A DNA stretch of 64,000 nt, from assembly GCA_045654505.1 (NCBI GenBank), contig JAZONM010000009.1, positions 135 through 64,134 on the forward strand, in the 5' to 3' direction. Shown here piece after piece: positions 1 to 64,000 of this stretch (within the stretch, counting starts at the first letter, position 1; each line of letters opens with the position of its first letter). This DNA comes from Clostridia bacterium. GTDB lineage: Bacteria > Bacillota > Clostridia > Christensenellales > UBA1242. The notes under the pieces are model-generated. The model made no database searches, was not told the origin of the DNA, and saw only the letters and a list, made by a program, of their open reading frames with translations. A program made the position numbers and the translations under genes.

Positions 1-515
1 ATAAATATTTTGATTGTAAAACAGGAGAGGAAATTGTTTTTAAGTCTCTTCCTAGCAATAACCCAAGAAAGCTTGATGTTGTTGTTGACAAAACCACTTG
101 CAAAAAAATATATACACAAGATGAACTAGAGACTCCATATGTGCATTCAAAAGGTGTTTTGAGAAATGTTGGTTTTAAAATGAGTCAAGAAGGTGGCAAA
201 AGCGATCCAAGAACTGCTAGATACAAGATATTGTTGCCAAATATATTGCCGATTGAGGGAAGAAAAATATTTGAATTGACTAGTTTTAGCTATACCAAAT
301 ATTTAAAAATTCTTATTCAAAATACATTGCCTTTAGATATGCTTGGAAAATTTGAAGATAAATGCAATAAATTTATTACTCATTCTCATAAATCACGTGC
401 AGAAATTTGTAAGGCAAAATTGAGAAAACAAGAAGAGAACAATAAATCTGTCAATAATCCAAACAATACTAGTAAAAATGTTCATACCATTGAAATGGAC
501 GGACACGTAAAATAA
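1..515 (+). CDS. 3' end of an unidentified protein-coding gene (open to window edge)
   Basis: The frame of the 141..515 ORF stays open back to nt 3 with no stop, so the GTG at 141 is probably internal. Stop at 513-515 is followed by a hairpin/T-run terminator. No family recognised. Confidence 0.4.
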   Translation, partial: KYFDCKTGEEIVFKSLPSNNPRKLDVVVDKTTCKKIYTQDELETPYVHSKGVLRNVGFKMSQEGGKSDPRTARYKILLPNILPIEGRKIFELTSFSYTKYLKILIQNTLPLDMLGKFEDKCNKFITHSHKSRAEICKAKLRKQEENNKSVNNPNNTSKNVHTIEMDGHVK

Positions 516-544
516 GAGTTTTGAAAAAAATCTCTTGGAAAAAG

Positions 545-576
545 AAAGTTTTATCCAATCGATAAAACTTTTTTTG
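545..576 (+). terminator. Rho-independent terminator
   Basis: Stem AAAGTTTTATC / GATAAAACTTT (11 bp) with a 5-nt loop, followed by a T-run. Confidence 0.75.
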
Positions 577-641
577 ATTTTGTATTTAAGTCATGGGAAA
601 AACATATGGCTTTTTTATAGTATAAATTTATTAAAAATCCC

Positions 642-670
642 TTGAAATATTATTATATATATGATAAAAT
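642..670 (+). promoter_or_regulatory. sigmaA-type promoter for rpsB-tsf
   Basis: TTGAAA (642-647), 17-nt spacer, TAAAAT (665-670). This leaves a leader of about 115 nt before rpsB. Confidence 0.5.
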
Positions 671-790
671 ACCTTCGGTTTCAAAGAAACAACTACACAC
701 CATGGTTATATTTTTGCGCTGTTGCCAATGAGATTTGGTGGCGTGAAGAGGTTTAAAAACTGTGGGAGGAATAAAAACAAGGAGGAAAAT

Positions 791-1558
791 ATGTCAGTAA
801 TTTCAATGAAGCAACTACTTGAGGCTGGTGTACATTTCGGACACCAAACTCGCAAATGGAATCCTAAAATGGCTCCATACATTTTCACTGCTAGAAATGA
901 TATTCATATTATCAATCTAGAGGACACAGTGGTTTTGGTTGACAAAGCATACGACTATATTAAAGAGATGGCTAGTCAAGGCAAAACAATCTTGTTTGTT
1001 GGTACTAAAAAACAAGCACAAAAAGCAATCGAGGACGAAGCAAAACGTTGTGGTATGTACTACATCAATTCTCGTTGGCTAGGTGGTACTCTTACCAACT
1101 TCAAAACTATCCGTAGTCGTGTTGAGCGTCTAAACAAACTTAACACTATGGAAAAAGTGGGAGAGTTTAATCTACTTCCAAAGAAAGAAGTAATCAAGCT
1201 TTTGGCTGAGAGAGACAAACTTGAGAAAAACCTTGGCGGTATCAAGGATATGGTAAAACTTCCTGATGTTATGTTTATCGTAGACACTAAGAAAGAACAT
1301 ATCGCTGTAAAAGAAGCAAAAGCTCTTAATATCCCTATCGTAGCTCTTATTGATACAAACTGTGATCCAGAGCCAATTGATTATGTTATCCCTGGCAATG
1401 ACGACGCTATCCGCGCTGTCCAACTTATCGCTGCTGCTATGGCAAATGCTGTAATCGAAGCAAAAGAAGGCGTTGCTCCAGTTCTTAACACTGAAGAGAC
1501 AGAAACTGCTACAGAAGAAGTAGAAGCAACTGCAGCACAACCTGCTGTTGAGGAATAA
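791..1558 (+). CDS. rpsB: 30S ribosomal protein S2
   Basis: N-terminus [27 protein letters not shown] is the S2 signature. GGAGG at 781-785 precedes the ATG at 791; the ORF-track TTG at 722 is upstream extension. Confidence 0.97.
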
Positions 1559-1581
1559 TCTAAATTTTAAGGAGAGATATT

Positions 1582-2232
1582 ATGTTTACAACTGAAGATA
1601 TCGTAAAATTAAGAAAACGTACAAATGCTGGTGTAATGGACTGTAAAAAAGCTCTTGTGGAGTCAAATGGTGACTTGGACAAAGCTACTGAATGGCTAAG
1701 AGAAAAAGGTATCGCTGCCGCTGCTAAAAAGGCAGACCGTATCGCTGCTGAGGGTGTTGTTTATTCATACATCCACATGGGCGGAAAAATTGGTGTTTTG
1801 CTTGAAGTAAACTGTGAGACAGACTTCGTAGCTAAGAGTGACAGATTCTTAGAGTTCTGCAAAAACATCGCTCTTCATATTGCTGCTGCAAAACCTGAGT
1901 ACATCACTCGTGAAGAAGTTCCTGCAAATGTACTTGAGAAAGAAAAAGAAATTTTGAGAGCTCAAGCACTTAATGAAGGAAAACCTGAAAAGATTATCGA
2001 GAAAATGGTAGAAGGCCGTATCAAAAAATTCTACGAAGATATGTGTCTAATGGACCAACAATATGTTAAGAATCCAGACCAAACAATTACAGCTCTTCTA
2101 AATGAAGCTATCCTTACTATCGGTGAGAAAATCACTATCCGTCGTTTCACTCGTTACGAGATGGGCGAAGGTCTAGTAAAAAGAAGCGACAATTTCGTAG
2201 AAGAAGTTATGAAACAAACTGGCCAACAATAA
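1582..2232 (+). CDS. tsf: Elongation factor Ts (short, 216-aa form)
   Basis: Has UBA-like N-terminus [34 protein letters not shown] and [23 protein letters not shown]; canonical position after rpsB. Confidence 0.95.
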
Positions 2233-2242
2233 TTAGTAGTAA

Positions 2243-2270
2243 ATATCCCATATTTATGGGATATTTTTTT
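2243..2270 (+). terminator. Rho-independent terminator after tsf
   Basis: Stem ATATCCCAT / ATGGGATAT followed by T7. Confidence 0.75.
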
Positions 2271-2322
2271 GTATTTTTTTGGTCACTTATATATAAATAT
2301 AATATTATATCAATTATATTGT

Positions 2323-2351
2323 TTGCCTAAACTTTTTATTTTTAGTAAAAT
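2323..2351 (+). promoter_or_regulatory. sigmaA-type promoter for frr
   Basis: TTGCCT, 17-nt spacer, TAAAAT, about 30 nt upstream of the frr start. Confidence 0.4.
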
Positions 2352-2382
2352 GAATATTAGTAAATTGATAAGGTGGTATAAA

Positions 2383-2952
2383 ATGTACAACGAAGAAGTT
2401 GAGATGTATCTTGATGATATGAAGGGCTCGATTGACAAAGCGGTAGACCATTATGCTGACGAGCTTTTGCAAATCCGAGCTGGTAGAGCCAATCCACGTA
2501 TTGTAGAAAGAGTTATGGTGGATTATTATGGTATTATGACTCCAATTAGCCAAATGGCGACAGTGAGTGTGCCAGAGGCGCGTATGGTGCTTGTAAGTGT
2601 ATGGGATTTGAGTCAATTGAAAAATGTGAGCAAGGCTATCGAGGCTGCAAATCTTGGCGTAAATCCAAGTGACGACGGTCGTGTAATCCGACTTGTTTTT
2701 CCACAACTTACTGAAGAGAGACGTAAAGAACTTTGCAAGGAAGTAAACAAACTTGCTGAGAACACTAAGATTGTAGTGAGAAATGCACGTCGTGATACAT
2801 TGGACGAATTTAAGACAATGAAGAAAAATTCGACAATAACAGAAGACGATTATGATAGACTTGAGAAAGACGTACAAAAAACTATCGACGAAACAATTGC
2901 CAAAATCGATAAGATGTGCGCTACAAAAGAAAAAGATATAATGGAAGTTTAG
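2383..2952 (+). CDS. frr: Ribosome recycling factor
   Basis: Contains LQIRAGRANPRIVERVMVDYYG and VIRLVFPQLTEERRKEL. GGTGG RBS before the ATG at 2383; the 2269 start in the track is an upstream extension through promoter sequence. Confidence 0.95.
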   Translation: MYNEEVEMYLDDMKGSIDKAVDHYADELLQIRAGRANPRIVERVMVDYYGIMTPISQMATVSVPEARMVLVSVWDLSQLKNVSKAIEAANLGVNPSDDGRVIRLVFPQLTEERRKELCKEVNKLAENTKIVVRNARRDTLDEFKTMKKNSTITEDDYDRLEKDVQKTIDETIAKIDKMCATKEKDIMEV

Positions 2953-3021
2953 TAGTAACAAAGTTATACTCGGGTTTATATAAAAGTATATAGGGTTATA
3001 ATTATTTGAAATGGAGAGGGT

Positions 3022-3732
3022 ATGACTAAAGTTTTTTCAAAACTACCAAAACATATAGCATTTATTATTGATGGAAATGGACGTTGGGCAAAAAGGCGTG
3101 GACTTCCTCGTATGTTTGGGCATAGAGCTGGTATTGAGACATTGAAAGAAAATATTGTTGAGTGTCGCAATCTTGGTATCGATGTTGTGAGTGTTTTTGG
3201 ATTTTCTACTGAAAACTGGAATCGTCCTCAGCCTGAGCTTGATGGACTATTTAATTTATTTGAAGAGTTTTTTAAAAATGAAACTATAGATTTTATGGGT
3301 CTTGGAATTAAAGTTAGGATAATGGGAGATTATACCAAATTTCCTCAGCATCTTGTGGATAATGCCAAAGCTCTGATTGAGCGCACCAAAAACAATGATA
3401 AAATGGTGCTAAATATGGGTATCAATTATGGCGGGCATGATGATATCTTACATGCTGTCAATAATATGATAAAAGATGGCGTGAAAGATGTCGACAAAGC
3501 GACAATGGAAAGCTATCTGTATACAAGTGGCTTGCCAGCACCTGACTTTGTGGTTAGGACAAGTGGTGAGCTTCGTATAAGTAATTTTATGCTTTGGCAA
3601 ATGGCTTATAGCGAATTGTATTTTCCAAAGACATTGTGGCCAGATTTTCACAAAAAAGATTTGTATAAGGCTTTGAAAAGTTATCAAAAGAGAAATCGCC
3701 GTTATGGCGCTATAAAGGAAGATAAAAAATGA
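3022..3732 (+). CDS. uppS: Undecaprenyl (isoprenyl) diphosphate synthase
   Basis: Has HIAFIIDGNGRWAKRRGLPR, the FSTENWNRP motif and ELRISNFMLWQMAYSELYF. Confidence 0.95.
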   Translation: MTKVFSKLPKHIAFIIDGNGRWAKRRGLPRMFGHRAGIETLKENIVECRNLGIDVVSVFGFSTENWNRPQPELDGLFNLFEEFFKNETIDFMGLGIKVRIMGDYTKFPQHLVDNAKALIERTKNNDKMVLNMGINYGGHDDILHAVNNMIKDGVKDVDKATMESYLYTSGLPAPDFVVRTSGELRISNFMLWQMAYSELYFPKTLWPDFHKKDLYKALKSYQKRNRRYGAIKEDKK

Positions 3733-4676
3733 AAAAGAGATTAATAACAGGTGTATTCTTTGTATTGGCATTGGTAGTTTTGTTTTTCTCAAGACTGCTT
3801 ACTCTTTATGTATTTGACCTAGCGATTGCTGGACTTGCTGTTATGGCATGTGTTGAGATTGCTAGAGCACTTGAAAGAAGTAAAAAATATACTCACATAG
3901 CAATTGCGGGTAGTATCCCTGCGGTAATGTATATTGTCTTTGTAATATTTAAAGAAAAAGGCTTTACATGGCAATATTATATAGTAGGACTTCTTGGAAT
4001 TTTAGTGTTGTATTTCTTTGTTATTTTCCTACTTACACTTATACTTAAAAATACTACAAAAAATGAGATGGAAAAGTACGGTCTAAAAGATGTAAAACCT
4101 TCTTTATATGCTTTCGAAAAAGCCTTTAATTCATTGTTTTTAGTATTTTATCCAAGTATTTTATTTATGGGCCTTGTAGCTCTAAATCATTTGGGCGAAT
4201 TACCTATAATGTCAGGAGTAAAAGTGGGCACTGACTCATTTGTACTATTTACTTTGCTTCTTGCATTTGTAGTTACAATTTCTACAGACACAATGGCATA
4301 TCTTGTAGGTTCGTCTCTTCGTGGACCAAAACTTTGCCCACGCATCAGCCCCAACAAAACAATAAGCGGTGCTGTAGGTGGTTTGTTTGGTGGTATAGTG
4401 AGCGCTCTTTCATTGTATTTGATTTTCACAACAAATGAGAGTTTTATGCTTACTTTTGGTGCTATCGGAGCTAGTGTATGGCATATAGTATTACTAGGCG
4501 TTTTGGGTTCTGTAATAACTCAGGCGGGAGACCTTATTGCGAGTGCACTTAAGCGTCATGCAAGAATTAAGGATTACGGCACAATTTTCCCTGGACACGG
4601 TGGTGTTATGGATAGAGTGGACGGGCTTATCTTTAATGCTTTCTTTATATTTATTGTAATGTTGATTATTATTTAG
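3729..4676 (+). CDS. cdsA: Phosphatidate cytidylyltransferase
   Basis: Polytopic membrane protein with C-terminal CTP-transferase signature SALKRHARIKDYGTIFPGHGGVMDRVD. ATGA overlap with the uppS stop. Confidence 0.85.
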   Translation: MKKRLITGVFFVLALVVLFFSRLLTLYVFDLAIAGLAVMACVEIARALERSKKYTHIAIAGSIPAVMYIVFVIFKEKGFTWQYYIVGLLGILVLYFFVIFLLTLILKNTTKNEMEKYGLKDVKPSLYAFEKAFNSLFLVFYPSILFMGLVALNHLGELPIMSGVKVGTDSFVLFTLLLAFVVTISTDTMAYLVGSSLRGPKLCPRISPNKTISGAVGGLFGGIVSALSLYLIFTTNESFMLTFGAIGASVWHIVLLGVLGSVITQAGDLIASALKRHARIKDYGTIFPGHGGVMDRVDGLIFNAFFIFIVMLIII

Positions 4677-4685
4677 GAGATTGTT

Positions 4686-5789
4686 TTGATATCACTTCTT
4701 GGTAGTTTTGTTGATGTTTTGTCGACTATCGGTTTTGTGCTTCTTGCCATCGTGATTTTGATGGTTATGATTACAATACACGAGTTTGGTCACTACACAG
4801 CAGGCAAATTATTTAAATTTAAAATATACGAGTTTTCGATAGGTTTCGGTAAGGCCTTATACAAAAAAACAAAGAAGAATGGCGAGATTTTTGCCATTCG
4901 TCTTATTCCTCTTGGTGGTTATTGTGCATTTGGTGAAGACGAAGAGAGTGATGAGCCTGATGCTTTCAATAATCAAGCATGGTGGAAAAGAGTAATAGTG
5001 CTTGCAAGCGGTGCTTTATTTAATTTTATATCCGCAATTTTCTTCTGTGTCATTCTGCTTGCAGTCGTAGGAAAAGGTTATTCACAAATAACTTCCGTTT
5101 CAGAAAATACCAACAACCAACTTATGGTAGGTGACGTAGTCACACATGTTGATGGAGAAAGATGTACCTTTATAAATGGTGGTTTTAGAATTTTGACCAA
5201 AGATATTGATGACGGCACTACCAAAATTGTACTTACTGTAGAAAGAGTTGTGGACGGAGAAAAACAAAAACTTGAAATTCCTGTATATAAGACACTTCTA
5301 CAAACCACAGATGAAAATGGTGACTTGGAGTTTAATGAAGACGGAACTCCAAAAATGACATATCAGATTGGAGTCACTAGCGACTATTACAATTATTCAT
5401 TCGGTATGTCCTTACTTAAAGCGATTCCTTTTGCATTTGAATTTGCTTGGGAATGTATAGTTATTATTGGAAAACTTTTGATTGGTCAATATGGTCTAAA
5501 AGAATTGGGCGGACCTGTCACAACTGTTAGTATGATAGCAGATGCTGGAAAAGCGGGCATGATAAATCTACTTTTACTTATTCCGCTTATTGCCGTCAAT
5601 CTTGCGGTGTTTAATTTACTGCCAATTCCAGCGCTCGATGGTGCACGAATAGTTTTTGTGCTTATTGAGGCTATTAGGCGAAAACCTATAAATAGAGACT
5701 TAGAAGCAAAAATACATCTTGGGGGAATAATCGTATTATTTACACTTGTAATAATAGTCGACATACTGCAGATGTTTGTATTTAGGTAG
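4686..5789 (+). CDS. rseP: RIP (site-2) zinc metalloprotease RseP/YluC family
   Basis: HEFGH zinc motif in TM1 and C-terminal NLLPIPALDG motif. TTG start; syntenic position after cdsA. Confidence 0.85.
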   Translation: MISLLGSFVDVLSTIGFVLLAIVILMVMITIHEFGHYTAGKLFKFKIYEFSIGFGKALYKKTKKNGEIFAIRLIPLGGYCAFGEDEESDEPDAFNNQAWWKRVIVLASGALFNFISAIFFCVILLAVVGKGYSQITSVSENTNNQLMVGDVVTHVDGERCTFINGGFRILTKDIDDGTTKIVLTVERVVDGEKQKLEIPVYKTLLQTTDENGDLEFNEDGTPKMTYQIGVTSDYYNYSFGMSLLKAIPFAFEFAWECIVIIGKLLIGQYGLKELGGPVTTVSMIADAGKAGMINLLLLIPLIAVNLAVFNLLPIPALDGARIVFVLIEAIRRKPINRDLEAKIHLGGIIVLFTLVIIVDILQMFVFR

Positions 5790-5794
5790 GTACT

Positions 5795-7351
5795 ATGGAA
5801 AAACTTCTTGATTATATAAATAAACAAACCAACAACACTTACAGGTATCTAAAACTTGTAAGTGTTGTTTATGATAAGGATAGTGGAGTTAGTACATTTC
5901 GTTTTATATACGAAAATTGTCTTATGACACAAGCCAATAAAGACCAACTTATCGCACTTATTACTAAGTTTTACAATAATGAATTAAAAGTAGATGTAAA
6001 ATTAAAAAGATCATATCTTGATGATGATGTTATTAGAGAGTGGGTGTACAAGTATCTCCTAGAAAATTGTGCTGTTCTTACCAATTTTAATAAAAAAGAC
6101 ATTGATGTATCAATCTCTGAAAAAAACGTTTTGATTACTATCGTATTGGTCAAAGAAGTTTATGATTATTTCAATAGTATCGGTATGGATAAAAAAATTC
6201 AGACTGAGTGTGATAAAAATTTCTTTGGTGTGTTTAAGGTTTTGTTTAGCGAAATTGAAAACGAGACATTTGAGGATATTCTTGTCAAAAAAGAACGTGA
6301 GATAAATAATATGTACCTTGAGGAAGAAAAAGGGACTTCAAATTATTCGGTTGAGCATTACAAACATGTACTTGGTCCTGAGTGCAAAAATGATATTACA
6401 CCAATTAAGGCGATAAAAGGACCTGTCGAGCATATAGAGGTAGGCGGAAAAGTGCATTATATGCTAAAAAAGACATACATGAAGAAGACAAAAGATAATG
6501 AAGTCGGAGAGGAAAAACCATTTTATAAGTTTGCGCTAAAATATGATGATGCTACCATCAATTGTACATATTTTCCGACAAAGATTGATGGTGACAAAAT
6601 AGAAGATGAAGTGCAAGACGGTGACGAGATAATTGCTGTGGGCAGTGTAGAGTCATACAATGGTAATATAAGCCTTAGAGTAAGGGGTATATCCCAATGT
6701 GTACTTCCAAAAATTGAAGTGAAAGAAGTGGGGCAAAAGGAATGTCCTAAAGAATATGTTTTTGTAAAACCAGAGGATTATGTCAATCCCGTACAAGCCA
6801 ATTTCTTACTGGAGGAAAGGCCTGTAAATGCATTCTTGGCACAAAATGATGTTGTGGTATTTGACTTTGAGACTACAGGACTTGACCACCAAACTTGCGA
6901 GATTATCGAAATAGGTGCGGTGAAAATCAAAAATGGAAAACTAGCCGAGACTTTTTCCACTTTTGTTAAGCCAAAATCGACCATCAGTGAAGAAATAACA
7001 AGCATCACAAGTATTACTAATGAGATGGTAAAAGATGCACCATCTATTGCTGAGGTTTTGCCTGATTTTTATAAATTTTGTCATGATTGTGTTATTGTTG
7101 CATACAATATTGATTTTGACTATAAATTCCTAAATTTTGCAGGCACAAAATTGGGTTATAAATTTACAAATAGGCAAGTAGATGCGCTGTATCTTGCTCG
7201 TCTTAATGTAAAAGGTGCCAAGACTTTCAATCTTAAAAGTATTGCTACTCGTCTTGGTGTAAGTCTTGACAATGCACATAGAGCAATAAATGACGCTATT
7301 GCTACAGCTGAAGTTTTGTTGCTTATAAGCGACAATGTTTCGCCAAATTAA
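5795..7351 (+). CDS. PolC-like N-terminal domain + OB fold + DEDDh 3'-5' exonuclease, no polymerase core
   Basis: C-terminal Exo motifs VVVFDFETTGLD, VAYNIDFDYKFL and AHRAINDAIATAEVL. The central segment GKVHYM...YKFALKYDDATINCTYFP...GDEIIAVGSVESYNGNISLRVRGIS resembles the PolC OB insert. The gene lies in the slot where polC is found in Bacillus. Confidence 0.6.
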   Translation: MEKLLDYINKQTNNTYRYLKLVSVVYDKDSGVSTFRFIYENCLMTQANKDQLIALITKFYNNELKVDVKLKRSYLDDDVIREWVYKYLLENCAVLTNFNKKDIDVSISEKNVLITIVLVKEVYDYFNSIGMDKKIQTECDKNFFGVFKVLFSEIENETFEDILVKKEREINNMYLEEEKGTSNYSVEHYKHVLGPECKNDITPIKAIKGPVEHIEVGGKVHYMLKKTYMKKTKDNEVGEEKPFYKFALKYDDATINCTYFPTKIDGDKIEDEVQDGDEIIAVGSVESYNGNISLRVRGISQCVLPKIEVKEVGQKECPKEYVFVKPEDYVNPVQANFLLEERPVNAFLAQNDVVVFDFETTGLDHQTCEIIEIGAVKIKNGKLAETFSTFVKPKSTISEEITSITSITNEMVKDAPSIAEVLPDFYKFCHDCVIVAYNIDFDYKFLNFAGTKLGYKFTNRQVDALYLARLNVKGAKTFNLKSIATRLGVSLDNAHRAINDAIATAEVLLLISDNVSPN

Positions 7352-7427
7352 ACCATATTTTAATATATTTTTGGTTTTTATGAAGTAAAGTTTTGTTATA
7401 TATTTGGTTTATCAATGCTAAAAAGTA

Positions 7428-7456
7428 TTGATTTTACAAATAATATATGATATATT
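7428..7456 (+). promoter_or_regulatory. sigmaA-type promoter of the rimP-nusA-infB operon
   Basis: TTGATT, 17-nt spacer, TATATT. Confidence 0.5.
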
Positions 7457-7481
7457 ATTTATAACTAAAATAAATTATGCT

Positions 7482-7509
7482 AAAGTGGATTTTTAATAAA
7501 TCCACTTTT
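7482..7509 (+). terminator. Leader hairpin/attenuator upstream of rimP
   Basis: Perfect 11-bp stem AAAGTGGATTT / AAATCCACTTT with a 5-nt loop and a short U tract. It lies between the promoter and the rimP RBS. Confidence 0.55.
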
Positions 7510-7531
7510 CAATTTGTTAAGGAGATTTTAT

Positions 7532-8002
7532 ATGAAAGGAAAAGTAGTAGATAAATGTTTTTCGGTTGTGGAAGACATTGTATCAAATCTTGGATACGTA
7601 CTAGTGGATGTCGAGTATAAAAAACAACACTCAGGTATGGTATTGGAGATTGTTATTGATAAGGACGGCGGAGTCAATATCAATGATTGTGAGAAGGTTT
7701 CTCGTGCTCTTGACAAACCACTTGACGATATTGACCCTACTAATGGCGGGGCTTATAGTCTAAATGTTTCGTCAATGGGACTTGATAGACCGATTGTAAC
7801 TGAGTATCAATTTGCAAAATATTGTGATAAAGAAATTGAAGTAAAATTTTACGAAACGCAAAAACCTTACAATAAGAAGAATCTTATAGGTCTTCTTAAG
7901 GCATGGGACGATGAGTCGGTTACTCTTGCTCTTGAGGACAAAACGAATGTAAATTTACCAAGAAAAATAATTGCACAAATAGTGCCAGTAATTAAATTTT
8001 AG
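7532..8002 (+). CDS. rimP: Ribosome maturation factor RimP
   Basis: AAGGAG RBS precedes the ATG at 7532. Size and position immediately upstream of nusA fit RimP; contains LEIVIDKDGGVNINDCEKVSRAL and IEVKF. Confidence 0.9.
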   Translation: MKGKVVDKCFSVVEDIVSNLGYVLVDVEYKKQHSGMVLEIVIDKDGGVNINDCEKVSRALDKPLDDIDPTNGGAYSLNVSSMGLDRPIVTEYQFAKYCDKEIEVKFYETQKPYNKKNLIGLLKAWDDESVTLALEDKTNVNLPRKIIAQIVPVIKF

Positions 8003-8012
8003 GAGAAAATAA

Positions 8013-9149
8013 ATGATAAACAAGGACTTTTTTCAAGCATTAAACGATTTACAAGAACAAAAGGGTATCGATAAAGACTACTTTATTGAGGCATTAGAAG
8101 CTGCACTTACAAGCGCATATAAAAAACACATTGGTGAGGCTAAGAGTGCTGTTGTGAAACTAAACCCTGAGAAAAACTCAATCAGAGTATATTCTTACAA
8201 GACTATTGTTGAAGAGGTGGAGGATCCAGATAAAGAGATTAGTCTTGCCGAGGCAAAAACTATTAAAAAGAGTTATAAAATCGGCGATACTATCCAACAA
8301 GAAGAGACTCCAAAGAATTTTGGTCGTATAGCAGCCCAAACAGCAAAACAAGTTGTTATGCAAAGATTGAGAGAGGCTGAGCGCGGTCAAATCATGAGTG
8401 AAGTAAGTAGCAAGCAAGACGAACTTGTAACTGTAATAGTACGTCGTATGGAAGGTGATAATGTATATTGCGATATGGGCATGACTCAAGTCGAAGGTGT
8501 ACTTGGTCCTAATGACCGTATTCCTGGTGAGACTTATGCACCTAATACACGTATTAAAGTACTTGTAAGATCAGTAAAAGAGTCTTACAATATGCCTTAT
8601 GTCCAACTTTCTCGTACAAGCCCAAATTTCGTAAGAAAATTGTTCGAACTTGAAGTACCAGAAGTTGTGAGTGAAGATGTTATTATCAAAAATATCGTAA
8701 GAGAAGCAGGCTATCGTACAAAAATTGCAGTATACTCCAAAAACCCTAATCTTGACTGTGTAGGCGCTTGTGTAGGTAATAAGGGTATGCGTGTTAATGC
8801 GATAGTAAACGAACTTAATGGCGAAAAAATTGATATCGTACTATATAGTGAAAATCCAGCTGAGTTTATTTCAGCAGCACTTAGTCCAGCGACTGTACTT
8901 CATGTAGAACTTAATCACAATGAAAAATCATGCTTGGCTGTTGTGCCTGATGACAAATTGTCACTTGCTATTGGTAAGAGTGGTCAAAATGTAAGACTTG
9001 CTGCTCGTCTTACAGGCTGGAAGATAGATGTTAAGGCTAAGAGTGTTGTGCCTTCATTCGACCTTAATGATGAAGAATTTGATGATGAAGAAACTACTAG
9101 TTATGACAATCTATTTGATGAAGAAGATGCATTTGGAGATCTAAATTAA
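8013..9149 (+). CDS. nusA: Transcription termination/antitermination factor NusA
   Basis: S1 and two KH domains are recognisable (GACVGNKGMRVNAIVNELNGEKIDI; LSLAIGKSGQNVRLAARLTGWKIDV). Confidence 0.97.
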   Translation: MINKDFFQALNDLQEQKGIDKDYFIEALEAALTSAYKKHIGEAKSAVVKLNPEKNSIRVYSYKTIVEEVEDPDKEISLAEAKTIKKSYKIGDTIQQEETPKNFGRIAAQTAKQVVMQRLREAERGQIMSEVSSKQDELVTVIVRRMEGDNVYCDMGMTQVEGVLGPNDRIPGETYAPNTRIKVLVRSVKESYNMPYVQLSRTSPNFVRKLFELEVPEVVSEDVIIKNIVREAGYRTKIAVYSKNPNLDCVGACVGNKGMRVNAIVNELNGEKIDIVLYSENPAEFISAALSPATVLHVELNHNEKSCLAVVPDDKLSLAIGKSGQNVRLAARLTGWKIDVKAKSVVPSFDLNDEEFDDEETTSYDNLFDEEDAFGDLN

Positions 9150-9421
9150 TGAAAAAAACACCCGTGCGTATGTGTATTGCTTGTAGGGAAATGAAATCTA
9201 AAAATGATATGTTGAGGGTTGTGCTTATGCCTGACCACTCGACATACCAATTGGATGAAAGTGGAAAACTTAATGGTCGTGGTGCATATATTTGTAATGA
9301 CCATGATTGCATTGAAAAAGCTATCAGATCAAAACTTCTAAATCGAGCTTTCAAAAACAATGTTGGAACTGAGATTTATGAAGAGATTAAGGAGAAAAAT
9401 CTTGCAAAGAGAGAAAATTAA
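9149..9421 (+). CDS. ylxR: YlxR/RnpM family RNA-binding protein (DUF448)
   Basis: Contains RMCIACREMKSKNDMLRVV and GRGAYIC. TAATG overlap with the nusA stop. Confidence 0.85.
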   Translation: MKKTPVRMCIACREMKSKNDMLRVVLMPDHSTYQLDESGKLNGRGAYICNDHDCIEKAIRSKLLNRAFKNNVGTEIYEEIKEKNLAKREN

Positions 9422-9716
9422 GAGTTATCTTGGTTTTGCTATAAAGGGCAGAAAAATACTTTTTGGACTTGATAATATTGAGGGATATAGAAAAGAAATT
9501 TATCTTATTATCATAGGCAACAACCTAACTGAAAAGAATGAAAATAAAATGATGAGGCTTGCAAGTCGACTTAATTGTGCTTTAATTAAACTGGATGAGA
9601 ATTTTGGCGATTTGATTGATAGACCTACGTGCAAACTTTGTGCACTTACTGATTTAAACTTGAGTAAGGGCATAGTCGCATTAAATGAAGGAATTATTTT
9701 TAAAGGGGAAATATAA
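9402..9716 (+). CDS. ylxQ: L7Ae/L30e-family RNA-binding protein YlxQ
   Basis: The position between ylxR and infB fits YlxQ; contains GFAIKGRKILFG. I prefer the TTG at 9402, 7 nt after AAGGAG, over the in-frame ATGs at 9360/9378, which overlap ylxR more deeply. Confidence 0.65.
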   Translation: MQREKIKSYLGFAIKGRKILFGLDNIEGYRKEIYLIIIGNNLTEKNENKMMRLASRLNCALIKLDENFGDLIDRPTCKLCALTDLNLSKGIVALNEGIIFKGEI

Positions 9717-9718
9717 TC

Positions 9719-12118
9719 TTGGATAAAAACACAAAAACACAAAATACAAATTCTACATTTGAAAACTTGAAAAGACTAGGAGGCCTTCTTTCTAGCAACG
9801 AACTAAATTCATTTGTGGGAGCTATTTCAAAAGCAAAACGTGCTCTTGATAGTTATTGTAAAATCTTAAAAGAAAAGGAGAGCGAGAAAACAAATGTTGT
9901 TGAGGCTCCTGTAAAAACACAAGAGGTATACACCCCTAAGTCTTTTGAGCGCCCAGCTGGCGAACAAAGACCAAATCCACAAAGAAACAGAAACGAACAA
10001 AGAGGCGAGCAAAAGCCATTTGGTCCTCGTCCTAATGTACAAGGTCCTCGTCCAAACCAAGCGGGTGCTAGACCTCAAGGTCCACGTCCACAAGGACCAC
10101 GACCAGTAGGTGCGCAAGGACCGCAAAATAGACCTGCTCGTCCTGCTCTGGCAAAACCTGAAAAAGAGATGATTGTGGCAAAACCTGAGAGAAGTTTTGG
10201 CAATAAAAATAAGACTAAGGTATTTGATAATGACAAACAAGGTCTTAATGTAAAAGCAAAAATTCGTATGGGTATGATTGAGCTTGACGACTATGAGTCA
10301 GAAGAGAGAATGGGACGTGTCCGCACTCTAAAACCTAAAAAAGCAAAAGCAAATGTCGCTCAAGAAAGACAAGAAATCACTGAGGCTATAATCACAACTG
10401 ACAATCTTACTGTTAAGATTTTGTCTGAGAAAATCGGGAAACCTGCAACTGAGATTATAAAGAAATTTATGATGCTTGGAATGATGCCAAATATCAATAG
10501 TGTTATTGATTATTCTACAGCTGAGCTTGTTGCGAGTGAATTTGGTGTGACTTTACAAAGAAACGTAGAAAAGACCATGGAAGAACAGCTTCAAGATATG
10601 TTTGAAAATACAGAAGAGGTACTTGAAAAACGTCCACCTATTGTTACTATTATGGGACACGTTGACCATGGTAAAACATCACTACTTGATGCCATTAGAA
10701 AGACAAATGTAGTTGCTGGCGAAGCTGGTGGTATTACCCAACATATTGGAGCATATTCAATTGAGGCTAATAATAGAAAAATCACATTTATTGACACTCC
10801 TGGACACGAAGCATTTACTGCAATGCGTGCTCGTGGTGCAATGGTAACAGATATTGCTATACTTGTTGTTGCGGCTGACGACGGTATCATGCCACAAACA
10901 GTAGAGGCAATCAATCACATAAAGGCTGCTGGGGTTCCGATGATAGTAGCTATCAATAAAATGGACAAACCTACAGCCAATCCTGATAAGATTCTCCAAC
11001 AGTTGACCGAGCATGATATTGTGCCAGAGCAATGGGGTGGAGATGCTATATGTGTTCCTATTTCTGCTCATACTGGAATGGGAATTGATAAATTGCTTGA
11101 GATGATTCTTTTGGTTAGTGATGTTTCGGGATTTACTGCAGACCCTAATCAAAATGCTAGTGGTTTTGTAATTGAAAGTAAAATTGATAAAGGCCGTGGT
11201 GTTGTGGCTACTGTTCTTGTAAGAGACGGCTCGCTTAAAGTAGGAGACTACATTCTTAGTGGTGTTGCTAGCGGAAGAGTAAGGGCTATGATGGACCATA
11301 GAGGCAATAATGTCAAAGTTGCCGGTCCTAGTACAGCTGTATCCGTCCTTGGATTTAATATTGCTCCAGAAGCTGGCGATAAAGCATATGTTGTTGATGA
11401 AAAAATGGCAAAGAGTATTGTTGCGGAGCGTACTGCAAAAATGCAAATTGCAAAAAGTAATCAGGGTACAAATATTACTCTTGAGGATTTCTTAAAACAA
11501 TCTGCTGATCATGAAATTAAGACCTTAAATTTGATTATTAAAGCCGATGTTAAGGGTTCTAGCGAGGCATTGAAGGAGACATTGGAAAAAATCCAAAATG
11601 AAGAAGTGAGAGTAAAATGTATCCATACTTCTGTCGGTGGAATCAATGAGAGTGATGTTTTGCTTGCGCAGGCTAGTAATGCAATCATTATCGGATTTAA
11701 TGTGCGACCTGAGGTTAAAGCAAAAGCAATGGCAGAGCACAATGGAATTGATATTAAAATGTATCGCGTAATATATGAAGCCGTAGACGATGTTACAAAT
11801 GCAATCAATGGTATGCTTACTCCAAAATATGAAGAGTCTGGATTGGGCCGAGTAGAGATTAGACAAGTATTCAAAATTAGTAGCGTAGGTAATATCGCGG
11901 GATCATATATCTTGGAGGGTGTTGTTAATCGTGGTGCAAAAGCAAGACTTCTTCGTGATAATGTAGTTGTTGCGGATACTGAAATCGAAACACTTCAACA
12001 ACAAAAAGACCATGTAAAGACTATGAGAGCTGGTTTTGAATGTGGTATAAAACTTAAAAACTTCAATGACATTAAAGTGGGCGATATAATCGAAGTTTAT
12101 GAAATGAAACAAATATAG
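9719..12118 (+). CDS. infB: Translation initiation factor IF-2
   Basis: G-domain motifs [20 protein letters not shown] and NKMD. TTG start; Pro/Gly/Gln-rich N-terminal linker. Confidence 0.97.
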
Positions 12119-12127
12119 GGAGAATTT

Positions 12128-12493
12128 ATGAGTAGTACCAGAATTTTGAAAATCAATGGTGAAATTCAAAAATATCTTAGCGAACTTCTTACTTATGAAA
12201 TGAAAAATCCTTTAATTAAAGGTATTATTAGTGTGACACGTGTAGATACTACAAATGACTTGAGTCTTTCAAAAGTCTACGTAAGTATCTTCACACCTAA
12301 TGGTGATAAAAAAGAGGTTTTTAATCAAATTTGTCATTCTGCAGGATTTTTACGACGCGAACTTTGCGAGCGCATAGATCTAAGAAAAGTGCCTTATCTA
12401 GAGTTTATACTCGACGATTCGCTTGAATACGGTCAAAGAATAGACGAAGTTATTGATAAAATAAATGACGAAAGGGATAATAATGAGGTTTGA
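12128..12493 (+). CDS. rbfA: Ribosome-binding factor A
   Basis: Size and position after infB fit RbfA; contains ISVTRVDTTNDLSLSKVYVS and KVPYLEFILD. Confidence 0.9.
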   Translation: MSSTRILKINGEIQKYLSELLTYEMKNPLIKGIISVTRVDTTNDLSLSKVYVSIFTPNGDKKEVFNQICHSAGFLRRELCERIDLRKVPYLEFILDDSLEYGQRIDEVIDKINDERDNNEV

Positions 12494-13445
12494 TAATAAA
12501 ATTATTAGTAATTTGAAAAATGCTAAGAAAGTTGCTATATTTACCCACAAACGTCCAGATGCTGACTGTCTGGGCAGCGCTTCTGCTTTGAAACAAGTTC
12601 TTGCAAAACTTGGTGCGAAATGCGATATTTTTTGTGACGGTATTATCAATGACAATTATCTTTTTATGAAACATATTGATGAAGTAAACAATAGCACACT
12701 CAATTCATATGATTTGGGTGTTGCTGTTGATTGCTCCGACCTTAATAGACTTGGAAAATACTCAAGTCTTTTTTCTACCATTGACGAAACTATGAAGATT
12801 GACCACCACAAAACTGCTGAAGATTTTGCAAAATTAAATCATGTAGAGATAGTCGGTAGTACTTGCGAGATTTTGTATGATTTGATTAAAGAACTTGGTG
12901 TGGAGTTTGACTTGGATATTGCTGCATCTCTTTATGCTGGTGTGGCTTCAGATACAGGTTGTTTTATGCATGATTCCACCACTGCCAATACGCACTTTGT
13001 AGCAGGCGAACTTTTAAAGTATGATTTTGACTTGGATAAAGTCAATTATCTATTGTTTAAAAGAAAAACTATCGGGCAGGTAAATCTTCTGAGCAGAGCA
13101 TTGTCTCACATAAGATTTTTATGTGGAAATAAGGTCGCTATTACATATCTTACTCGTAAGGATTTTCAAGAGTTTGGCTGTGCCAATACCGAAACGTTTG
13201 GTATAGTTAATACTTGTGTTGATATTGATATTGTCGATATTGGTGTGCTTGTTAGCGAGGATAAGCCGGGTCTTTATGCTTGTAGTTTTAGAGGCAAAGG
13301 TAAAGTTGATGTTTCTAAAATATGTGAAGAATTTGGCGGTGGCGGACATGTAAGGGCTGCCGGTTGTAATATATTCGGCACTTATAAGACAGTTATCTCA
13401 AAAATCGAAAAGGTGATTGATGAATACTATGCAAGGATTTCTTAA
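12483..13445 (+). CDS. nrnA: DHH/DHHA1 phosphoesterase (NrnA-type oligoribonuclease/pAp phosphatase)
   Basis: Contains HKRPDADCLGSA, the DHH motif (KIDHHKT) and the DHHA1 motif GGGGHVRAAG. ATG at 12483 overlaps the rbfA end. Confidence 0.8.
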   Translation: MRFDNKIISNLKNAKKVAIFTHKRPDADCLGSASALKQVLAKLGAKCDIFCDGIINDNYLFMKHIDEVNNSTLNSYDLGVAVDCSDLNRLGKYSSLFSTIDETMKIDHHKTAEDFAKLNHVEIVGSTCEILYDLIKELGVEFDLDIAASLYAGVASDTGCFMHDSTTANTHFVAGELLKYDFDLDKVNYLLFKRKTIGQVNLLSRALSHIRFLCGNKVAITYLTRKDFQEFGCANTETFGIVNTCVDIDIVDIGVLVSEDKPGLYACSFRGKGKVDVSKICEEFGGGGHVRAAGCNIFGTYKTVISKIEKVIDEYYARIS

Positions 13446-14283
13446 TGTATATAAGCCATCAGGAATGACAAGCAGTAAAGTCGTAACAAGTATCAAAAAA
13501 AGATTCCATATTGACAAGATTGGGCATATGGGTACCCTTGATCCAATGGCTTGTGGAGTACTTCCGATAGCAATCGGGAAGGCGACTCGTATGTTTGATT
13601 ACTTTCTTGAAAAAAACAAAACATATATTGCTCGATTTGATTTCTCATACACCACTGATACGCTTGATGCCACTGGAAATATATCTGGTAAGTCCGTAAG
13701 TACAGTTTCGCAAAAAGATATTGAAAAAATTTTACCTAAATTTGTAGGTGAAATTTCGCAAATACCTCCTCAATACAGTGCTAAAAGCATCAATGGAAAA
13801 AGGGCTTATGATTATGCACGAAGTGGCGAATATGTCGAATTAAAACCTAAGATTATAACAATTTCTCGTCTTGAATTACTTAGAAAGATATCGGACAATG
13901 AATATGAGTTTTTGATCACTTGCAGTAGTGGTACATATATTAGGAGTATAGTGAGGGATATGGCTGACGCTATGGGAGTCTGTGGGTGTATGACTTATCT
14001 CGAGCGTTCGGAAAGCGGAGTATTCTTAAGTAGTAACGCCATAAAGTTGGACTCTCTACTTGATTGTGAAAATCTTAATCATCTAATAATACCTATTGAA
14101 GAGGTTTTTGCACATTTGCCAAAAATTCAGTTGGACAGCAAAAGCATTAAGGTATTGAATGGACTTGCGTGCAAAACTGACAATACAGATGGTAAGTATT
14201 TGCTTTTTGACAGTGGTATGCTTGTTGCTATTGGAAGTGTAAGTAATAATATTTTGAAAATGACTACGTATTTAAAGGAGTAA
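13420..14283 (+). CDS. truB: tRNA pseudouridine-55 synthase
   Basis: Contains GFLNVYKPSGMTS and HMGTLDPMACGVLPIAIG (catalytic Asp). The start is ambiguous (TTG 13417, ATG 13420, ATG 13429). Confidence 0.9.
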   Translation: MNTMQGFLNVYKPSGMTSSKVVTSIKKRFHIDKIGHMGTLDPMACGVLPIAIGKATRMFDYFLEKNKTYIARFDFSYTTDTLDATGNISGKSVSTVSQKDIEKILPKFVGEISQIPPQYSAKSINGKRAYDYARSGEYVELKPKIITISRLELLRKISDNEYEFLITCSSGTYIRSIVRDMADAMGVCGCMTYLERSESGVFLSSNAIKLDSLLDCENLNHLIIPIEEVFAHLPKIQLDSKSIKVLNGLACKTDNTDGKYLLFDSGMLVAIGSVSNNILKMTTYLKE

Positions 14284-14287
14284 ACAA

Positions 14288-15136
14288 ATGATTAAATTTG
14301 GCCCAGCCGGAAACTGTGAAATGTTTTATGGTGAAGGAAATAAATCTAGTATGCAGGCTGCAAAATGGTTAAAAGAAAAAGGCCTTAATGCATATGAGTA
14401 CTCATTTGGTAAGGGCATACTTCTTAGTGATGAAACCGCTTTGCTTATTGCTCAAGAAATGAAAGAGCATGGTATAACAATCAGTGCCCATGCACCATAT
14501 TTTATCAATTTTGCTAATCCTAGTGATGAAATGGCAGAGAAGAGTTTTGCATATGTAGTCGAAAGCCTTAGAAAGTTGCGTTTGCTTGGAGGAAACCATC
14601 TTGTTGTGCATCCAGCTTCTTGTGGTAAAATGACAAGAGACGAAGCTGTAAATCTTACAAAAAAGCGTCTAACAAACTTGAAAGATATTTTAATTGAAAA
14701 CGGTTTTGATGATATGTATGTTTGTCTTGAAACAATGGGAAAATCTGCCCAAATAGGCACGTATGAGGAAATAATTGATTTTTGTACTATTTATGATAAG
14801 TATATACCGACTTTTGATTTTGGACACATAAATGCACTTACAAATGGAATGCTCAAAGGTGAGGACGATTACGAAAAAATTATAAAACTTTCTATTGACA
14901 AACTGGGTTATGAGAGAATGAAAAATGTTCACATTCACTTTAGTAAGATAGAGTACACCTCAAAAGGTGAAGTAAAACATCTTACTTTTGATGATACAGT
15001 ATATGGACCAGAATTTTTACCACTTGCTAAAGTTATCAAAAAATACAAACTTGAGCCTATGATTATATGTGAGTCAAAAGGAACTCAGACTCGAGACGCA
15101 ATTTTAATGAAAGAAATGTACAATAGTGTCATTTAA
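14288..15136 (+). CDS. TIM-barrel AP endonuclease family 2 (endonuclease IV-like) protein
   Basis: The spacing of His/Asp/Glu residues resembles the Nfo metal ligands (SAHAPYF, LVVHPAS, CLETM, FDFGHINA, HIHFS, ICES). Confidence 0.55.
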   Translation: MIKFGPAGNCEMFYGEGNKSSMQAAKWLKEKGLNAYEYSFGKGILLSDETALLIAQEMKEHGITISAHAPYFINFANPSDEMAEKSFAYVVESLRKLRLLGGNHLVVHPASCGKMTRDEAVNLTKKRLTNLKDILIENGFDDMYVCLETMGKSAQIGTYEEIIDFCTIYDKYIPTFDFGHINALTNGMLKGEDDYEKIIKLSIDKLGYERMKNVHIHFSKIEYTSKGEVKHLTFDDTVYGPEFLPLAKVIKKYKLEPMIICESKGTQTRDAILMKEMYNSVI

Positions 15137-15161
15137 TGTAGATATAAATTGAAAAATTAAA

Positions 15162-15187
15162 GTATGCAGTGTGCATGCTTTTTTTTA
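15162..15187 (+). terminator. Rho-independent terminator
   Basis: Stem GTATGCA / TGCATGC with a 3-nt loop, followed by T9. Confidence 0.65.
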
Positions 15188-15190
15188 TTG

Positions 15191-15219
15191 TCATTTTGAT
15201 TATTTTTCATTCATAACTT
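15191..15219 (+). promoter_or_regulatory. Candidate sigmaE-type promoter for spoIIIA
   Basis: TCATTTT, 14-nt spacer, CATAACTT resembles the B. subtilis sigmaE consensus (kmATAtt, 14 nt, CATAcahT) with about 3 mismatches. spoIIIA is sigmaE-dependent in B. subtilis. Confidence 0.3.
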
Positions 15220-15235
15220 ATGGAAAAGGTGAGTT

Positions 15236-16132
15236 ATGTTGAGAGAGATTTTGCCAAGTGTAATATATGAAAATTTGAGCCTTTTACCACTTGACTCTAT
15301 AAATGAGATACGTCTTAGAGTGGGGAGTCTTGTAGTGGTAAATGTAGGCGGAGTAAACAATTTTCTTACTTATAGCGGACTTAGTAAAAAGGCTAGTGAG
15401 GGTTTGATTGTCAGAAGTGCAAATATTGACTATATTTTGCAAAAAGTTTCCAACAACTCTCTTTATACAATAAATGACCAATTGATAAATGGGTACATAA
15501 CTTTCAATGGTTTTAGACTTGGTGTGAGTGGCGAATTAGTAGTTGTCGACGGCAAAATCAAAACAATAAAAAATATTACGTCGATAAATATTAGACTACC
15601 GCATGTGGTAAAAAATTGTTGTTTGCCTGTATACAATTTTATTGTGGAGGGTGGGATTAAAAACACTTTAATTATATCTCCTCCTGGCGCTGGAAAAACT
15701 ACATTTATTCGGGATCTTGCTTATCAAATAAATACACATGAAAGCAATCAAAATATATTGATTGTTGATGAAAGAAATGAAATATCAAGTATATTTGATA
15801 AAGAATACTTAAAAGGTATTGATGTATATAAAAATTGCAGTAAAGAGTTTGCTTTTGGGAATGGGATAAGAAGCATGAATCCTAGTGTAATAATAACAGA
15901 TGAGATAGATGTATGCCGTGATATATATTCTATTGAAAATGCTATCACTTCAGGGGTTAAGGTTATTGCAACTTTACATGCAAAGGACATAAATGATTTG
16001 CGTAATAAAAAATCTTTTAAAGAAATGTTGGATGAAGAAATGTGGGAGCGGATAATCGTTCTGGGGACTTCAAATGGTTATGGGACTATAGAAGGAGTAT
16101 ACAACCAACATCTGCGTTGTATTTATGTGTAG
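15236..16132 (+). CDS. spoIIIAA: Stage III sporulation protein AA (ATPase)
   Basis: Walker A motif SPPGAGKTTFIRDLA; first gene of an eight-gene spoIIIA-like operon. Confidence 0.85.
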   Translation: MLREILPSVIYENLSLLPLDSINEIRLRVGSLVVVNVGGVNNFLTYSGLSKKASEGLIVRSANIDYILQKVSNNSLYTINDQLINGYITFNGFRLGVSGELVVVDGKIKTIKNITSINIRLPHVVKNCCLPVYNFIVEGGIKNTLIISPPGAGKTTFIRDLAYQINTHESNQNILIVDERNEISSIFDKEYLKGIDVYKNCSKEFAFGNGIRSMNPSVIITDEIDVCRDIYSIENAITSGVKVIATLHAKDINDLRNKKSFKEMLDEEMWERIIVLGTSNGYGTIEGVYNQHLRCIYV

Positions 16133-16575
16133 TGAAAATAATATTACTGTTGGTTATTTTATGTATTTGCGGATTTTTGGGTCGTCAATTTCAAAAACAA
16201 TATCAGTTGCGCACTCGTCATTATGCCGAACTATTAGAATTTTGTGCGTATTGTAAAAATCAAATATCTTTTCTAAATGTGGATAAAAAAAGTATCTTTA
16301 ATGCTTTTTTATCTAAGAAAGAGACTTTGATTAAAAACTCTGTATTAGGTAAAAAAGTGGGTTATCTTAATTGTGTTGAAATACAAGAAATTGATAGTTT
16401 TTTAAATGCGATTGGAAATTTCGCGGTGGAAGGAGAACTTAAAAATATTGAATATTTCAAAGAAAATTTTTCATTAAAACACGACCTTTGTGAAAAAGAA
16501 GAAAAGACCAAAGGGGTGTTGTGTTTTAAAATGGGATGGTTGTTGGGGCTGCTTCTTTGCATAGTATTATTCTAG
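16132..16575 (+). CDS. spoIIIAB: Stage III sporulation protein AB
   Basis: Assigned by operon position. N-terminal TM followed by a soluble domain. The GTG at 16132 overlaps the spoIIIAA stop by 1 nt; the track start at 16042 would overlap AA by 90 nt. Confidence 0.6.
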   Translation: MKIILLLVILCICGFLGRQFQKQYQLRTRHYAELLEFCAYCKNQISFLNVDKKSIFNAFLSKKETLIKNSVLGKKVGYLNCVEIQEIDSFLNAIGNFAVEGELKNIEYFKENFSLKHDLCEKEEKTKGVLCFKMGWLLGLLLCIVLF

Positions 16576-16618
16576 GTATTATGCAAAAATCAAAGAAACG
16601 ACTTTAAATGGGGGTTTT

Positions 16619-16816
16619 ATGACAATTGATATTATCTTTAAAATTGTAGCGATTGGTATACTTACTGCAGTGGCAAATCAAGTCCTAAAACACTCTGGTA
16701 AGGACGAAATAGCCACTTTGACGACGCTTGCAGGTGTGATTATAGTCTTGTTTATGATTGTCAATATGATAAGCGAACTTTTCACGACGGTCAAAAATCT
16801 TTTCTCTCTGTATTAG
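16619..16816 (+). CDS. spoIIIAC: Stage III sporulation protein AC
   Basis: 65-aa two-TM protein in the expected position. Confidence 0.8.
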   Translation: MTIDIIFKIVAIGILTAVANQVLKHSGKDEIATLTTLAGVIIVLFMIVNMISELFTTVKNLFSLY

Positions 16817-17209
16817 GTGGATATGGAAGTTTTAAAATTGGTAGGTGTAGGGGTTGTAATTTCCATTATTGTTGTTTTGTTAAAACAGGTAAAACCGGAG
16901 TTTTCACTTTTCGCTGTAATTGCTGGAAGTGTATTGATGTTGGTGTATGTGCTCAATTACTTCACAAGTATTTTTTCTGTTTTTACAAATATCATCAATA
17001 AGGCTGGTATCAATTCCCAACTTTTTTCAATTATTATAAAAATAATAGGTGTCGGTTACCTTGTTGAATTTGGTGCATCAATTTGTAATGATAGTGGCAA
17101 TTCTGCTATTGGGGATAAAATAATTTTAGGTGGCAAAATTATTATTTTTGCAATGGCTCTTCCTATTATAACTAATTTGTTTGATTTACTTTTAGGATTA
17201 CTGACATGA
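16817..17209 (+). CDS. spoIIIAD: Stage III sporulation protein AD
   Basis: About 130-aa, four-TM protein. IIKIIGVGYLVEFGASICNDSGNSAIGDKIILGGK matches the SpoIIIAD core. The start is GTG 16817 or ATG 16823. Confidence 0.8.
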   Translation: MDMEVLKLVGVGVVISIIVVLLKQVKPEFSLFAVIAGSVLMLVYVLNYFTSIFSVFTNIINKAGINSQLFSIIIKIIGVGYLVEFGASICNDSGNSAIGDKIILGGKIIIFAMALPIITNLFDLLLGLLT

Positions 17210-18393
17210 GAAAAAAACAATTGTTTTTATTTTTTGCCATCATTATATTTTTTGCTTTTGGTTGTAATTCTATATCTATGCCTAAAAATGATATATGTTA
17301 TGCGGAGGCTTCGGACAAGCCTTTACTGGAAGAGATTGACAAACAGCTTGGTGATTTGGATTTGAGCGAGATTGACGGGCTTGTCGGTGAATTTGAAGAA
17401 CTAACTAAAAAAACCACTTTTGGTGAAGTGGTCAAGAGTCTCATAAATGGTAGTTATGAAATAGAGTATGGCAGCGCGATCAATTTTATATTGAAAAGTA
17501 TTGGTTTGCAATTTACTGCAGTTTTGCCATTGATATCCTCGATTGTTTTGCTTTCAATTCTGGCAAGTCTAATGAAATCCTTTCGTCCTAGCCTCAGTAG
17601 CAAAAGCATATCCGAACTTATCAGCCTTATATGCTATTGTCTTGTTGTGATATTGGTAGTTGCTCTAATGAAAAATCTTTTTGATGTTACGGGAGACACA
17701 TTGTCGTCCATGACGTCACAGATGGAGATAATGTTTCCATTGCTACTTACATTGCTTACTGCCACTGGGGGTATTGTTAGTGTCGGGATTTATACGCCTT
17801 TGGTGTCTACTCTGACGACTGGTGTAGGCGCAATATTCTCGAAAGTTCTTTATCCGATTTGTATGGTCGCATTTATTCTTGTTGTTGTGAGTAATCTTTC
17901 TGACAACATAAAATTGGATAAAATGAGTAAATTTTTGTCCTCTTTTTTTAAGTGGAGTGTGGGTTTTGTATTTACTGTATTTGCAGCCTTTCTTACTATC
18001 CAAGGTATTTCTGCTGGTAAATATGATTCTGTTAGCCTTAAAGCGACGCGTTTTGCTATGAAAAACTCTATACCTATCATTGGTGGATACTTGAGTGATG
18101 GATTGGATTATGTTTTGCTGTCATCTGTTTTGATTAAAAATGCTGTTGGTATGGGTGGACTTATTATTTTGTTTGCGATGATTTTGAGTCCTATTATTAA
18201 GATACTTTTTGTAAAGCTAGCATTTCAATTCACTGCAGGAATACTTGAGCCGGTTTCGGGTGGTAAAATATCCAATTTCTGTGAAGGGTGTAGTAAAGTT
18301 TTGGTTTATCCTTTGGTAGTTATACTTGCAATTTCTTTTATGTATGTGCTTACAATAGGTCTTATTATGTGCACAATGGCTGGTGTTGCATGA
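17206..18393 (+). CDS. spoIIIAE: Stage III sporulation protein AE
   Basis: Large polytopic membrane protein in the operon position. ATGA overlap with spoIIIAD. Confidence 0.8.
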   Translation: MRKKQLFLFFAIIIFFAFGCNSISMPKNDICYAEASDKPLLEEIDKQLGDLDLSEIDGLVGEFEELTKKTTFGEVVKSLINGSYEIEYGSAINFILKSIGLQFTAVLPLISSIVLLSILASLMKSFRPSLSSKSISELISLICYCLVVILVVALMKNLFDVTGDTLSSMTSQMEIMFPLLLTLLTATGGIVSVGIYTPLVSTLTTGVGAIFSKVLYPICMVAFILVVVSNLSDNIKLDKMSKFLSSFFKWSVGFVFTVFAAFLTIQGISAGKYDSVSLKATRFAMKNSIPIIGGYLSDGLDYVLLSSVLIKNAVGMGGLIILFAMILSPIIKILFVKLAFQFTAGILEPVSGGKISNFCEGCSKVLVYPLVVILAISFMYVLTIGLIMCTMAGVA

Positions 18394-18857
18394 GTGCGTG
18401 GTTAATGAGTATTGTGGGTGTTGTTTTTTTAGGTGTTATGATTGATATCATCACTCCTGAGGGTAGAACAAATGCTTTTATAAAAAGTATCTTCGCTGTA
18501 TTTGTCGTATATATTATCGTTTCTCCTGTTGTGACTATGTTTAATAAAAATTATGTTTTTACATACAAGGAAATAGAATTACAAGAGGATTATCTTGATA
18601 GTGTTGCAAAAAGTAATATAATTACTTTAGAGTCTGAAATCCAGCGATTACTTGTAGATAAAGGCTATGAGTGTTTTGTCGAAATAGATGGGAATATGTG
18701 GGGTGAGGCTTTAAATATTAGACAAATCACAATTTTTCTACCAAATAGTGTTCTAATAAATGAGGACAAGCATATAAATAATTGTAAAGTAATAACCCAA
18801 TTGATTAGAAATGTATTGGAGGTGGATGAGGAGATTATTGTATATGAAAGATTATGA
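18390..18857 (+). CDS. spoIIIAF: Stage III sporulation protein AF
   Basis: Assigned by operon position. Two N-terminal TM segments. The ATG at 18390 overlaps the AE stop (ATGA). Confidence 0.65.
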   Translation: MSAWLMSIVGVVFLGVMIDIITPEGRTNAFIKSIFAVFVVYIIVSPVVTMFNKNYVFTYKEIELQEDYLDSVAKSNIITLESEIQRLLVDKGYECFVEIDGNMWGEALNIRQITIFLPNSVLINEDKHINNCKVITQLIRNVLEVDEEIIVYERL

Positions 18858-19473
18858 AAAAAACAATCAAGCCGAAGTGATATCTATTAAAGAAAACATC
18901 ATAGAAAAGTCGGATAAAAATACACTCTTTGATGGATTGAAAAAGAAGATATTGCAGTCAAAAATCTTCAATGTCAAAGGTGTAAAGATATTGCTTCCTC
19001 TTCTCATAATTTTAATCATGGGTGTTATGCTTTTTAGTTTTGACGGGACAAGTTCTGCAAAATCAACAATTGTTACAAATGAAAACATTGGTTATACGAG
19101 TAGTCTAGAATACATTGGGACTATAGAGAAAAAACTGAGCGATGTACTAAGTGCCATTTCAGGTGCAGGTAAAACACAAATTATGATATCAATTGATAGT
19201 AGCCCTATACTCAATGTCGCCACCAACAATGAAGAAAAAACAGTGACGACATCAAGTGGGTATACGACTACGACGACAAATGAGCCTATTATTATCACTG
19301 CAAACGGGAAATCGGAGCCTATGGTTTTGGGAGAAACACTTCCTGAAATTAAGGGGGTGATTGTTGTGAGTAGTGGGGCTAAAGATGTAAGAGTAAAACT
19401 AGATATCATCAATGCAGTGAGGACAGTGCTTGGAATTTCAAGCGAAAAAATAGATGTATTTATAGGAGAGTAA
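18844..19473 (+). CDS. spoIIIAG: Stage III sporulation protein AG
   Basis: N-terminal TM and conserved C-terminus PEIKGVIVVSSGAKDVRVKLDIINAVRTVLGISSEKIDVF. Confidence 0.7.
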   Translation: MKDYEKNNQAEVISIKENIIEKSDKNTLFDGLKKKILQSKIFNVKGVKILLPLLIILIMGVMLFSFDGTSSAKSTIVTNENIGYTSSLEYIGTIEKKLSDVLSAISGAGKTQIMISIDSSPILNVATNNEEKTVTTSSGYTTTTTNEPIIITANGKSEPMVLGETLPEIKGVIVVSSGAKDVRVKLDIINAVRTVLGISSEKIDVFIGE

Positions 19474-19483
19474 GGAGGGGAAT

Positions 19484-19966
19484 ATGACAAAGAAAAAAAG
19501 ATTTTTTATAATAGGTGGTTTTTGTTTGTTGTTGGCAGTGACAGGAGTATTGAATATTTTTCTAAACAATAAGGTGGCAGAATCTACTATGACCAATGGA
19601 AATAATACCATAACAACAGCCAATTTTTTTGCTACATACAAAACGGACAGAACAGCGACTTATGATCAAGAGGTGTCTTATTTGCAAGCAATTATTGATA
19701 GTGATAGCACAACAGATGAAGCCAAATCAAATGCTGAGGCAGAACTTATTCGCATAAATAAAACGATCGAACTACAAACCAATCTTGAGAACAACATTAA
19801 AACAATAGGTTTTAGTGATGTGGTGGTGTCTGCTCTTACCAATAATGTCAATGTAATAGTAAAAGGGACATCTCTTACGGATCAAGAATTGACGCAAATT
19901 GTAAATATTGTCGAAACATGCAGTGATTACGACTTCGAGAATATCAAAATAATTCCCGTAGAATAA
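19484..19966 (+). CDS. spoIIIAH: Stage III sporulation protein AH
   Basis: N-terminal TM. FFATYKTDRTATYDQEVSYLQAII...IKTIGFSDVVV parallels the B. subtilis SpoIIIAH C-terminal domain. AAGGAGGGG RBS. Confidence 0.65.
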   Translation: MTKKKRFFIIGGFCLLLAVTGVLNIFLNNKVAESTMTNGNNTITTANFFATYKTDRTATYDQEVSYLQAIIDSDSTTDEAKSNAEAELIRINKTIELQTNLENNIKTIGFSDVVVSALTNNVNVIVKGTSLTDQELTQIVNIVETCSDYDFENIKIIPVE

Positions 19967-20020
19967 TTGCAAATGTCTGACTATTGTGTTATACTAACCC
20001 TGTAAAAAGGGAAGATATGT

Positions 20021-20401
20021 ATGGTATATAAAGACAACAATTATCTTAATAAACCCGCAAAGGGAAGAGTGACTTATGACCGCAATATTGTTTTGTCTGT
20101 TATCAATTTGGCAGCGAAAGAAATTGCAGGTGTTAGTGGATTGGTTGCCAATTTTGGCTCAGTACTTATGCGTTGGTTTAGCAACAACTATTTCGAAGGT
20201 GTAAAGATTTCCTATATCAATGATAGTGTTAATATTGATGTTTACCTAAATGTTTATTATGGATATAATGTGTCTGAGATAGCATATAGGGTACAAGAAA
20301 ATATTAAAAATAGTCTTGCTTCAATGATGGAAATGAAGATTGACCGCATCAATGTCCATGTGCTTGGAGTTGATTTTCCTAAAGAACAGGAAATAGTATA
20401 G
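20021..20401 (+). CDS. Asp23/Gls24-family alkaline shock protein
   Basis: 126 aa; contains NIVLSVINLAAKEIAGVSGL and VNIDVYLNVYYGYNVSEIAYRVQENI. It sits in the same slot as B. subtilis yqhY, before nusB. Confidence 0.8.
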   Translation: MVYKDNNYLNKPAKGRVTYDRNIVLSVINLAAKEIAGVSGLVANFGSVLMRWFSNNYFEGVKISYINDSVNIDVYLNVYYGYNVSEIAYRVQENIKNSLASMMEMKIDRINVHVLGVDFPKEQEIV

Positions 20402-20408
20402 TTTTTTA

Positions 20409-20447
20409 AAAACCCTTGCTACTGTGTAAGTGCGAGGGTTTGTTTTT
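20409..20447 (+). terminator. Rho-independent terminator
   Basis: Stem AACCCTTGC / GCGAGGGTT followed by a T-run. Confidence 0.6.
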
Positions 20448-20460
20448 AGTGTGAGGTGTT

Positions 20461-20862
20461 ATGGGAAGAATTGTGGCGAGAGAAAAATTGTTTCAATTAG
20501 TATTTGAACAATGTTTTCATGAAGAGAGCGAATTTTTGTATGATGAGATTTTGGAAGATGTAAATATTGATGATGAAAATAAAGAGTGGCTAAGCACTCT
20601 TTATGGTGGTATTATCGAAAACAAACACGAGATAATGTCTGATTTGCAAAAGTATATAGAGGGTTATAAAGTGGAAGATCTTTTCAAAATTGATCTTGCT
20701 ATTCTTATTATGGCTTACTATGAGCTTTTGTACTATAGGGAAACTCCTGCGAAAATTGTTGCTAATGAAAGCGTAGAATTGGCAAAGAAATTTTCAACTG
20801 ACAAAAGTGCACGTTTTGTAAACGGTATTGTTGCAAAGATTATTAAAGATATTGAAGGCTAG
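20461..20862 (+). CDS. nusB: Transcription antitermination factor NusB
   Basis: Size and position fit NusB; contains AREKLFQLVFE and VNGIVAKI. Confidence 0.85.
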   Translation: MGRIVAREKLFQLVFEQCFHEESEFLYDEILEDVNIDDENKEWLSTLYGGIIENKHEIMSDLQKYIEGYKVEDLFKIDLAILIMAYYELLYYRETPAKIVANESVELAKKFSTDKSARFVNGIVAKIIKDIEG

Positions 20863-20881
20863 AAAATAAAGACGGTTTGTT

Positions 20882-22066
20882 ATGGAAAATTGTGTTTCTG
20901 TGGCACAACTTAATAAATACATTAAAAACATATTTGATGCTGAGGTCATGCTTCAAAATATAAGTGTTTTTGGTGAGGTGAGTAGTTATACCATTAGCAA
21001 TGGTATAGCTTATTTTAATCTTAAGGACGAGGAAAATCTGCTTTCCTGCGTGTTGTTTGGTGCTGCCAAATTCGATACACCAAAACTTGGTGATATGGTA
21101 CTTGTTACCGGCAGTATGAATTACTATGCTAAAGGCGGTAGGCTTTCTTTTAATGCGGTAAAAATCGTCCCGTATGGTAAGGGATTATTATATGAAAAGT
21201 TTTTACAATTGAAAGATGATTTGGAAAAACGTGGTTATTTTGACCCCGCTCGTAAAAAAGCAATTCCTGAAAGGGTAAAAAGAATAGGAGTTGTGTCTTC
21301 GCCTACTGGTGCTGTAATTCAGGATATAATAGATGTTACGACTAGACGAAATGATAGTATTGATATAGTATTGTATCCAGTAAAAGTACAAGGTGTGGGT
21401 GCCGAATTTGAGATAGCACAAGGTATTGACTTTTTCAGTGAATATGATAATATAGATGTCATAATCGTAGCTCGTGGTGGCGGAAGTCTTGAGGATCTCC
21501 AACCATTTAATACAGAAGTGGTCGCTGATGCTGTTTTTAGATGTCAAAAACCATTGGTGAGTGGTGTGGGTCATGAGACAGATTATACAATAATTGATTT
21601 TGTTTCGGACTTAAGAGCGCCGACTCCGTCAGCTGCTGCGGAATTGGTTGCGTGGCGAAAAGATTTGCTTATTTCACAAATATTGGGTTCGGTAGAATTG
21701 ATGCAGAAATATATCAATTATATCTATACCAATTACACAAATTCCATTGATATGAATATGATGAAAATTCAGAATGCTTTGAATGGTAAAATTGTCGCAT
21801 TTGAAGGTTTTGTCGATAAAATGTATAGTGCTGTGAAAAACTCAATCGATATGGGACTTGTGAAGTGTGAGCATGTCTTGGAAAAATATTTGTCCACACT
21901 AAACCAACTTAACCCAAAAGCACTACTTGATAAGGGTTATACTAAAGTTATGGTTGATGGAAAAATTGTAAAATCCAAAGATGATTTAAAAATTGATGAT
22001 GAGATTAGATTTGCTTTGCTTGACGGTAATATTGTGGCAAAAGTAAAAAGCGTAGGTGAAAGATGA
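20882..22066 (+). CDS. xseA: Exodeoxyribonuclease VII large subunit
   Basis: OB N-terminus (VSVAQLNKYIKNIFD...GEVS) and core IGVVSSPTGAVIQDI, ARGGGSLEDL, SGVGHETD. Confidence 0.9.
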   Translation: MENCVSVAQLNKYIKNIFDAEVMLQNISVFGEVSSYTISNGIAYFNLKDEENLLSCVLFGAAKFDTPKLGDMVLVTGSMNYYAKGGRLSFNAVKIVPYGKGLLYEKFLQLKDDLEKRGYFDPARKKAIPERVKRIGVVSSPTGAVIQDIIDVTTRRNDSIDIVLYPVKVQGVGAEFEIAQGIDFFSEYDNIDVIIVARGGGSLEDLQPFNTEVVADAVFRCQKPLVSGVGHETDYTIIDFVSDLRAPTPSAAAELVAWRKDLLISQILGSVELMQKYINYIYTNYTNSIDMNMMKIQNALNGKIVAFEGFVDKMYSAVKNSIDMGLVKCEHVLEKYLSTLNQLNPKALLDKGYTKVMVDGKIVKSKDDLKIDDEIRFALLDGNIVAKVKSVGER

Positions 22067-22266
22067 ATTTAGATGATAAATTGAAAAAACTTAAAGAAAT
22101 AACAGACAAACTTGAAAAAGGTGAAATTGGTCTTGATGAGGGTATTGAATTATTTAAGGAAGGCTCGAATCTTGCGAAAGAGTGTTATGTAGCGCTTAAG
22201 GAAGCCAAGGGTAGAGTTACTCAAATCAAGAAAGAAATGGATACTTTTAAAGAAGAGAATATGTAG
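22063..22266 (+). CDS. xseB: Exodeoxyribonuclease VII small subunit
   Basis: 67-aa helical protein (LEKGEIGLDEGIELFKEG). ATGA overlap with xseA. Confidence 0.85.
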   Translation: MNLDDKLKKLKEITDKLEKGEIGLDEGIELFKEGSNLAKECYVALKEAKGRVTQIKKEMDTFKEENM

Positions 22267-22274
22267 AGGTAATT

Positions 22275-23954
22275 ATGAGATTTACACAAATGTTTTTAAA
22301 GACATATAGAGATGCACCTGCAGACGCAGAGATTAAGAGCCACAAACTTTTGGTTCGTGCTGGTTATATGAAAAAACAATCGGCAGGTACATACATCTAT
22401 ATGCCACTAGCAATTAAAGTAATAAACAAAATTGAAAAAGTTATTCGTGAAGAATTGGATAAGGTGGGATGTGTCGAACTTCAAATGCCAATGCTTCTTA
22501 CACAAGATGTTTATGCTGGTCGTATAGATAAATTTGGTAATGATATGTTTAGATTGAAAGATCGAAACAATAAAGATTATTGTCTTGCTCCTACACATGA
22601 GGAGATTTTTACACAAACAGTCAAGGATTATGTTACTAGTTACAAACAACTTCCTGTTGTGCTTTATCAAATCCAAACAAAATTCCGTGATGAGGTAAGA
22701 CCTAGATTTGGTCTTATTCGTGCAAAAGAATTTATAATGAAAGACGCTTATTCGTACGACACTAATAAGGAAAACTTAAATAAGACATTCCAATTGATGT
22801 CTGATACATACGACAAAATTTTTGATCGTCTTGGTCTTGATTTTGTGAGTGTTGAGGCTGATAATGGCGCTATGGGTGGAAGCGGTTCTCGTGAATTTAT
22901 GGTGAAAAATGATATTGGTGAAGATGAGATTATGGTGTGCGAACACTGTAAATATGCTGCCAATGTAGAAAAAGCACCATGTGTATTTGAAGAGATTGTG
23001 TCAAATGAAAAACATCTTTCGAAGGAATTGGTTAAGACCCCAAGTGTTAAGACTATTAAAGAATTGGTAGAATTTTTGAAAGTTGATGAGAAAAACTTTT
23101 TGAAGGTTGTTGCGTATTCTTGTGATAATGGTGTAGTATTGGCGCTTGTAAGAGGCGATAGAGAAGTGGAAGAAGTAAAATTGTCAAATCTAATCAATTC
23201 CAATAAATTTGAAATGGCATCTCATGAGGAAATACTAAATGCAGGCAGTTGTGCTGGATTTATAGGTGCAACATATGATTTGAAAAAAGTTTTTGTTGTT
23301 GCTGATAATGAAGTAAAGAATATGGTCAATTTTGTTATGGGTGGTAATAAAGAAGATTTCCACTATATCAATGCCAATTTGGAAGATTTGAAAATAGATA
23401 AATTTGCTGATATTAGAAAATGTGTGGCGGGTGACAAGTGTCCAAAATGTGGTAGACCAATGATTTCTATTCGAGGAATTGAAGTAGGACATATCTTCAA
23501 AAACGATACTCACTATACTGAACTTTTAGATTGTAAATATCTTGATGAAAATGGTAAACAACAACTTATGGAAATGGGTTGTTATGGAATAGGTGTTACT
23601 CGTACGCTTAGTGCTCTTGTAGAACAATATAGTGATGACAATGGTATTGTATGGCCTAGACTTGTGTCACCATATGATGTGCATCTAGTGCTAGCTAATG
23701 CTAAGGATGACGAAATGACAGCAAGAGCAAATGATATGTATGCGAAATTGCAAGCTTTAGGTCTTGATGTATTGTATGACGACAGAAAAGAAAGTTTTGG
23801 TGTAAAACTAAAAGATGCGGAGCTTCTTGGAATGCCATACATTGTGGTTGTTGGGCGCGACAGTGATAAAGGTATGTATGAATTTATTGAGCGCAGCACT
23901 CTTGAAAAACAACTTAAATCTTATGAAGACATTATACAAATTTTGAAAAAATAA
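22275..23954 (+). CDS. proS: Proline--tRNA ligase (bacterial type with editing insertion)
   Basis: Class II motifs are present (LAPTHEEIFT; YQIQTKFRDEVRPRFGLIRAKEF; GCYGIGVTR). Confidence 0.95.
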   Translation: MRFTQMFLKTYRDAPADAEIKSHKLLVRAGYMKKQSAGTYIYMPLAIKVINKIEKVIREELDKVGCVELQMPMLLTQDVYAGRIDKFGNDMFRLKDRNNKDYCLAPTHEEIFTQTVKDYVTSYKQLPVVLYQIQTKFRDEVRPRFGLIRAKEFIMKDAYSYDTNKENLNKTFQLMSDTYDKIFDRLGLDFVSVEADNGAMGGSGSREFMVKNDIGEDEIMVCEHCKYAANVEKAPCVFEEIVSNEKHLSKELVKTPSVKTIKELVEFLKVDEKNFLKVVAYSCDNGVVLALVRGDREVEEVKLSNLINSNKFEMASHEEILNAGSCAGFIGATYDLKKVFVVADNEVKNMVNFVMGGNKEDFHYINANLEDLKIDKFADIRKCVAGDKCPKCGRPMISIRGIEVGHIFKNDTHYTELLDCKYLDENGKQQLMEMGCYGIGVTRTLSALVEQYSDDNGIVWPRLVSPYDVHLVLANAKDDEMTARANDMYAKLQALGLDVLYDDRKESFGVKLKDAELLGMPYIVVVGRDSDKGMYEFIERSTLEKQLKSYEDIIQILKK

Positions 23955-23976
23955 TTTTTGAATATTGTATTTAGTA

Positions 23977-24001
23977 AATGGGGGAGACCCCATTTTTTTT
24001 A
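23977..24001 (+). terminator. Rho-independent terminator after proS
   Basis: Stem AATGGGG, loop GAGA, stem CCCCATT, followed by T8. Confidence 0.8.
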
Positions 24002-24082
24002 TTGTCACAATGAGTTTTGTACGGTACTATGCAAAAAAATAATTCGCAAAAATGGCTTTATTTAGCCATTTATAAATATACA

Positions 24083-24159
24083 TGTATAAATATTCAGACT
24101 GTATTTATACTTATAAAATGCTGTGAATATTCATAAAAAATTGTATGAATAATTATTCA
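24083..24159 (+). promoter_or_regulatory. Three ARG-box-like operators upstream of argR
   Basis: Three sites compare with the core consensus TGAATwwwwATTCA. TGTATAAATATTCA (24083-24096) matches 13/14, TGAATATTCATAAA (24124-24137) is a partial match, and TGAATAATTATTCA (24146-24159) matches 14/14. Confidence 0.55.
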
Positions 24160-24167
24160 AAAACCTC

Positions 24168-24196
24168 TTGCATAATCATAAAAAGTATTGTATAAT
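24168..24196 (+). promoter_or_regulatory. sigmaA-type promoter of argR
   Basis: TTGCAT, 17-nt spacer, TATAAT. Confidence 0.55.
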
Positions 24197-24267
24197 TATT
24201 GCGACGCTAATAAATAAATATGCAGTCTATACATTTTATAAAAATACAATAAGATGAGGTATGCGTT

Positions 24268-24720
24268 ATGGCAAGAAATTCTAGACAATCAAAAATCTTG
24301 GAGATTATATCTACAAATGATATTGAGACTCAAGACGAATTGGTCGCTGCATTAAAGAAAGCAGATTTTGATGTAACACAAGCTACTATTAGTCGTGATA
24401 TTAAAGAACTTGGACTTATTAAAATTTTGAGTGACAATAAGACATACAAATATGCTATTGTAGGTTCAAACGTTCAAGGTGTTTCTAATAAGTATCTTTC
24501 TATTTTTAAGGAATGTGTTATCTCTGTAAAGAATGCTATGAATTTGGTTGTTGTAAAGGTTCTTAAGGGCACAGGTAGTTTGGTTGCCGACCTTGTAGAC
24601 CAGTTTTCTATCCAACAAGTAATTGGTTGTACATATGGTGATGATACAGTACTTGTTGTTGCAAATGATGTTGAGGACGCATTTTATATTAAAAATAAGA
24701 TTACAGAATTGTTGCAATAA
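24268..24720 (+). CDS. argR: Arginine repressor
   Basis: Winged-helix N-terminus RQSKILEIISTNDIETQDELVAALKKADFDVTQATISRDIKELGLIK and C-terminal oligomerisation domain GDDTVLVV. Confidence 0.9.
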   Translation: MARNSRQSKILEIISTNDIETQDELVAALKKADFDVTQATISRDIKELGLIKILSDNKTYKYAIVGSNVQGVSNKYLSIFKECVISVKNAMNLVVVKVLKGTGSLVADLVDQFSIQQVIGCTYGDDTVLVVANDVEDAFYIKNKITELLQ

Positions 24721-24752
24721 AAAAAGAAACCTGCTATGGTTTCTTTTTTTTG
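24721..24752 (+). terminator. Rho-independent terminator after argR
   Basis: Stem AGAAACC / GGTTTCT followed by T8. Confidence 0.8.
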
Positions 24753-24815
24753 TTTATTTCTTGTTATTGCTCTTTTAGAAGTTATTTGGTATAATGTTAT
24801 TGTTGGAGAAAAAAT

Positions 24816-26510
24816 ATGTTAAGGTCGCTAAAGATAAAAAATATAGCTTTGATTGATGAATGTCACATTGAGTTTGATGGTGGCTTTAATGTTTTGACGG
24901 GTGAGACAGGTGCTGGTAAATCCATTATTATTGACTCTATCAATTTTGTGCTTGGTAGTAGATCTGACAAATCTTTAATAAAACATGGCACGGATACTGC
25001 TAGCGTTGAGGCTGTTTTTGATGTTGACGAAGAAATTAAGTGGGTTTTTGATGAGTTGGGCATTGAGTGGGAAACCCCTTTGATGGTGACTCGTACATTT
25101 TCTCTTAATGGTAAATCTGAGTGCAGACTTAATGGAAATATTGTTACACTTAGTATTCTGAAAAAGATAACATCAAATATAGTTGATGTTTTTGGTCAAA
25201 ATGATCACGCCATATTATTGGACGAAAATGCTCATTTATCTATGCTTGATGAATTTGCGCCTAATCAGCTTTTAAATGAAAAGGATAGACTTACAAAATA
25301 TTTACATTCGCTTGCAGAACTTAATAATAAAATCAGGTCAGTAGGTGGGATTGGTGAGGATAGGGAAAGAAATAAAGATATTCTTTGCTATCAAATAGAT
25401 GAAATTGAAAATGCTAATTTGCAGGAAAATGAAGATGTTAGTCTTCTTGATAGAAAAAATCTACTAATAAATGCTGAAAAAATTGCTAATGCCCTAGGTG
25501 ATGCAATCAATTTGCTTGATGGTGATTATGGCGTTACGTCAAATTTGAAAATGTCCAGCAATTTATTGAATTCTGTAGAAAAGTATACTGATTGCTTTAT
25601 TTCTTTATCGGATAGATTGAATAGTGCTAAGTATGAAGTTGAAGATATTTATGAGACATTGAAAGACAATCTCAATTCGCTAGACTTTAGCCAAAAGGAA
25701 CTTGATTTGATTGAGGAAAGACTTGATCTTATCAATAGCCTTAAAAGAAAATATGGTAAAGAGATTGCTGACATTGAAAAATATCTTGTGAGTGCAAAAG
25801 AAAAACTTGACTTTATCAATAATGCTGAGGAAAAACTTAATGAGTGGCTTCATGAAAAGGAATCCTTGCTTGATAATATATTTAATGTATTGAAAGATAT
25901 AACTATTTTGCGAAAACAAGGTGCTTCTGTATTTGAAGAAAAAATTGAAAAAGAACTTAAAGAACTTGGCATGAAAAATGCTCGATTTGTTGTGGAATTT
26001 GAAGACAATTATGATAGGCAAACTATAGAACAATGTGTAACTGAAAATGGTTGTGATAGAGTGAAATTGTTGTTTAGTGCCAATTTGGGTGAAGAAGTAA
26101 AACCTATTTCCAAAATAATTTCGGGTGGTGAGATGAGTCGATTTATGTTGGGTTTTAAGTGTGCGCTTAATGAGAAAACTCGAAAAACATATATTTTTGA
26201 TGAAATTGACACTGGAATTGGTGGTGATAGTGGTATCATTGTTGCCAAGAAAATGAGTAAGATTGCAAAGACAAATCAAGTGCTTTGTGTTACGCACTTG
26301 GCACAAATTGCAAGTTTTAGTGATACTGGTTTTAAAATCGAGAAATATGAAGCGGACAATCGTACATATTCTAATATAAAACCTCTAAATGATGATGAAA
26401 AAGTGAAAGAAGTCGCACGCATGATTGGTGCGAATGACAATAAGGAGTACGCTCTTCTTCATGCAAAACAACTAATTAGTGATGCAAAAGGAATAAAATC
26501 CCAGTTGTGA
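24816..26510 (+). CDS. recN: DNA repair protein RecN
   Basis: Walker A GETGAGKSIIIDS, a long coiled coil, the signature SGGEMSRFML and Walker B IFDEIDTGIGG. Confidence 0.95.
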   Translation: MLRSLKIKNIALIDECHIEFDGGFNVLTGETGAGKSIIIDSINFVLGSRSDKSLIKHGTDTASVEAVFDVDEEIKWVFDELGIEWETPLMVTRTFSLNGKSECRLNGNIVTLSILKKITSNIVDVFGQNDHAILLDENAHLSMLDEFAPNQLLNEKDRLTKYLHSLAELNNKIRSVGGIGEDRERNKDILCYQIDEIENANLQENEDVSLLDRKNLLINAEKIANALGDAINLLDGDYGVTSNLKMSSNLLNSVEKYTDCFISLSDRLNSAKYEVEDIYETLKDNLNSLDFSQKELDLIEERLDLINSLKRKYGKEIADIEKYLVSAKEKLDFINNAEEKLNEWLHEKESLLDNIFNVLKDITILRKQGASVFEEKIEKELKELGMKNARFVVEFEDNYDRQTIEQCVTENGCDRVKLLFSANLGEEVKPISKIISGGEMSRFMLGFKCALNEKTRKTYIFDEIDTGIGGDSGIIVAKKMSKIAKTNQVLCVTHLAQIASFSDTGFKIEKYEADNRTYSNIKPLNDDEKVKEVARMIGANDNKEYALLHAKQLISDAKGIKSQL

Positions 26511-26536
26511 ATTTGAATATAATAATAAAAAATATT

Positions 26537-26562
26537 TAAACTACCATATGAGGTAGTTTTTT
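26537..26562 (+). terminator. Hairpin/T-run abutting the spoIVB start codon
   Basis: Stem AAACTACC, loop ATATGA, stem GGTAGTTT, then T-run. The ATG at 26564 follows directly. Confidence 0.6.
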
Positions 26563-26563
26563 T

Positions 26564-27781
26564 ATGTCTGTCAAAAAAGGCTTAAAAATTTCAATATTTC
26601 TGATTGTTTCAACATTATTTATAGTGTTTTGTTTTTCATTCCCTTACCAATTATTTTTCTGTTTTGATGACGAAATGATTTTGACGAAAGACGAATGGTC
26701 CAGAATTTCTGATAATAATTTTTTACATGTTGATAGCATTGAAAAAGCGGTTTCTAATTCAGATGGGCAAAACCCTATTGATGAGTATATTGTAAAATAT
26801 AATCTCTTTAATCTATTCAATATAACATCACTTAAAGTAAAGGTGGTGGAAGACAATATGGTATATGTGGGTGGAGATGTAATGGGTTTTTCTTTAAAGA
26901 GTAAGGGTGTAGTTGTCGTAGGTGGAAACTATATAATTACAAAAGATGGTAAAAGAAACCCTATGGATGAATCAGGATTTTTGAGTGGTGATCGAATAAT
27001 AATGATTGATGGTAAAGATATCAATAATGTGGGTGATATTGGAGAAATTTTGTCCGCATGTGATGGTGGAGCTGTGTCGGTGGTTGTTGTTAGAAATGGC
27101 AAACAGCATAACCTTAAAGTCCAACCAGCACTTGACATCCTTACAAATTCCTACAAACTTGGGTTGTGGATAAAGGAAGATGCTGTAGGTGTGGGCACTT
27201 TGACTTACATCAAGCCTAATGATTTTCGATTTGGATCTCTTGGTCACTCAATAAATAATGGTAATACCGACGAGATACTAGAAATAAGTGATGGAAATGT
27301 TTACGAATGTAATGTTATAGGTGTAAAAAGAGGCAAGAGTGGAGTGCCTGGAGAATTGATTGGAATGTTTTCTCAAAAAGATCCTCAAGGAAATATTGAT
27401 AAAAACAATATGTTTGGTGTGTTTGGCTACATGGATGAGAAATCCTCCTTTCTTTCGGGTAAAGAAAAAATTGGTGTTGGGGGTAGAATGTCGGCGCGTC
27501 CAGGCAAGGCGACAATTTTATCTTGTATTGACGGAGTGTCGGTAGAAGAATATGACATTGAAATTATCAAAACCAATTATCAGTCCTCGGGTAGTGATAA
27601 AAGCATGATTTTTCGTGTGACGGATAAAGAGCTTCTTCAAAAAACAGGTGGTATAGTACAGGGTATGAGTGGTAGTCCTATTATACAGAATGGTAAGATA
27701 ATTGGTGCTGTTACGCATGTATTTGTCAATGATCCGTCTAAGGGCTCGGGACTTTATATAGATTGGATGTTGGCGGAATAG
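26564..27781 (+). CDS. spoIVB: SpoIVB signalling serine peptidase (S55)
   Basis: N-terminal anchor, a PDZ-like segment (GDRIIMIDGKDI), catalytic region GTLTYI...GHSI and GMSGSPIIQNGKIIGAVTHV. Confidence 0.85.
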   Translation: MSVKKGLKISIFLIVSTLFIVFCFSFPYQLFFCFDDEMILTKDEWSRISDNNFLHVDSIEKAVSNSDGQNPIDEYIVKYNLFNLFNITSLKVKVVEDNMVYVGGDVMGFSLKSKGVVVVGGNYIITKDGKRNPMDESGFLSGDRIIMIDGKDINNVGDIGEILSACDGGAVSVVVVRNGKQHNLKVQPALDILTNSYKLGLWIKEDAVGVGTLTYIKPNDFRFGSLGHSINNGNTDEILEISDGNVYECNVIGVKRGKSGVPGELIGMFSQKDPQGNIDKNNMFGVFGYMDEKSSFLSGKEKIGVGGRMSARPGKATILSCIDGVSVEEYDIEIIKTNYQSSGSDKSMIFRVTDKELLQKTGGIVQGMSGSPIIQNGKIIGAVTHVFVNDPSKGSGLYIDWMLAE

Positions 27782-27852
27782 TGTTGTAAATTGTCGGAAA
27801 ATTAAGTAAATTGTAAAAATTAAAACTCTTTGTAAAAAATTGTACAAAAATG

Positions 27853-27881
27853 TTGATTTTTATTCTTTATCTTTGTATAAT
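27853..27881 (+). promoter_or_regulatory. sigmaA-type promoter inside the annotated 5' end of the Spo0A-like ORF
   Basis: TTGATT (27853-27858), 17-nt spacer, TATAAT (27876-27881). This argues that translation starts at the ATG at 27910, not 27850. Confidence 0.5.
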
Positions 27882-27909
27882 GTCTATATTTAAAAATTGG
27901 GATAAAGAT

Positions 27910-28665
27910 ATGGAAGATATATGTAGTTTGTTTTACTCAAAAAACAATATTGTTTTGGGTAAAAGGATAAAGGAAAATCTAGCAAAATTTGGTTTTGAAA
28001 TAAACTATTCAAGTAGTCTTGCTGATATTGTTGACTTGGTGAGTAATGGCAATCGTACCTTAATATTTGTAGATAAAGTTTTTAAAAAATACAAGAATCT
28101 TATTTTCGAACTTACTAAAAGTAAACTTTTCAATAATGTATTAGTTGTTTTTGTAGATGACGATTCGAATTATTATTCTGACTTTTTAGATTCAAACAAT
28201 TTTTTCATTATTTCTGAAAAGGAATTTGAAAAAGAATTGGGAGGAATTTTGCGTTCGTGCAGGACTTATATTTCCAATAAACACTCAATCAATATGTTTA
28301 TGGTTTCGGATATTGTATCGGGATATTTATCAAAACTTGGTTTTTCGCCAAAACATGCGGGTTATAGATATATAAAACAGTGCATTGAGTATGCAATTCA
28401 AAATTCTTTTTCAATTGGTAAAGCTTTATACAAAGACACATATTTATTTGTTGCTCGAAAAAATAATGGAAGTTGTGCAAGCATCGAAAGGAATATTAGA
28501 AATGCTATAAATCAAGCACGACTTAATACAGGATTTGATGTTGATGGTTTTCCTGACTTATCCAATAAAAAAATAACCAATAGATATTTTCTTTCATATC
28601 TTGTTGATAAATTGAGCAATAATGAAAGCATTTATGAACACAATAATACAAACAATGTCGGCTAA
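27910..28665 (+). CDS. spo0A: Spo0A-type sporulation transcription factor with atypical receiver domain
   Basis: The C-terminal half matches Spo0A_C (GFSPKHAGYRYIKQCIEYAI; SCASIERNIRNAINQA; ITNRYFLSYLVDKL). The gene is directly downstream of spoIVB, as in Bacilli and Clostridia. The N-terminal 115 aa is receiver-like but divergent (see findings). Confidence 0.75.
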   Translation: MEDICSLFYSKNNIVLGKRIKENLAKFGFEINYSSSLADIVDLVSNGNRTLIFVDKVFKKYKNLIFELTKSKLFNNVLVVFVDDDSNYYSDFLDSNNFFIISEKEFEKELGGILRSCRTYISNKHSINMFMVSDIVSGYLSKLGFSPKHAGYRYIKQCIEYAIQNSFSIGKALYKDTYLFVARKNNGSCASIERNIRNAINQARLNTGFDVDGFPDLSNKKITNRYFLSYLVDKLSNNESIYEHNNTNNVG

Positions 28666-28703
28666 AATGTAATTATATTTTCCAGAACTTAATATATTAC
28701 TAT

Positions 28704-29327
28704 ATGAAGGATTATACAAAGTATCGAAATTCATATAGGCTTGGAAGTGAAATTGGTACCTTTTTTAAGCACTATAAAAAGATAATAATTTTACTTCTTT
28801 TTCTTGCGCTTCTGGGTATTGTGGCAGGTATATTTACATCTACAAAATATTCGGGCAGCCTTGAACTTGATAATATACCTGATAAAAATTTGGTAGACTT
28901 TATATCAAATGATAAAGGAAGTTTTGGTACATTTTTTGCCTATGCAATAAAGTATTTAATCATAATATTACTTATCATATTTCTCAATATAAACACCTTT
29001 TTTTCAATTGTAAATGTGGTATATATTTTTGTGTTTGGCTATCAGGTAGGTTTTACTGTATATGCCATAATTGCTCTTTACTCTTTTGCGGGTATTGTCA
29101 ATTCGATTATCATAATAATACCTTTCCAATTACTCTTGCTTGCCATTTTGATATTGATAAGTGCTTTATCTATAAATAAAAACAAGATTGTATGTAGGTA
29201 TGGGAGATTGCCTTTTTGCAATAATTACAAACAAATTTACTTGGTGCTTAGCCTGTTGTTTTTTTCTGTGCTCTTTATTTGGTGTATGATTTTGCCTATA
29301 ATAAAAATAACAATTATTATCAATTAA
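28704..29327 (+). CDS. Polytopic membrane protein, SpoIIM-like (stage II sporulation protein M family)
   Basis: 207 aa with about 5 TM segments. The N-terminal cytoplasmic segment followed by TM resembles SpoIIM. spoIIM lies near drm/deoB and punA in B. subtilis. The assignment rests on architecture and synteny only. Confidence 0.45.
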   Translation: MKDYTKYRNSYRLGSEIGTFFKHYKKIIILLLFLALLGIVAGIFTSTKYSGSLELDNIPDKNLVDFISNDKGSFGTFFAYAIKYLIIILLIIFLNINTFFSIVNVVYIFVFGYQVGFTVYAIIALYSFAGIVNSIIIIIPFQLLLLAILILISALSINKNKIVCRYGRLPFCNNYKQIYLVLSLLFFSVLFIWCMILPIIKITIIIN

Positions 29328-29376
29328 ATAGATAATTTTTTAAAAGTGTGATAAAATTCTTCTATAGGGAGAATAT

Positions 29377-30528
29377 ATGAGAATTTTTTTAATTGTAGTA
29401 GATTCCTTTGGTGTGGGTGAAATGCCTGATGCACATATTTATGGAGATGAAGGAAGTAATACTTTTTTAAATATATATCGTAAGACAAAATTGGATTTGC
29501 CTAATTTTGCAAGTCTGGGACTATATTCAATAGATGGAATCAATCTACCTACTAAAAGAAAAATAGTAGGAAGTTTTTGCAGATTAGGAGAGAAAACACC
29601 TGCTAAAGACACCACAGCAGGACATTATGAAATGATGGGTATTGTGACAAAACATCCAAATCCTACATATCCAAATGGATTTCCTAAAGATGTTATTAAA
29701 AAACTTGAGAAAAAATGTAATTGTCAATTTTTAGGGAATGTAGTTGCTAGCGGTACAGAGATAATAAAAGAATTGGGTGCAGAGCATATAAAAACAAAGA
29801 AGCCAATCCTTTATACTTCTGCAGATTCAGTTTTGCAAATAGCTTCTCATGTAGACGTAATACCTCTTGAGAGATTGTATGAAATATGTGCTATTGCAAG
29901 AAAGGTTATGCAAGGCAGAAATAATGTCGGAAGAATTATTGCTCGACCATTTGCTGGCAAGATTGGTGAATTCTATCGTACTCCTGATAGACGCGACTAT
30001 GCTTTACTACCACCTAAGAAGAGTGTATTAGATATACTCAAGAAAAAAGGTAAGGATGTAATAGGGGTCGGTAAAATTGCTGATATATTTTGTAATCAAG
30101 GTATAACTGAAGATTATCATACAAAAACAAATAAAGATGGAATGGCTAAAGTATTGGAGCTGTTGGAGAAAGACTTTGAAGGACTGTGTTTTGCAAATTT
30201 TGTAGAAACCGACTCACTATATGGTCATAGAAATGATATTGAAGGTTATGCAAAAGCATTGATGGAGATTGATGCCTTCTTGCCAAAGTTTATGAAAAAC
30301 ATGCGAGAAGACGATGTACTTATTGTGTGTGCAGATCATGGTTGTGATCCATCGACTGAAAGCACTGATCACAGTAGGGAGTATGTGCCTTGTCTAATAT
30401 ATGGAAATAAAATAAAACCGGGTGTCAATTTAGGGACTCTTAATGGCTTTGATAATATTGGACAATTTGTGCTGTACTTACACAATCTTAAAGATGGCAG
30501 TATTATTGCCGAAGAAATACTAAAGTAA
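29377..30528 (+). CDS. deoB: Phosphopentomutase
   Basis: Contains MRIFLIVVDSFGVGEMPDA, TTAGHYEMMG and ADHGCDP. Confidence 0.9.
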   Translation: MRIFLIVVDSFGVGEMPDAHIYGDEGSNTFLNIYRKTKLDLPNFASLGLYSIDGINLPTKRKIVGSFCRLGEKTPAKDTTAGHYEMMGIVTKHPNPTYPNGFPKDVIKKLEKKCNCQFLGNVVASGTEIIKELGAEHIKTKKPILYTSADSVLQIASHVDVIPLERLYEICAIARKVMQGRNNVGRIIARPFAGKIGEFYRTPDRRDYALLPPKKSVLDILKKKGKDVIGVGKIADIFCNQGITEDYHTKTNKDGMAKVLELLEKDFEGLCFANFVETDSLYGHRNDIEGYAKALMEIDAFLPKFMKNMREDDVLIVCADHGCDPSTESTDHSREYVPCLIYGNKIKPGVNLGTLNGFDNIGQFVLYLHNLKDGSIIAEEILK

Positions 30529-30540
30529 TTGGAGGTATAT

Positions 30541-31248
30541 ATGTCAACACCACATATCAATGCAAATCTTGGAGATATTGCGCCACTTGTAATTATGTCG
30601 GGTGACCCCCTTAGAGCTAAATACATATCTGAAAAATATTTGCAAAATGCAAAGCAGGTAAATAAAGTCAGAAATATGTTTGCTTACACAGGAGAGTATA
30701 AAGGAAAACGTATCACTGTAATGGGACACGGTATGGGTATGGGTTCGGCGTGTATTTATTTTCACGAATTGTATAATGTGTATAATGTAGATAAAATTAT
30801 TCGTGTTGGTAGCTGTGGAGCACTTAAAGATGGACTAAAACTTTTTGATACTATAATTGTAAATTCTGCTATGACAGACAGCAATATTGGAAAATTGCTA
30901 GGTATAAAGCAAACAAAGCTTCCTTCTGACCAAAATCTACTTATTAGTGCAATAAAGGTAAGTGATATTGAAAATGACAAAACAGTAAAGGTCGGGGATA
31001 TCTATACTAGTGATGTATATTATACTCCGAATAATGTTGCAAACGATAAATTTACGAAGAAGGGTGCTTATGGTGTAGAAATGGAGAGTTTTGGATTATT
31101 CGCGACAGCACTTCTTGCAAAAAAACAGGCTCTTGCTATTATGACAGTGTCTAATATAATTGGAGATCCTAAAGAGACAACAAGTGAGGAAAGGGAAAAG
31201 GGTTTTAATAAAATGATAGAGATAGCCCTTGATACTATTGTTATCTAA
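30541..31248 (+). CDS. deoD: Purine nucleoside phosphorylase, DeoD type
   Basis: Contains STPHINANLGDIAPLVIMSGDPLRAKYISE, VMGHGMGMGS and GVEMES. GGAGG at 30531 precedes the ATG at 30541. Confidence 0.9.
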   Translation: MSTPHINANLGDIAPLVIMSGDPLRAKYISEKYLQNAKQVNKVRNMFAYTGEYKGKRITVMGHGMGMGSACIYFHELYNVYNVDKIIRVGSCGALKDGLKLFDTIIVNSAMTDSNIGKLLGIKQTKLPSDQNLLISAIKVSDIENDKTVKVGDIYTSDVYYTPNNVANDKFTKKGAYGVEMESFGLFATALLAKKQALAIMTVSNIIGDPKETTSEEREKGFNKMIEIALDTIVI

Positions 31249-31321
31249 CAGCTCAATAAATATATCTATTTAGTTTTGTGAATACTATTTTTAGTGATAT
31301 AATATCGATAAAGAGGTACAC

Positions 31322-33592
31322 ATGAGAAAAAGGTGGTTGGCAAGTTTAATATGCTTTATTATGCTGTCTTCAGTGGTTCTTTTTTCGGCGTGTACTGGAG
31401 GTAGTGATGCTACTTCTGATACAGACCCAAAATTACAAGGAATACTTGATAGTGTAGAGGAAGGTGTAGATTTTGAAGCCTTTACATACACTTACTATGA
31501 CGCAGATGGCAGAAAATTGTTGGGCAGTGCATTTAAAGAGGCATATGTCTTTGTAGATCCAGGCTCGGATGGCTTATATTATGATAAAAAGACTAAGTCC
31601 ACCATAACTTTTGCCGATATGGCTGAAAGAGAAGCTGATACATTGGCACAAAACCTTGCACATAGACTTATAGCTACTTATGGCGATCATACTATAGCAG
31701 ATATCGTGATAAGTGAGGAGATAAAGGAAGGGATTGACACAAATTTAAGTGCAGATGTTCTGGAAAGTGATTATAGTATTAGATTTAATACAGCTAATGC
31801 TTTAGGTGAAAATATAAAGGAAAATACACAATTTAAAGATGAAGTTATAAATGAAAGTACTCCTTCAAGATATTTTTTAAATGACGAATACCTACTATCC
31901 TTGCTTATGGGCATACATGATGTGACTGAAGCAGGAGTACCACAAGCTGTTTTAGATGACTTTGCTGTTCTTAAAAAGTTTATTGTATTAGATGAGATAG
32001 TAAAAGAAGGTGAGACACCTGAAAATGTTGTTGTTATGTCGGGTGCTGGTTTTGATGCAACAATAAATAAAGAAGTTGAAATTATTGCTTCCACAGCTAC
32101 AGCTAACACTGATCATGAATGGGAGATTATGAAATCAGGATCTTCCGACCCTATATTTGATGTTTTGAAAAACCAACTTGTAGAAATAATTCTTCAAGTA
32201 AAATCTGGATTAAGTATGAGCTATGAGAATATAGATCATCTTGGTTTTACAAAAAATGATCTTACATATCTTAAGTCTTTGATTATTGAGAATATAATCG
32301 GCGAAGCCAACTATGAATACGATATGGAGGGTTTTGAGGCGATACTAGATGCTTCGTCAAATCAAATATCAAATGCTGATTATTATGTTACATTAAATAA
32401 AGACGATGCTGAAAACATTCGAATCAATGGCTCAAGTCAGTTTGAAACCGAATATCAAAACATCAAGGCTAAATATGCTTCAATCAAATCGGAGAAAGAA
32501 GATTTGGATGAGATGCTTGCTTCATTAGGGGCATCTGATGATACTTATAAAGCCGCATTAGAAGAATATAATAGAAATTATGAATTGTATATTCAAAATT
32601 ATAATACTTTTATGTCAGACCATGTCACTCAAGATTATATTAAAATGCTAAACTACAAAGGTTATGATGTGGCATTGGATGCAATGATAGAATCTGCATT
32701 AAATAGTCCTCAATTTATTCTTGAGGAGGCTATTCCTGAAGAAGGTGTAGGTGCTGAAAGTCTTTATCCTATATTTCCGCGTATTCAAGTATTGATTGTT
32801 CCTGGAATGTATCTGGGTGGTGAATATGACGAATCAATGGAAGAAGATTTGGAAGAAGATGAAGAAGGTAATTATGATTATGAGGACATGGCAAATAAAT
32901 CTGAGTTTGATGCGACTCAAGAGCCAGTCACAACAATGGAACCATATCTTCCTTTTTGGAAAATATTGTCTATTGTTTATAAACCGGACGATGTATATGG
33001 TGTAAATAATGTTACTAGTGAGCAAATAAATGGAATTATTATCCCTGATATGGATATAGCATTTGTCGGTGAGGTCGGATACACTTCAATGATTGAAAGT
33101 ACAATATCATATGTTGTGGGCGGGAATGAAGTTATACCACCTGGTGAAAAATTTGTAACTGATGAGCTTGTTGATGATGTTTGTCCTGATATGACTGCTT
33201 CTGATTATCCAGATAATCACTATATTTCATTATTTGACCTTTTAAAAACGGAAAAGGAAGACCTAAACAACTATGTTATGGGGGCATACAATGGTGTAGA
33301 CATTAAGACACTTGCCGAGACCAATGATCAAATAAAGATTGGCAAAATAACAACAAGTGATGGCACAGTATACTACGAGCAAGTTGATGGTTTGCCAGTT
33401 GATGAAAATTTCATTACACTTGTTGAGACTGAAAGTGGAAATGTAATCAGTATGCCGGGTTTGGGTGAAAACTATCTAAAGCTTGATATTAACTTTAACA
33501 AGATTACCACGACTAATGGCGCTGATGTTACAAATACTAAAAAACGTACAGAATTAGGTATTATTACAGTAGAGCCACATACTGCATCTTAA
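31322..33592 (+). CDS. Large acidic lipoprotein, function unknown
   Basis: Signal peptide plus lipobox (MRKRWLASLICFIMLSSVVLFSAC). 756 aa, Asp/Glu-rich, with an acidic patch EEDLEEDEEGNYDYED. No family recognised. Own extended -10 element (TGATATAAT) and a strong terminator. Confidence 0.65.
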   Translation: MRKRWLASLICFIMLSSVVLFSACTGGSDATSDTDPKLQGILDSVEEGVDFEAFTYTYYDADGRKLLGSAFKEAYVFVDPGSDGLYYDKKTKSTITFADMAEREADTLAQNLAHRLIATYGDHTIADIVISEEIKEGIDTNLSADVLESDYSIRFNTANALGENIKENTQFKDEVINESTPSRYFLNDEYLLSLLMGIHDVTEAGVPQAVLDDFAVLKKFIVLDEIVKEGETPENVVVMSGAGFDATINKEVEIIASTATANTDHEWEIMKSGSSDPIFDVLKNQLVEIILQVKSGLSMSYENIDHLGFTKNDLTYLKSLIIENIIGEANYEYDMEGFEAILDASSNQISNADYYVTLNKDDAENIRINGSSQFETEYQNIKAKYASIKSEKEDLDEMLASLGASDDTYKAALEEYNRNYELYIQNYNTFMSDHVTQDYIKMLNYKGYDVALDAMIESALNSPQFILEEAIPEEGVGAESLYPIFPRIQVLIVPGMYLGGEYDESMEEDLEEDEEGNYDYEDMANKSEFDATQEPVTTMEPYLPFWKILSIVYKPDDVYGVNNVTSEQINGIIIPDMDIAFVGEVGYTSMIESTISYVVGGNEVIPPGEKFVTDELVDDVCPDMTASDYPDNHYISLFDLLKTEKEDLNNYVMGAYNGVDIKTLAETNDQIKIGKITTSDGTVYYEQVDGLPVDENFITLVETESGNVISMPGLGENYLKLDINFNKITTTNGADVTNTKKRTELGIITVEPHTAS

Positions 33593-33596
33593 TTAA

Positions 33597-33631
33597 AGAA
33601 AAACAAGTATTTTGCTTGTTTTTCTTTTTTT
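33597..33631 (+). terminator. Rho-independent terminator
   Basis: 11-bp stem AGAAAAACAAG / CTTGTTTTTCT followed by a T-run. Confidence 0.8.
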
Positions 33632-33715
33632 ATCTGCTTGTAAATATCTTTTATTGGTAATAAAATTACATATTTTTCTTTATGTTGGAGAAAATACAAC
33701 AAATAGGAGAAATAT

Positions 33716-34885
33716 ATGAAAAAGATTTTGTGTTTGTTATTAGGCTTTTTATTTTGTTTTGGTGCATTTAATCTAGTAAGTAGTGAGAAGTTGGCGCTTG
33801 CAGAGAGTCAATTTTCTGGATTTTCTAGTGATAGTTATGTCCTTGTGGATAAGGATACCGGAGAAGTTTTGGTAAATAAGAATGGTAGCCAGAAAATGCA
33901 AGTGGCTAGTATTTGCAAACTTATGACATCTTTAATTGCGCTAGAGTATATTGATGCTGGAAAACTTAGTCTTGATGACAAACTGATTGCTAGTGAACAT
34001 GCCTGCAGTATGGAGGGTAGTCAAGCTTTTTTAGATGCTGGAAGTGAGTATCTTGTAAGAGATCTATTGAAAAGTGTTGTTGTCGCATCTGCCAATGATA
34101 GTGCTGTTGTGCTAGCCGAACACATTGCTGGAAGTGAGAATGACTTTGTAAAAATGATGAATAGTCGAGCAAAAGAATTGGGTATGACAAATACTATTTA
34201 TGCTAATTCGACAGGTCTCGAGGCTCCAAATCAATATAGTACTGCACTTGACACGGCGAAGATTTTGAGTGAAATAAATAAACATAATATATACAAAGAA
34301 GACTGTAAAATATGGATGGATGATTTTGTTCATCCAAGCGGAAGAGTGACTCAATTGGTAAATACTAATCGGCTAATTAAATATTACGAGCCATGTGTCA
34401 GTGGTAAAACAGGTTTTACAGATGATGCTGGATATTGCCTTAGTGCGTGTGCAGAAAAAAACAATATGAGCCTAATTGCGGTAACATTAAAATGCAAAGA
34501 TAGTGCAAGTAGATTTAGAGAATGTATGGATTTACTTAATTATGGTTTTAATCATTATGAGAATGCAACAATTATTAAGGGCGGAGATGTAGTAGTAAAC
34601 AGTGTTAAAGTTTTGCAAGGCAAGTCAGAGAATGTCAAACTTGTTTTTGAAAAGGACTTCAGTGTATTGAAAAAACGTGGAGACAAAACGAGTATTACTA
34701 CAAATTTAAACTTGCCACATGAAATAAAAGCACCACTTGAGGAAGGTAGCATTATTGGACATATTGATATTTTAAAAGATGGTGTAATATTGGGAAAAGT
34801 GAATATACTTGCTGCTGAAAAGATAGAAAAGCATAATTATAAAGACGCGATAGAAAAAATATATAGAGAGTGGAATGTATTGTAA
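33716..34885 (+). CDS. D-alanyl-D-alanine carboxypeptidase (S11 penicillin-binding protein, DacF/DacA-like)
   Basis: Signal peptide; SxxK motif (ASICKLMT), SxN (SANDS) and KTG (GKTGFT). Confidence 0.85.
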   Translation: MKKILCLLLGFLFCFGAFNLVSSEKLALAESQFSGFSSDSYVLVDKDTGEVLVNKNGSQKMQVASICKLMTSLIALEYIDAGKLSLDDKLIASEHACSMEGSQAFLDAGSEYLVRDLLKSVVVASANDSAVVLAEHIAGSENDFVKMMNSRAKELGMTNTIYANSTGLEAPNQYSTALDTAKILSEINKHNIYKEDCKIWMDDFVHPSGRVTQLVNTNRLIKYYEPCVSGKTGFTDDAGYCLSACAEKNNMSLIAVTLKCKDSASRFRECMDLLNYGFNHYENATIIKGGDVVVNSVKVLQGKSENVKLVFEKDFSVLKKRGDKTSITTNLNLPHEIKAPLEEGSIIGHIDILKDGVILGKVNILAAEKIEKHNYKDAIEKIYREWNVL

Positions 34886-35002
34886 TCATAATTCCAAAAT
34901 TTAGCAATAATGAGTTTTGAAAAGTCCTTTTTAAAGGGCTTTTTTTAATTGTCTTTTTTAACAATTTAATATATACTATATAAGAATTGTTTAGGAGAAA
35001 TT

Positions 35003-35656
35003 ATGCTATTATATCTTAGAAACATTTTTAGTGGGAATGAGTTTTTGCTGGCGGCATTTTTATATGTCGTTATACTTGTTTTGACTTTCTCCATTCACGA
35101 ATTTGCACATGCTTTTGTTGCGTATAAATGTGGTGATATCACTCCTAAAGCAATGGGACGCGTGACCCTTAATCCTTTTGCTCATATCGATCCATTTGGT
35201 TTGCTTTGTAGTGTGTTGTTTTTATTTGGTTGGGCAAAACCTGTACAAATAAATCCACTTAATTTTAAAAATCAAAAGAAGGGTATGCTTCTTGTTTCGT
35301 GTGCTGGTGTTATTGCAAACTTGATTATCGCATTTGTATCATGTGGTATAGCTAGTGCTCTGCTTGTTTTTGCAGATCTAAGCAACACTGCTGTATTTAT
35401 TATTTGGATGTTTTTTAGTATTCTTTACACATTCAATGTATCAATTGCTGTATTTAATTTCTTACCAATTTATCCTTTGGATGGTTTTCAGTTTGTCTTT
35501 GCTTTAAGCAAACCTAACAGCAAATTCATCAACTTTATGGTTAAGTATGGTATGATAATTATGCTGGTTTTGCTTTTCTTTGCAAGTGGGATACTTGATT
35601 GGCTGATTGGTGTTATCTGCTTGCCAATAGAATTATTTTGGGGGTTGATTTTTTAA
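35003..35656 (+). CDS. M50-family site-2 zinc metalloprotease
   Basis: HEFAHAF zinc motif in TM1 and NFLPIYPLDG motif. 217-aa polytopic protein. Confidence 0.8.
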   Translation: MLLYLRNIFSGNEFLLAAFLYVVILVLTFSIHEFAHAFVAYKCGDITPKAMGRVTLNPFAHIDPFGLLCSVLFLFGWAKPVQINPLNFKNQKKGMLLVSCAGVIANLIIAFVSCGIASALLVFADLSNTAVFIIWMFFSILYTFNVSIAVFNFLPIYPLDGFQFVFALSKPNSKFINFMVKYGMIIMLVLLFFASGILDWLIGVICLPIELFWGLIF

Positions 35657-36423
35657 TGGAAGAATATAATGAAATCAATTCGGTGCAATTCAAACTTGAT
35701 AATTTTGAGGGACCATTAGATCTTCTTTTACATCTTATTAAAAAGAGTAAGATGGAGATTGAAGAGGTTGAGCTTTCAAAAATAACTGAGCAATATCTTG
35801 AGATTATAAATAATCTGAGTGAAGTAGATATGGACAGTGCAAGTGAATTTATCGAACTCGCTGCGACTCTTATCGAAATTAAAAGCAAAAGCTTACTTCC
35901 AAAACTTGAAGAAGAAACGCCTGATGAAGAGGACCCTGAATATCTATTAAAGATAAGACTTCAAGAATATAAGTTGCTTAAAGAAACCACCGAACTTTTA
36001 AAGCCGATGGAGAATACCAATAGGTTTTATAAAAAGCCTGAGCCTGATGCAAATAAATTTAGATATGTAGTAAAAGACATGAATATGGATATGCTTCTTG
36101 ATGCTTTTGCTCGTATTATGGTTAGGGTGCAAAAGACTGATGAAAAGAAAGAAGAAAAAGAAATACGTAAGGAAAAATTTACAATCGTACAAAAGATTGC
36201 TTCTATAAAAGACAGTCTTATAGTAAGAAAAAAAGTAAATTTCAGTGAGCTTTTTAGTGCTAGTATCTGCAGGGAAGAAATTATCACCACATTTATGGCT
36301 TTATTAGAACTTCTAAAATTGCAAGAGATTCGCGTAAAACAAACAGATAATTTTGCTGACATTGAAATTACTAAATATGAGGAAGAGGAAATAGATAATG
36401 GAAAACTTGAAGGAGATAATTGA
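35656..36423 (+). CDS. scpA: Segregation and condensation protein A (kleisin)
   Basis: Contains FKLDNFEGPLDLLLHLIKKSKMEI. TAATG overlap with the preceding stop. Confidence 0.9.
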   Translation: MEEYNEINSVQFKLDNFEGPLDLLLHLIKKSKMEIEEVELSKITEQYLEIINNLSEVDMDSASEFIELAATLIEIKSKSLLPKLEEETPDEEDPEYLLKIRLQEYKLLKETTELLKPMENTNRFYKKPEPDANKFRYVVKDMNMDMLLDAFARIMVRVQKTDEKKEEKEIRKEKFTIVQKIASIKDSLIVRKKVNFSELFSASICREEIITTFMALLELLKLQEIRVKQTDNFADIEITKYEEEEIDNGKLEGDN

Positions 36424-37108
36424 GAGTATATTATTTGTAGCTGGTGAGCCTGTGGCATTTTTTGACATTGCAGACAAATTGCAATTGGAAGTAGATGAAG
36501 TAAAGAATGCAACACTTCAATTAAAAGAAGAAAAAGAGAAAATGGCAAGTGGCATAAATGTTATGATTTTCAATGATAAGGCCCAACTTTCCAGCAATCC
36601 AAATTATAGTGAAAAAATAGCTGAAGTGCTAAATCCTATTAAGGAGAAAGCCTTAACTAAGGCAGTGCTTGAGGTTTGTGCGATTATTGCTTACAAACAG
36701 CCAATTACCCGTATTGACATTGAGAATGTAAGAGGTGTGAATAGTGACTATGCAATCAATTCTTTAATCGAAAACAATCTTATTGAGGTTGTGGGAAGGA
36801 AAGATGCCGTAGGAAAGCCTTTGTTGTTTGGTACAACTGACAATTTTTTAAAGAAATTCGAACTTACATCTCTAAATGATTTGCCTGATTATGATGATTT
36901 GATAGAAAGGATTAGAGTGCTTCATATGCCAGAAAAGGAAAGTTCGCTTTTCAATTTCACGGATTATAGTGAAAATCCTACAATCAATGATGAAAATCCA
37001 GAAGAGATAGACATTGAAAAAATGCGCAAAAACCTTAATATAAAACTTGATGAATTGGATAGTGTTATGAATGACATCGAATCTGCCGATTCGGAAGAGC
37101 TTGCCTAA
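36398..37108 (+). CDS. scpB: Segregation and condensation protein B
   Basis: Contains IIESILFVAGEPV, IAYKQPITRIDIENVRGV and GKPLLFGTT. Confidence 0.9.
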   Translation: MENLKEIIESILFVAGEPVAFFDIADKLQLEVDEVKNATLQLKEEKEKMASGINVMIFNDKAQLSSNPNYSEKIAEVLNPIKEKALTKAVLEVCAIIAYKQPITRIDIENVRGVNSDYAINSLIENNLIEVVGRKDAVGKPLLFGTTDNFLKKFELTSLNDLPDYDDLIERIRVLHMPEKESSLFNFTDYSENPTINDENPEEIDIEKMRKNLNIKLDELDSVMNDIESADSEELA

Positions 37109-37110
37109 AT

Positions 37111-37136
37111 AAAACGACCTTATGGTCGTTTTTTTA
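37111..37136 (+). terminator. Rho-independent terminator after scpB
   Basis: Stem AAACGACC / GGTCGTTT followed by T7. Confidence 0.8.
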
Positions 37137-37175
37137 TTTGATTCATATCATTACATATTTATCGTGTGAAGTATT

Positions 37176-37820
37176 ATGATTTACTTTTATAAAAATTTAA
37201 ATTTTACTAATACTAAATATATGGAAGTTGCGTTTTTTATTATATTTGGTATCATAACTTTTTTTGTACTTGATTTTAGAATAAGTATTGTAATTATGTA
37301 CGATGCAAGTGAAAATCTTGGCTATATAAAAATAAAAATCTTTGGAATACTTATTTTTGATGGTGAGATAAGCCTTACAAGTGAATACTTCAAAATGGTT
37401 CATGGTAAGAAAAAAGTTATTCAGATAAATTTGCTTAGTATAAATAAAGAGACGATTAGATTGTTTGAAGACATATCAAGCTTATTTTTGAAAAGAATAA
37501 ATTTAGTAAGATTAAAATTGTTTTCTAGGATAAGCGGGGATTCGCCTTATACTATTGCAATGCTTAGTGGTGTAATGAGCAGCATTTATGGATTGTTACT
37601 TACAAAACTTCAAACTGAGTACCCTTATTCGCAACTTGATAAATTATTCGCAACTTCTTTTTGTGGGGGTGAATTTTCTTTAGCTTTTTCGGGTAAGATA
37701 TTTATAAATATTTATGACTTTATTTGGGCGATTGCTCGGGCAATATACATTAGGAGATTTGGTAATTATGGAGAAAAAAGAGACCTCTACGAAAGAAGAA
37801 AGCGTAAACTCAATTATTAA
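37176..37820 (+). CDS. Membrane-anchored hypothetical protein, YtfI-like (DUF2953-type) by position
   Basis: 214 aa with an N-terminal TM, directly upstream of and overlapping a ytfJ/gerW homolog, as ytfI does in B. subtilis. There is no motif-level support. Confidence 0.4.
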   Translation: MIYFYKNLNFTNTKYMEVAFFIIFGIITFFVLDFRISIVIMYDASENLGYIKIKIFGILIFDGEISLTSEYFKMVHGKKKVIQINLLSINKETIRLFEDISSLFLKRINLVRLKLFSRISGDSPYTIAMLSGVMSSIYGLLLTKLQTEYPYSQLDKLFATSFCGGEFSLAFSGKIFINIYDFIWAIARAIYIRRFGNYGEKRDLYERRKRKLNY

Positions 37821-38187
37821 GAGTGCAATGGACAAACTAAAACATTTGGTAGAGACCAATACTGTCATTGGAACACCTGTTAAGATTGAAAACACAAACT
37901 TGATTCCTGTTTCTAAAATAAATGTTGGTTTTGTAGCAGGTGGAGGTGAAGTTAAATGCAATCTAAAAAAAATTAAGTGCGAAAATTATCCTTTTGCAGG
38001 CGGAAGTGGAAGTGGATTTACCATAACACCAATTGGTTTTCTGACAATTACGGAAAACAAGATAGATTTTATATCGACTGATAAAATGGGGGTTGTTAAA
38101 GACTGGGCAAAAATTTCTGGTGATTTTTTAAAAAAGGTCTTTGAGACAGGTGCTGAAAAAATAAAAGGAGAGTATGATGAGGGATAG
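37768..38187 (+). CDS. ytfJ: Sporulation protein YtfJ/GerW family
   Basis: Contains NTVIGTPVKIENTNLIPVSKINVGFVAGGGE and GGSGSGFTITPIGFL. AGGAG RBS precedes the ATG at 37768. It overlaps the upstream ORF by 53 nt. Confidence 0.75.
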   Translation: MEKKETSTKEESVNSIIKSAMDKLKHLVETNTVIGTPVKIENTNLIPVSKINVGFVAGGGEVKCNLKKIKCENYPFAGGSGSGFTITPIGFLTITENKIDFISTDKMGVVKDWAKISGDFLKKVFETGAEKIKGEYDEG

Positions 38188-39319
38188 AGTTTTAAAAACA
38201 ACTACTATATTTTTGTTGATTGCAATATTTGTATCCTCTTTTTCAATTGCAGCAGTGTCGTATGCGGAAGAGATGGAAGTGATGGCTCCTGCTCGCGGAA
38301 TGGTTTTGCTTGAAGGTAATACTAATCAAGTTTTATATGAGTTTAATGCTAATAAGTCACTTCCTATGGCTAGTACAACAAAAATTGTAACTGCCATTGT
38401 CGCTATTGAAAATTATCCAGAACTGGATAAAGTTGTTAGGGTTAGTGATAAAGCTGTCGGAATTGAGGGAACAAGCATATATTTAAAGCACGGCGAGGAA
38501 ATAACTATGCGAGATTTACTATTTGGACTTATTCTCGCCAGTGGAAATGACTGTGCAGTAGCAATAGCAGAAGAGGTTTTTGGAGAGGATAAATTTGTGA
38601 CTAAAATGAACGAATTTGCAAGCAATCTTGGACTATCCTCAACGCATTTTACCAATCCTCATGGTCTTGATGCGGAGGGACATTATACAAGTGCATATGA
38701 CCTTGCATGTATTACCTCATATGCTATGAAAAACCCTATATTTAGGGAAATAGCAGGAACAAAGTACCACAATATTAAAGCTACAAATGTTTATCAAGAA
38801 AGATATTTGAAGCATAAGAATAAGTTGATGTTTTTAGACGATAATTGTATCGGAGTGAAAACGGGTTTTACTGACAATGCTGGGAGATGTCTTGTAAGTG
38901 TATATGAAAAGGATGGTATGCAATTGATATCTGTTGTGCTTAATTGTCAACCTATGTTTGAAGAGGCAAATCGTCTAACTCAGAATGCGCTAAGTGAGTA
39001 TAAATATAAGGAATGGGTAAAACCATATAATTATGTTTCGTCGATAAGTATTGAGGATGGCGATAAAAATGAGATAGGACTTGTGACGATAAAAGGATTT
39101 GCCAATGTTATACGTAAGAGCGAAGAAAGGGAATATCGTGTGGAGTATGATTTGCCTGAGCAGATTGTTGCGCCTATTGAAGCAAATAGACCAATAGGTA
39201 AAGTAAGAGTATATAAAGGTGAAAATGTGATATTTGAGGAGCCATTGTTTGCCATAGACTCTTGTAAAAATATTGACTTGAAATATACACTTGACAACAT
39301 ATTAAATAATTGGATTTAG
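38174..39319 (+). CDS. dacB: D-alanyl-D-alanine carboxypeptidase (S11; DacB-like by synteny after scpAB)
   Basis: Signal peptide; SxxK (ASTTKIVT), SxN (SGND) and KTG (VKTGFT). The start is ATG 38174 or 38177. Confidence 0.8.
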   Translation: MMRDRVLKTTTIFLLIAIFVSSFSIAAVSYAEEMEVMAPARGMVLLEGNTNQVLYEFNANKSLPMASTTKIVTAIVAIENYPELDKVVRVSDKAVGIEGTSIYLKHGEEITMRDLLFGLILASGNDCAVAIAEEVFGEDKFVTKMNEFASNLGLSSTHFTNPHGLDAEGHYTSAYDLACITSYAMKNPIFREIAGTKYHNIKATNVYQERYLKHKNKLMFLDDNCIGVKTGFTDNAGRCLVSVYEKDGMQLISVVLNCQPMFEEANRLTQNALSEYKYKEWVKPYNYVSSISIEDGDKNEIGLVTIKGFANVIRKSEEREYRVEYDLPEQIVAPIEANRPIGKVRVYKGENVIFEEPLFAIDSCKNIDLKYTLDNILNNWI

Positions 39320-39456
39320 AGAAAGTCTAGCATGGCTTTCTTTTTATTGAAAAGATTTAGTTTTATTTTGATTTTGAAATCTACTTCTTTTTTATAAAGG
39401 GTATAATTGTTTGCTAAAAAAGGCTTAATGGTTTAAAATAAACATTGGAGAAAAAT

Positions 39457-40155
39457 ATGAGAATCAATCAATATTTGGCACACTGTGGTCTATGTAGTAG
39501 ACGTAAAGCTGAAGAGTATATATTGCAAGGCAAGGTTACATTGAATGGGGAGATTGTAAAAAATCTTGCCACAATTGTAAACAATGGTGATATTGTGGAG
39601 CATAACGGCAAAAAAATTGTTCCGGAGAATAATTTTGTCTATTATATGCTAAACAAACCAAAGGGTTATCTTTCTTCTGCTAGTGATGATAGAAATAGGC
39701 CGACAGTACTCAATATAGTGAAAGATAACAATAGAATATATCCCGTAGGTCGACTTGATTATAATACTGAGGGTCTTTTATTATTGACAAATGATGGTGA
39801 TTGGGCGAATAAAGTTATTCACCCACGTAATAATATTGAAAAAACATATGAAGTCTTATTAAAAACAAAACCCACATCGTCTCAAATTGCTGTACTTCAA
39901 CATGGGATGCTCATAGATGGTGTGCCTGTAAAGCCTTCTAGATTGGGTAAAGTAACAAACAGTGACGGATTGTTTAGAATGGAAATAAGTGTTATGGAAG
40001 GTAAAAACCGTGAAATTAGAAAACTTTTTGATAACGCTAAATGTAAAATTTTTGCTCTTAAACGCATAAGTATAGGTAAATTAAAACTTGGCGATCTTGG
40101 CACAAAGCAATATCGTAAGTTGTCTGAGAAAGAAAAAGAACTGATTTTTAAATAA
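39457..40155 (+). CDS. rluB: RsuA/RluB-family rRNA pseudouridine synthase
   Basis: S4 domain (MRINQYLAHCGLCSRRKAEEYI) and catalytic motif GRLDYNTEGLLLLTNDG. GGAG precedes the ATG at 39457. Confidence 0.85.
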   Translation: MRINQYLAHCGLCSRRKAEEYILQGKVTLNGEIVKNLATIVNNGDIVEHNGKKIVPENNFVYYMLNKPKGYLSSASDDRNRPTVLNIVKDNNRIYPVGRLDYNTEGLLLLTNDGDWANKVIHPRNNIEKTYEVLLKTKPTSSQIAVLQHGMLIDGVPVKPSRLGKVTNSDGLFRMEISVMEGKNREIRKLFDNAKCKIFALKRISIGKLKLGDLGTKQYRKLSEKEKELIFK

Positions 40156-40165
40156 GAGGTGAAAT

Positions 40166-40828
40166 ATGTACGCGATAGCAATAGATGGTCCATCTGCATC
40201 TGGAAAGGGCGCGATAAGTGATAAATTAAGTGAGATTTTGGGTATATTGCACTTAAATTCGGGTGCACTATACAGAGCGGTAGCGCACTTTGCCATAACA
40301 AATAAGCTATCTTTTGATAATCTTGATAACATTTATCAAAAACTTCAAACACATACTATCGATATTGATTTTAAAGATGGCAAACAACTTACATTATTAG
40401 ACGGTAATGATGTTACACCTTATCTATATACTTCTGAGGCGTCCTTAGGGTCAGCAAAAGTATCAAAGCATAGTGGAATAAGAAGTTTTGTACTTGAAGC
40501 ACAACTTAAGACTGCAAAAACCCATAGTCTTGTACTAGAAGGTAGAGATATCGGATCCGTTGTTTTGCCTAATGCAAAATACAAATTTTACCTTGATGCA
40601 AATCTGGAAGTTAGGGCTGAGCGAAGATTAAAAGATTTTATTGCAAGGGGTGAAAAACTCACTTATGATGATGTGAAGAATATGTTGAAAGAAAGAGATG
40701 AGGCAGATTTTACTCGTACCGTTTCTCCACTTGTTAGAGTGCCAGAAGCTATTTATATTGATAGTAGCTACATGACAATTGATGAGGTTGTCGACAAAAT
40801 ATTGAGTTATATTGAGGAGTATAAATGA
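40166..40828 (+). CDS. cmk: Cytidylate kinase
   Basis: P-loop IAIDGPSASGKG and GRDIGSVV. Confidence 0.9.
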   Translation: MYAIAIDGPSASGKGAISDKLSEILGILHLNSGALYRAVAHFAITNKLSFDNLDNIYQKLQTHTIDIDFKDGKQLTLLDGNDVTPYLYTSEASLGSAKVSKHSGIRSFVLEAQLKTAKTHSLVLEGRDIGSVVLPNAKYKFYLDANLEVRAERRLKDFIARGEKLTYDDVKNMLKERDEADFTRTVSPLVRVPEAIYIDSSYMTIDEVVDKILSYIEEYK

Positions 40829-41442
40829 TTTTTACAATTTGTTTTATTTTAGCTTTTATTCCAGTAACATTGTTTTTGCCTACAATTGTTAAAGGCAGGA
40901 AAAACCTTCCAAGAAAAGGTGGAGTGATATTGGCATGTAATCATCAATCTGCGCTAGATCCTGCTGTTATTGCTGTTAAACTTTGCAAACGCCGTTTTAA
41001 ATACATGGCTAAAAAGGAAGCTTTTGAGAAAAACAAATTTGTTGGTTGGTTGTTGAAAAAATTTGGAGGCTATCCAGTAGATAGAGAAGGTAATGACATT
41101 GCAGCTATAAAGAAAACCTTTAAGTTTTTGAAAGATGGTAAGGCTGTTTGTATATTTCCTGAGGGCCATCGTATTAAGGAAGAAAATGGTGGTGAGTTGA
41201 AAAACGGAGTTGTTATGATTTCACTCAAAACAAAAACACCTATTGTACCTTGTATCATACAAAAACGTCCTAGATTTTTTGTTTTTAATCGTATGAGGCT
41301 TGGAGAAGAGATCCGCTTATATGAGATGGATGAATTTAAGGATAAGAAAGTCGATAAAGAACTACTAGATAAGGCTAGTGAATATTTGACAAATAGATTT
41401 AATGAATTGAGAAATTCTTTTAAAAAGGCTAAGGAGGATTAA
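40825..41442 (+). CDS. plsC: 1-acyl-sn-glycerol-3-phosphate acyltransferase
   Basis: NHQSALDP (HX4D motif) and IFPEGHR. Confidence 0.8.
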   Translation: MIFTICFILAFIPVTLFLPTIVKGRKNLPRKGGVILACNHQSALDPAVIAVKLCKRRFKYMAKKEAFEKNKFVGWLLKKFGGYPVDREGNDIAAIKKTFKFLKDGKAVCIFPEGHRIKEENGGELKNGVVMISLKTKTPIVPCIIQKRPRFFVFNRMRLGEEIRLYEMDEFKDKKVDKELLDKASEYLTNRFNELRNSFKKAKED

Positions 41443-41443
41443 A

Positions 41444-43099
41444 ATGACAGATATTGAAATTGCTAGAAGTATTAAACCATTACATATTGGTAAGGTCGCA
41501 GAAAAACTCGGATTGAATGAAAATGAAATTGAGTTTTATGGCAGCAATAAAGCGAAAATCAATATAAACAATCTTAATCCTAAAGGAAAGCTTATATTGG
41601 TGACTGCAATCAATCCTACGAGCGCAGGTGAAGGCAAAACAACAGTTTCTATTGGATTGGCTGATGGATTGAATGAAATAGGAAAGAAAGTTTGTCTTGC
41701 ATTACGTGAGCCATCACTAGGCCCAGTATTTGGAATCAAGGGTGGTGCTACTGGAGGTGGATATTCTCAGATAGTTCCAATGGAAGATATAAATCTTCAT
41801 TTTACTGGTGATTTTCATGCAATTACTTCGGCAAACAACTTATTGTCTGCTATGATTGATAATCATATTCATCAAGGAAATCTCCTAAAACTTGATATAA
41901 ACAATATTTTCCACAAACGTTGTATTGATATGAATGACAGAGCACTTAGAATGATTGATTGTGCATTAGGTGGAAAATCAAATGGCGTTCCTCGCAGAGA
42001 TGTATTTAATATTACTAGTGCAAGCGAAGTTATGGCTATACTTTGTCTTGCAAAAGATATGGATGACCTTAAAATTCGACTTGGCGATATTATGATAGGT
42101 CTTAATCTTGATAGAAAACCAGTATATGCTAGAGATCTTAAAGCACATGAGGCTATGGCTATACTTTTGAAGGACGCGATAAAACCAAACCTTGTCCAAA
42201 CTTTGATTGGTACACCTGCGATTGTTCACTGTGGGCCTTTTGCTAATATTGCGCATGGTTGTAATTCTAATAATGCTACTAAGCTTGCTATGACACTAGC
42301 TGATTATTGTGTTACAGAAGCCGGTTTTGGAGCAGATTTGGGAGCGGAGAAATTTTTAGATGTAAAATGTAGAGTTGCGGGACTAAAACCAAATTGTGTA
42401 GTGGTTGTGGGTACAATACGCGCTCTTAAAATGCATGGCGGAGCTACAAAAGACTCTTTAAAAGAAGAAAATTTAGATGTTCTTGCGAAGGGATTGCCAA
42501 ACCTATTAAAACATATTGAAAATATAAAAAATGTATACAAATTGCCTGTAGTATGTGCAATAAATCAATTTGCATCAGATACTCAGGCTGAAATCGATAT
42601 GCTTAGCAAAGCCGTAGAAAATATAGGTGTAAAAGCAATTTTGTCAAATGTTTTTGGTGAAGGTGGTAAAGGTGCTGTTGAGTTGGCACATGCAGTTGTG
42701 GATTTGTGTGAAAAAGACAACAGTACTTTTGAAATGACATATAGCGACGAAGATGATGTTGAGACAAAAATAAAAAATGTTGCTCAAAAAATATATGGAG
42801 CAAGGGATATAGTTTTGCTCGATAAAGCAAAAGAAAGTCTTGCAAATATTGAAAATCTGAAAATTTCACATTATCCTATTGTTATTGCAAAAACTCAATA
42901 TTCTTTGAGTGATAATAAAAACTTACTTGGTAAACCTGAAAATTTTGATATTACTATACGTGACATTGAGATTAGAAATGGTGCAAAATTTTTGGTTGCT
43001 CTTGCTGGTGACATGATGTTGATGCCGGGGCTTTCAAAGACTCCTGCTGCTGTTAATATGACAATAACAAATGATGGTATAATTGATGGTTTGTTTTAA
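41444..43099 (+). CDS. fhs: Formate--tetrahydrofolate ligase
   Basis: Contains TAINPTSAGEGKTT, EPSLGPVFGIKGGATGGGYSQ and PFANIAHGCNS. Confidence 0.95.
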   Translation: MTDIEIARSIKPLHIGKVAEKLGLNENEIEFYGSNKAKININNLNPKGKLILVTAINPTSAGEGKTTVSIGLADGLNEIGKKVCLALREPSLGPVFGIKGGATGGGYSQIVPMEDINLHFTGDFHAITSANNLLSAMIDNHIHQGNLLKLDINNIFHKRCIDMNDRALRMIDCALGGKSNGVPRRDVFNITSASEVMAILCLAKDMDDLKIRLGDIMIGLNLDRKPVYARDLKAHEAMAILLKDAIKPNLVQTLIGTPAIVHCGPFANIAHGCNSNNATKLAMTLADYCVTEAGFGADLGAEKFLDVKCRVAGLKPNCVVVVGTIRALKMHGGATKDSLKEENLDVLAKGLPNLLKHIENIKNVYKLPVVCAINQFASDTQAEIDMLSKAVENIGVKAILSNVFGEGGKGAVELAHAVVDLCEKDNSTFEMTYSDEDDVETKIKNVAQKIYGARDIVLLDKAKESLANIENLKISHYPIVIAKTQYSLSDNKNLLGKPENFDITIRDIEIRNGAKFLVALAGDMMLMPGLSKTPAAVNMTITNDGIIDGLF

Positions 43100-43105
43100 A
43101 AAAAT

Positions 43106-43129
43106 AAAAGCACATTATTTTGTGCTTTT
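43106..43129. terminator. Bidirectional terminator between the convergent fhs and dagK-like genes
   Basis: Stem AAAAGCACA / TGTGCTTTT flanked by A- and T-runs. It overlaps the last codons of the minus-strand gene. Confidence 0.65.
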
Positions 43130-44062
43130 ATTTTTTATTTTTTCTTGGCTCTTTATTGTCTTTTCAGGTACAATTACTTTTATGCCTTCCTTAATTGTTC
43201 TAAATTTCATATTGCCATAAGATGATTTTTCACCATCAACATTGATTATTAGTCTTTTACTTGTGTGGATTGTAAAATCGTCTAGAGATAATTTTGTGAC
43301 CTTCTTACCATCTTTCAATGACCTTATATCAAATAAAAATATTTTGGCAATGGTAAGAAGACTGCTTATGTAATTTATAAATTTCGAATTTTTTCTCTTA
43401 ATTAAAACTACATCAACTTTCCCGTCTGAAAGGTCCGCTTTGCTATTTAGGATAAATCCAGCTGTCGATCGAGAATTGGATATAATCATCATAATATATT
43501 TGTCTTCAGCAAGAGTAGTGCCATCTTGCGAGATCTTTACATCGAAATCTGTTACATGAAATAATTCTTTCATACCATGGAAAAAATAAGCAATTTTTCC
43601 TAAAAACTTCTTATTTTTTTGTGTGGTGTCATAACTACTGCTAGTAAAGGCTCCCGCGCCACAAAAATAAATTCCATAATCATGATTTGATTTAAAAATA
43701 TCGTGTGTATAAACATTGTTTTCCTTCAAGATTCTAAATGCTTTTTTTAGTTTTCTTGGGATTCTCAATGATCTTGAAATATCATTTACTGTACCTGATG
43801 GAAGATATCCTATAATGGGTTGGTTTTCTTGTTCGGCCACACCGTTTACTATTTCATTAAAAGTTCCATCTCCACCAGAGACAATCAAGTAGTCGTATTT
43901 ACCACAAGCGTCTCTTGCAATTTCTCTTGCGTGTCCTTTTCTTTCGGTTGCTTTATATTCAACCTCATCATAGATTTTCTTCAATTCATCAATGATATAA
44001 TTGATTCTCTTTACCAAACCGCTTTTTCCGCTGTTTGGATTATATACAAACAAACATCTCAT
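43115..44062 (-). CDS. Diacylglycerol/lipid kinase (DagK/YegS family)
   Basis: Contains LFVYNPNSGK and the GGDGT motif (LIVSGGDGTFNEIVNG). Confidence 0.8.
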   Translation of the reverse strand: MRCLFVYNPNSGKSGLVKRINYIIDELKKIYDEVEYKATERKGHAREIARDACGKYDYLIVSGGDGTFNEIVNGVAEQENQPIIGYLPSGTVNDISRSLRIPRKLKKAFRILKENNVYTHDIFKSNHDYGIYFCGAGAFTSSSYDTTQKNKKFLGKIAYFFHGMKELFHVTDFDVKISQDGTTLAEDKYIMMIISNSRSTAGFILNSKADLSDGKVDVVLIKRKNSKFINYISSLLTIAKIFLFDIRSLKDGKKVTKLSLDDFTIHTSKRLIINVDGEKSSYGNMKFRTIKEGIKVIVPEKTIKSQEKIKNKSTK

Positions 44063-44267
44063 CTTTATTCTCTCACAAGTGATATTATATTCTACTTATG
44101 TATTATATAACTTTAATTTCAAATTGGCAAGTGATAAACAATATTGCAAATTAAAAGTAAATTGTCGTGTAATAAATAAACATAAACACGTATAAATATA
44201 CATATATACTTATTAAAAAACATTTTTAGTTTGTGATGTTATTTGTTATAATATCTAAGAGGTGAAT

Positions 44268-45062
44268 ATGAAAAGATTGGCTATAATGTATGATTGGGAC
44301 CAAACATTGTCTCCAAAATACATGTCTGAGTTTGGTTTGATTAAACCATTGGGATTTAGTTGTAATGAAGAATATTGGAATTACTGCAATAATGTAATTA
44401 CTAAGAAATATAATATGGAAAATGAATTATCTTTTCTTTATTCTATTATCGAAGGTGCTAAAAAACAAAACCTCAATTTGAATAGAGATTATATGCACGA
44501 AGTGGGCAGTCGAATTGAATACTATAATGGAGTAGAGGGGTGGTTTGACCGCATCAATGAATTCGGCAAAAAACATGATGTAATAGTGGAGCATTACATA
44601 ATATCTAGTGGTATATATGAAATTATTGAAGGAAGTAAAATATTCCCAAAATTCACGAAAGTATTTGCTTCTAGTTTTGCCTATGACTCCGATGGTAGAC
44701 CTTTTTGGCCAGCTTTTTCCGTAAACTATACAAACAAGACTCAATACATATTCCGTATCAAGAAGAACTTAATTCATGATCTAAATGATGATGGTGCCGT
44801 AAATAGAAAATACCGTAAAAAAGACAGTATTCCATACAGTAATATGATATATGTCGGCGATGGTCTTACGGATATACCTTGTATGAAAATTATTAAGGAA
44901 TATGGTGGTAATTCGATTTGCCTTTACGAGAAGGGTGGTGCTAGTGAAAATAAAGCAAAAACTATCAAACGTGAGGGCAGGGTCAATTTTGTAGCTGAAG
45001 CCGACTACAGTGAAAATTCGGACATAGATAAAATTGTTAAACATATTATTGAAAAACTTTGA
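44268..45062 (+). CDS. HAD-superfamily hydrolase
   Basis: N-terminal DxDxT-like motif (MYDWDQT) and C-terminal YVGDGLTDIPCM. GAGGTGA RBS precedes the ATG at 44268. Confidence 0.55.
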   Translation: MKRLAIMYDWDQTLSPKYMSEFGLIKPLGFSCNEEYWNYCNNVITKKYNMENELSFLYSIIEGAKKQNLNLNRDYMHEVGSRIEYYNGVEGWFDRINEFGKKHDVIVEHYIISSGIYEIIEGSKIFPKFTKVFASSFAYDSDGRPFWPAFSVNYTNKTQYIFRIKKNLIHDLNDDGAVNRKYRKKDSIPYSNMIYVGDGLTDIPCMKIIKEYGGNSICLYEKGGASENKAKTIKREGRVNFVAEADYSENSDIDKIVKHIIEKL

Positions 45063-45082
45063 TGAATAATTATACAAAAAAT

Positions 45083-45110
45083 AAAATCGCTTTTTGGGGC
45101 GATTTTTTTT
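45083..45110. terminator. Bidirectional terminator (HAD gene / sigF)
   Basis: Stem AAATCGC / GCGATTT flanked by A-rich and T9 tracts. Confidence 0.6.
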
Positions 45111-45835
45111 TAGCATAAGACCTCTTTTAGTTTTTTTAATATTTTACTTTCAAGTCTGCTTATTTGCACTTGCGAAACTCCAAGTTCTTCAGCAATTTCT
45201 TTTTGTGTCTTGTCTCTGAAATAACGAAGTATGATTATTTTCTTATCCCTTGGTGGTAAATGCTCGATAATTTTGTAAAGTGTGTGGTTGTCTATATCGT
45301 TTTCGATAGGTTGATCATTTTCTACTCGGTCTATTAGATACATGTCTTTTCCATCGTCTTCGTCACCAATTGTTGTGTTTAGAGATACTATTTGTTTTGA
45401 ACTTTCCATTGCGTATACGACTTCATTACTATCTATGCCAAAATATTTTGCTATTTCCTCTACAGTAGGAGATTTTTCGTTAGTGCTTGTGTATTCGTCT
45501 ACATATTTATTGATTTTCACGGCTAAGGTTTTTATTTTTCTTGATATTTTAATAATTCCGTTATCTCTCAAAAATCTTTTGATTTCACCAGCTATCATTG
45601 GTACGGCGTATGTCGAGAATTTTACATTAAATGATTTGTCAAAATTATTGATTGCTTTTAAAAAACCAAGACTGCCTAATTGAAATAAGTCGTCATAGTC
45701 TATGCCTTTATTGAGATATATTTTAATAACACTTTTAATAAGTGGAGAATTTTCACTTACTAATTTTTCTTTTGCATCTATATTATTCTTTTGCGCCTCT
45801 TCGATCAATTCGAGGGTGCGTGATGCATCAAGCAT
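45110..45835 (-). CDS. sigF: Sporulation sigma factor F
   Basis: Sigma-70 regions 2-4 (DDLFQLGSLGFLKAINNFD; KFSTYAVPMIAGEIKRFLRD; TQKEIAEELGVSQVQISRLE), downstream of spoIIAA/AB. GGAGG precedes the ATG at 45835. Confidence 0.85.
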   Translation of the reverse strand: MLDASRTLELIEEAQKNNIDAKEKLVSENSPLIKSVIKIYLNKGIDYDDLFQLGSLGFLKAINNFDKSFNVKFSTYAVPMIAGEIKRFLRDNGIIKISRKIKTLAVKINKYVDEYTSTNEKSPTVEEIAKYFGIDSNEVVYAMESSKQIVSLNTTIGDEDDGKDMYLIDRVENDQPIENDIDNHTLYKIIEHLPPRDKKIIILRYFRDKTQKEIAEELGVSQVQISRLESKILKKLKEVLC

Positions 45836-45836
45836 T

Positions 45837-46283
45837 TCAACCTCCCACAACCATATTCATAACTCCTACTTTTTTGTACATGGACACGATTACGCCTTTA
45901 TTAGGTGATGATATAACTTGTACACTGTCCATAAATCCTTCCATTACTGTAAAACCCATACCGCTACGTTCGGTTTCGGGTTTTGATGTGTAGAAGGGTT
46001 GTTTTGCCTGGTCAATGTCCTCAATGCCAATGCCATAATCTGTAACAGTTATGTAGACGTCATTGTCGGATATTTTTACGTTTACTATTACATCCCCTGT
46101 AGTTTTAGGGTAGGCGTGTACTATCGAATTGGTAATTGCTTCGCTTAAGGCTGTTTTTATATCGCCAATTTCTTCAATTGTCGGATTGATATTGGAGACA
46201 AAACTTGCGACACTAAGACGTGCAAAGCTTTCATTTTCCTTTATTGCGCTAAAACGTAGCGTCATTTCATTATTGTATGACAT
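45837..46283 (-). CDS. spoIIAB: Anti-sigma F factor (serine kinase) SpoIIAB
   Basis: GHKL ATPase motifs (LSEAITNSIVHAY; DYGIGIED; ERSGMGFTVM). Confidence 0.9.
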   Translation of the reverse strand: MSYNNEMTLRFSAIKENESFARLSVASFVSNINPTIEEIGDIKTALSEAITNSIVHAYPKTTGDVIVNVKISDNDVYITVTDYGIGIEDIDQAKQPFYTSKPETERSGMGFTVMEGFMDSVQVISSPNKGVIVSMYKKVGVMNMVVGG

Positions 46284-46292
46284 AATGTCCTC

Positions 46293-46601
46293 CTAGCTGA
46301 TTTTAGGCATGATTTCATATAGCCCGCTCATATTAAATATTTTTTCAATCTGTGAATTTGCATTTGTGATATATATGCTTTTATTTTTGTTTTTAAGAGC
46401 TTTGTATCGACCAATTAGTACGCCGATGCCGGTACTGTCCATGAATTCGAGTTGTGATAGGTCATATATTAGTTTATTGAAAGAAGTTTCCTTTATTATT
46501 TTATCAAGTATTTGTCGTGTATAATTTGCTGTATATTCGTCCAATTCGCCGCATAACATTATATATAGAGTGTTGTTGTACACTTTCTTTTTTATTTGCA
46601 T
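46293..46601 (-). CDS. spoIIAA: Anti-anti-sigma factor SpoIIAA (STAS)
   Basis: STAS domain with the phosphorylatable Ser context (FMDSTGIGVLIGRYK). AAGGAGG precedes the ATG at 46601. Confidence 0.85.
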   Translation of the reverse strand: MQIKKKVYNNTLYIMLCGELDEYTANYTRQILDKIIKETSFNKLIYDLSQLEFMDSTGIGVLIGRYKALKNKNKSIYITNANSQIEKIFNMSGLYEIMPKIS

Positions 46602-46663
46602 TTTATCCTCCTTCATGTTTATTTCATTATATCAAAATAATGTTTGCATATTTTTAGAGGTAT

Positions 46664-46670
46664 TGTCGAA
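46664..46670. promoter_or_regulatory. Perfect Spo0A-box heptamer upstream of spoIIAA
   Basis: TGTCGAA on the plus strand (TTCGACA on the gene strand), about 65 nt upstream of the spoIIAA start. Confidence 0.4.
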
Positions 46671-46732
46671 TAGACACTTTTCTTGACTAAAATCAATATA
46701 GTAAAATATGTTGAAAATTTCTAAAAATTCCC

Positions 46733-46761
46733 TTGACAATATGAATAGGATATAGTAAAAT
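46733..46761 (+). promoter_or_regulatory. sigmaA-type promoter of the tRNA array
   Basis: TTGACA, 17-nt spacer, TAAAAT, about 25 nt before tRNA-Pro. Confidence 0.6.
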
Positions 46762-46785
46762 CTTTTCGTTATCGTAAGAGAGTTT

Positions 46786-46862
46786 CGGGGTGTAGCGCAG
46801 TTTGGTAGCGCACTTGATTTGGGATCAAGGGGCCGGGAGTTCGAGTCTCTTCACCCCGACCA
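46786..46862 (+). tRNA. tRNA-Pro (anticodon TGG)
   Basis: Acceptor stem CGGGGTG/CACCCCG, anticodon loop TTTGGGA, T-loop GGGAGTTCGAGTCTCTT, encoded CCA. Confidence 0.9.
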
Positions 46863-46881
46863 ATATCTTTATGATAAAAGA

Positions 46882-46958
46882 GGGCGTTTAGCTCAGTTGG
46901 TTAGAGCAACCGGCTCATAACCGGTCGGTCCGGGGTTCAAGTCCCTGAACGCCCACCA
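46882..46958 (+). tRNA. tRNA with anticodon CAT (elongator Met or lysidine-modified Ile2)
   Basis: Acceptor stem GGGCGTT/AACGCCC and anticodon arm ACCGG-CTCATAA-CCGGT. The paired 1:72 position argues against an initiator. The overall sequence resembles Bacillus tRNA-Ile(CAU). Confidence 0.85.
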
Positions 46959-46971
46959 CATTTTTAACTAT

Positions 46972-47048
46972 GGCCTGGTAGTTCAGCTGGTTAGAACGCT
47001 AGCGTGTCACGCTAGAGGTCGAGGGTTCGAGTCCCTACCAGGTCGCCA
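46972..47048 (+). tRNA. tRNA-Asp (anticodon GTC)
   Basis: Acceptor stem GGCCTGG/CCAGGTC, anticodon loop GTGTCAC, encoded CCA. Confidence 0.9.
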
Positions 47049-47058
47049 TTCATAATGT

Positions 47059-47134
<76 letters not shown>

Positions 47135-47166
47135 TTTATGAGTTTTAATTAAATATTTTGTTTTGT

Positions 47167-47242
<76 letters not shown>

Positions 47243-47283
47243 TTTTTAGCTATTGCATTTTTACTACAATGGTTAAAAAAATC

Positions 47284-47368
47284 GGGAGGTTTGCAGACCG
47301 GCCAAATGCAACAGACTGTAAATCTGTCGTCTCAGACTTCGGTGGTTCGAATCCACCACCTCCCACCA
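47284..47368 (+). tRNA. tRNA-Tyr (anticodon GTA, long variable arm)
   Basis: Acceptor stem GGGAGGT/ACCTCCC, anticodon arm ACAGA-CTGTAAA-TCTGT, a 13-nt variable arm, encoded CCA. Confidence 0.9.
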
Positions 47369-47376
47369 TAAAGAAA

Positions 47377-47418
47377 CCATAATATTGATACGAAAAATAT
47401 CGGTATTATGGCTTTTTT
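47377..47418 (+). terminator. Rho-independent terminator of the tRNA array
   Basis: 14-bp imperfect stem CCATAATATTGATA / TATCGGTATTATGG followed by T6. Confidence 0.8.
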
Positions 47419-47473
47419 ATTGCTAAAATAGGGGTATTTTACCCTTTTTCATAGGTTTTACAGCAAAAAATTT

Positions 47474-47514
47474 AGGCTTGCCGGGATAGTTTTCATCCTC
47501 GCAAGCCTTTTTTG
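47474..47514 (+). terminator. Orphan terminator-like hairpin
   Basis: Stem AGGCTTGC / GCAAGCCT (extended by GGGAT/ATCCT) followed by T6GT5. There is no ORF upstream of it. Confidence 0.5.
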
Positions 47515-47606
47515 TTTTTAGCCATAAAAAATAAATCGTTCACTTTATACCCCTTTCGTTCAATTTATGGGGTATCGTTCAATTGCTGATTTGCTGAATA
47601 AACGCC

Positions 47607-47635
47607 TTGTTTTTAGTTGGTTTTTATGGTATAAT
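47607..47635 (+). promoter_or_regulatory. sigmaA promoter with extended -10 for the SGNH gene
   Basis: TTGTTT, 17-nt spacer, TATAAT preceded by TGG (TGnTATAAT). Confidence 0.5.
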
Positions 47636-47704
47636 ATACTCACTGAAAAAATAAGAGTTTGACGGCCACTTTTAAGATGATTAACAAATTAGGAAGGGAT
47701 CTTT

Positions 47705-48421
47705 ATGACTAAAAAGAGGAAGATTATTCTTGCAACGGTAGTGTTCTCTATTTTATTGGCTATAGGGGTAAGTCTTACATATATTTTTGCTGTGGCATTG
47801 CCGCAAAAGCGAGATAAGGAGCAATTATTAAAAGCGGTGCAGGAGTATTATGACGCAAAGCTTGCTATGTATACAGCGGAAAACGAGAAATATGATGACT
47901 ATGAGGTGGACGTTGCATTCCTTGGCGACAGCCTTACCGACGGATACGATCTTGAAAAATACTTTCCGCAATATCTTGTTCTTAATCGCGGAATTGGTGG
48001 TGAAACGACCTTTGGTCTTGAAAAACGTCTTAAGGTATCGGTTTATGATTTAAAGCCTAAAGTGGCAGTAATGCTCATAGGGGCAAACAACTTTGATACA
48101 ATGTTTGATAACTATGAAAATATTTTGAAGGGATTTAAGGAAAATCTGCCAAATACCAAAATAGTATTGCTATCTCTTACATCTATGAGTCAGGAATGGG
48201 GCAAAAATAATCAAAAAGCAGCTTATAACAACGTTATAATAAAGCTCCTGTCAGAAAAATACGGATACGAATTTGTCGATCTTTATTCACCACTTTTGAA
48301 TCTTGAAACAGGTGAAATATATGCAGAATATACGACCGATGGCGGTCACTTAACATCCGCAGGATACGAGGTTCTTACAAATACGATAACTCCCGCACTC
48401 GAACAACTATTAGGTAGATAA
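47705..48421 (+). CDS. Membrane-anchored SGNH/GDSL-family hydrolase (lipase/esterase/acetyl-esterase type)
   Basis: N-terminal TM. Block I FLGDSLTDGY (catalytic Ser), block II NRGIGGET, block III GANN, block V DGGHLT. Confidence 0.8.
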   Translation: MTKKRKIILATVVFSILLAIGVSLTYIFAVALPQKRDKEQLLKAVQEYYDAKLAMYTAENEKYDDYEVDVAFLGDSLTDGYDLEKYFPQYLVLNRGIGGETTFGLEKRLKVSVYDLKPKVAVMLIGANNFDTMFDNYENILKGFKENLPNTKIVLLSLTSMSQEWGKNNQKAAYNNVIIKLLSEKYGYEFVDLYSPLLNLETGEIYAEYTTDGGHLTSAGYEVLTNTITPALEQLLGR

Positions 48422-48522
48422 CTGCGCTTAACAGCATTACAAATTCCAATTTATCTAACTAAAATGGGTGCAAACCCTTGTAGCAAGATGCACCCATATT
48501 AATGTTTGTTGTTTGTGTTTTT

Positions 48523-48642
48523 AAAGAAATAAAAAATCGACCTTGTGTCGATTTTTTTATTTATTGTGTATTGATATCATTGTTTGATATATCTTAATCG
48601 ATAATATCAATATTGAGTTGTAGTTATAGATAGTATTGTATT
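48523..48642. repeat. Direct repeat copy A (terminator plus decayed gene 3' end)
   Basis: Aligns by eye to 50400..50519. The first 36 nt are near-identical (AAAGAAATAAAAAATCGACyTTGTGTCGATTTTTTT), and identity is roughly 75-80% through about 120 nt. Confidence 0.75.
48561..48642 (-). pseudogene. Decayed 3' fragment homologous to the C-terminus of the 749-aa lipoprotein gene
   Basis: The minus strand reads ...DIID*DISNNDINTQ*, compared with the intact ...MLDIINQGTVNNGINTL*. It has in-frame stops and no upstream ORF. Confidence 0.6.
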
Positions 48643-48670
48643 GATAATATTATTAGGATAATATATTCAA

Positions 48671-49372
48671 TTACAAGCGATCAATTTTGATTGATGAAAT
48701 ATTTAGTGTGTCGATTTTTAAACAGTTTTCAACAATAACCTCAGCAACTCTTGTTGGATTCATATATTTATCTGAAATCTCTTTAGGGGTGTAGTATCTT
48801 ATGTTATCATAAAATGGGGTATTTATACCGCCTGGGAAAACACCTATAACCTTGATATTTGTATCTGCCAACTCAATTTTTAAAGCGTTTGTAAATCCTT
48901 TCATGGCGTATTTTGCACAACAATACATGCTTTCCATTGGTTTTCCTAGTAATGCCGCGCTTGACATAACATTAACAATTTTGCCAGCATTATTTTTTTT
49001 CATGTAAGGTAGGGTATTGGCTGTCATAAGAATTGCTCCAAATGCACATTCCAAAACAACATCTAGTTTTTCTTTGCTGTTTTCAGAGAAATGGCATGCT
49101 TTGATTGTAGCGGCATTATTGATTAAATATGCTATATTATAATTTTCGCCAATAGTTTTGATGGTGTTTTTAACAAATTCTTCATCGACAACATTTCCAA
49201 GAAATGTCAAAAGATCTACGTTTTTGATTTGTTTTTTTAATGCATATACTTTTTCCATATAATCAGGGTTTTTATCTATAATTGCTACATTATAGTCTCT
49301 ATCTAAGAAGAGTTTTGCCATTTCAAAACCTATTCCAGAAGCAGCGCCGGTAATAATAATTATGTCTTTCAT
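48671..49372 (-). CDS. Short-chain dehydrogenase/reductase (classical SDR)
   Basis: Cofactor motif TGAASGIGFE, NNAA, catalytic Ser (MSSAA) and YxxxK (YCCAKYAMK), and PGGINTP. Confidence 0.85.
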   Translation of the reverse strand: MKDIIIITGAASGIGFEMAKLFLDRDYNVAIIDKNPDYMEKVYALKKQIKNVDLLTFLGNVVDEEFVKNTIKTIGENYNIAYLINNAATIKACHFSENSKEKLDVVLECAFGAILMTANTLPYMKKNNAGKIVNVMSSAALLGKPMESMYCCAKYAMKGFTNALKIELADTNIKVIGVFPGGINTPFYDNIRYYTPKEISDKYMNPTRVAEVIVENCLKIDTLNISSIKIDRL

Positions 49373-50220
49373 TATTTAATCCTCCTAGCATATATTTCAG
49401 CAATTGCAATGGCGTTTTTGTTGTTAGCATTATCAATAGCAATTCTTGCAATATCCCTTGGGGAAATTTTGTTTCCTGATGGATATTTTTTAACATTTGA
49501 AGCATCGTATGATGACCAAAAATCGCTATCTACTGCGCCGGTATAAACTTTTAAAACATGTGACACCTTATCGTCAGTTTCGCAAGTCTTGTATATACTG
49601 TCAAAGAAACCATCCATGCCATGATATGCTGCTGAGTGTGCTGTTTCATTAGCAAGACCTAGCTTTGTGGCTTTTTCGTGGAGTATACATATAATTTTCG
49701 ATTCGTCCATCAAGTCGTAAAATATAGAGCATGCCAAAACACTAGTATATATTGGTCCTCTAAAATTTTGATAAATACTATCAAATGTATTGTTTTCGAC
49801 TTTATCAAATTTACTATTATTTTCAGTAAATACTAGTTTTGATATTTTGTATTTTGACAGATTTTTTTTAATTTTAAGAAGGTCTTCTTCATTTGCTCCA
49901 TCAGCATTGTAAATAAATGAGTGAGTGCAATTGCCAAATTCCTTTATGGCTTTCAATACTTGTTTTTCATCATTGCTAATAAAGCAAACATGTTCACCCT
50001 TTTCATATAGATATGTTGATATTTCAAAGCCTATATTATCCATACCGCCAAAAACTACATTGATGGTAGGTTTTTGATTTAATTTAGTGTCTTCCGGAAC
50101 AATCCAAGTTTTGCCGACTTTTGCTGCACCAATAATAACTCCGTCTTGACATAATCTTCTTACATATCTTTCCGAAACGTTGAGTTTTTGAGCTGCTTGG
50201 CTTATAGATATATAATTCAT
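49372..50220 (-). CDS. HTH (excisionase/MerR-like) DNA-binding domain fused to a degenerate SDR-like domain
   Basis: N-terminus ISISQAAQKLNVSERYVRRLCQDGVIIGAAKVGKTWIVPED. The C-terminal domain is paralogous to the downstream SDR, but its motifs are eroded: FGGMDNIG replaces TGxxxGIG and YHGMD replaces YxxxK. The stop overlaps the SDR ATG (TAATG). Confidence 0.7.
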   Translation of the reverse strand: MNYISISQAAQKLNVSERYVRRLCQDGVIIGAAKVGKTWIVPEDTKLNQKPTINVVFGGMDNIGFEISTYLYEKGEHVCFISNDEKQVLKAIKEFGNCTHSFIYNADGANEEDLLKIKKNLSKYKISKLVFTENNSKFDKVENNTFDSIYQNFRGPIYTSVLACSIFYDLMDESKIICILHEKATKLGLANETAHSAAYHGMDGFFDSIYKTCETDDKVSHVLKVYTGAVDSDFWSSYDASNVKKYPSGNKISPRDIARIAIDNANNKNAIAIAEIYARRIK

Positions 50221-50246
50221 ATTGCCTCCTTAATTACTTCCTTATT

Positions 50247-50285
50247 TGGTACTAATATTGTACCAGATAAAACAATGTTAGTCAA
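50247..50285 (-). promoter_or_regulatory. sigmaA promoter with overlapping 19-bp palindromic operator
   Basis: On the minus strand: TTGACT (50285-50280), 17-nt spacer, TACAAT (50262-50257). The palindrome TGGTAC-N7-GTACCA (50247-50265) covers the -10 element. Confidence 0.55.
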
Positions 50286-50399
50286 ATATGTTGTATTTAT
50301 TGTTAATTAAATATAGCAAATTTTATCTATTGGCTGTTATCATTCTTTTAAAATTTGAATAGAGTAAATTTTACTTTTATATTTAGAGTTGTTTGCGAA

Positions 50400-50519
50400 A
50401 AAGAAATAAAAAATCGACTTTGTGTCGATTTTTTTTGTTTATAGTGTATTGATTCCATTGTTTACTGTGCCTTGATTGATAATATCAAGCATTGTGTTGT
50501 AACCATAGGTATTTGTATT
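50400..50519. repeat. Direct repeat copy B (terminator plus intact 3' end of the 749-aa gene)
   Basis: See copy A. It includes the bidirectional hairpin AAAAAATCGAC / GTCGATTTTTT (50408-50436). Confidence 0.75.
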
Positions 50520-52688
50520 ATTATTTCGATTCATGTTGTTTTGGATTGTATTTCCATTATTGCCGTACTCAGCATTATTGTTTGTGCCATTGTTTTTTAT
50601 TTCGCCGTCATTAGTATAGTAATAACCGCCATATCCGTCATTATTGTTTAGATTGTTTTGATTGATGACTGAGTTTTTGTAGATATTATCATTGATGAGA
50701 TTTCCGCCTGCTGTTCCGTTGATTATGTTTTCGTCGTTTGCGATACTATTGCTGAAGGCATTGTTGTTTGTGTTGCTTGGCACGGGATTTGTGTTGTCGA
50801 ATGCAGGGTTTGGAATGTCGTTTATTGTGTTGTTTGTGTCAATATTGTTCTCTGCATTTTCATTTACAATATTTTCGGAGTTGTTTTCTTCTGTAATACT
50901 ATCGCTACTGTCATCTTCTGATGGACGGTATGTGTCTATATTTTTAATAGTATTTTTTTCTTTATTCTCTAAATCATTGTCTATGTTTTCATTTTTTGTA
51001 GTACTATATTCATTTTCATTTTTGACGTCTTGGTTTGCTAAACTATCTTCCTCAATCGATTCAGTTGTTGAATCGGAGTGAGTAGGGTCAATTACCACGA
51101 TTTCAATTTCTTCGTTTTCTATTTTGTCTAGTAATTCATTATTTGTGTTTACGCTATTATCAGTGTGTTGATTATTACTGTCTGCTTTTTGAGCAATGTC
51201 AATATCTGTCTCAGAGTCATTCACAGTATTATCGTCTTCATTGAGATTGTTGTCAGTTGTGTTATCTTGAATATCTATTGTATTGTTATCAATAATATCG
51301 TCTGGCGTTGATTCGTAAACATTGTTATTGTTTAGTTCGTCAATTATTTGATCGATTTCTTGGTCGCTGACATCTGATTGATTTAATGCATCTTCAAGCA
51401 AATATCGAATTTGCTCAAGGGTTGCTATTGCACTTTCGTGATATGTTATTCGTGTGTCAAGGTGATTGATAAGTTTCATATAATTGCTATTCAGTACATC
51501 AACACTTGATGCGATTGATGTTGGCACATTGCTATTGATTGTTGTGATTTCATTTTCCAAATCACCATTACAATTTTTCAATCTTTTTATTATTGTCTTA
51601 ATGTCTTGTATATAATTATTTATTGCTTGAAGTTGTTGGATAGTGGGTGCACATTCACCATTGATAATACAATTATTTAGGTCGCGAACTTCGTCGATTG
51701 TGTCAAGAAGTTCTACTTTAGTGATTCTCAAGACATTGTTGGCTTCTAAAGCGTCTTCGGTCATTGCGTATAATCTTTGTACTTTGTATAGATAATTTGA
51801 CAATTGGTCATTGATATTTGATTCATTATATTCGCTTACAAATCTAGGATTATATCTTAGTTTTAATGGTCGAAAACTATCAGTGGTGAAGTAATACATT
51901 TTGATTTTATCAGTAGTACTTTTCTCATTGTCGGCAAGTGTTTCATTATTAGATTCTTCAATTGATTCGTCTTTTACGGTGTCTGTAATTGAGGTTGTAT
52001 TCTCGTCTGTAGGGTTATCTTCTATTGGAATAATTTCATAGTTTTTATCAAAAGTAGGATCTTCGATAAATTCATAATCTACTGGATTTTCCTTTAAAGT
52101 TTTGTTTTCTATGGTGCTATCGATATTTATATGTTGGGGCTTATAAGATGTTGATTGAGTTTTTTCTATAAGATAACTTTTATTACATGAATCACAGATG
52201 TTTTCATTATTTAAACATAACTTATTTTCACAGTAGCGACAATTTCCATTTTCGTCACAAAGTATGCCTTGATTGCAATTATTGCAGAACCCGTTTTCGT
52301 CGCAGGAGTATGTGTTGTTGCAGTTGTTGCAATAACCGTTGTTGTTTAAGCTTAGTCTTTCTTGTATTTCATTTTTCATAATGTTATCTAAAGAAATGTT
52401 GGTATTTTCATCATCTGTTTGTTTGATTGTCTTACTAAAATTATTACTAAATACGGATAACATTTCGTTGTTTTTACTCATATTTATTGTTTTTTGCACA
52501 CTGTATATATCTGGGTTGTTTATATAGTTGTTGTCAATAGTATCTAAGTTGTTGACAACAGAATATAGTTTGTTTAAATTTGCATTAAGTTTTTTGCTTG
52601 TATTTTCTTGTGTATCTGAGTTTGCGCATCCACATATAAATATAGATGTTAGTGCTATAGATATAGCTGATATTATTATTTTTTTCAT
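50439..52688 (-). CDS. Asn/Asp-rich lipoprotein with CxxC repeat block, function unknown
   Basis: Signal peptide plus lipobox (MKKIIISAISIALTSIFICGC). Cys block CNNCNNTYSCDENGFCNNCNQGILCDENGNCRYCENKLC...CDSC, a central predicted helical region, and a long N/D/E/T low-complexity tail. GGAGG RBS. Confidence 0.65.
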   Translation of the reverse strand: MKKIIISAISIALTSIFICGCANSDTQENTSKKLNANLNKLYSVVNNLDTIDNNYINNPDIYSVQKTINMSKNNEMLSVFSNNFSKTIKQTDDENTNISLDNIMKNEIQERLSLNNNGYCNNCNNTYSCDENGFCNNCNQGILCDENGNCRYCENKLCLNNENICDSCNKSYLIEKTQSTSYKPQHINIDSTIENKTLKENPVDYEFIEDPTFDKNYEIIPIEDNPTDENTTSITDTVKDESIEESNNETLADNEKSTTDKIKMYYFTTDSFRPLKLRYNPRFVSEYNESNINDQLSNYLYKVQRLYAMTEDALEANNVLRITKVELLDTIDEVRDLNNCIINGECAPTIQQLQAINNYIQDIKTIIKRLKNCNGDLENEITTINSNVPTSIASSVDVLNSNYMKLINHLDTRITYHESAIATLEQIRYLLEDALNQSDVSDQEIDQIIDELNNNNVYESTPDDIIDNNTIDIQDNTTDNNLNEDDNTVNDSETDIDIAQKADSNNQHTDNSVNTNNELLDKIENEEIEIVVIDPTHSDSTTESIEEDSLANQDVKNENEYSTTKNENIDNDLENKEKNTIKNIDTYRPSEDDSSDSITEENNSENIVNENAENNIDTNNTINDIPNPAFDNTNPVPSNTNNNAFSNSIANDENIINGTAGGNLINDNIYKNSVINQNNLNNNDGYGGYYYTNDGEIKNNGTNNNAEYGNNGNTIQNNMNRNNNTNTYGYNTMLDIINQGTVNNGINTL

Positions 52689-52812
52689 ATAAAATATTCC
52701 TCCATAAGTTGTTTTTAGTTTGGCAATAAATTTCGATTTTATTTATGGATTTTTAAAGTATAAAAAAAAATATTAGGTCAATTATTTTTCTGTTGGTAAG
52801 GTGAGATTTTTT

Positions 52813-53259
52813 ATGGATAGCAAAGAAAGAAATAAACATTATAATGAATACATTGACAAAAAAATACCTCAAACGAAACAATTTCCTACATTGATATACG
52901 CATTTCTTGTGGGTGGTATTATTTGTTGTGTCGGTCAGGGAATTTTGGATGCATTGATGGCGATCTTTCCTACAATGACTATTGATGAAGCTACGTCATG
53001 GATGCTGATTATTTTGATATTTATTGCAAGTCTACTTACTGGTCTTGGTGTATATGATAGGATTGGAGTTTTTGCTGGTGCAGGTTCTATTGTTCCGATA
53101 ACTGGTTTTTCAAACTCTATTGCAAGCCCTGCGATTGAATTTAAAAAAGAAGGTATTATTTTTGGTCTTTGTGTAAAGATGTTTTCAATTGCTGGGCCTG
53201 TTATTGTAAATGGTGTCGCCATATCTGTTGTGGTCGGATTGATATATTTGATTATATAG
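52813..53259 (+). CDS. spoVAC: Stage V sporulation protein AC
   Basis: Contains LVGGIICCVGQ and GAGSIVPITGFSNSI. AAGGTGAG precedes the ATG at 52813. Confidence 0.85.
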   Translation: MDSKERNKHYNEYIDKKIPQTKQFPTLIYAFLVGGIICCVGQGILDALMAIFPTMTIDEATSWMLIILIFIASLLTGLGVYDRIGVFAGAGSIVPITGFSNSIASPAIEFKKEGIIFGLCVKMFSIAGPVIVNGVAISVVVGLIYLII

Positions 53260-53266
53260 GTGTTGT

Positions 53267-54274
53267 ATGAGAAAAAATCAAACAATTTATTTTAAAAATA
53301 AGCCACGAATAATAGGTAATTATTCTATTGTTGGTAGTAAAGAAGGTCATGGGAATTTTAAAACATATTTTCATAGAATTTTGGATGATGATTTGCAGGG
53401 TGAAAAATCATTCGAGCATAGCGAAAGAAGGATTGCTATAGACGTAATTGAGGGAGCTATCAAAAATGCTGGTTTGAATAAAAAAGATATTGATATTATG
53501 CTAAGTGGTGACTTGTTGAATCAAATTATTTCATCTAGTTTTGCAGCTCGAGAAGTGGAGATACCTTATCTTGGGCTGTATGGCGCGTGTTCTACTATGG
53601 CTCTTACTCTTGCTGTGGGGAGCTTATTGGTAGATGGTGGATATGTTGAGAGAGTTACATGCTCGACTGTAAGTCACTTTAGTTCTGTCGAAAGACAGTA
53701 CAGATATCCGCTTGAATTAGGCAATCAGAGACCACCGACAAGTCAGTGGACAATAACTGGAGGTGGTTGTGCTGTTTTGTCTCGTAAGGGTAGAGGTCCT
53801 TATATTAGTTGTGTTACTTTTGGGAAAGTTGTTGATTACGGAGTGATGGACGTGAATAATATGGGTGGTGCTATGGCGCCTGCAGCAATGGATACATTAC
53901 TTACGCACTTTAAAAACACGAATACAAAGCCTGAAGATTATGACTTGATAGTTACAGGTGATTTGGGTAAATTTGGTAGTGATGTATTACTAGATTTAAT
54001 GGAAAATAAAGGTGTGAAATTGGGGCAAAACTATTCGGATTGTGGTCAGATGATATTCAATGATAATCAAAAAACGTTTCAAGGTGGAAGCGGAGCTGGT
54101 TGTAGTGCTGCTGTTTTCAATTCATATATCTTAGATAAATTGAAGAAGGGTGAGTTAAAAAAAGTGCTTTTTGCGCCTACTGGCGCATTGCTTAGTCCAA
54201 TGAGTAGTCAGCAAGGAGATAGCATACCTGGTATTTGCCATGCTATAGTAATTGAGAGTGAGGTGGGTCTGTAA
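53267..54274 (+). CDS. spoVAD: Stage V sporulation protein AD (thiolase-like fold)
   Basis: 335 aa. Contains GDLLNQIISSSFAAREVEIPYLGLYGACST and PTGALLSP. It sits between spoVAC and spoVAE. Confidence 0.9.
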   Translation: MRKNQTIYFKNKPRIIGNYSIVGSKEGHGNFKTYFHRILDDDLQGEKSFEHSERRIAIDVIEGAIKNAGLNKKDIDIMLSGDLLNQIISSSFAAREVEIPYLGLYGACSTMALTLAVGSLLVDGGYVERVTCSTVSHFSSVERQYRYPLELGNQRPPTSQWTITGGGCAVLSRKGRGPYISCVTFGKVVDYGVMDVNNMGGAMAPAAMDTLLTHFKNTNTKPEDYDLIVTGDLGKFGSDVLLDLMENKGVKLGQNYSDCGQMIFNDNQKTFQGGSGAGCSAAVFNSYILDKLKKGELKKVLFAPTGALLSPMSSQQGDSIPGICHAIVIESEVGL

Positions 54275-54636
54275 TGTTGTTGTATTTAAAAGTTTTTTTA
54301 GTAGGGGGTCTTATTTGCATGCTTGGGCAAGTGCTTATCATACGCACAAATATTACAAGTGCTAGGATTCTTGTACTGTTTGTTTGTATAGGTGCAGTGC
54401 TTGAGGCGTTTGATCTGTATGATCCGATCGTTGCTTTTGCGAGTGCGGGGGCGACTGTACCAATAACAGGTTTTGGCCGTAGCCTCGCCAAAGGGGCAAT
54501 AGATGCAGTGAAAGAAAAAGGGATTCTTGGTGCATTTACCGGAGGCTTGACGGCGACTGCAGGTGGTATTGCGGCGGCTGTTGTGTTTGCATATATATTT
54601 GCTCTTATATTTAATAGTAAAACTAAGAAATATTGA
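54274..54636 (+). CDS. spoVAE: Stage V sporulation protein AE (AEB-type)
   Basis: 120-aa membrane protein. GATVPITGFG parallels SpoVAC. The start overlaps the spoVAD stop. Confidence 0.85.
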   Translation: MLLYLKVFLVGGLICMLGQVLIIRTNITSARILVLFVCIGAVLEAFDLYDPIVAFASAGATVPITGFGRSLAKGAIDAVKEKGILGAFTGGLTATAGGIAAAVVFAYIFALIFNSKTKKY

Positions 54637-54677
54637 TTTTGAATAATATATTTATTTGTACAAGCATATAAATTTAT

Positions 54678-55361
54678 ATGCGAAAAATGAGGCGTGTAAA
54701 AATTAAGGAACATCTGGCTCGAAATAAGAAGAGGTACAAAATTCTCTTATTGGTAAGCGTGGGTGTCCTTTTTTGTATCCTTGTCTTTGGTTTGCTTATA
54801 AATCCTGTGCTCATCGGAACGATAGAGTTGAAAACAAAATCGGTGTCCACTAAGGCAATCAATGCTGCTGTGGGAAATGTTGTGAAAAATGGTGTTGTGT
54901 ATGAAGATTTGGTTAATATTATAACTGATGAATTGGGAAATATAACAATGATACAGGCAAATGCTTTGGAGATAAATAACTTATCTAAAGAACTTGCCCA
55001 AACTACAGAAAAGATGATTGAAAGTTATGGGGAATTGGGTGTGGGAATACCATTAGGCTCATTTTCTGGTATCCCTATTCTCGCAGGTGTGGGTCCTGAT
55101 GTGAATTTAAAAATAACGCCTATTGGTGCTGTGAATTGTAAATTTATCTCAAAATTCGAACAAGCTGGCATCAACCAAACTATTCACAGAATTTACATAA
55201 ATATCAATGCTAATGTCGGTATCGTAATGCCTTTATATACAAAGAAATTTGTATCCACTCAAGAAGTACTTATAAGTGAAAGTATAATTGTGGGTAGCGT
55301 GCCAGAGGTGTATCTGTATAGTGATAGTTTGTCTACACTTCTAAACTTTGTACCATACTAA
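54678..55361 (+). CDS. yunB: Sporulation protein YunB
   Basis: N-terminal TM; GIPLGSFSGIPILAGVGPDVNLKITPIGAV...AGINQTIHRIYI...ESIIVGSVPEVY matches the YunB family pattern. Confidence 0.7.
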   Translation: MRKMRRVKIKEHLARNKKRYKILLLVSVGVLFCILVFGLLINPVLIGTIELKTKSVSTKAINAAVGNVVKNGVVYEDLVNIITDELGNITMIQANALEINNLSKELAQTTEKMIESYGELGVGIPLGSFSGIPILAGVGPDVNLKITPIGAVNCKFISKFEQAGINQTIHRIYININANVGIVMPLYTKKFVSTQEVLISESIIVGSVPEVYLYSDSLSTLLNFVPY

Positions 55362-55418
55362 TTATGATTGAAATATGTTTTGTCTTGTGTTATACTACGT
55401 ATGACTTGAGGTGAAAAT

Positions 55419-56558
55419 ATGGTTTTTTTTGACAATGCAAGTACGACTAAAGTGTATCCAGAAGTGAATGAAATGTTATTGTATTATAACAATATTGAAT
55501 ACTATAATGCTGGTGGTTTGTATAAATCCGCTACAGAAATTTCTAATAAGATATCATTTGCTCGTCATAATATTCTGAAAATGCTTGGAGGTAAAATTGG
55601 TGACAATTTTGTCTTCACAAGTGGTGCTACTGAAGCCAATAATATGGTAATAAATTTTGCTAAAAAATTTAAAAAAGGAAAATTTTTATTTTCGGTTGGT
55701 GAACATCCATCAGTGTATAATACTGCGCTTGAAATGAGAAACCAGGGATTTAATGTCGATTTTGTAAATCTAGATAGTAGTGGTAAAGTGGATATATTGG
55801 ATTATGAATCAAAACTCACTAGTGATGTTGTTTTTGTTTCAATCATGCATGTATCAAATGAGACTGGTGCTATAAATCCGATAAAAAAACTATGTGAAAT
55901 AGCGAAAAAAGTCAATAAAAACATAGTTTTTCATAGTGATGGCGTACAAGCAGTAGGAAAAATATCTGTTAATCTTTCGCAGTTGGGTGTAGATTTATAT
56001 ACTATAAGTGCACATAAGATTCATGGTCCTAAAGGGGTGGGTGGACTTTATATTAAAAGTGGTATATCAATTAAGCCTTTTATTTTTGGTGGTGGACAAG
56101 AGAATGGTCTTAGAAGCGGAACTGAAAATGTGGGCGGAATATTGGCTTTTGATAGGGCACTTCAAATATCGATTTCTCATTTGGACGAAAGTTATGATAA
56201 AATAACATTATTAAAAAAACAATTATTGAGCAATTTTGAAAATTTTGATTATAAACCAAAAATTGTCTCCTCTGAAGATTCCTCTCCTTATGTTGTTTCC
56301 TTTTTGTGCCAAAACTTGCGTGGTGAAACATTGTTGCACAAACTTGATGATTGTGGTTTTATGGTGGGTAATGGTTCGGCTTGCAGTAGCAAGAGGAAAG
56401 GTAATAGAATCTTGGAAAATATGGGTTATTCGGATAGTGAAATTGAGGGAGCTTTAAGGGTTAGTTTTTCATTTGACAATACTATAGAGGAAGTTGATAA
56501 TTTTACGAAGGCCTTAAATGCTGTAATAATTGATTATAAAAAAGGTACGGGTAGATAA
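55419..56558 (+). CDS. Cysteine desulfurase (class V aminotransferase, NifS/IscS-like)
   Basis: PLP-lysine context SAHKIHGPKGVGGLY and catalytic Cys loop GSACSS. It is paired with thiI. Confidence 0.9.
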   Translation: MVFFDNASTTKVYPEVNEMLLYYNNIEYYNAGGLYKSATEISNKISFARHNILKMLGGKIGDNFVFTSGATEANNMVINFAKKFKKGKFLFSVGEHPSVYNTALEMRNQGFNVDFVNLDSSGKVDILDYESKLTSDVVFVSIMHVSNETGAINPIKKLCEIAKKVNKNIVFHSDGVQAVGKISVNLSQLGVDLYTISAHKIHGPKGVGGLYIKSGISIKPFIFGGGQENGLRSGTENVGGILAFDRALQISISHLDESYDKITLLKKQLLSNFENFDYKPKIVSSEDSSPYVVSFLCQNLRGETLLHKLDDCGFMVGNGSACSSKRKGNRILENMGYSDSEIEGALRVSFSFDNTIEEVDNFTKALNAVIIDYKKGTGR

Positions 56559-57713
56559 ATGAACAGGGCAGTTTTGATTAGATATGGTGAATTGTTTTTA
56601 AAAGGAAAAAATAAGAACTATTTTGAAAAAGTATTAGCTGATAATATAAAGAGACAACTTTCAGAATTTGAATATACTTTTTACAAAACATCGGGTAGAT
56701 ATTTTATAACAAATTACGATTTGGATATAGAAGAGCAGATTATTGACAAACTTACTAAAGTATTTGGTATACATTCAATAAGTCCTTGCGATATGGTAGA
56801 TTCTGTTGTTGACACAATTGAAAATATTGTCTCGAATATTCGACTTAGAGGTACTTTTAAGGTGAAAGTGAATAGAGCGGATAAATCCTTTCCTTTTAAT
56901 TCGCAAGAATACAGTGCGCGTCTAGGTGGTATAATTCTGAAAAATAATAATGATCTTAGTGTTGATATTAGGAATCCTCAGAATATAGTTTCGGTCGACA
57001 TTCGTGAAAATAAGAAAACCTTTATTTTCTCTGAAAGTATTAAAGGAGCTATGGGTTTGCCTTTAGGAACTGGGGGAAAGGGGCTGTTGTTGTTGTCGGG
57101 TGGAATTGATAGCCCTGTTGCGGGTTATACAATGGCAAAGCGTGGTCTTACTTTAAGTGCTTTGCATTTTCATAGTTATCCATATACTAGCCAACAAGCT
57201 CGCGATAAAGTAATTGAACTTGCAAAAATAATGACGGAATATACTGGTCCCATAAAACTTTATGTTTGTTCGTTTACAAAAATTCAAGAAGCAATACATA
57301 AAAATTGTCGTGATGATTTTATGATTACGATCATGCGTCGTATTATGATGCGTATTGCTGAAAGGTTGTGTTTGAAAAAGGGTCTGCAGACAATAATTAC
57401 TGGTGAAAGTCTAGGTCAAGTAGCTAGTCAAACTATTGAGAGTATTACAGTTACGAATAGTGTAATCAAGACATTGCCTGTTATGAGGCCGCTTATCGCT
57501 ATGGATAAGGAGGATATCATTACAATTGCGGAGAAAATAAATACTTTTAAAACTTCTATTTTGCCTTATGAAGATTGTTGTACAGTTTTCTTGCCGGATC
57601 ATCCTATAATAAAACCAAAGATATCTACTGCTGAGGAAGAAGAGCAAAAGCTTGATATCGAATCCTTGATAGAAGAGGCTATGAGTACAATCGAAGTTAT
57701 TGATGTAAGATAG
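56559..57713 (+). CDS. thiI: tRNA 4-thiouridine synthase ThiI
   Basis: THUMP N-terminus and PP-loop LLLSGGIDSPVA. Confidence 0.9.
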   Translation: MNRAVLIRYGELFLKGKNKNYFEKVLADNIKRQLSEFEYTFYKTSGRYFITNYDLDIEEQIIDKLTKVFGIHSISPCDMVDSVVDTIENIVSNIRLRGTFKVKVNRADKSFPFNSQEYSARLGGIILKNNNDLSVDIRNPQNIVSVDIRENKKTFIFSESIKGAMGLPLGTGGKGLLLLSGGIDSPVAGYTMAKRGLTLSALHFHSYPYTSQQARDKVIELAKIMTEYTGPIKLYVCSFTKIQEAIHKNCRDDFMITIMRRIMMRIAERLCLKKGLQTIITGESLGQVASQTIESITVTNSVIKTLPVMRPLIAMDKEDIITIAEKINTFKTSILPYEDCCTVFLPDHPIIKPKISTAEEEEQKLDIESLIEEAMSTIEVIDVR

Positions 57714-57737
57714 GTATGAATAATATGTAGAAAATTG

Positions 57738-57783
57738 GCAAAACAATGTGTGGTATTACTTGCATGTTGTTTTGCTTTTTGTT
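57738..57783 (+). terminator. Rho-independent terminator after thiI
   Basis: 9-bp stem GCAAAACAA / TTGTTTTGC with a structured loop, followed by a T-run. Confidence 0.6.
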
Positions 57784-57811
57784 TGACAAATATACACATA
57801 TGTTTTACAAT
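57783..57811 (+). promoter_or_regulatory. sigmaA-type promoter for rny
   Basis: TTGACA, 17-nt spacer, TACAAT. Confidence 0.5.
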
Positions 57812-57883
57812 AATATCGTATAATAGAATTCATAACAAATTTGTTTTTATTATATAACAACGAAATACAAAAGGAGCAATAAT

Positions 57884-59482
57884 ATGATTGGAATAAATTT
57901 ATATTCCTTTCTAGGATTGTCATCTGCTCTTTTAAGTGTTATTGTTGCACTTGTGACACTTGTTGTTGCGGTGCCTGTTTGCATATTTGTCGTAAACTTT
58001 GTAAATAAGAAAAAATTATCTGAAAGCAAAACTTCCATTGATGAATTATTGGTGGAAGCAAAAAATGAAGCAAAAAACTTAAAAAAAGAGGCAATCTTAG
58101 AGGCAAAAGATGAGGTTTTGAAATTAAAAACCGAGTGTGATGCTGAGATTAAAGAAAGACGTGCGGAGATCCAACGTAGTGAGAATCGCATCATACAAAG
58201 AGAGGACTTCATAAATAAAAAAGAGGAAATGCTTGATAAAAAAAGTGAAGCTCTTGATAATGCAAAACTTGAATTGAAGAACAAAGAAGATCTTATCAAT
58301 AAAAAGATTGAGGAACAAAACACTATTACCAAAAATATGGTTTTGGAACTTGAAAAGATCGCAAAACTAACTAAGGAAGAAGCAAAAGCAGAACTTATTT
58401 CTCGCTTTGAAGAAGAAGCTAAAAAAGACGCTGCTGTCCTTGTAAGAAACATTGAGCAAAATGCTCGTGAGGAAGCTGATAAAAAGGCAAAGGAAATAGT
58501 TACACTTGCTATTCAAAAAACAGCGGTAGAACACACTAGTGATGTAACTGTATCATCTGTTGCACTTCCTAGTGATGAGATGAAGGGCAGAATCATTGGT
58601 CGTGAAGGTCGTAATATCCGTGCGCTTGAAAATGCGACTGGTGTAGACCTTATTATTGATGATACTCCTGAAGCTGTAGTTTTGAGCTGTTTTGATCCTG
58701 TAAGAAGAGAAATAGCTCGTATAAGTCTAGAAAAACTTATGCTTGATGGTCGTATCCAACCTTCTCGTATTGAAGAGATGGTTGATAAAGTAAGTCGCGA
58801 AATGGAACTTACTATCAAGGAAGCAGGTGAGAGTGCTGTATTTGACGCTGGTATCCATGGTATGCATCCAGAACTTGTGAAAGTTCTTGGACGATTAAAG
58901 TATCGTACAAGTTATGGTCAAAACGTATTAAAACACTCACTTGAAGTATCTTATCTGGCTGGACTTCTTGCGGCTGAGGTAGGTGCTAATGTGAATGTTG
59001 CAAAACGTGGTGGATTATTGCATGATATTGGTAAAGCAGTAGACCATGAAGTAGAAGGTACTCACGTAACAATTGGTGTGGATCTTGCTACAAAGTATAA
59101 GGAAAGTAAAGAAGTTATTCACTGTATTGAGGCGCACCACGGTGGTGTTGAGTATGAAAGCCTTGAAGCGATACTTGTTCAGGTAGCTGACGCTATTTCA
59201 AGTAGCCGTCCAGGCGCTCGTAGAGAGTCACTTGAAAATTATATCAAACGTCTTCAACAACTAGAGTCTATTGCAAACGATTTTAAGGGTGTAGATAAGA
59301 GTTTTGCTATTCAAGCAGGTAGAGAGATTCGTATCATTGTAAAACCTGAGGAAATCAGTGACGAACAAGCCTTATTCCTTGCAAAAGATATTGCTGGTAA
59401 GATTGAAAAGGAAATGGAGTATCCAGGACAAATTAAAGTCAATGTTATCAGAGAGACACGTAGCGTAGATTACGCGAAATAA
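57884..59482 (+). CDS. rny: Ribonuclease Y
   Basis: N-terminal TM, a Lys/Glu coiled coil, a KH domain ([15 protein letters not shown]) and an HD domain (LLHDIGKA). Confidence 0.95.
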
Positions 59483-59490
59483 TTGTTTAA

Positions 59491-59519
59491 AAAAAATCAC
59501 TCGTTTGAGTGATTTTTTA
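59491..59519. terminator. Bidirectional terminator (rny / ATP-grasp gene)
   Basis: Stem AAATCACTC / GAGTGATTT flanked by A8 and T6. Confidence 0.75.
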
Positions 59520-60368
59520 TTTAAAATATTTATTCTTAATAAAATTCATGATGATGTCTTGCATATTGTATCCCAGTTTTTTAAAAGCAATAAATCCTGC
59601 ATTAGTGTTGATTTCACATAAAATATATTTGCCTTTGTCGATAAGGTAATCTACTGATACTATTGACAAATCCAATTTCTTAGCTATAGCTATAGCTTGA
59701 TTTTTTATTTCTTCAGGAATTGCATATTTTCTAGCGTTTCCTCCGAGATTCAAATTAGAACGGAAGTCGCTATTATCAGATTCGCGTAAGATACAATCGA
59801 CTATTTTTTCACCTACAATATATATTCTTGCATCTTTTCCTTTAGAACCTTCTATATATTTTTGTAAAATAAAAGATGTATCTTTGTATTTTTCTATTAT
59901 ATTTAGAAAGTCCATATTATTTGATATTAAAAAGCATTTTTCACCTCGGGAGCCATTTCTATCTTTTAATACAAATGGTATACCCAGTATTTTCTTTATT
60001 TCTGTAAAGTTTTGGTTATCAAGGGAAAGAGTATCCGGGTGTTTTATATTGTTTTCTTTTGCAAACTTAAAAGTAAGATATTTATCTCTCGCAATATTGA
60101 CTCCTTTAAATTTGTTTACAAGTAATGTCCCATGTTTTTCTAAGTAGTCCATTAAAGCATTATTATATCCTCTAATTAGTGCAACTTTAGGTAGGTTTGG
60201 TATTGCTTCATTTTTATAATATAATACATTTTCTTTAATATCAAAATGATGAGAAAACTTCAATTCATATTCTATATTGTACTTTTCAGCAGCTTTGCAC
60301 ATGTTTAGAGTTGTAATGTGCTGATGTGCAGTATCGTACTTTTTAGAATATATTATCCAAAGTTGCAT
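59517..60368 (-). CDS. RimK-like ATP-grasp ligase
   Basis: 283 aa. It has ATP-grasp features (VLKDRNGSRGEKCFLI; ILQKYIEGSKGKDARIYIVGEKIV; LSIVSVDYLIDKGKYILCEINTNAGF). Confidence 0.7.
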   Translation of the reverse strand: MQLWIIYSKKYDTAHQHITTLNMCKAAEKYNIEYELKFSHHFDIKENVLYYKNEAIPNLPKVALIRGYNNALMDYLEKHGTLLVNKFKGVNIARDKYLTFKFAKENNIKHPDTLSLDNQNFTEIKKILGIPFVLKDRNGSRGEKCFLISNNMDFLNIIEKYKDTSFILQKYIEGSKGKDARIYIVGEKIVDCILRESDNSDFRSNLNLGGNARKYAIPEEIKNQAIAIAKKLDLSIVSVDYLIDKGKYILCEINTNAGFIAFKKLGYNMQDIIMNFIKNKYFK

Positions 60369-60383
60369 GCTTTTCCCCTTTGT

Positions 60384-60411
60384 AATAAAAATAGCCTAGG
60401 TAATCCTAGGC
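60384..60411 (-). terminator. Terminator between tRNA-Trp and the ATP-grasp start
   Basis: On the minus strand: stem GCCTAGG, loop ATTA, stem CCTAGGC, then TATTTTTATT. The ATP-grasp ATG is only about 16 nt beyond the U tract. Confidence 0.6.
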
Positions 60412-60422
60412 GTAGAAGATAT

Positions 60423-60496
60423 TGGCAGGGGCGGTAGGAATCGAACCCACCTCAGGAGTTTTGGAGACTCTTATTCTACCGATGAACTACGCCCCT
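60423..60496 (-). tRNA. tRNA-Trp (anticodon CCA)
   Basis: The reverse complement AGGGGCGTAGTTCATCGGTAGAATAAGAGTCTCCAAAACTCCTGAGGTGGGTTCGATTCCTACCGCCCCTGCCA closely parallels Bacillus tRNA-Trp. Acceptor stem AGGGGCG/CGCCCCT, anticodon loop CTCCAAA. Confidence 0.9.
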
Positions 60497-60509
60497 ATAA
60501 AACAATGAT

Positions 60510-60538
60510 ATTATATAATATAACTTTTCTTTAGTCAA
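60510..60538 (-). promoter_or_regulatory. Consensus-like sigmaA promoter for tRNA-Trp
   Basis: On the minus strand: TTGACT, 17-nt spacer, TATAAT, ending 13 nt before the tRNA 5' end. Confidence 0.65.
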
Positions 60539-60610
60539 TAATTTTACTTAATTTGATTTTTATTATTATTGGTTATTTGATATAATATTATCGTTGATAG
60601 GAGAGTAATC

Positions 60611-61054
60611 TTGAAAAAAGTCGATTTGTATACAGATGGTAGTTGTATTGGCAATCCTGGTCCAGGTGGTTATGCTTATATACTTATATATAATGGTATC
60701 AAAAAAGAGTTTGCTGGTTGTGAAAAAGATACTACCAATAATAGAATGGAAATAACAGCCGTTATTGAGGGACTTAAGCGACTTAAAGAGCCGTGTGAAG
60801 TTGTTGTTTATACAGACAGCGCTTACACTCTTAACGCTTTCGAACAAGGTTGGATTGACAATTGGATTTTAAATAATTGGCGTACCAGTAATAGAAAGGA
60901 TGTTCAGAACAAAGATTTGTGGCTTAACCTACTTGAGGTCATGAAACCTCACAAGGTGTCGTGGGTAAAGGTGAAAGGACACGCAGATAATGAACTCAAT
61001 AATAGATGCGATATTCTTGCGCGTGGCGAAATATCAAAATTGCAAAGTAAATAA
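60611..61054 (+). CDS. rnhA: Ribonuclease HI
   Basis: Contains YTDGSCIGNPGPGGYA, TNNRMEITA, VYTDSAY and KGHADNELNNRCDILA. TTG start, 7 nt after AGGAG. Confidence 0.9.
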   Translation: MKKVDLYTDGSCIGNPGPGGYAYILIYNGIKKEFAGCEKDTTNNRMEITAVIEGLKRLKEPCEVVVYTDSAYTLNAFEQGWIDNWILNNWRTSNRKDVQNKDLWLNLLEVMKPHKVSWVKVKGHADNELNNRCDILARGEISKLQSK

Positions 61055-61086
61055 AAAAACACCTGCTGTCAGGTGTTTTTTATTTT
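61055..61086. terminator. Bidirectional terminator (rnhA / ABC permease)
   Basis: Stem AACACCTG, loop CTGT, stem CAGGTGTT, flanked by A7 and T7. Confidence 0.8.
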
Positions 61087-63175
61087 AATAATCACGTTTT
61101 TTAAATGTAGTATATGTAATCAGATATAATACAGCACATGTCAAACCAAGTATTACAAAACTAATCCATATATTCATGTTTGATTGTACTGGAGTGGCTA
61201 GGATAGTTTCAAGTATGTTTTGACTAGATGACGCGTTTTGCAATCCGAAGAATCTAAACCATGAAGTATTTGTAAATGGAATAAATGCATATGCAATCGT
61301 CGAAGATAAGGATATTCCAAGTACAATTGAAAGTAGTATTGTAATAAATGAAGTCGAGATTGATGCAGCAAATGACTTAAATACAATTGACACAAAGTAG
61401 GATATTATCAAGTAAAATATTATATCCAAAATTGCAGTGAATACATATATAAGGAGCATTATTATAGGTGATGCTTCGAATATAAATGTTGAATTAAACA
61501 CAACAAGCATTTTTGACATTGCAGGAAGACCGAATGTGGCTAGACCACCTATAATTGTAATTACAAGTGACAATAGCATAAAGCAAAGAGAGAAGAATAG
61601 GGTAGCAAGCATTTTTGCAGAAAGAATTTTTCCTCTATTGAATGGTCGCATCAACAACAATCTGATTGTGCCACTGTCACACTCACTACTAATTAAGTAA
61701 GCTGACATCATCATTGTGAAAATGATAGTCAATAGTGTACATATCTTTAAAGTGGAGAATATGTAATCATATGCACTTGTATCGTAATCTATTGTTTGGT
61801 TGTAGCTAAAATTGTTTAGATATGAATTACTGTATATATTGTTTTTAAGATAGTATGTATTGTACGTGATTAAGGTGTTTTCAGTATATTCATTGTATGT
61901 TTTCAGGTCGTAACTATATAAGTTTTTAATCTCACTTCCAGTCAAAGCTTTTGTGATATTTTTAATGCTTATTTCTTCAACTAGATTATTGTATGTGCTA
62001 CTCATCAATTTGTAAGATGTTATTTGTTCGTTGATTCGAGATGTAGTTGTATCTGTCTTTAATTCTGTAATTTTGTCAAGAATAACCTTTTGATTTGCAT
62101 CTTTATATTTTTGTACTGTAGTAAGTTCTTTTACAACATTTTCGTCTGAATAATCAACATATTGCAATATTTGATTAAATGCATATAATTGATTGATGTA
62201 ATTGTCATTGTTTAGTTTTGTAGCTACTTCTTGGCGTTTGGTTTTATTGCTTTTTTCATAATTATTTAGGGTGGTTATATCTACAACGCGTTTTACTATG
62301 ATGTCCAATTTTTCTTTATCTTTTATAGATATAAGCGCGACTCTATTATCTTTAGTAATAATTTCGTCTACTAGTGCCTTGTACTCTTCTAATTTTGTAG
62401 TCAATTTATTAAGAACTCTCAATTCTTCTTCTGCGGATACAGCTGGATTTGTTGTGCCAGCTATTTTTATTAGGTAAGATTTAAATAATGTATCTTGTTC
62501 TTTTATGTCGTCAATAATTGAATTTAATACATAAGGTATATAGCCACGATAAGATTCGCATACAGTAGATAGAGTTTTTAAATAATCATTATTTTTAAAT
62601 GTATCTACAATCACTTTAGCATTATTTAATTTTTCTATCGAATTATATATGTCAGCTATTTTATTTTGTTGGTTTAGGATATAGCTATCACCATTTTTTA
62701 ATGATTTTGCTGACAAGAATGAATTGAAGTATTTTAAATTTGTGTAATACTCGTCTGTTTTATCGAAATACTGTGATAAAGTTTTTAGATTGTCCTTTAT
62801 TGTTTGGCTATCTTCAACATCAGAGTTTTCACTTTCGAGATTGGATAGGCTTGATATTATGCCATTCTCTAGTTCGGTTATGTTTGAGTAAAACTTATTA
62901 TTTTCATAATAGCACTTTATAATGTAATCGGCGTCTGCAATTGATTTGTCATAGTTCTCTTTTGTTTCGTTGCCCGTAGTGGAGTAGAATGTATTGTAAT
63001 TTGATGCAGCATTTTCGTCTGCAAGTTTTACTCGATTATCGGTACGAATGGTAGGTTTGAAGGTAAATAGCGAAATAAGGCAAGCAAAAACCAAAACAAA
63101 AGCCATGATATATACTGTCGGCTTTTTAAATATTTTATTAAATTCTGCTCGGGTTATTCTAAAAACGCCACGCAT
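61085..63175 (-). CDS. ABC-2-type transporter permease with large extracytoplasmic domain
   Basis: One N-terminal TM, an Asn/Tyr/Lys-rich domain of about 440 aa, then five or six C-terminal TMs. It is immediately downstream of an ABC ATPase gene. Confidence 0.6.
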   Translation of the reverse strand: MRGVFRITRAEFNKIFKKPTVYIMAFVLVFACLISLFTFKPTIRTDNRVKLADENAASNYNTFYSTTGNETKENYDKSIADADYIIKCYYENNKFYSNITELENGIISSLSNLESENSDVEDSQTIKDNLKTLSQYFDKTDEYYTNLKYFNSFLSAKSLKNGDSYILNQQNKIADIYNSIEKLNNAKVIVDTFKNNDYLKTLSTVCESYRGYIPYVLNSIIDDIKEQDTLFKSYLIKIAGTTNPAVSAEEELRVLNKLTTKLEEYKALVDEIITKDNRVALISIKDKEKLDIIVKRVVDITTLNNYEKSNKTKRQEVATKLNNDNYINQLYAFNQILQYVDYSDENVVKELTTVQKYKDANQKVILDKITELKTDTTTSRINEQITSYKLMSSTYNNLVEEISIKNITKALTGSEIKNLYSYDLKTYNEYTENTLITYNTYYLKNNIYSNSYLNNFSYNQTIDYDTSAYDYIFSTLKICTLLTIIFTMMMSAYLISSECDSGTIRLLLMRPFNRGKILSAKMLATLFFSLCFMLLSLVITIIGGLATFGLPAMSKMLVVFNSTFIFEASPIIMLLIYVFTAILDIIFYLIISYFVSIVFKSFAASISTSFITILLSIVLGISLSSTIAYAFIPFTNTSWFRFFGLQNASSSQNILETILATPVQSNMNIWISFVILGLTCAVLYLITYTTFKKRDY

Positions 63176-63185
63176 ATTTAACTCC

Positions 63186-64000
63186 TTAGAAAATGCTATT
63201 TATTCCTTTATTTTTAGCACTTATTATATCCAAGAAAACTTCTTCAAGAGGCTTGTAAATAACCTCAACACTGAATATGGATATTTTGTACGATATAAGT
63301 TTTTCGCTTATTTTATTTATATTTTTTTCGTCTGTATAGACTATAATGCTATTTCCAGCGACATCCACTTTATATTGAAATTCATTTACAAGCACTTTGC
63401 CTGCAAAATTTGGATAGTCGACTTTTATTCGTATTTTTTTGCTGTTTGCTTGGCCCTGCTTTAATTGGCTAAGAGTTTTTACTTCTAATAATTGACCTTG
63501 ATTTATAATTCCAATTGTGTCACAAAGTTGTTCCATCTCGCCAAGCATATGGCTGGACACCATTATAGCAATGTGTTGTTGTTTTGCAAGTAGTCTCAAG
63601 AAATCTCTCATTTCGCGTACACCTGCTGGATCAAGTCCACTTATTGGCTCGTCCAAAACCAATAGTTTTGGATTATGCAGAAGTGCTTGGCATATACCCA
63701 ATCTTTGTCTCATACCAAGTGAATATGTAGATACTTTGTCTTTTAATCTGTGTTCTAGTCCCACAACTTTAGCATAATTAATAATCTCACGTTTGTTTAC
63801 TTTGCCATGAAGACTTGCGTAATATTTTAAATTATCATAACCTGAAAGGTAGCCATACATAAGTGGAGTTTCTATCAATCCGCCTAGGTTTTTCAATGCT
63901 TTTTCGCGATCTGTCTCTACATTATGTCCGCATATATATATTGCGCCTCTAGTAGGCTTCATAAGACCGCAAATCATTTTCATTGTTGTTGATTTACCTG
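63186..64000 (-). CDS. ABC transporter ATP-binding protein (5' end beyond window)
   Basis: Q-loop, signature LSLGMRQRLGICQAL, Walker B LLVLDEPISGLD and H-loop SSHML. The Walker A ...GKSTT is read at the window edge, so the ATG at 63983 is internal. Confidence 0.85.
   Translation of the reverse strand, partial: GKSTTMKMICGLMKPTRGAIYICGHNVETDREKALKNLGGLIETPLMYGYLSGYDNLKYYASLHGKVNKREIINYAKVVGLEHRLKDKVSTYSLGMRQRLGICQALLHNPKLLVLDEPISGLDPAGVREMRDFLRLLAKQQHIAIMVSSHMLGEMEQLCDTIGIINQGQLLEVKTLSQLKQGQANSKKIRIKVDYPNFAGKVLVNEFQYKVDVAGNSIIVYTDEKNINKISEKLISYKISIFSVEVIYKPLEEVFLDIISAKNKGINSIF

Follow-up and report, generated by a model that had tools for sequence, protein, structure and literature searches.

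A number of response regulators are known to work through an atypical or pseudo-receiver domain without being phosphorylated (HP1043, ChxR, actinomycete GlnR, NblR, FrzS, BldM/WhiI), and two of these, GlnR and NblR, retain an acceptor Asp that is unused as a phospho-site. To our knowledge, no member of this group carries a Spo0A_C output domain or governs sporulation. For Spo0A itself, constitutively active mutants are known as sad alleles. Phosphorylation of canonical Spo0A causes it to dimerise and lifts its inhibition, and the DNA-binding domain on its own binds DNA unphosphorylated; this domain and the constitutive mutants show that output has no intrinsic need of phosphorylation when the receiver's inhibitory or dimerisation control has been altered (PMC3485338). 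Reviews describe every endospore former as activating Spo0A through phosphorylation of a conserved Asp (e.g. PMC11210211), and the open question in Clostridia has so far been which kinases do this. Our literature searches returned no description of a pseudo-receiver or otherwise atypical Spo0A. In this study, we have explored a spo0A-like gene in a 64-kb stretch of DNA from a Clostridia bacterium (hereafter the window, meaning the whole stretch analysed), for which an initial annotation had proposed a Spo0A ortholog lacking the acidic phosphorylation pocket. Based on our results, we favor, with a probability of roughly 60%, the view that this gene encodes the orthologous Spo0A of its lineage and that the receiver has turned into an atypical, phosphorylation-independent module.

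Canonical Spo0A, as found in B. subtilis, G. stearothermophilus and C. difficile (PF00072 plus PF08769; TIGR02875), is encoded directly after spoIVB, in the order argR-recN-spoIVB-spo0A, and the window gene has the same slot and the same order of two domains. Its upstream neighbour at 26564..27781 (+) is spoIVB, with Peptidase_S55 and PDZ domains (259.9 bits). In every retrieved locus with upstream sequence, the spo0A-like gene follows recN-spoIVB (L001, L007, L009, L010, L013, L015, L016 and L017), and the order recN-spoIVB-gene-SpoIIM-like is thus common to the window and eight loci of seven other lineages, over protein identities from 81% down to ~24%. Because the gene keeps its recN-spoIVB-adjacent position across lineages, its orthology to spo0A is supported by position, in agreement with the slot named in the initial annotation.

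The longest open reading frame, 27850-28665 on the + strand, encodes 271 amino acids and contains all of the strings quoted in the initial annotation. The real start is likely the ATG at 27910 rather than the first ATG, which gives a coding sequence of 251 amino acids (27910..28665, +); we prefer this start because a promoter sits inside the longer ORF and because homologs open at the same Met. The best sigma-70-like promoter of the region, TTGATT-17-TATAAT at 27853-27881 (+; predicted -35 at 27853-27858 and -10 at 27876-27881, 10/12 matches), falls within the first 30 nt of the longest ORF, and in nine of ten homologs the protein begins at or next to the Met aligned with ATG 27910 (ME[DEK]) or, for two shorter proteins, no more than a few residues from it. 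The segment 27850..27909 (+) would then be a spurious 20-codon N-terminal extension that overlaps the promoter. The -35/-10 block is kept in L013 and L015, and L001 has the same -10 but TTGCGA at -35.

The region further upstream contains two candidate regulatory elements. A 0A-box-like TGTCGGA, 118 nt before the start (27792..27798, +), keeps G2, C4 and G5 of TGTCGAA, the base contacts of the 0A box (PMC3485338), and at the equivalent position L013 has a perfect TGTCGAA, L015 has TGTCGGA and L001 has a tandem TGTCGGAaaaTGTCGCA. Just upstream of the -35, the conserved A-rich element TTTGTAAAAAA (27829..27839, +) also precedes the orthologous gene in L001, L010, L016, L017, L007 and L009; as its exact match is unique within the 64-kb window, no regulon was assigned to it. 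A perfect putative 0A box lies at 46664..46670 (-; an exact match reading TGTCGAA on the + strand and TTCGACA on the spoIIAA strand), ~50-65 nt before spoIIAA begins, and is the only intergenic one noted among nine exact boxes. Since the window shows no enrichment of exact TGTCGAA (nine observed vs 6.4 expected), we use only the two positional cases, upstream of spoIIAA and upstream of the gene itself, where the candidate 0A-type boxes would be a feature shared with canonical Spo0A.

In its C-terminal part (residues 137-235; 28318..28614, +), the protein has a recognisable Spo0A domain for DNA binding and transcription activation, and the effector-domain hallmarks read earlier from this half of the protein hold up. 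Spo0A_C (PF08769) is the sole Pfam domain found in the ORF (E 4.7e-13, 49.5 bits vs a cut-off of 25), phmmer against the PDB matches this half to the Spo0A-C structures 1LQ1/1FC3 (E 1.6e-4) at an identity of only ~25%, and Foldseek matches its predicted fold to 1LQ1 and 1FC3 with a target-normalised TM of 0.68-0.79. The full-length equivalog model TIGR02875 stays below its cut-off (28.9 bits vs 200) and covers only residues 135-256 of the 271-aa ORF. By phmmer and homolog alignment, ERNIRNAI (residues 193-200; 28486..28509, +) corresponds to ERAIRHAI in the signature helix of B. subtilis Spo0A, so that the ER-x-IR-x-AI pattern is shared with the canonical protein, and all eight residues are invariant among close homologs. 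DNA specificity is probably kept, given this alignment with the recognition-helix signature and the predicted 0A-type boxes.

The N-terminal domain (residues 1-120; 27910..28269, +) gives a different picture. Unlike canonical Spo0A, the window protein has no Response_reg (PF00072) match in its N-terminal 120 aa, even at E<=10, and neither the NCBIfam models nor phmmer against the PDB detected a receiver there; a profile of the N-domain gave 0 sequence matches in the PDB at E<=10. The receiver becomes visible only by profile-profile comparison and structure prediction. AlphaFold2 predicts a confident (beta-alpha)5 CheY-like fold for the domain (pLDDT 87, pTM 0.83), and Foldseek searches with this model are dominated by receiver domains at TM 0.6-0.7, some of which are established pseudo-receivers (FrzS, KaiA-N, TadZ). 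Over all models pLDDT is 83-87, and the two-domain model has a pTM of 0.62, with an uncertain orientation of the domains relative to each other; its linker is short (~8 residues in the model), which is another difference from canonical Spo0A. When 97 family N-domains were compared by hhalign with B. subtilis Spo0A, CheY, Spo0F and eight canonical hits, the match had a probability of 95.5% (E 1.5e-8). The receiver-like character that the initial annotation had seen in the first ~115 aa is therefore genuine: this domain is derived from the receiver of Spo0A and retains the CheY-like fold, although four of the five phosphotransfer residues are lost.

In the hhalign alignment, B. subtilis D10/D11/D56/T86/K108 correspond to K11/N12/D55/D83/S102, and the sole survivor is the acceptor Asp. 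The Mg-binding Asp-Asp pair is replaced by K11-N12 (27940..27945, +); the earlier reading that no acidic residue stands here was right, but its mapping, to Ser-Lys, was one residue off. D55 (28072..28074, +) aligns with the phospho-acceptor D56, as had been noted from the letters. The same is true of the two other losses, with the conserved Thr replaced by D83 (28156..28158, +), which is the first D of VVFVDDD and is followed by the conserved D84, and the conserved Lys replaced by S102 (28213..28215, +); K104, two residues past the Lys position, is not conserved among homologs. The MP-x-x-DG stretch that follows the acceptor in canonical Spo0A is also lost, whereas the CheY-like domain, the Asp at the acceptor position and the Asn after the Asp-Asp pair are shared. 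S10, N13 and D84, all conserved and polar, lie where strands 1, 3 and 4 end on their C-terminal side, which is the place of the active site in a receiver. This former active-site edge of the sheet bears a signature specific to the family, with the motifs [FY]-[ST]-x-x-N (following strand 1), F-[IV]-D (at strand 3) and [FY]-[ILV]-x-D (following strand 4). A receiver fold that is kept while catalytic residues are lost is what is seen in atypical response regulators. As regards the aspartate-less receiver (ALR) class, strictly defined by absence of the acceptor Asp (PMC4395418), the window protein stands outside it by keeping D55, while several family members are truly aspartate-less.

The pocket substitutions are common to the whole family, and the same architecture is found in ten close homologs and ~90 further 50%-identity cluster representatives from independent samples. 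Among the 97 representatives, PF00072 is detected in three and Spo0A_C in 96; none has all five phosphotransfer residues and 83 have two or fewer. No acidic residue is present at either Asp-Asp position in 62 of the 97, and about one third of the family has one at the second position. Lys is found at its position in seven representatives (absent in 93%), Thr or Ser is absent from the T86 position in 75%, and the D84 position is D, E or N in 82%. The acceptor position is Asp in 84/97 (87%), E, N, G, A, S or K in 12 and a gap in one. A Glu is found there in P0003, a protein 81% identical to that of the window and recovered from two samples, as well as in P0013, P0018 and P0076, and the syntenic P0019, in the spoIVB-adjacent slot, has an Asn. 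Against close relatives, dN/dS of the N-domain is 0.09-0.11, from which it follows that the domain is under purifying selection and is not decaying. A second protein search with a broad alignment gave 16 matches and added little.

If the receiver has indeed become a phosphorylation-independent module, the window Spo0A would receive no conventional phosphorelay input, and this idea is strengthened by family members in which the acceptor Asp has naturally given way to Glu, Asn, Gly, Ala, Ser or Lys. The pseudo-receiver would serve for dimerisation or regulation, like the receivers of other atypical response regulators, and Asp55 may contribute a negative charge to the structure instead of accepting a phosphoryl group. 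Whether the cell sporulates could then depend on the amount of Spo0A protein made, with its level controlled through the conserved sigma-A-type promoter, the 0A-like box (suggesting autoregulation) and the A-rich element. Alternatively, or in addition, a partner or ligand might act on the remodelled pocket and take the place of a kinase or phosphorelay. The targets would probably still be 0A-box promoters, such as that of spoIIA. Established atypical regulators act without phosphorylation, and the window protein may do the same. The constitutive Spo0A mutants and the isolated DNA-binding domain are laboratory constructs, whereas the change seen here is natural, ancient and clade-wide. A broader proposal, to which we give slightly less than even odds, is that a deep-branching and mostly uncultured clade of gut Clostridia, at least some of them labelled Christensenellales, relies for the onset of endospore formation on a Spo0A that never undergoes phosphorylation. 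The input from a phosphorelay or orphan kinases, until now considered universal among endospore formers, would have been replaced by the level of Spo0A or by a ligand or partner on the remodelled receiver pocket.

The retention of Asp55 in 87% of representatives is above what would be expected for a residue without a role, which leaves room for some form of phosphorylation. One could imagine that the receiver is still phosphorylated on Asp55, with an unusual kinase or a small molecule as the donor, through a non-canonical pocket in which the metal would be held, for example, by Asp55, Asp83/Asp84 and Asn12/Asn13. The conserved polar S10, N13 and D84 at the ends of the active-site strands would suit such a pocket, as would the single acidic residue at the second Asp-Asp position in a third of the family. 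We consider this unlikely, given that the phosphoryl-stabilising Lys and the Thr/Ser are missing in 93% and 75% of the family, that 12 representatives have replaced the acceptor itself, including the 81%-identical and the syntenic relatives, and that the extra acidic side chains beside the acceptor would be expected to repel a phosphoryl group unless bridged by a metal.

It is less probable still that the window gene is a diverged paralog with some other or accessory role, and that the phosphorylation-dependent function rests with a canonical spo0A at another place in the genome. Such paralogs exist in 11 of 118 Spo0A-positive genomes, all of them Clostridiales (Galperin et al. preprint 10.1101/2022.02.25.481979), and the very low TIGR02875 score would fit a diverged copy, but the recognition-helix signature is retained and the gene holds the ancestral spoIVB-adjacent slot in every sampled lineage, across very deep divergence. 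In addition, no second Spo0A_C domain, and no kinase, Spo0F or Spo0B, was found among the 59 window ORFs scanned (~13 mostly short ORFs lay outside the scan), and no second Spo0A_C gene was seen among the called genes of L001, L010, L016 and L017 (~20 kb each). According to the same preprint (Galperin et al. preprint 10.1101/2022.02.25.481979), many Clostridia that have Spo0A are non-sporulating, and one tool predicts most Christensenellales MAGs to be non-sporulating (PMC12536801), which, with the fact that other sporulation proteins of the window also score under NCBIfam equivalog cut-offs, could indicate a relic whose receiver is merely decaying as the lineage loses sporulation. We find this the more doubtful of these two readings: an N-domain dN/dS of ~0.1, a confidently predicted fold and a conserved family-specific signature are not those of a decaying domain, and the sporulation machinery of the window is intact, as first annotated, with full-length ORFs and mostly strong Pfam/NCBIfam domain scores for spoIIIAA-AH, spoIVB, spoIIAA/AB/sigF, spoVAC/AD, yunB and ytfJ. 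An artefact of sequencing, assembly or start choice has a negligible chance of explaining the data and we have ruled it out. The longest ORF does begin 60 nt early, but moving the start from 27850 to 27910 restores no acidic residue and alters nothing in the pocket, no frameshifted or alternative reading brings back the Asp-Asp pair, the Thr or the Lys, and the same residues recur in the ten close homologs and ~90 distant representatives from independent samples.

If our preferred reading of a phosphorylation-independent receiver is true, a large natural clade without the phosphotransfer pocket of Spo0A would be a counter-example to the universal phosphorylation of this protein, and an example of the rewiring of a developmental master switch. 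The natural acceptor variants of the family (Asp, Glu, Asn, Gly) make the question of phosphorylation directly testable. Marker-based prediction of sporulation in metagenome genomes depends on models that miss these proteins, and the database label they carry is at most 'Spo0A C-terminal domain-containing protein'; as marker models overlook them or label them only vaguely, the sporulation potential of abundant gut lineages may be misjudged. A scan of a genome collection recovered a single close species representative, which bears only the label 'uncultured Clostridia bacterium', together with three that are distant, of which one is labelled Christensenellales.

Four of the five phosphotransfer residues of a receiver are lost from the spo0A-like protein of the window; of these five it shares only the acceptor Asp with canonical Spo0A, from which it differs in being without the acidic pair, the Thr and the Lys. 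Its open reading frame, 27850-28665 (+), contains in translation all the strings quoted by the initial annotation. Because the region's best sigma-70-type promoter (TTGATT-17-TATAAT, 27853-27881) falls inside the first 30 nt of this longest ORF, and 9 of 10 homologs open on or beside the position aligned with the Met encoded at 27910, we take the gene as 27910-28665 (251 aa) and number residues from that start; the correction brings no acidic residue back into the pocket. Local hhalign of the N-domains of 97 family representatives (50%-identity clusters) against canonical receivers (B. subtilis Spo0A, CheY and Spo0F, and eight canonical Spo0A-type matches) gave a probability of 95.5% (E 1.5e-8), and paired B. 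subtilis D10 with K11, D11 with N12, N12 with N13, D56 with D55, T86 with D83 and K108 with S102. The lost pocket first read from the sequence is thereby confirmed, although the individual residue assignments have shifted slightly. Pfam found no Response_reg match in the protein even at E<=10, and no PDB sequence matched the N-domain profile at E<=10. Modelled alone with AlphaFold2, the N-domain is predicted as a clean (beta-alpha)5 fold (pLDDT 87, pTM 0.83; strands 4-9, 31-34, 49-55, 77-82 and 98-101), and its Foldseek matches, with TM 0.6-0.7 and weak E-values of at least 0.025, are mostly receivers, among them PhoB, DivK and SLN1, with three known pseudo-receivers (FrzS, KaiA-N and TadZ) also in the list.

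The degenerate receiver characterises a large clade, beyond what the initial annotation supposed when it asked whether the substitutions were lineage-wide. A word-indexed search returned 10 homologs (51-81% identity), for all of which Spo0A_C is the sole annotated domain; an exhaustive profile search returned 724 proteins at E<=1e-3, and of the 150 best representatives of 50%-identity clusters some 100 match over the full length. One family member is named in GenBank as 'MAG: sporulation initiation factor Spo0A C-terminal domain-containing protein [Christensenellal...', and nearly all others are metagenome proteins without a name. By Pfam, 96 of the 97 representatives carry Spo0A_C and 3 carry Response_reg. 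In their MAFFT alignment, neither position of the acidic pair is acidic in 62 and both are in 4, the acceptor Asp is present in 84, the Thr position holds Thr or Ser in 24, and the Lys position holds Lys in 7; no representative combines all five, and 83 retain at most two. In 100 representatives, a set nearly identical to these 97, the N-domain has a conservation of its own, with Ser/Thr at position 10 (83%), Asn13 (62%), Phe53 and Asp84 (D/E/N in 82%), positions that, by receiver topology, would sit at the end of the sheet where the active site used to be. Its dN/dS against the closest relatives is 0.09-0.11 (Nei-Gojobori, dS near saturation), so selection is maintaining the domain. Some database proteins (e.g. 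P0049, P0054, P0092, P0099; 350-850 aa) carry 2-5 Spo0A_C-like stretches each, and short Spo0A_C-only proteins of 100-190 aa are many among the profile-search matches; both kinds could originate from phage or paralogs.

Receivers rely on the acidic pair to bind the Mg2+ needed for phosphotransfer and on the Lys and the Thr to hold the phosphoryl group stable; losing all of these together is the hallmark of atypical, phosphorylation-independent regulators. The main alternative, that D55 is phosphorylated by a non-canonical mechanism, draws on the retention of the acceptor in 87% of representatives; we consider it unlikely, as natural variation argues against D55 as a phospho-site. The acceptor is Glu in P0003, a protein 81% identical to the window protein and seen in two samples, and also in P0013, P0018 and P0076; it is Asn in P0019, itself in the spoIVB slot, and Gly, Ala, Ser or Lys in seven other representatives, with a gap in one more row. 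Less probable still is that a canonical spo0A lies elsewhere in the genome and the window gene is a diverged copy, a situation with some precedent, spo0A paralogs having been reported in 11 of 118 Spo0A-positive genomes (Galperin et al. preprint 10.1101/2022.02.25.481979). A scan of 59 ORFs of the window revealed neither a histidine kinase nor a receiver nor a further Spo0A_C protein. As far as it is testable here, acceptor variation and family-wide pocket loss favour the phosphorelay-independent Spo0A proposed initially.

With argR, recN and spoIVB preceding it in that order, the gene has the classical surroundings of spo0A, in line with the spoIVB-to-spo0A slot first claimed, and the flanking order recurs on both sides in every long enough locus fetched: spoIIIAE-AH, asp23, nusB, xseAB, proS, argR, recN and spoIVB upstream, and a SpoIIM-like protein, dacB, an M50 protease, scpAB and ytfJ downstream. 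The long loci are L001 (59% identity, 111-kb MAG contig), L010 (protein P0024, 1.03-Mb contig), L016 (P0019) and L017 (P0026). The core of the pattern is present in the shorter loci L013 and L015, and L007 and L009 (about 24% identity; L009 labelled Christensenellales) have spoIVB, the gene, the SpoIIM-like protein and a phosphopentomutase-like gene.

The C-terminal half is indeed Spo0A_C by Pfam (49.5 bits; gathering score 25). It matches the Spo0A C-domain structures 1LQ1 and 1FC3 by phmmer, and the AlphaFold2 model superposes on them at a target-normalised TM of 0.68-0.79; ERNIRNAI (193-200), aligned with B. subtilis ERAIRHAI, is invariant at 8/8 residues across close homologs. Despite these matches the domain is divergent, and the protein scores 28.9 against a cut-off of 200 for the full-length NCBIfam equivalog TIGR02875. 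SigF (45110-45850, -; 279.6 against 321) and SpoIIIAG (18811-19473, +; 75.6 against 147.7) also score below their NCBIfam equivalog cut-offs: divergence is general in this lineage, and its sporulation genes may be under-reported by automated calling.

Surveys and reviews describe Spo0A as a standard regulator of REC plus Spo0A_C that is switched on through a conserved Asp (PMC6136694; PMC11210211; Galperin et al. preprint), and atypical receivers are well known as a class (PMC4395418); the literature searched yielded no account of a Spo0A whose receiver is degenerate. Phosphorylation of canonical Spo0A favours dimer formation and lifts the inhibition of its DNA-binding domain; on its own, this domain needs no phosphorylation to bind DNA (PMC3485338). 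We infer that the receiver studied here is most likely a phosphorylation-independent dimerisation or regulatory module. The level of expression would then determine activity, by way of the conserved promoter, a 0A-like box and an A-rich element; a partner or ligand at a remodelled pocket of S10, N13, D55 and D84 could also do so. The linker between the domains is short in the AlphaFold2 model (about 8 residues), which hints at tighter interdomain coupling.

L013 and L015, both close relatives, share the conserved promoter block upstream of the gene; in L001 the -10 is retained and the -35 differs. Upstream of the gene's own promoter, a 0A-like box, TGTCGGA (27792-27798), keeps G2, C4 and G5, which are base contacts of Spo0A (PMC3485338). 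At the same position (-117 to -123 from the start), L013 has a perfect TGTCGAA, L015 TGTCGGA and L001 a tandem TGTCGGA-aaa-TGTCGCA with a 3-bp spacer, and this conservation suggests autoregulation. A perfect 0A box also lies about 50-65 nt upstream of spoIIAA. Exact 0A boxes are not enriched across the window (9 against 6.4 expected), and their positions hint at autoregulation and a regulon that has been kept, without proving either. The A-rich element, the 11-mer TTTGTAAAAAA (27829-27839), occurs exactly once in the window and recurs just upstream of the promoter or -35 of the orthologous gene in L001, L010, L016, L017, L007 and L009, lineages whose spo0A-like proteins are only about 25-60% identical. 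One helical turn after it, the window, L001 and L010 have a second copy, TTGTA(C)AAAAA; the 11-mer could be a UP element or a regulator site.

The wider sporulation context reported for the window (G+C about 33%) also stands, as a dense set of full-length ORFs: spoIIIAA-AH (15236-19966), spoIVB (26564-27781, 259.9 bits), dacB/dacF-type carboxypeptidases, ytfJ, spoIIAA-spoIIAB-sigF (45110-46616, -), spoVAC, spoVAD (478 bits) and yunB. The SpoIIM-like membrane protein (28704-29327, +; 207 aa), of weak SpoIIM similarity (20 bits, below cut-off), always follows the spo0A-like gene in related loci. Six tRNA genes cluster at 46786-47365 (+), adjoining the spoIIA operon, and one more lies at 60426-60496 (-). 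The slot usual for polC, after the M50 protease gene and before rimP-nusA-infB, holds a 518-aa protein (5795-7351, +) whose sole domains are an OB fold and a DEDDh exonuclease, without a polymerase domain; the exonuclease matches PolC positions 418-587 of 1445 (180 bits; cut-off 873), and the next gene begins 160 nt downstream. Two large ORFs, 31322-33592 (+; 756 aa) and 50439-52688 (-; 749 aa), belong to no Pfam or NCBIfam family, and the former has syntenic counterparts of 650-765 aa, also without domains, in L001, L010, L013, L016 and L017.

Follow-up and report, generated by a model that had tools for sequence, protein, structure and literature searches.

An excisionase/MerR-type winged helix fused to a catalytically eroded SDR fold, in a two-gene unit with an intact SDR: a candidate one-component regulator

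On the minus strand of a stretch of Clostridia bacterium DNA analysed over its full 64,000 nucleotides (the window), a gene for a fusion protein and a gene for an intact SDR make up a 1.8-kb accessory unit. The features on which the argument below draws are these:

48523..48610, no strand: direct repeat copy 1 (repeat, hairpin and copy-comparison searches)
48671..49372, minus strand: intact classical SDR, 233 aa (adh_short, E 9.9e-42 in Pfam; motif table)
49372..50220, minus strand: fusion gene, 282 aa, with HTH_17 (aa 3-44) and a classical-SDR-fold domain (aa ~52-282)
49381..49386, minus strand: AGGAGG ribosome-binding site of the second gene, within the last codons of the fusion gene (read from the sequence)
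50225..50231, minus strand: AAGGAGG ribosome-binding site of the fusion gene, 4 nt before its ATG (read from the sequence)
50247..50265, no strand: palindrome TGGTAC-AATATTA-GTACCA, candidate operator (sequence; genome-wide match)
50257..50285, minus strand: putative sigma-70-type promoter TTGACT-17 nt-TACAAT, with TG before the -10 (promoter scan)
50400..50488, no strand: direct repeat copy 2 (repeat families D1 and D2; hairpin scan; comparison of copies)

In the 282-aa protein, an excisionase/MerR-type winged helix is joined without intermediate to a domain of classical SDR fold. HTH_17 (PF12728) at residues 3-44 (E 5.4e-7; 30.2 bits, cut-off 27) and adh_short at residues 55-238 (E 7.6e-8; 32.5 bits, cut-off 26.6) both score above their Pfam cut-offs, and the AF2 model is confident (pLDDT 93.9, pTM 0.84), with a wing at residues 38-42 followed by strand 52-57 of the Rossmann fold and no MerR-type coiled-coil helix. 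An earlier reading of the locus from its letters (the sequence-only reading) had proposed just such a fusion of an HTH to an SDR-like domain, and the similarity of the C-terminal domain to SDRs, on which that proposal depended, is present, with a score above the adh_short cut-off. All matches listed by Foldseek against the PDB are classical SDRs of about 210-270 residues; the closest fold relative among them is 3guy (E 4.6e-15), and the closest solved relative by sequence is 3l6e (phmmer, E 4.8e-6). Both are bacterial SDRs of about 230 residues that, unlike the fusion protein, have no DNA-binding domain; in the alignment of 3l6e with the fusion protein, the catalytic positions of 3l6e are occupied by Ser and YxxxK and those of the fusion protein are not. 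The nearest clusters in the ESM Atlas, a lead only, are plain SDRs, none with an HTH. For the HTH itself, the NCBIfam model TIGR01764 falls just under threshold (28.1 bits, cut-off 28.8); its sequence alone found no match in the PDB, and a profile search placed the phage Xis-like protein Gp37 (4j2n) nearest, weakly (E 0.0096). The sole match to PADLOC models was that of the HTH (residues 3-44) to mad1 (E 2.7e-5); the downstream SDR matched none of these models, and neither protein was matched beyond the generic HTH.

Three alignments (BLASTP against the neighbouring SDR, phmmer against PDB 3l6e and a 75-row MAFFT alignment) agree that the fusion protein has Glu182, His195 and Tyr199 in place of the catalytic Ser, Tyr and Lys. 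The degradation of SDR motifs claimed at the outset is thus confirmed, with all three residues replaced and the catalytic set not restored on proper alignment; FGGMDNIG had been correctly identified as the counterpart of the TGxxxGxG loop and HEK as the Ser region, whereas YHGMD, offered for YxxxK, lies four residues out of register, the three alignments giving H195-S-A-A-Y199. Ser is retained in 0 of 11 fusion homologues, Tyr in 1 of 11 and Lys in 0 of 11, against 30, 31 and 31, respectively, of 31 canonical relatives. The substitutes are varied, with Glu, Thr or Lys for Ser, Phe (7 of 11), His, Tyr or Trp at the Tyr position, and Tyr, Ser, Cys, Met or Trp for Lys, as expected for positions freed from catalysis. 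By these counts, loss of the catalytic residues extends throughout the small fusion family. The middle Gly of the Gly-rich loop persists in 2 of 11 fusion proteins versus 31 of 31 canonical ones, the loop carries one to three Asp in this subfamily (Asp61 here, up to three in P0007 and P0008), and NNAG is lost, with F-T-E-N in the fusion protein. Because the Gly-rich loop and NNAG are both gone, it is doubtful that members of this subfamily bind NAD(P); an Asp-bearing loop and a missing NNAG make NAD(P)(H) a less likely signal, and the earlier suggestion of a cofactor sensor appears weakened. Among the relatives, P0009 (35% identical) retains GxxxGxG and the acidic residue after strand 2 and lacks Ser and Lys, and P0014, which has no HTH and carries His at the Tyr position, is half eroded; together with the fully eroded 282-aa protein they form a natural series of SDR erosion useful for pseudoenzyme studies.

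Despite this loss, the HTH and the rest of the SDR domain are well conserved in the family, which comprises about 12 clusters. Mean column identity in its alignment (A1) is 76%, positions 1-10 are invariant, and the substrate-loop motif F234-W235 and E133/N134 are kept down to 31-35% identity. In a rapidly searched tree, rooted only at its midpoint and built without P0001 (nearly a duplicate of the 282-aa protein), ten fusion domains and P0014 form a clade of their own (SH-aLRT 99), and the downstream SDR is nested among canonical SDRs, with P0027. The two SDR domains of the unit, at first called clearly paralogous, are so only broadly: BLASTP detects their relationship (21% identity, E 7e-6), but they fall into separate, well-supported clades. 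An origin of the dead domain by recent tandem duplication was rejected, the clade of fusion domains standing apart from the downstream SDR.

The 233-aa SDR has the motifs TGAASGIG, NNAA, Ser and YCCAK, with Asp33 after strand 2, and its relatives in the PDB are generic SDRs; its best NCBIfam model, PRK08267, scores below cut-off (133.9 bits, cut-off 261), so the protein receives no named function. Read on the minus strand, TAATG at 49370-49374 makes the stop of the 282-aa gene overlap the start of this canonical SDR, as the sequence-only reading had seen, with one base (49372) common to both genes. On sequence grounds, the second gene is translationally coupled to the first. The overlapping pair is kept in the sole other genome found with the fusion gene (G787, locus L001), where the overlap is 4 nt and the two proteins are 61% and 76% identical to those of the window.

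Upstream of the pair, the TTGACT-17-TACAAT promoter and the perfect TGGTAC-N7-GTACCA palindrome over its -10, both noticed in the original reading, are present. The putative promoter has 10 of 12 consensus matches and is one of the two best in 48300-50600; the palindrome spans its TG extension, the leading three bases of the -10 and the region where transcription is predicted to start. This is the sole exact copy in the 1.01-Mb genome (1,013,280 bases); allowing up to 2 mismatches, the pattern has 33 genome matches versus 20 for a control and is not clearly enriched. The window holds 57 comparable perfect 6+6 inverted repeats (at least 3 G/C per arm, spacer 3-11), or 0.089 per 100 bp, against a shuffle mean of 26, and a palindrome of this kind is only moderately unlikely by chance (a few percent near a promoter), the present one having been noticed post hoc. 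At L001, the one orthologous locus in which its conservation was checked, 9 of the 12 arm bases are kept and the palindrome is no longer perfect; TGG and TAGTACC keep their spacing from the -35 amid flanks that cannot otherwise be aligned, and the promoter at the aligned position is weak (a manual count gives 8 of 12, and the promoter scan does not list it). A search of metagenome contigs returned no orthologous locus for promoter comparison.

The unit is a strain-specific insertion between direct repeats of ~88 nt and was not found in 40 genomes of the same genus. Repeat families D1 and D2 recur at a spacing of 1877-1878, and 64 nt are 90.6% identical between the two copies. Copy 2 contains a hairpin (50408-50434), a bidirectional terminator, and also the genuine 3' end of a 749-aa gene, with its stop at 50439, the gene part being matched by relatives L035-L037. 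Copy 1 consists of the duplicated terminator hairpin (48531-48557) and a degenerate version of the final ~50 nt of the 749-aa gene; its hairpin is the terminator of the two-gene unit. Another hairpin, at 48439-48498, was rejected as a member of the unit, being single-copy in the window genome. Elsewhere the unit is rare. Searching genome contigs with the single fusion protein yielded no further orthologous locus, and searching them with the family alignment yielded L001 as the sole further one; no further full-length copy occurred in samples of the window's order (401 genomes), the window's family (401) or the family of G787 (11). A search of sequencing runs found no RNA run listed as carrying the unit, and the Logan contigs recovered (X1-X4) are short, low-depth pieces, and those listed leave 50219-50275 unbridged. 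Most likely, the two genes are a self-contained regulator-plus-enzyme pair of a rare type.

How the fusion protein might engage a two-fold symmetric site is suggested by a model of its homodimer, which reaches an ipSAE of 0.48 versus 0.00 for the best of 3 controls; among proteins of solved structure, 20 of 30 pairs and 1 of 23 single chains attain the ipSAE mark. The runs agree in at least 97% of contacts, and partner pLDDT is at least 80. The protein is predicted to pair through the usual SDR four-helix interface, here helices 140-169 and 187-214, and this interface includes S196, A197, A198, H200, G201 and G204, all invariant in nine close family members; H200 lies on the predicted two-fold axis, outside the pocket. 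The score may reflect mere likeness to the many solved SDR dimers. A homodimer, if formed as predicted, fits a two-fold symmetric DNA site.

We posit, with moderate confidence, that the product of the first gene regulates transcription as a one-component dimer, in which the dead SDR domain would hold the subunits together through the SDR four-helix interface and probably also provide a ligand pocket; the second gene, by translational coupling, would yield the active SDR. The dimer would most likely sit on TGGTAC-N7-GTACCA, over the -10 and start of the unit's own strong promoter, keeping the operon shut off until a small molecule, kin to the substrate or product of the enzyme, releases it. The architecture, the loss of motifs, the coupling of the genes, the overlap of promoter and palindrome and the predicted homodimer all favor the sensor/regulator-plus-enzyme unit envisaged from the sequence; binding at the palindrome, (auto)repression and ligand sensing by the fusion protein are the parts that we infer. 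HTH_17 domains are also known from excisionases and other proteins that are not regulators.

Two alternatives, each unlikely in our view, would keep the DNA-binding role and change what the SDR fold does. The dead SDR could form a mixed oligomer with the co-translated active one, so that DNA binding by the HTH would be set by the state or amount of the enzyme and not by a ligand pocket of the fusion protein's own. The two proteins have a common fold and belong to the same broad SDR group, the stop/start overlap with its internal AGGAGG is kept in both genomes, the predicted homodimer interface is generic to SDRs and would be open to a paralogue, and mixed SDR tetramers do exist, the human ketoacyl reductase (4cql/4cqm) being among the fold matches. 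However, the family-invariant interface residues (the S196-G204 set) differ in the downstream SDR, which has CCAKYAMKG there, and the modelled pairing of any two SDRs would not discriminate. Similarly improbable is an SDR fold that serves as a ligand-free dimerisation module only, so that the fusion protein would either control its own expression constitutively or act on other genes. The eroded cofactor motifs would suit such a scaffold, as would the location of most invariant residues of the "active-site helix" in the predicted dimer interface; yet the full 230-residue fold is kept, including F234-W235 and E133/N134, which exceeds the needs of a dimer interface, and the fact that the gene has stayed coupled to an enzyme points to a metabolic signal.

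Far less probable is a bifunctional enzyme-regulator with unusual catalytic residues, such as His195/His200/Glu182. All nine close members share H181, K183, N191, E192 and H200, and His occupies the Tyr position in both the 282-aa protein and P0014, but that position is Phe in most fusion proteins, the Ser and Lys positions vary, the Gly-rich loop and NNAG are lost, and H200 falls on the predicted two-fold axis instead of in the pocket. We likewise give very little credence to a part in mobility or maintenance of the cassette, with an excisionase-like or recombination-directionality role for the HTH and a palindrome that is a recombination site or due to chance: HTH_17 is an excisionase family, TIGR01764 is narrowly missed, the nearest solved HTH is Xis-like and the unit is an insertion between direct repeats, but no integrase, transposase or other mobility gene lies within or adjoining the unit, searches of viral contigs and (by tblastn) of plasmids did not turn up the family, comparable flanking repeats were not seen at L001, and a 230-residue SDR fold paired with an SDR would have no place in such a role.

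If the preferred reading of a ligand-released dimeric repressor is correct, the fusion protein would join those transcription factors in which an entire enzyme fold has become the sensor, illustrating the evolution of regulation out of metabolism. In MocR/GabR (aminotransferase fold) and Bacillus subtilis PurR (phosphoribosyltransferase fold), an HTH is fused to an entire enzyme fold that has ceased to catalyse its reaction and provides both dimerisation and the effector module, and regulators of these types often autoregulate and control an adjacent enzyme gene; they differ from the fusion protein in both DNA-binding family (not HTH_17) and enzyme fold (not SDR). Rex likewise has an N-terminal winged helix and a dimerising, non-catalytic Rossmann sensor domain and represses at palindromic operators. 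The fusion protein resembles it in joining a winged helix to a Rossmann-fold domain, but that of Rex is not an SDR and has an intact NADH site, whereas here a classical SDR fold has eroded dinucleotide motifs; Rex-related families were absent from the 18 Pfam matches of the fusion protein up to E = 1. NmrA and HSCARG are atypical/extended SDR-like regulators without a DNA-binding domain that act by binding other proteins; they share with the fusion protein an SDR-derived fold without the catalytic Tyr, turned from catalysis to regulation, and the Pfam search of the fusion protein found no NmrA match. HTH_17 proteins of the MerR superfamily and excisionases include Xis and BldC, and the N-terminal 44 residues of the fusion protein match this HTH; MerR regulators, however, have a coiled-coil dimerisation helix and an operator within a 19-20-nt spacer, and here there is neither, the spacer being 17 nt and the palindrome overlapping the -10 instead of filling it. 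In the literature searched, we found no SDR-fold sensor fused to a DNA-binding domain and, in full text, no study of the HTH_17 and SDR-fold combination. The practical reach is limited, the host being an uncultured gut bacterium with a reduced genome; the unit is nonetheless convenient for testing, with promoter, candidate operator, regulator and enzyme in 1.8 kb and a family that is tiny and well delimited.

A second, larger HTH_17-SDR family, of 461-aa proteins (e.g., P0158 in G701), comprises 157 clusters at E <= 0.001 among 8000 candidates scored. It is represented in the same bacterial family, and its members have the same N-terminal HTH type and an SDR fold; they differ in consisting of HTH_17, adh_short_C2 and a C-terminal domain, with about 170 extra C-terminal residues, and the 282-aa protein resembles them weakly (P0095, E 1.9e-5). 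A bolder proposal, which we consider possible and rather doubtful, is that the SDR fold is a new type of sensor that does not bind NAD(P): with its former cofactor cleft acidified, it would use that cleft and the substrate pocket to detect what the co-translated enzyme consumes or makes, or would sense that enzyme directly in a mixed SDR oligomer, so that the dead paralogue reports on the chemistry of the live one. In this proposal, gut Bacillota would contain a class of SDR-based one-component regulators that has gone unrecognised, and the 461-aa family, perhaps still catalytic, would form its second branch. The sources name entries of the 461-aa family just "SDR family oxidoreductase" or similar, and P0158 retains Ser-Ser and the Tyr-x6-Lys spacing, which we take to be the enoyl-reductase pattern.

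We posit that the 282-aa fusion protein is a dimeric one-component regulator, the best-supported reading, in which the dead SDR domain would supply symmetry and probably the effector pocket, and the dimer would occupy a candidate palindrome over its own −10 element and start site, thereby controlling its own gene and the translationally coupled SDR. All parts of the unit are read on the minus strand, 5′ to 3′.

Features of the unit and its surroundings
50434->50408, minus strand: bidirectional terminator hairpin, terminating the upstream 749-aa gene
50285->50257, minus strand: promoter TTGACT-17 nt-TACAAT with TG ahead of the −10, 10/12 consensus positions, joint best within 48300-50600
50265->50247, minus strand: perfect palindrome TGGTAC-AATATTA-GTACCA, spanning the TG extension, the first three −10 bases and the predicted start region
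4 bases 5′ of the fusion-gene ATG at 50220, minus strand: AAGGAGG
ending at 49372, minus strand: 282-aa ORF, its TAA sharing one base with the ATG of the 233-aa ORF (TAATG)
within the last codons of the 282-aa gene, minus strand: AGGAGG for the 233-aa gene
stop at 48671, minus strand: 233-aa ORF, followed by another copy of the hairpin at 50434->50408, here at 48557->48531
47705-48421: GDSL-lipase gene, between the sigF operon and the 749-aa gene
46786-47368: six-tRNA cluster, likewise between the sigF operon and the 749-aa gene

The stop/start overlap, the near-consensus promoter and the perfect palindrome over the −10 had been described in the sequence-only reading, and all are present. The HTH joined to an SDR-type domain was also borne out, with Pfam matches above cut-off to HTH_17 at residues 3–44 (E 5.4e-7; 30.2 bits, cut-off 27) and adh_short at residues 55–238 (E 7.6e-8; 32.5 bits, cut-off 26.6). 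In NCBIfam, the excisionase domain TIGR01764 scores 28.1 bits, just under its cut-off of 28.8, and no SDR equivalog comes near its cut-off (best 39.3 bits vs 271). The AlphaFold2 model (75-row input alignment; mean pLDDT 93.9, pTM 0.84) has high confidence and shows a three-helix winged HTH leading directly into the first strand of a Rossmann fold. Every PDB match listed by Foldseek is a classical SDR of ~210–270 residues (best 3guy, E 4.6e-15), and a DNA-binding domain is absent from every one of those listed.

Homodimer prediction for the full-length protein gave an ipSAE of 0.48 (0.49, 0.48, and 0.46 in three runs); the highest-scoring of three controls gave 0.00. The value passes a mark that 20 of 30 proteins with paired solved structures attain, as does 1 of 23 with single-chain structures; at least 97% of contacts recur across the runs, with partner pLDDT of at least 80. 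The predicted interface comprises helices 140–169 and 187–214, with His200 on the two-fold axis. Since SDRs ordinarily pair through this four-helix interface, the pass may reflect resemblance to solved SDR dimers. That the dead domain instead joins the active neighbor SDR in a mixed oligomer seems unlikely to us.

Three alignments (BLASTP against the neighbor SDR, 21% identity, E 7e-6; phmmer against PDB 3l6e, E 4.8e-6; MAFFT with 31 canonical relatives) agree in placing Glu182, His195, and Tyr199 at the positions of the catalytic Ser, Tyr, and Lys; by this measure the SDR domain is CATALYTICALLY dead. The YxxxK equivalent is therefore HSAAY. Loss of the catalytic residues and degradation of TGxxxGxG to FGGMDNIG had been read correctly, and only the register of YxxxK needs amending, as the proposed YHGMD sits four residues beyond. 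The NNAG equivalent is FTEN, and the middle Gly of the Gly-rich loop is kept in 2 of 11 fusion proteins vs 31 of 31 canonical relatives. In the former phosphate-binding loop, Asp61 is always present in the window protein's subfamily, with up to three Asp in the relatives P0007 and P0008, and this acidic loop would make dinucleotide binding there doubtful. P0009, a 35% identical relative, retains LGGAFGEG and “VAVLD,” so an NAD(H)-binding ancestor is plausible. The alternative that the SDR fold is purely a dimerization scaffold has, like the mixed oligomer, a low probability. Ser is kept in 0/11 fusion proteins (30/31 canonical relatives), Tyr in 1/11 (31/31), and Lys in 0/11 (31/31), and the substitutes vary by family branch (E/T/K for Ser, F/H/Y/W for Tyr, Y/S/C/M/W for Lys), a pattern that would be expected where catalysis no longer constrains these positions. 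Residual unusual catalysis is very improbable. The rest of the protein is well conserved (76% mean column identity among nine close members, in which residues 1–10 are invariant), and the predicted dimer interface would account for the invariance of S196, A197, A198, H200, G201, and G204 in a domain no longer needing YxxxK.

The neighbor SDR is a textbook classical SDR (adh_short E 9.9e-42) with TGAASGIG, NNAA, Ser, YCCAK, and Asp33 past strand 2; its PDB relatives are generic SDRs, and its best NCBIfam model (133.9 bits vs a cut-off of 261) names no function.

The genome has a single exact copy of the palindrome, and sites with up to two mismatches number 33 vs 20 for a reversed control, which does not point clearly to a regulon. 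Perfect 6+6 repeats of a similar kind (at least three G/C per arm, spacer 3–11) number 57 across the window (0.089 per 100 bp; shuffle mean 26); the chance of one on a given promoter is a few percent, for a palindrome noticed post hoc. Conservation was checked in one orthologous locus, L001 of the “Bacilli bacterium” MAG G787, where the left arm is 4/6 identical (TGGCAT vs TGGTAC) and the right arm 5/6 (GTACCT vs GTACCA); the upstream region is otherwise unalignable, with TTGA-T, TGG, and TAGTACC kept in register. The recognition-helix regions of the two proteins are near-identical (SERYVRR/KLC), so a common site is expected. We infer that the regulator would bind the palindrome, repress its promoter, and respond to an effector; the proposed sensor/regulator plus enzyme unit is plausible, partly supported, and easily testable. 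Rex, MocR/GabR, and PurR are enzyme-fold sensor regulators, as is NmrA for the SDR fold, and the fusion protein may resemble them in mode of action. It belongs to none: it has no Pfam match to Rex or NmrA, its model lacks the MerR coiled coil, and the promoter spacer is 17 nt, shorter than the 19–20 nt of MerR-type activation.

Full-text literature searches, matched on listings and abstract openings, found no study of an HTH-SDR fusion. Searched by word index, 5.8 billion proteins yielded eight relatives among 442 candidates (56–97% identity, 282–286 aa). Across 1.84 billion cluster representatives, an exhaustive HMMER pass found 358 matches at E ≤ 0.001, of which only P0003, P0009, and P0010 (32%) are full-length and the others HTH-only or SDR-only; two further clusters came from a profile search, bringing the number at E ≤ 1e-10 to 11. 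A quick maximum-likelihood tree groups ten fusion domains and P0014 in one clade (SH-aLRT 99) and places the neighbor SDR within the canonical group beside P0027, so the dead domain did not arise by recent duplication of the neighbor SDR. P0014 (231 aa, from a Logan contig outside the window) is sister to the fusion domains, lacks the HTH, and has half-eroded motifs (TGGNNGEA, Ser present, HCAAK with His for Tyr), possibly an intermediate between enzyme and pseudoenzyme. The HTH_17-SDR architecture is not unique to this family. P0158 (463 aa; G701, same bacterial family, L024:1489-2880) has HTH_17 at 7–47, adh_short/adh_short_C2 at 63–286, and ~170 C-terminal residues without a domain match, and retains Ser-Ser and Tyr-x6-Lys spacing. 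Its own family, mostly ~461 aa, numbers 157 clusters at E ≤ 0.001 out of 8000 candidates scored; the sources give its members no more specific name than SDR oxidoreductase or 3-oxoacyl-ACP reductase.

The fusion family is very small, and its member in the window lies on a strain-specific insertion. Sampling 400 other genomes of the window's order and 400 of its family (34 of the same genus) turned up no further full-length copy, and the cassette part of a DNA query was matched by 0 of 40 other same-genus genomes. G787, from another family, carries the pair with a 4-nt overlap (61% protein identity for the fusion, 76% for the SDR), and the pair is absent from all ten other genomes of its family. 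Nucleotide similarity between window and L001 (70%) begins at the first-gene ATG (50221) and stops 11 nt beyond the second-gene stop (48660). Direct repeats of ~88 nt flank the unit (48523-48610 and 50400-50488; spacing 1877–1878 nt; 64-nt core, 90.6% identical): the second combines the terminator with the genuine 3′ end of the 749-aa gene, and the first repeats both in decayed form. In same-genus relatives (seven short loci, three 13–18-kb regions) the 749-aa gene abuts the sigF 3′ end, neither the cassette nor a GDSL gene intervening, and the sigF operon (spoIIAA-spoIIAB-sigF) is inverted relative to its flanks in the window genome (window 45110-50488 vs L035, L036, and L037). These features suggest that the unit was acquired through recombination at the terminator. 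Finally, a role for the HTH in cassette mobility is very improbable; the unit contains no mobility gene.

Sporulation genes flank the unit on either side. The genome (1.01 Mb, 19 contigs, 93.9% complete, 0.16% contamination; family relatives 0.8–1.4 Mb) encodes SigF, SpoIIAA, SpoIIAB, SpoVAC, SpoVAD, and SpoVAE despite its size, which is unusually small for a bacterium with sporulation genes. The 749-aa protein (50439-52688, minus strand) is Asn/Asp/Thr-rich, with no Pfam match and a signal-like N terminus with Cys, lipoprotein-like by eye; it is 39–51% identical to same-genus counterparts vs 65–94% for neighboring genes. In G578, of the same genus, a GDSL-lipase homolog (60% identity) adjoins another SDR, 33% identical to the window's intact one (L026:21-548 and 1327-2037), which hints at a recurring GDSL-SDR neighborhood. 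Window 48439-48498, 3′ of the GDSL gene, is a hairpin-forming stretch (ATGGGTGCA...TGCACCCAT) with one full copy in the window genome; in four metagenome runs it reaches 10–30x the cassette depth, on many contigs with differing flanks, and is probably a repeat element common to other community members.
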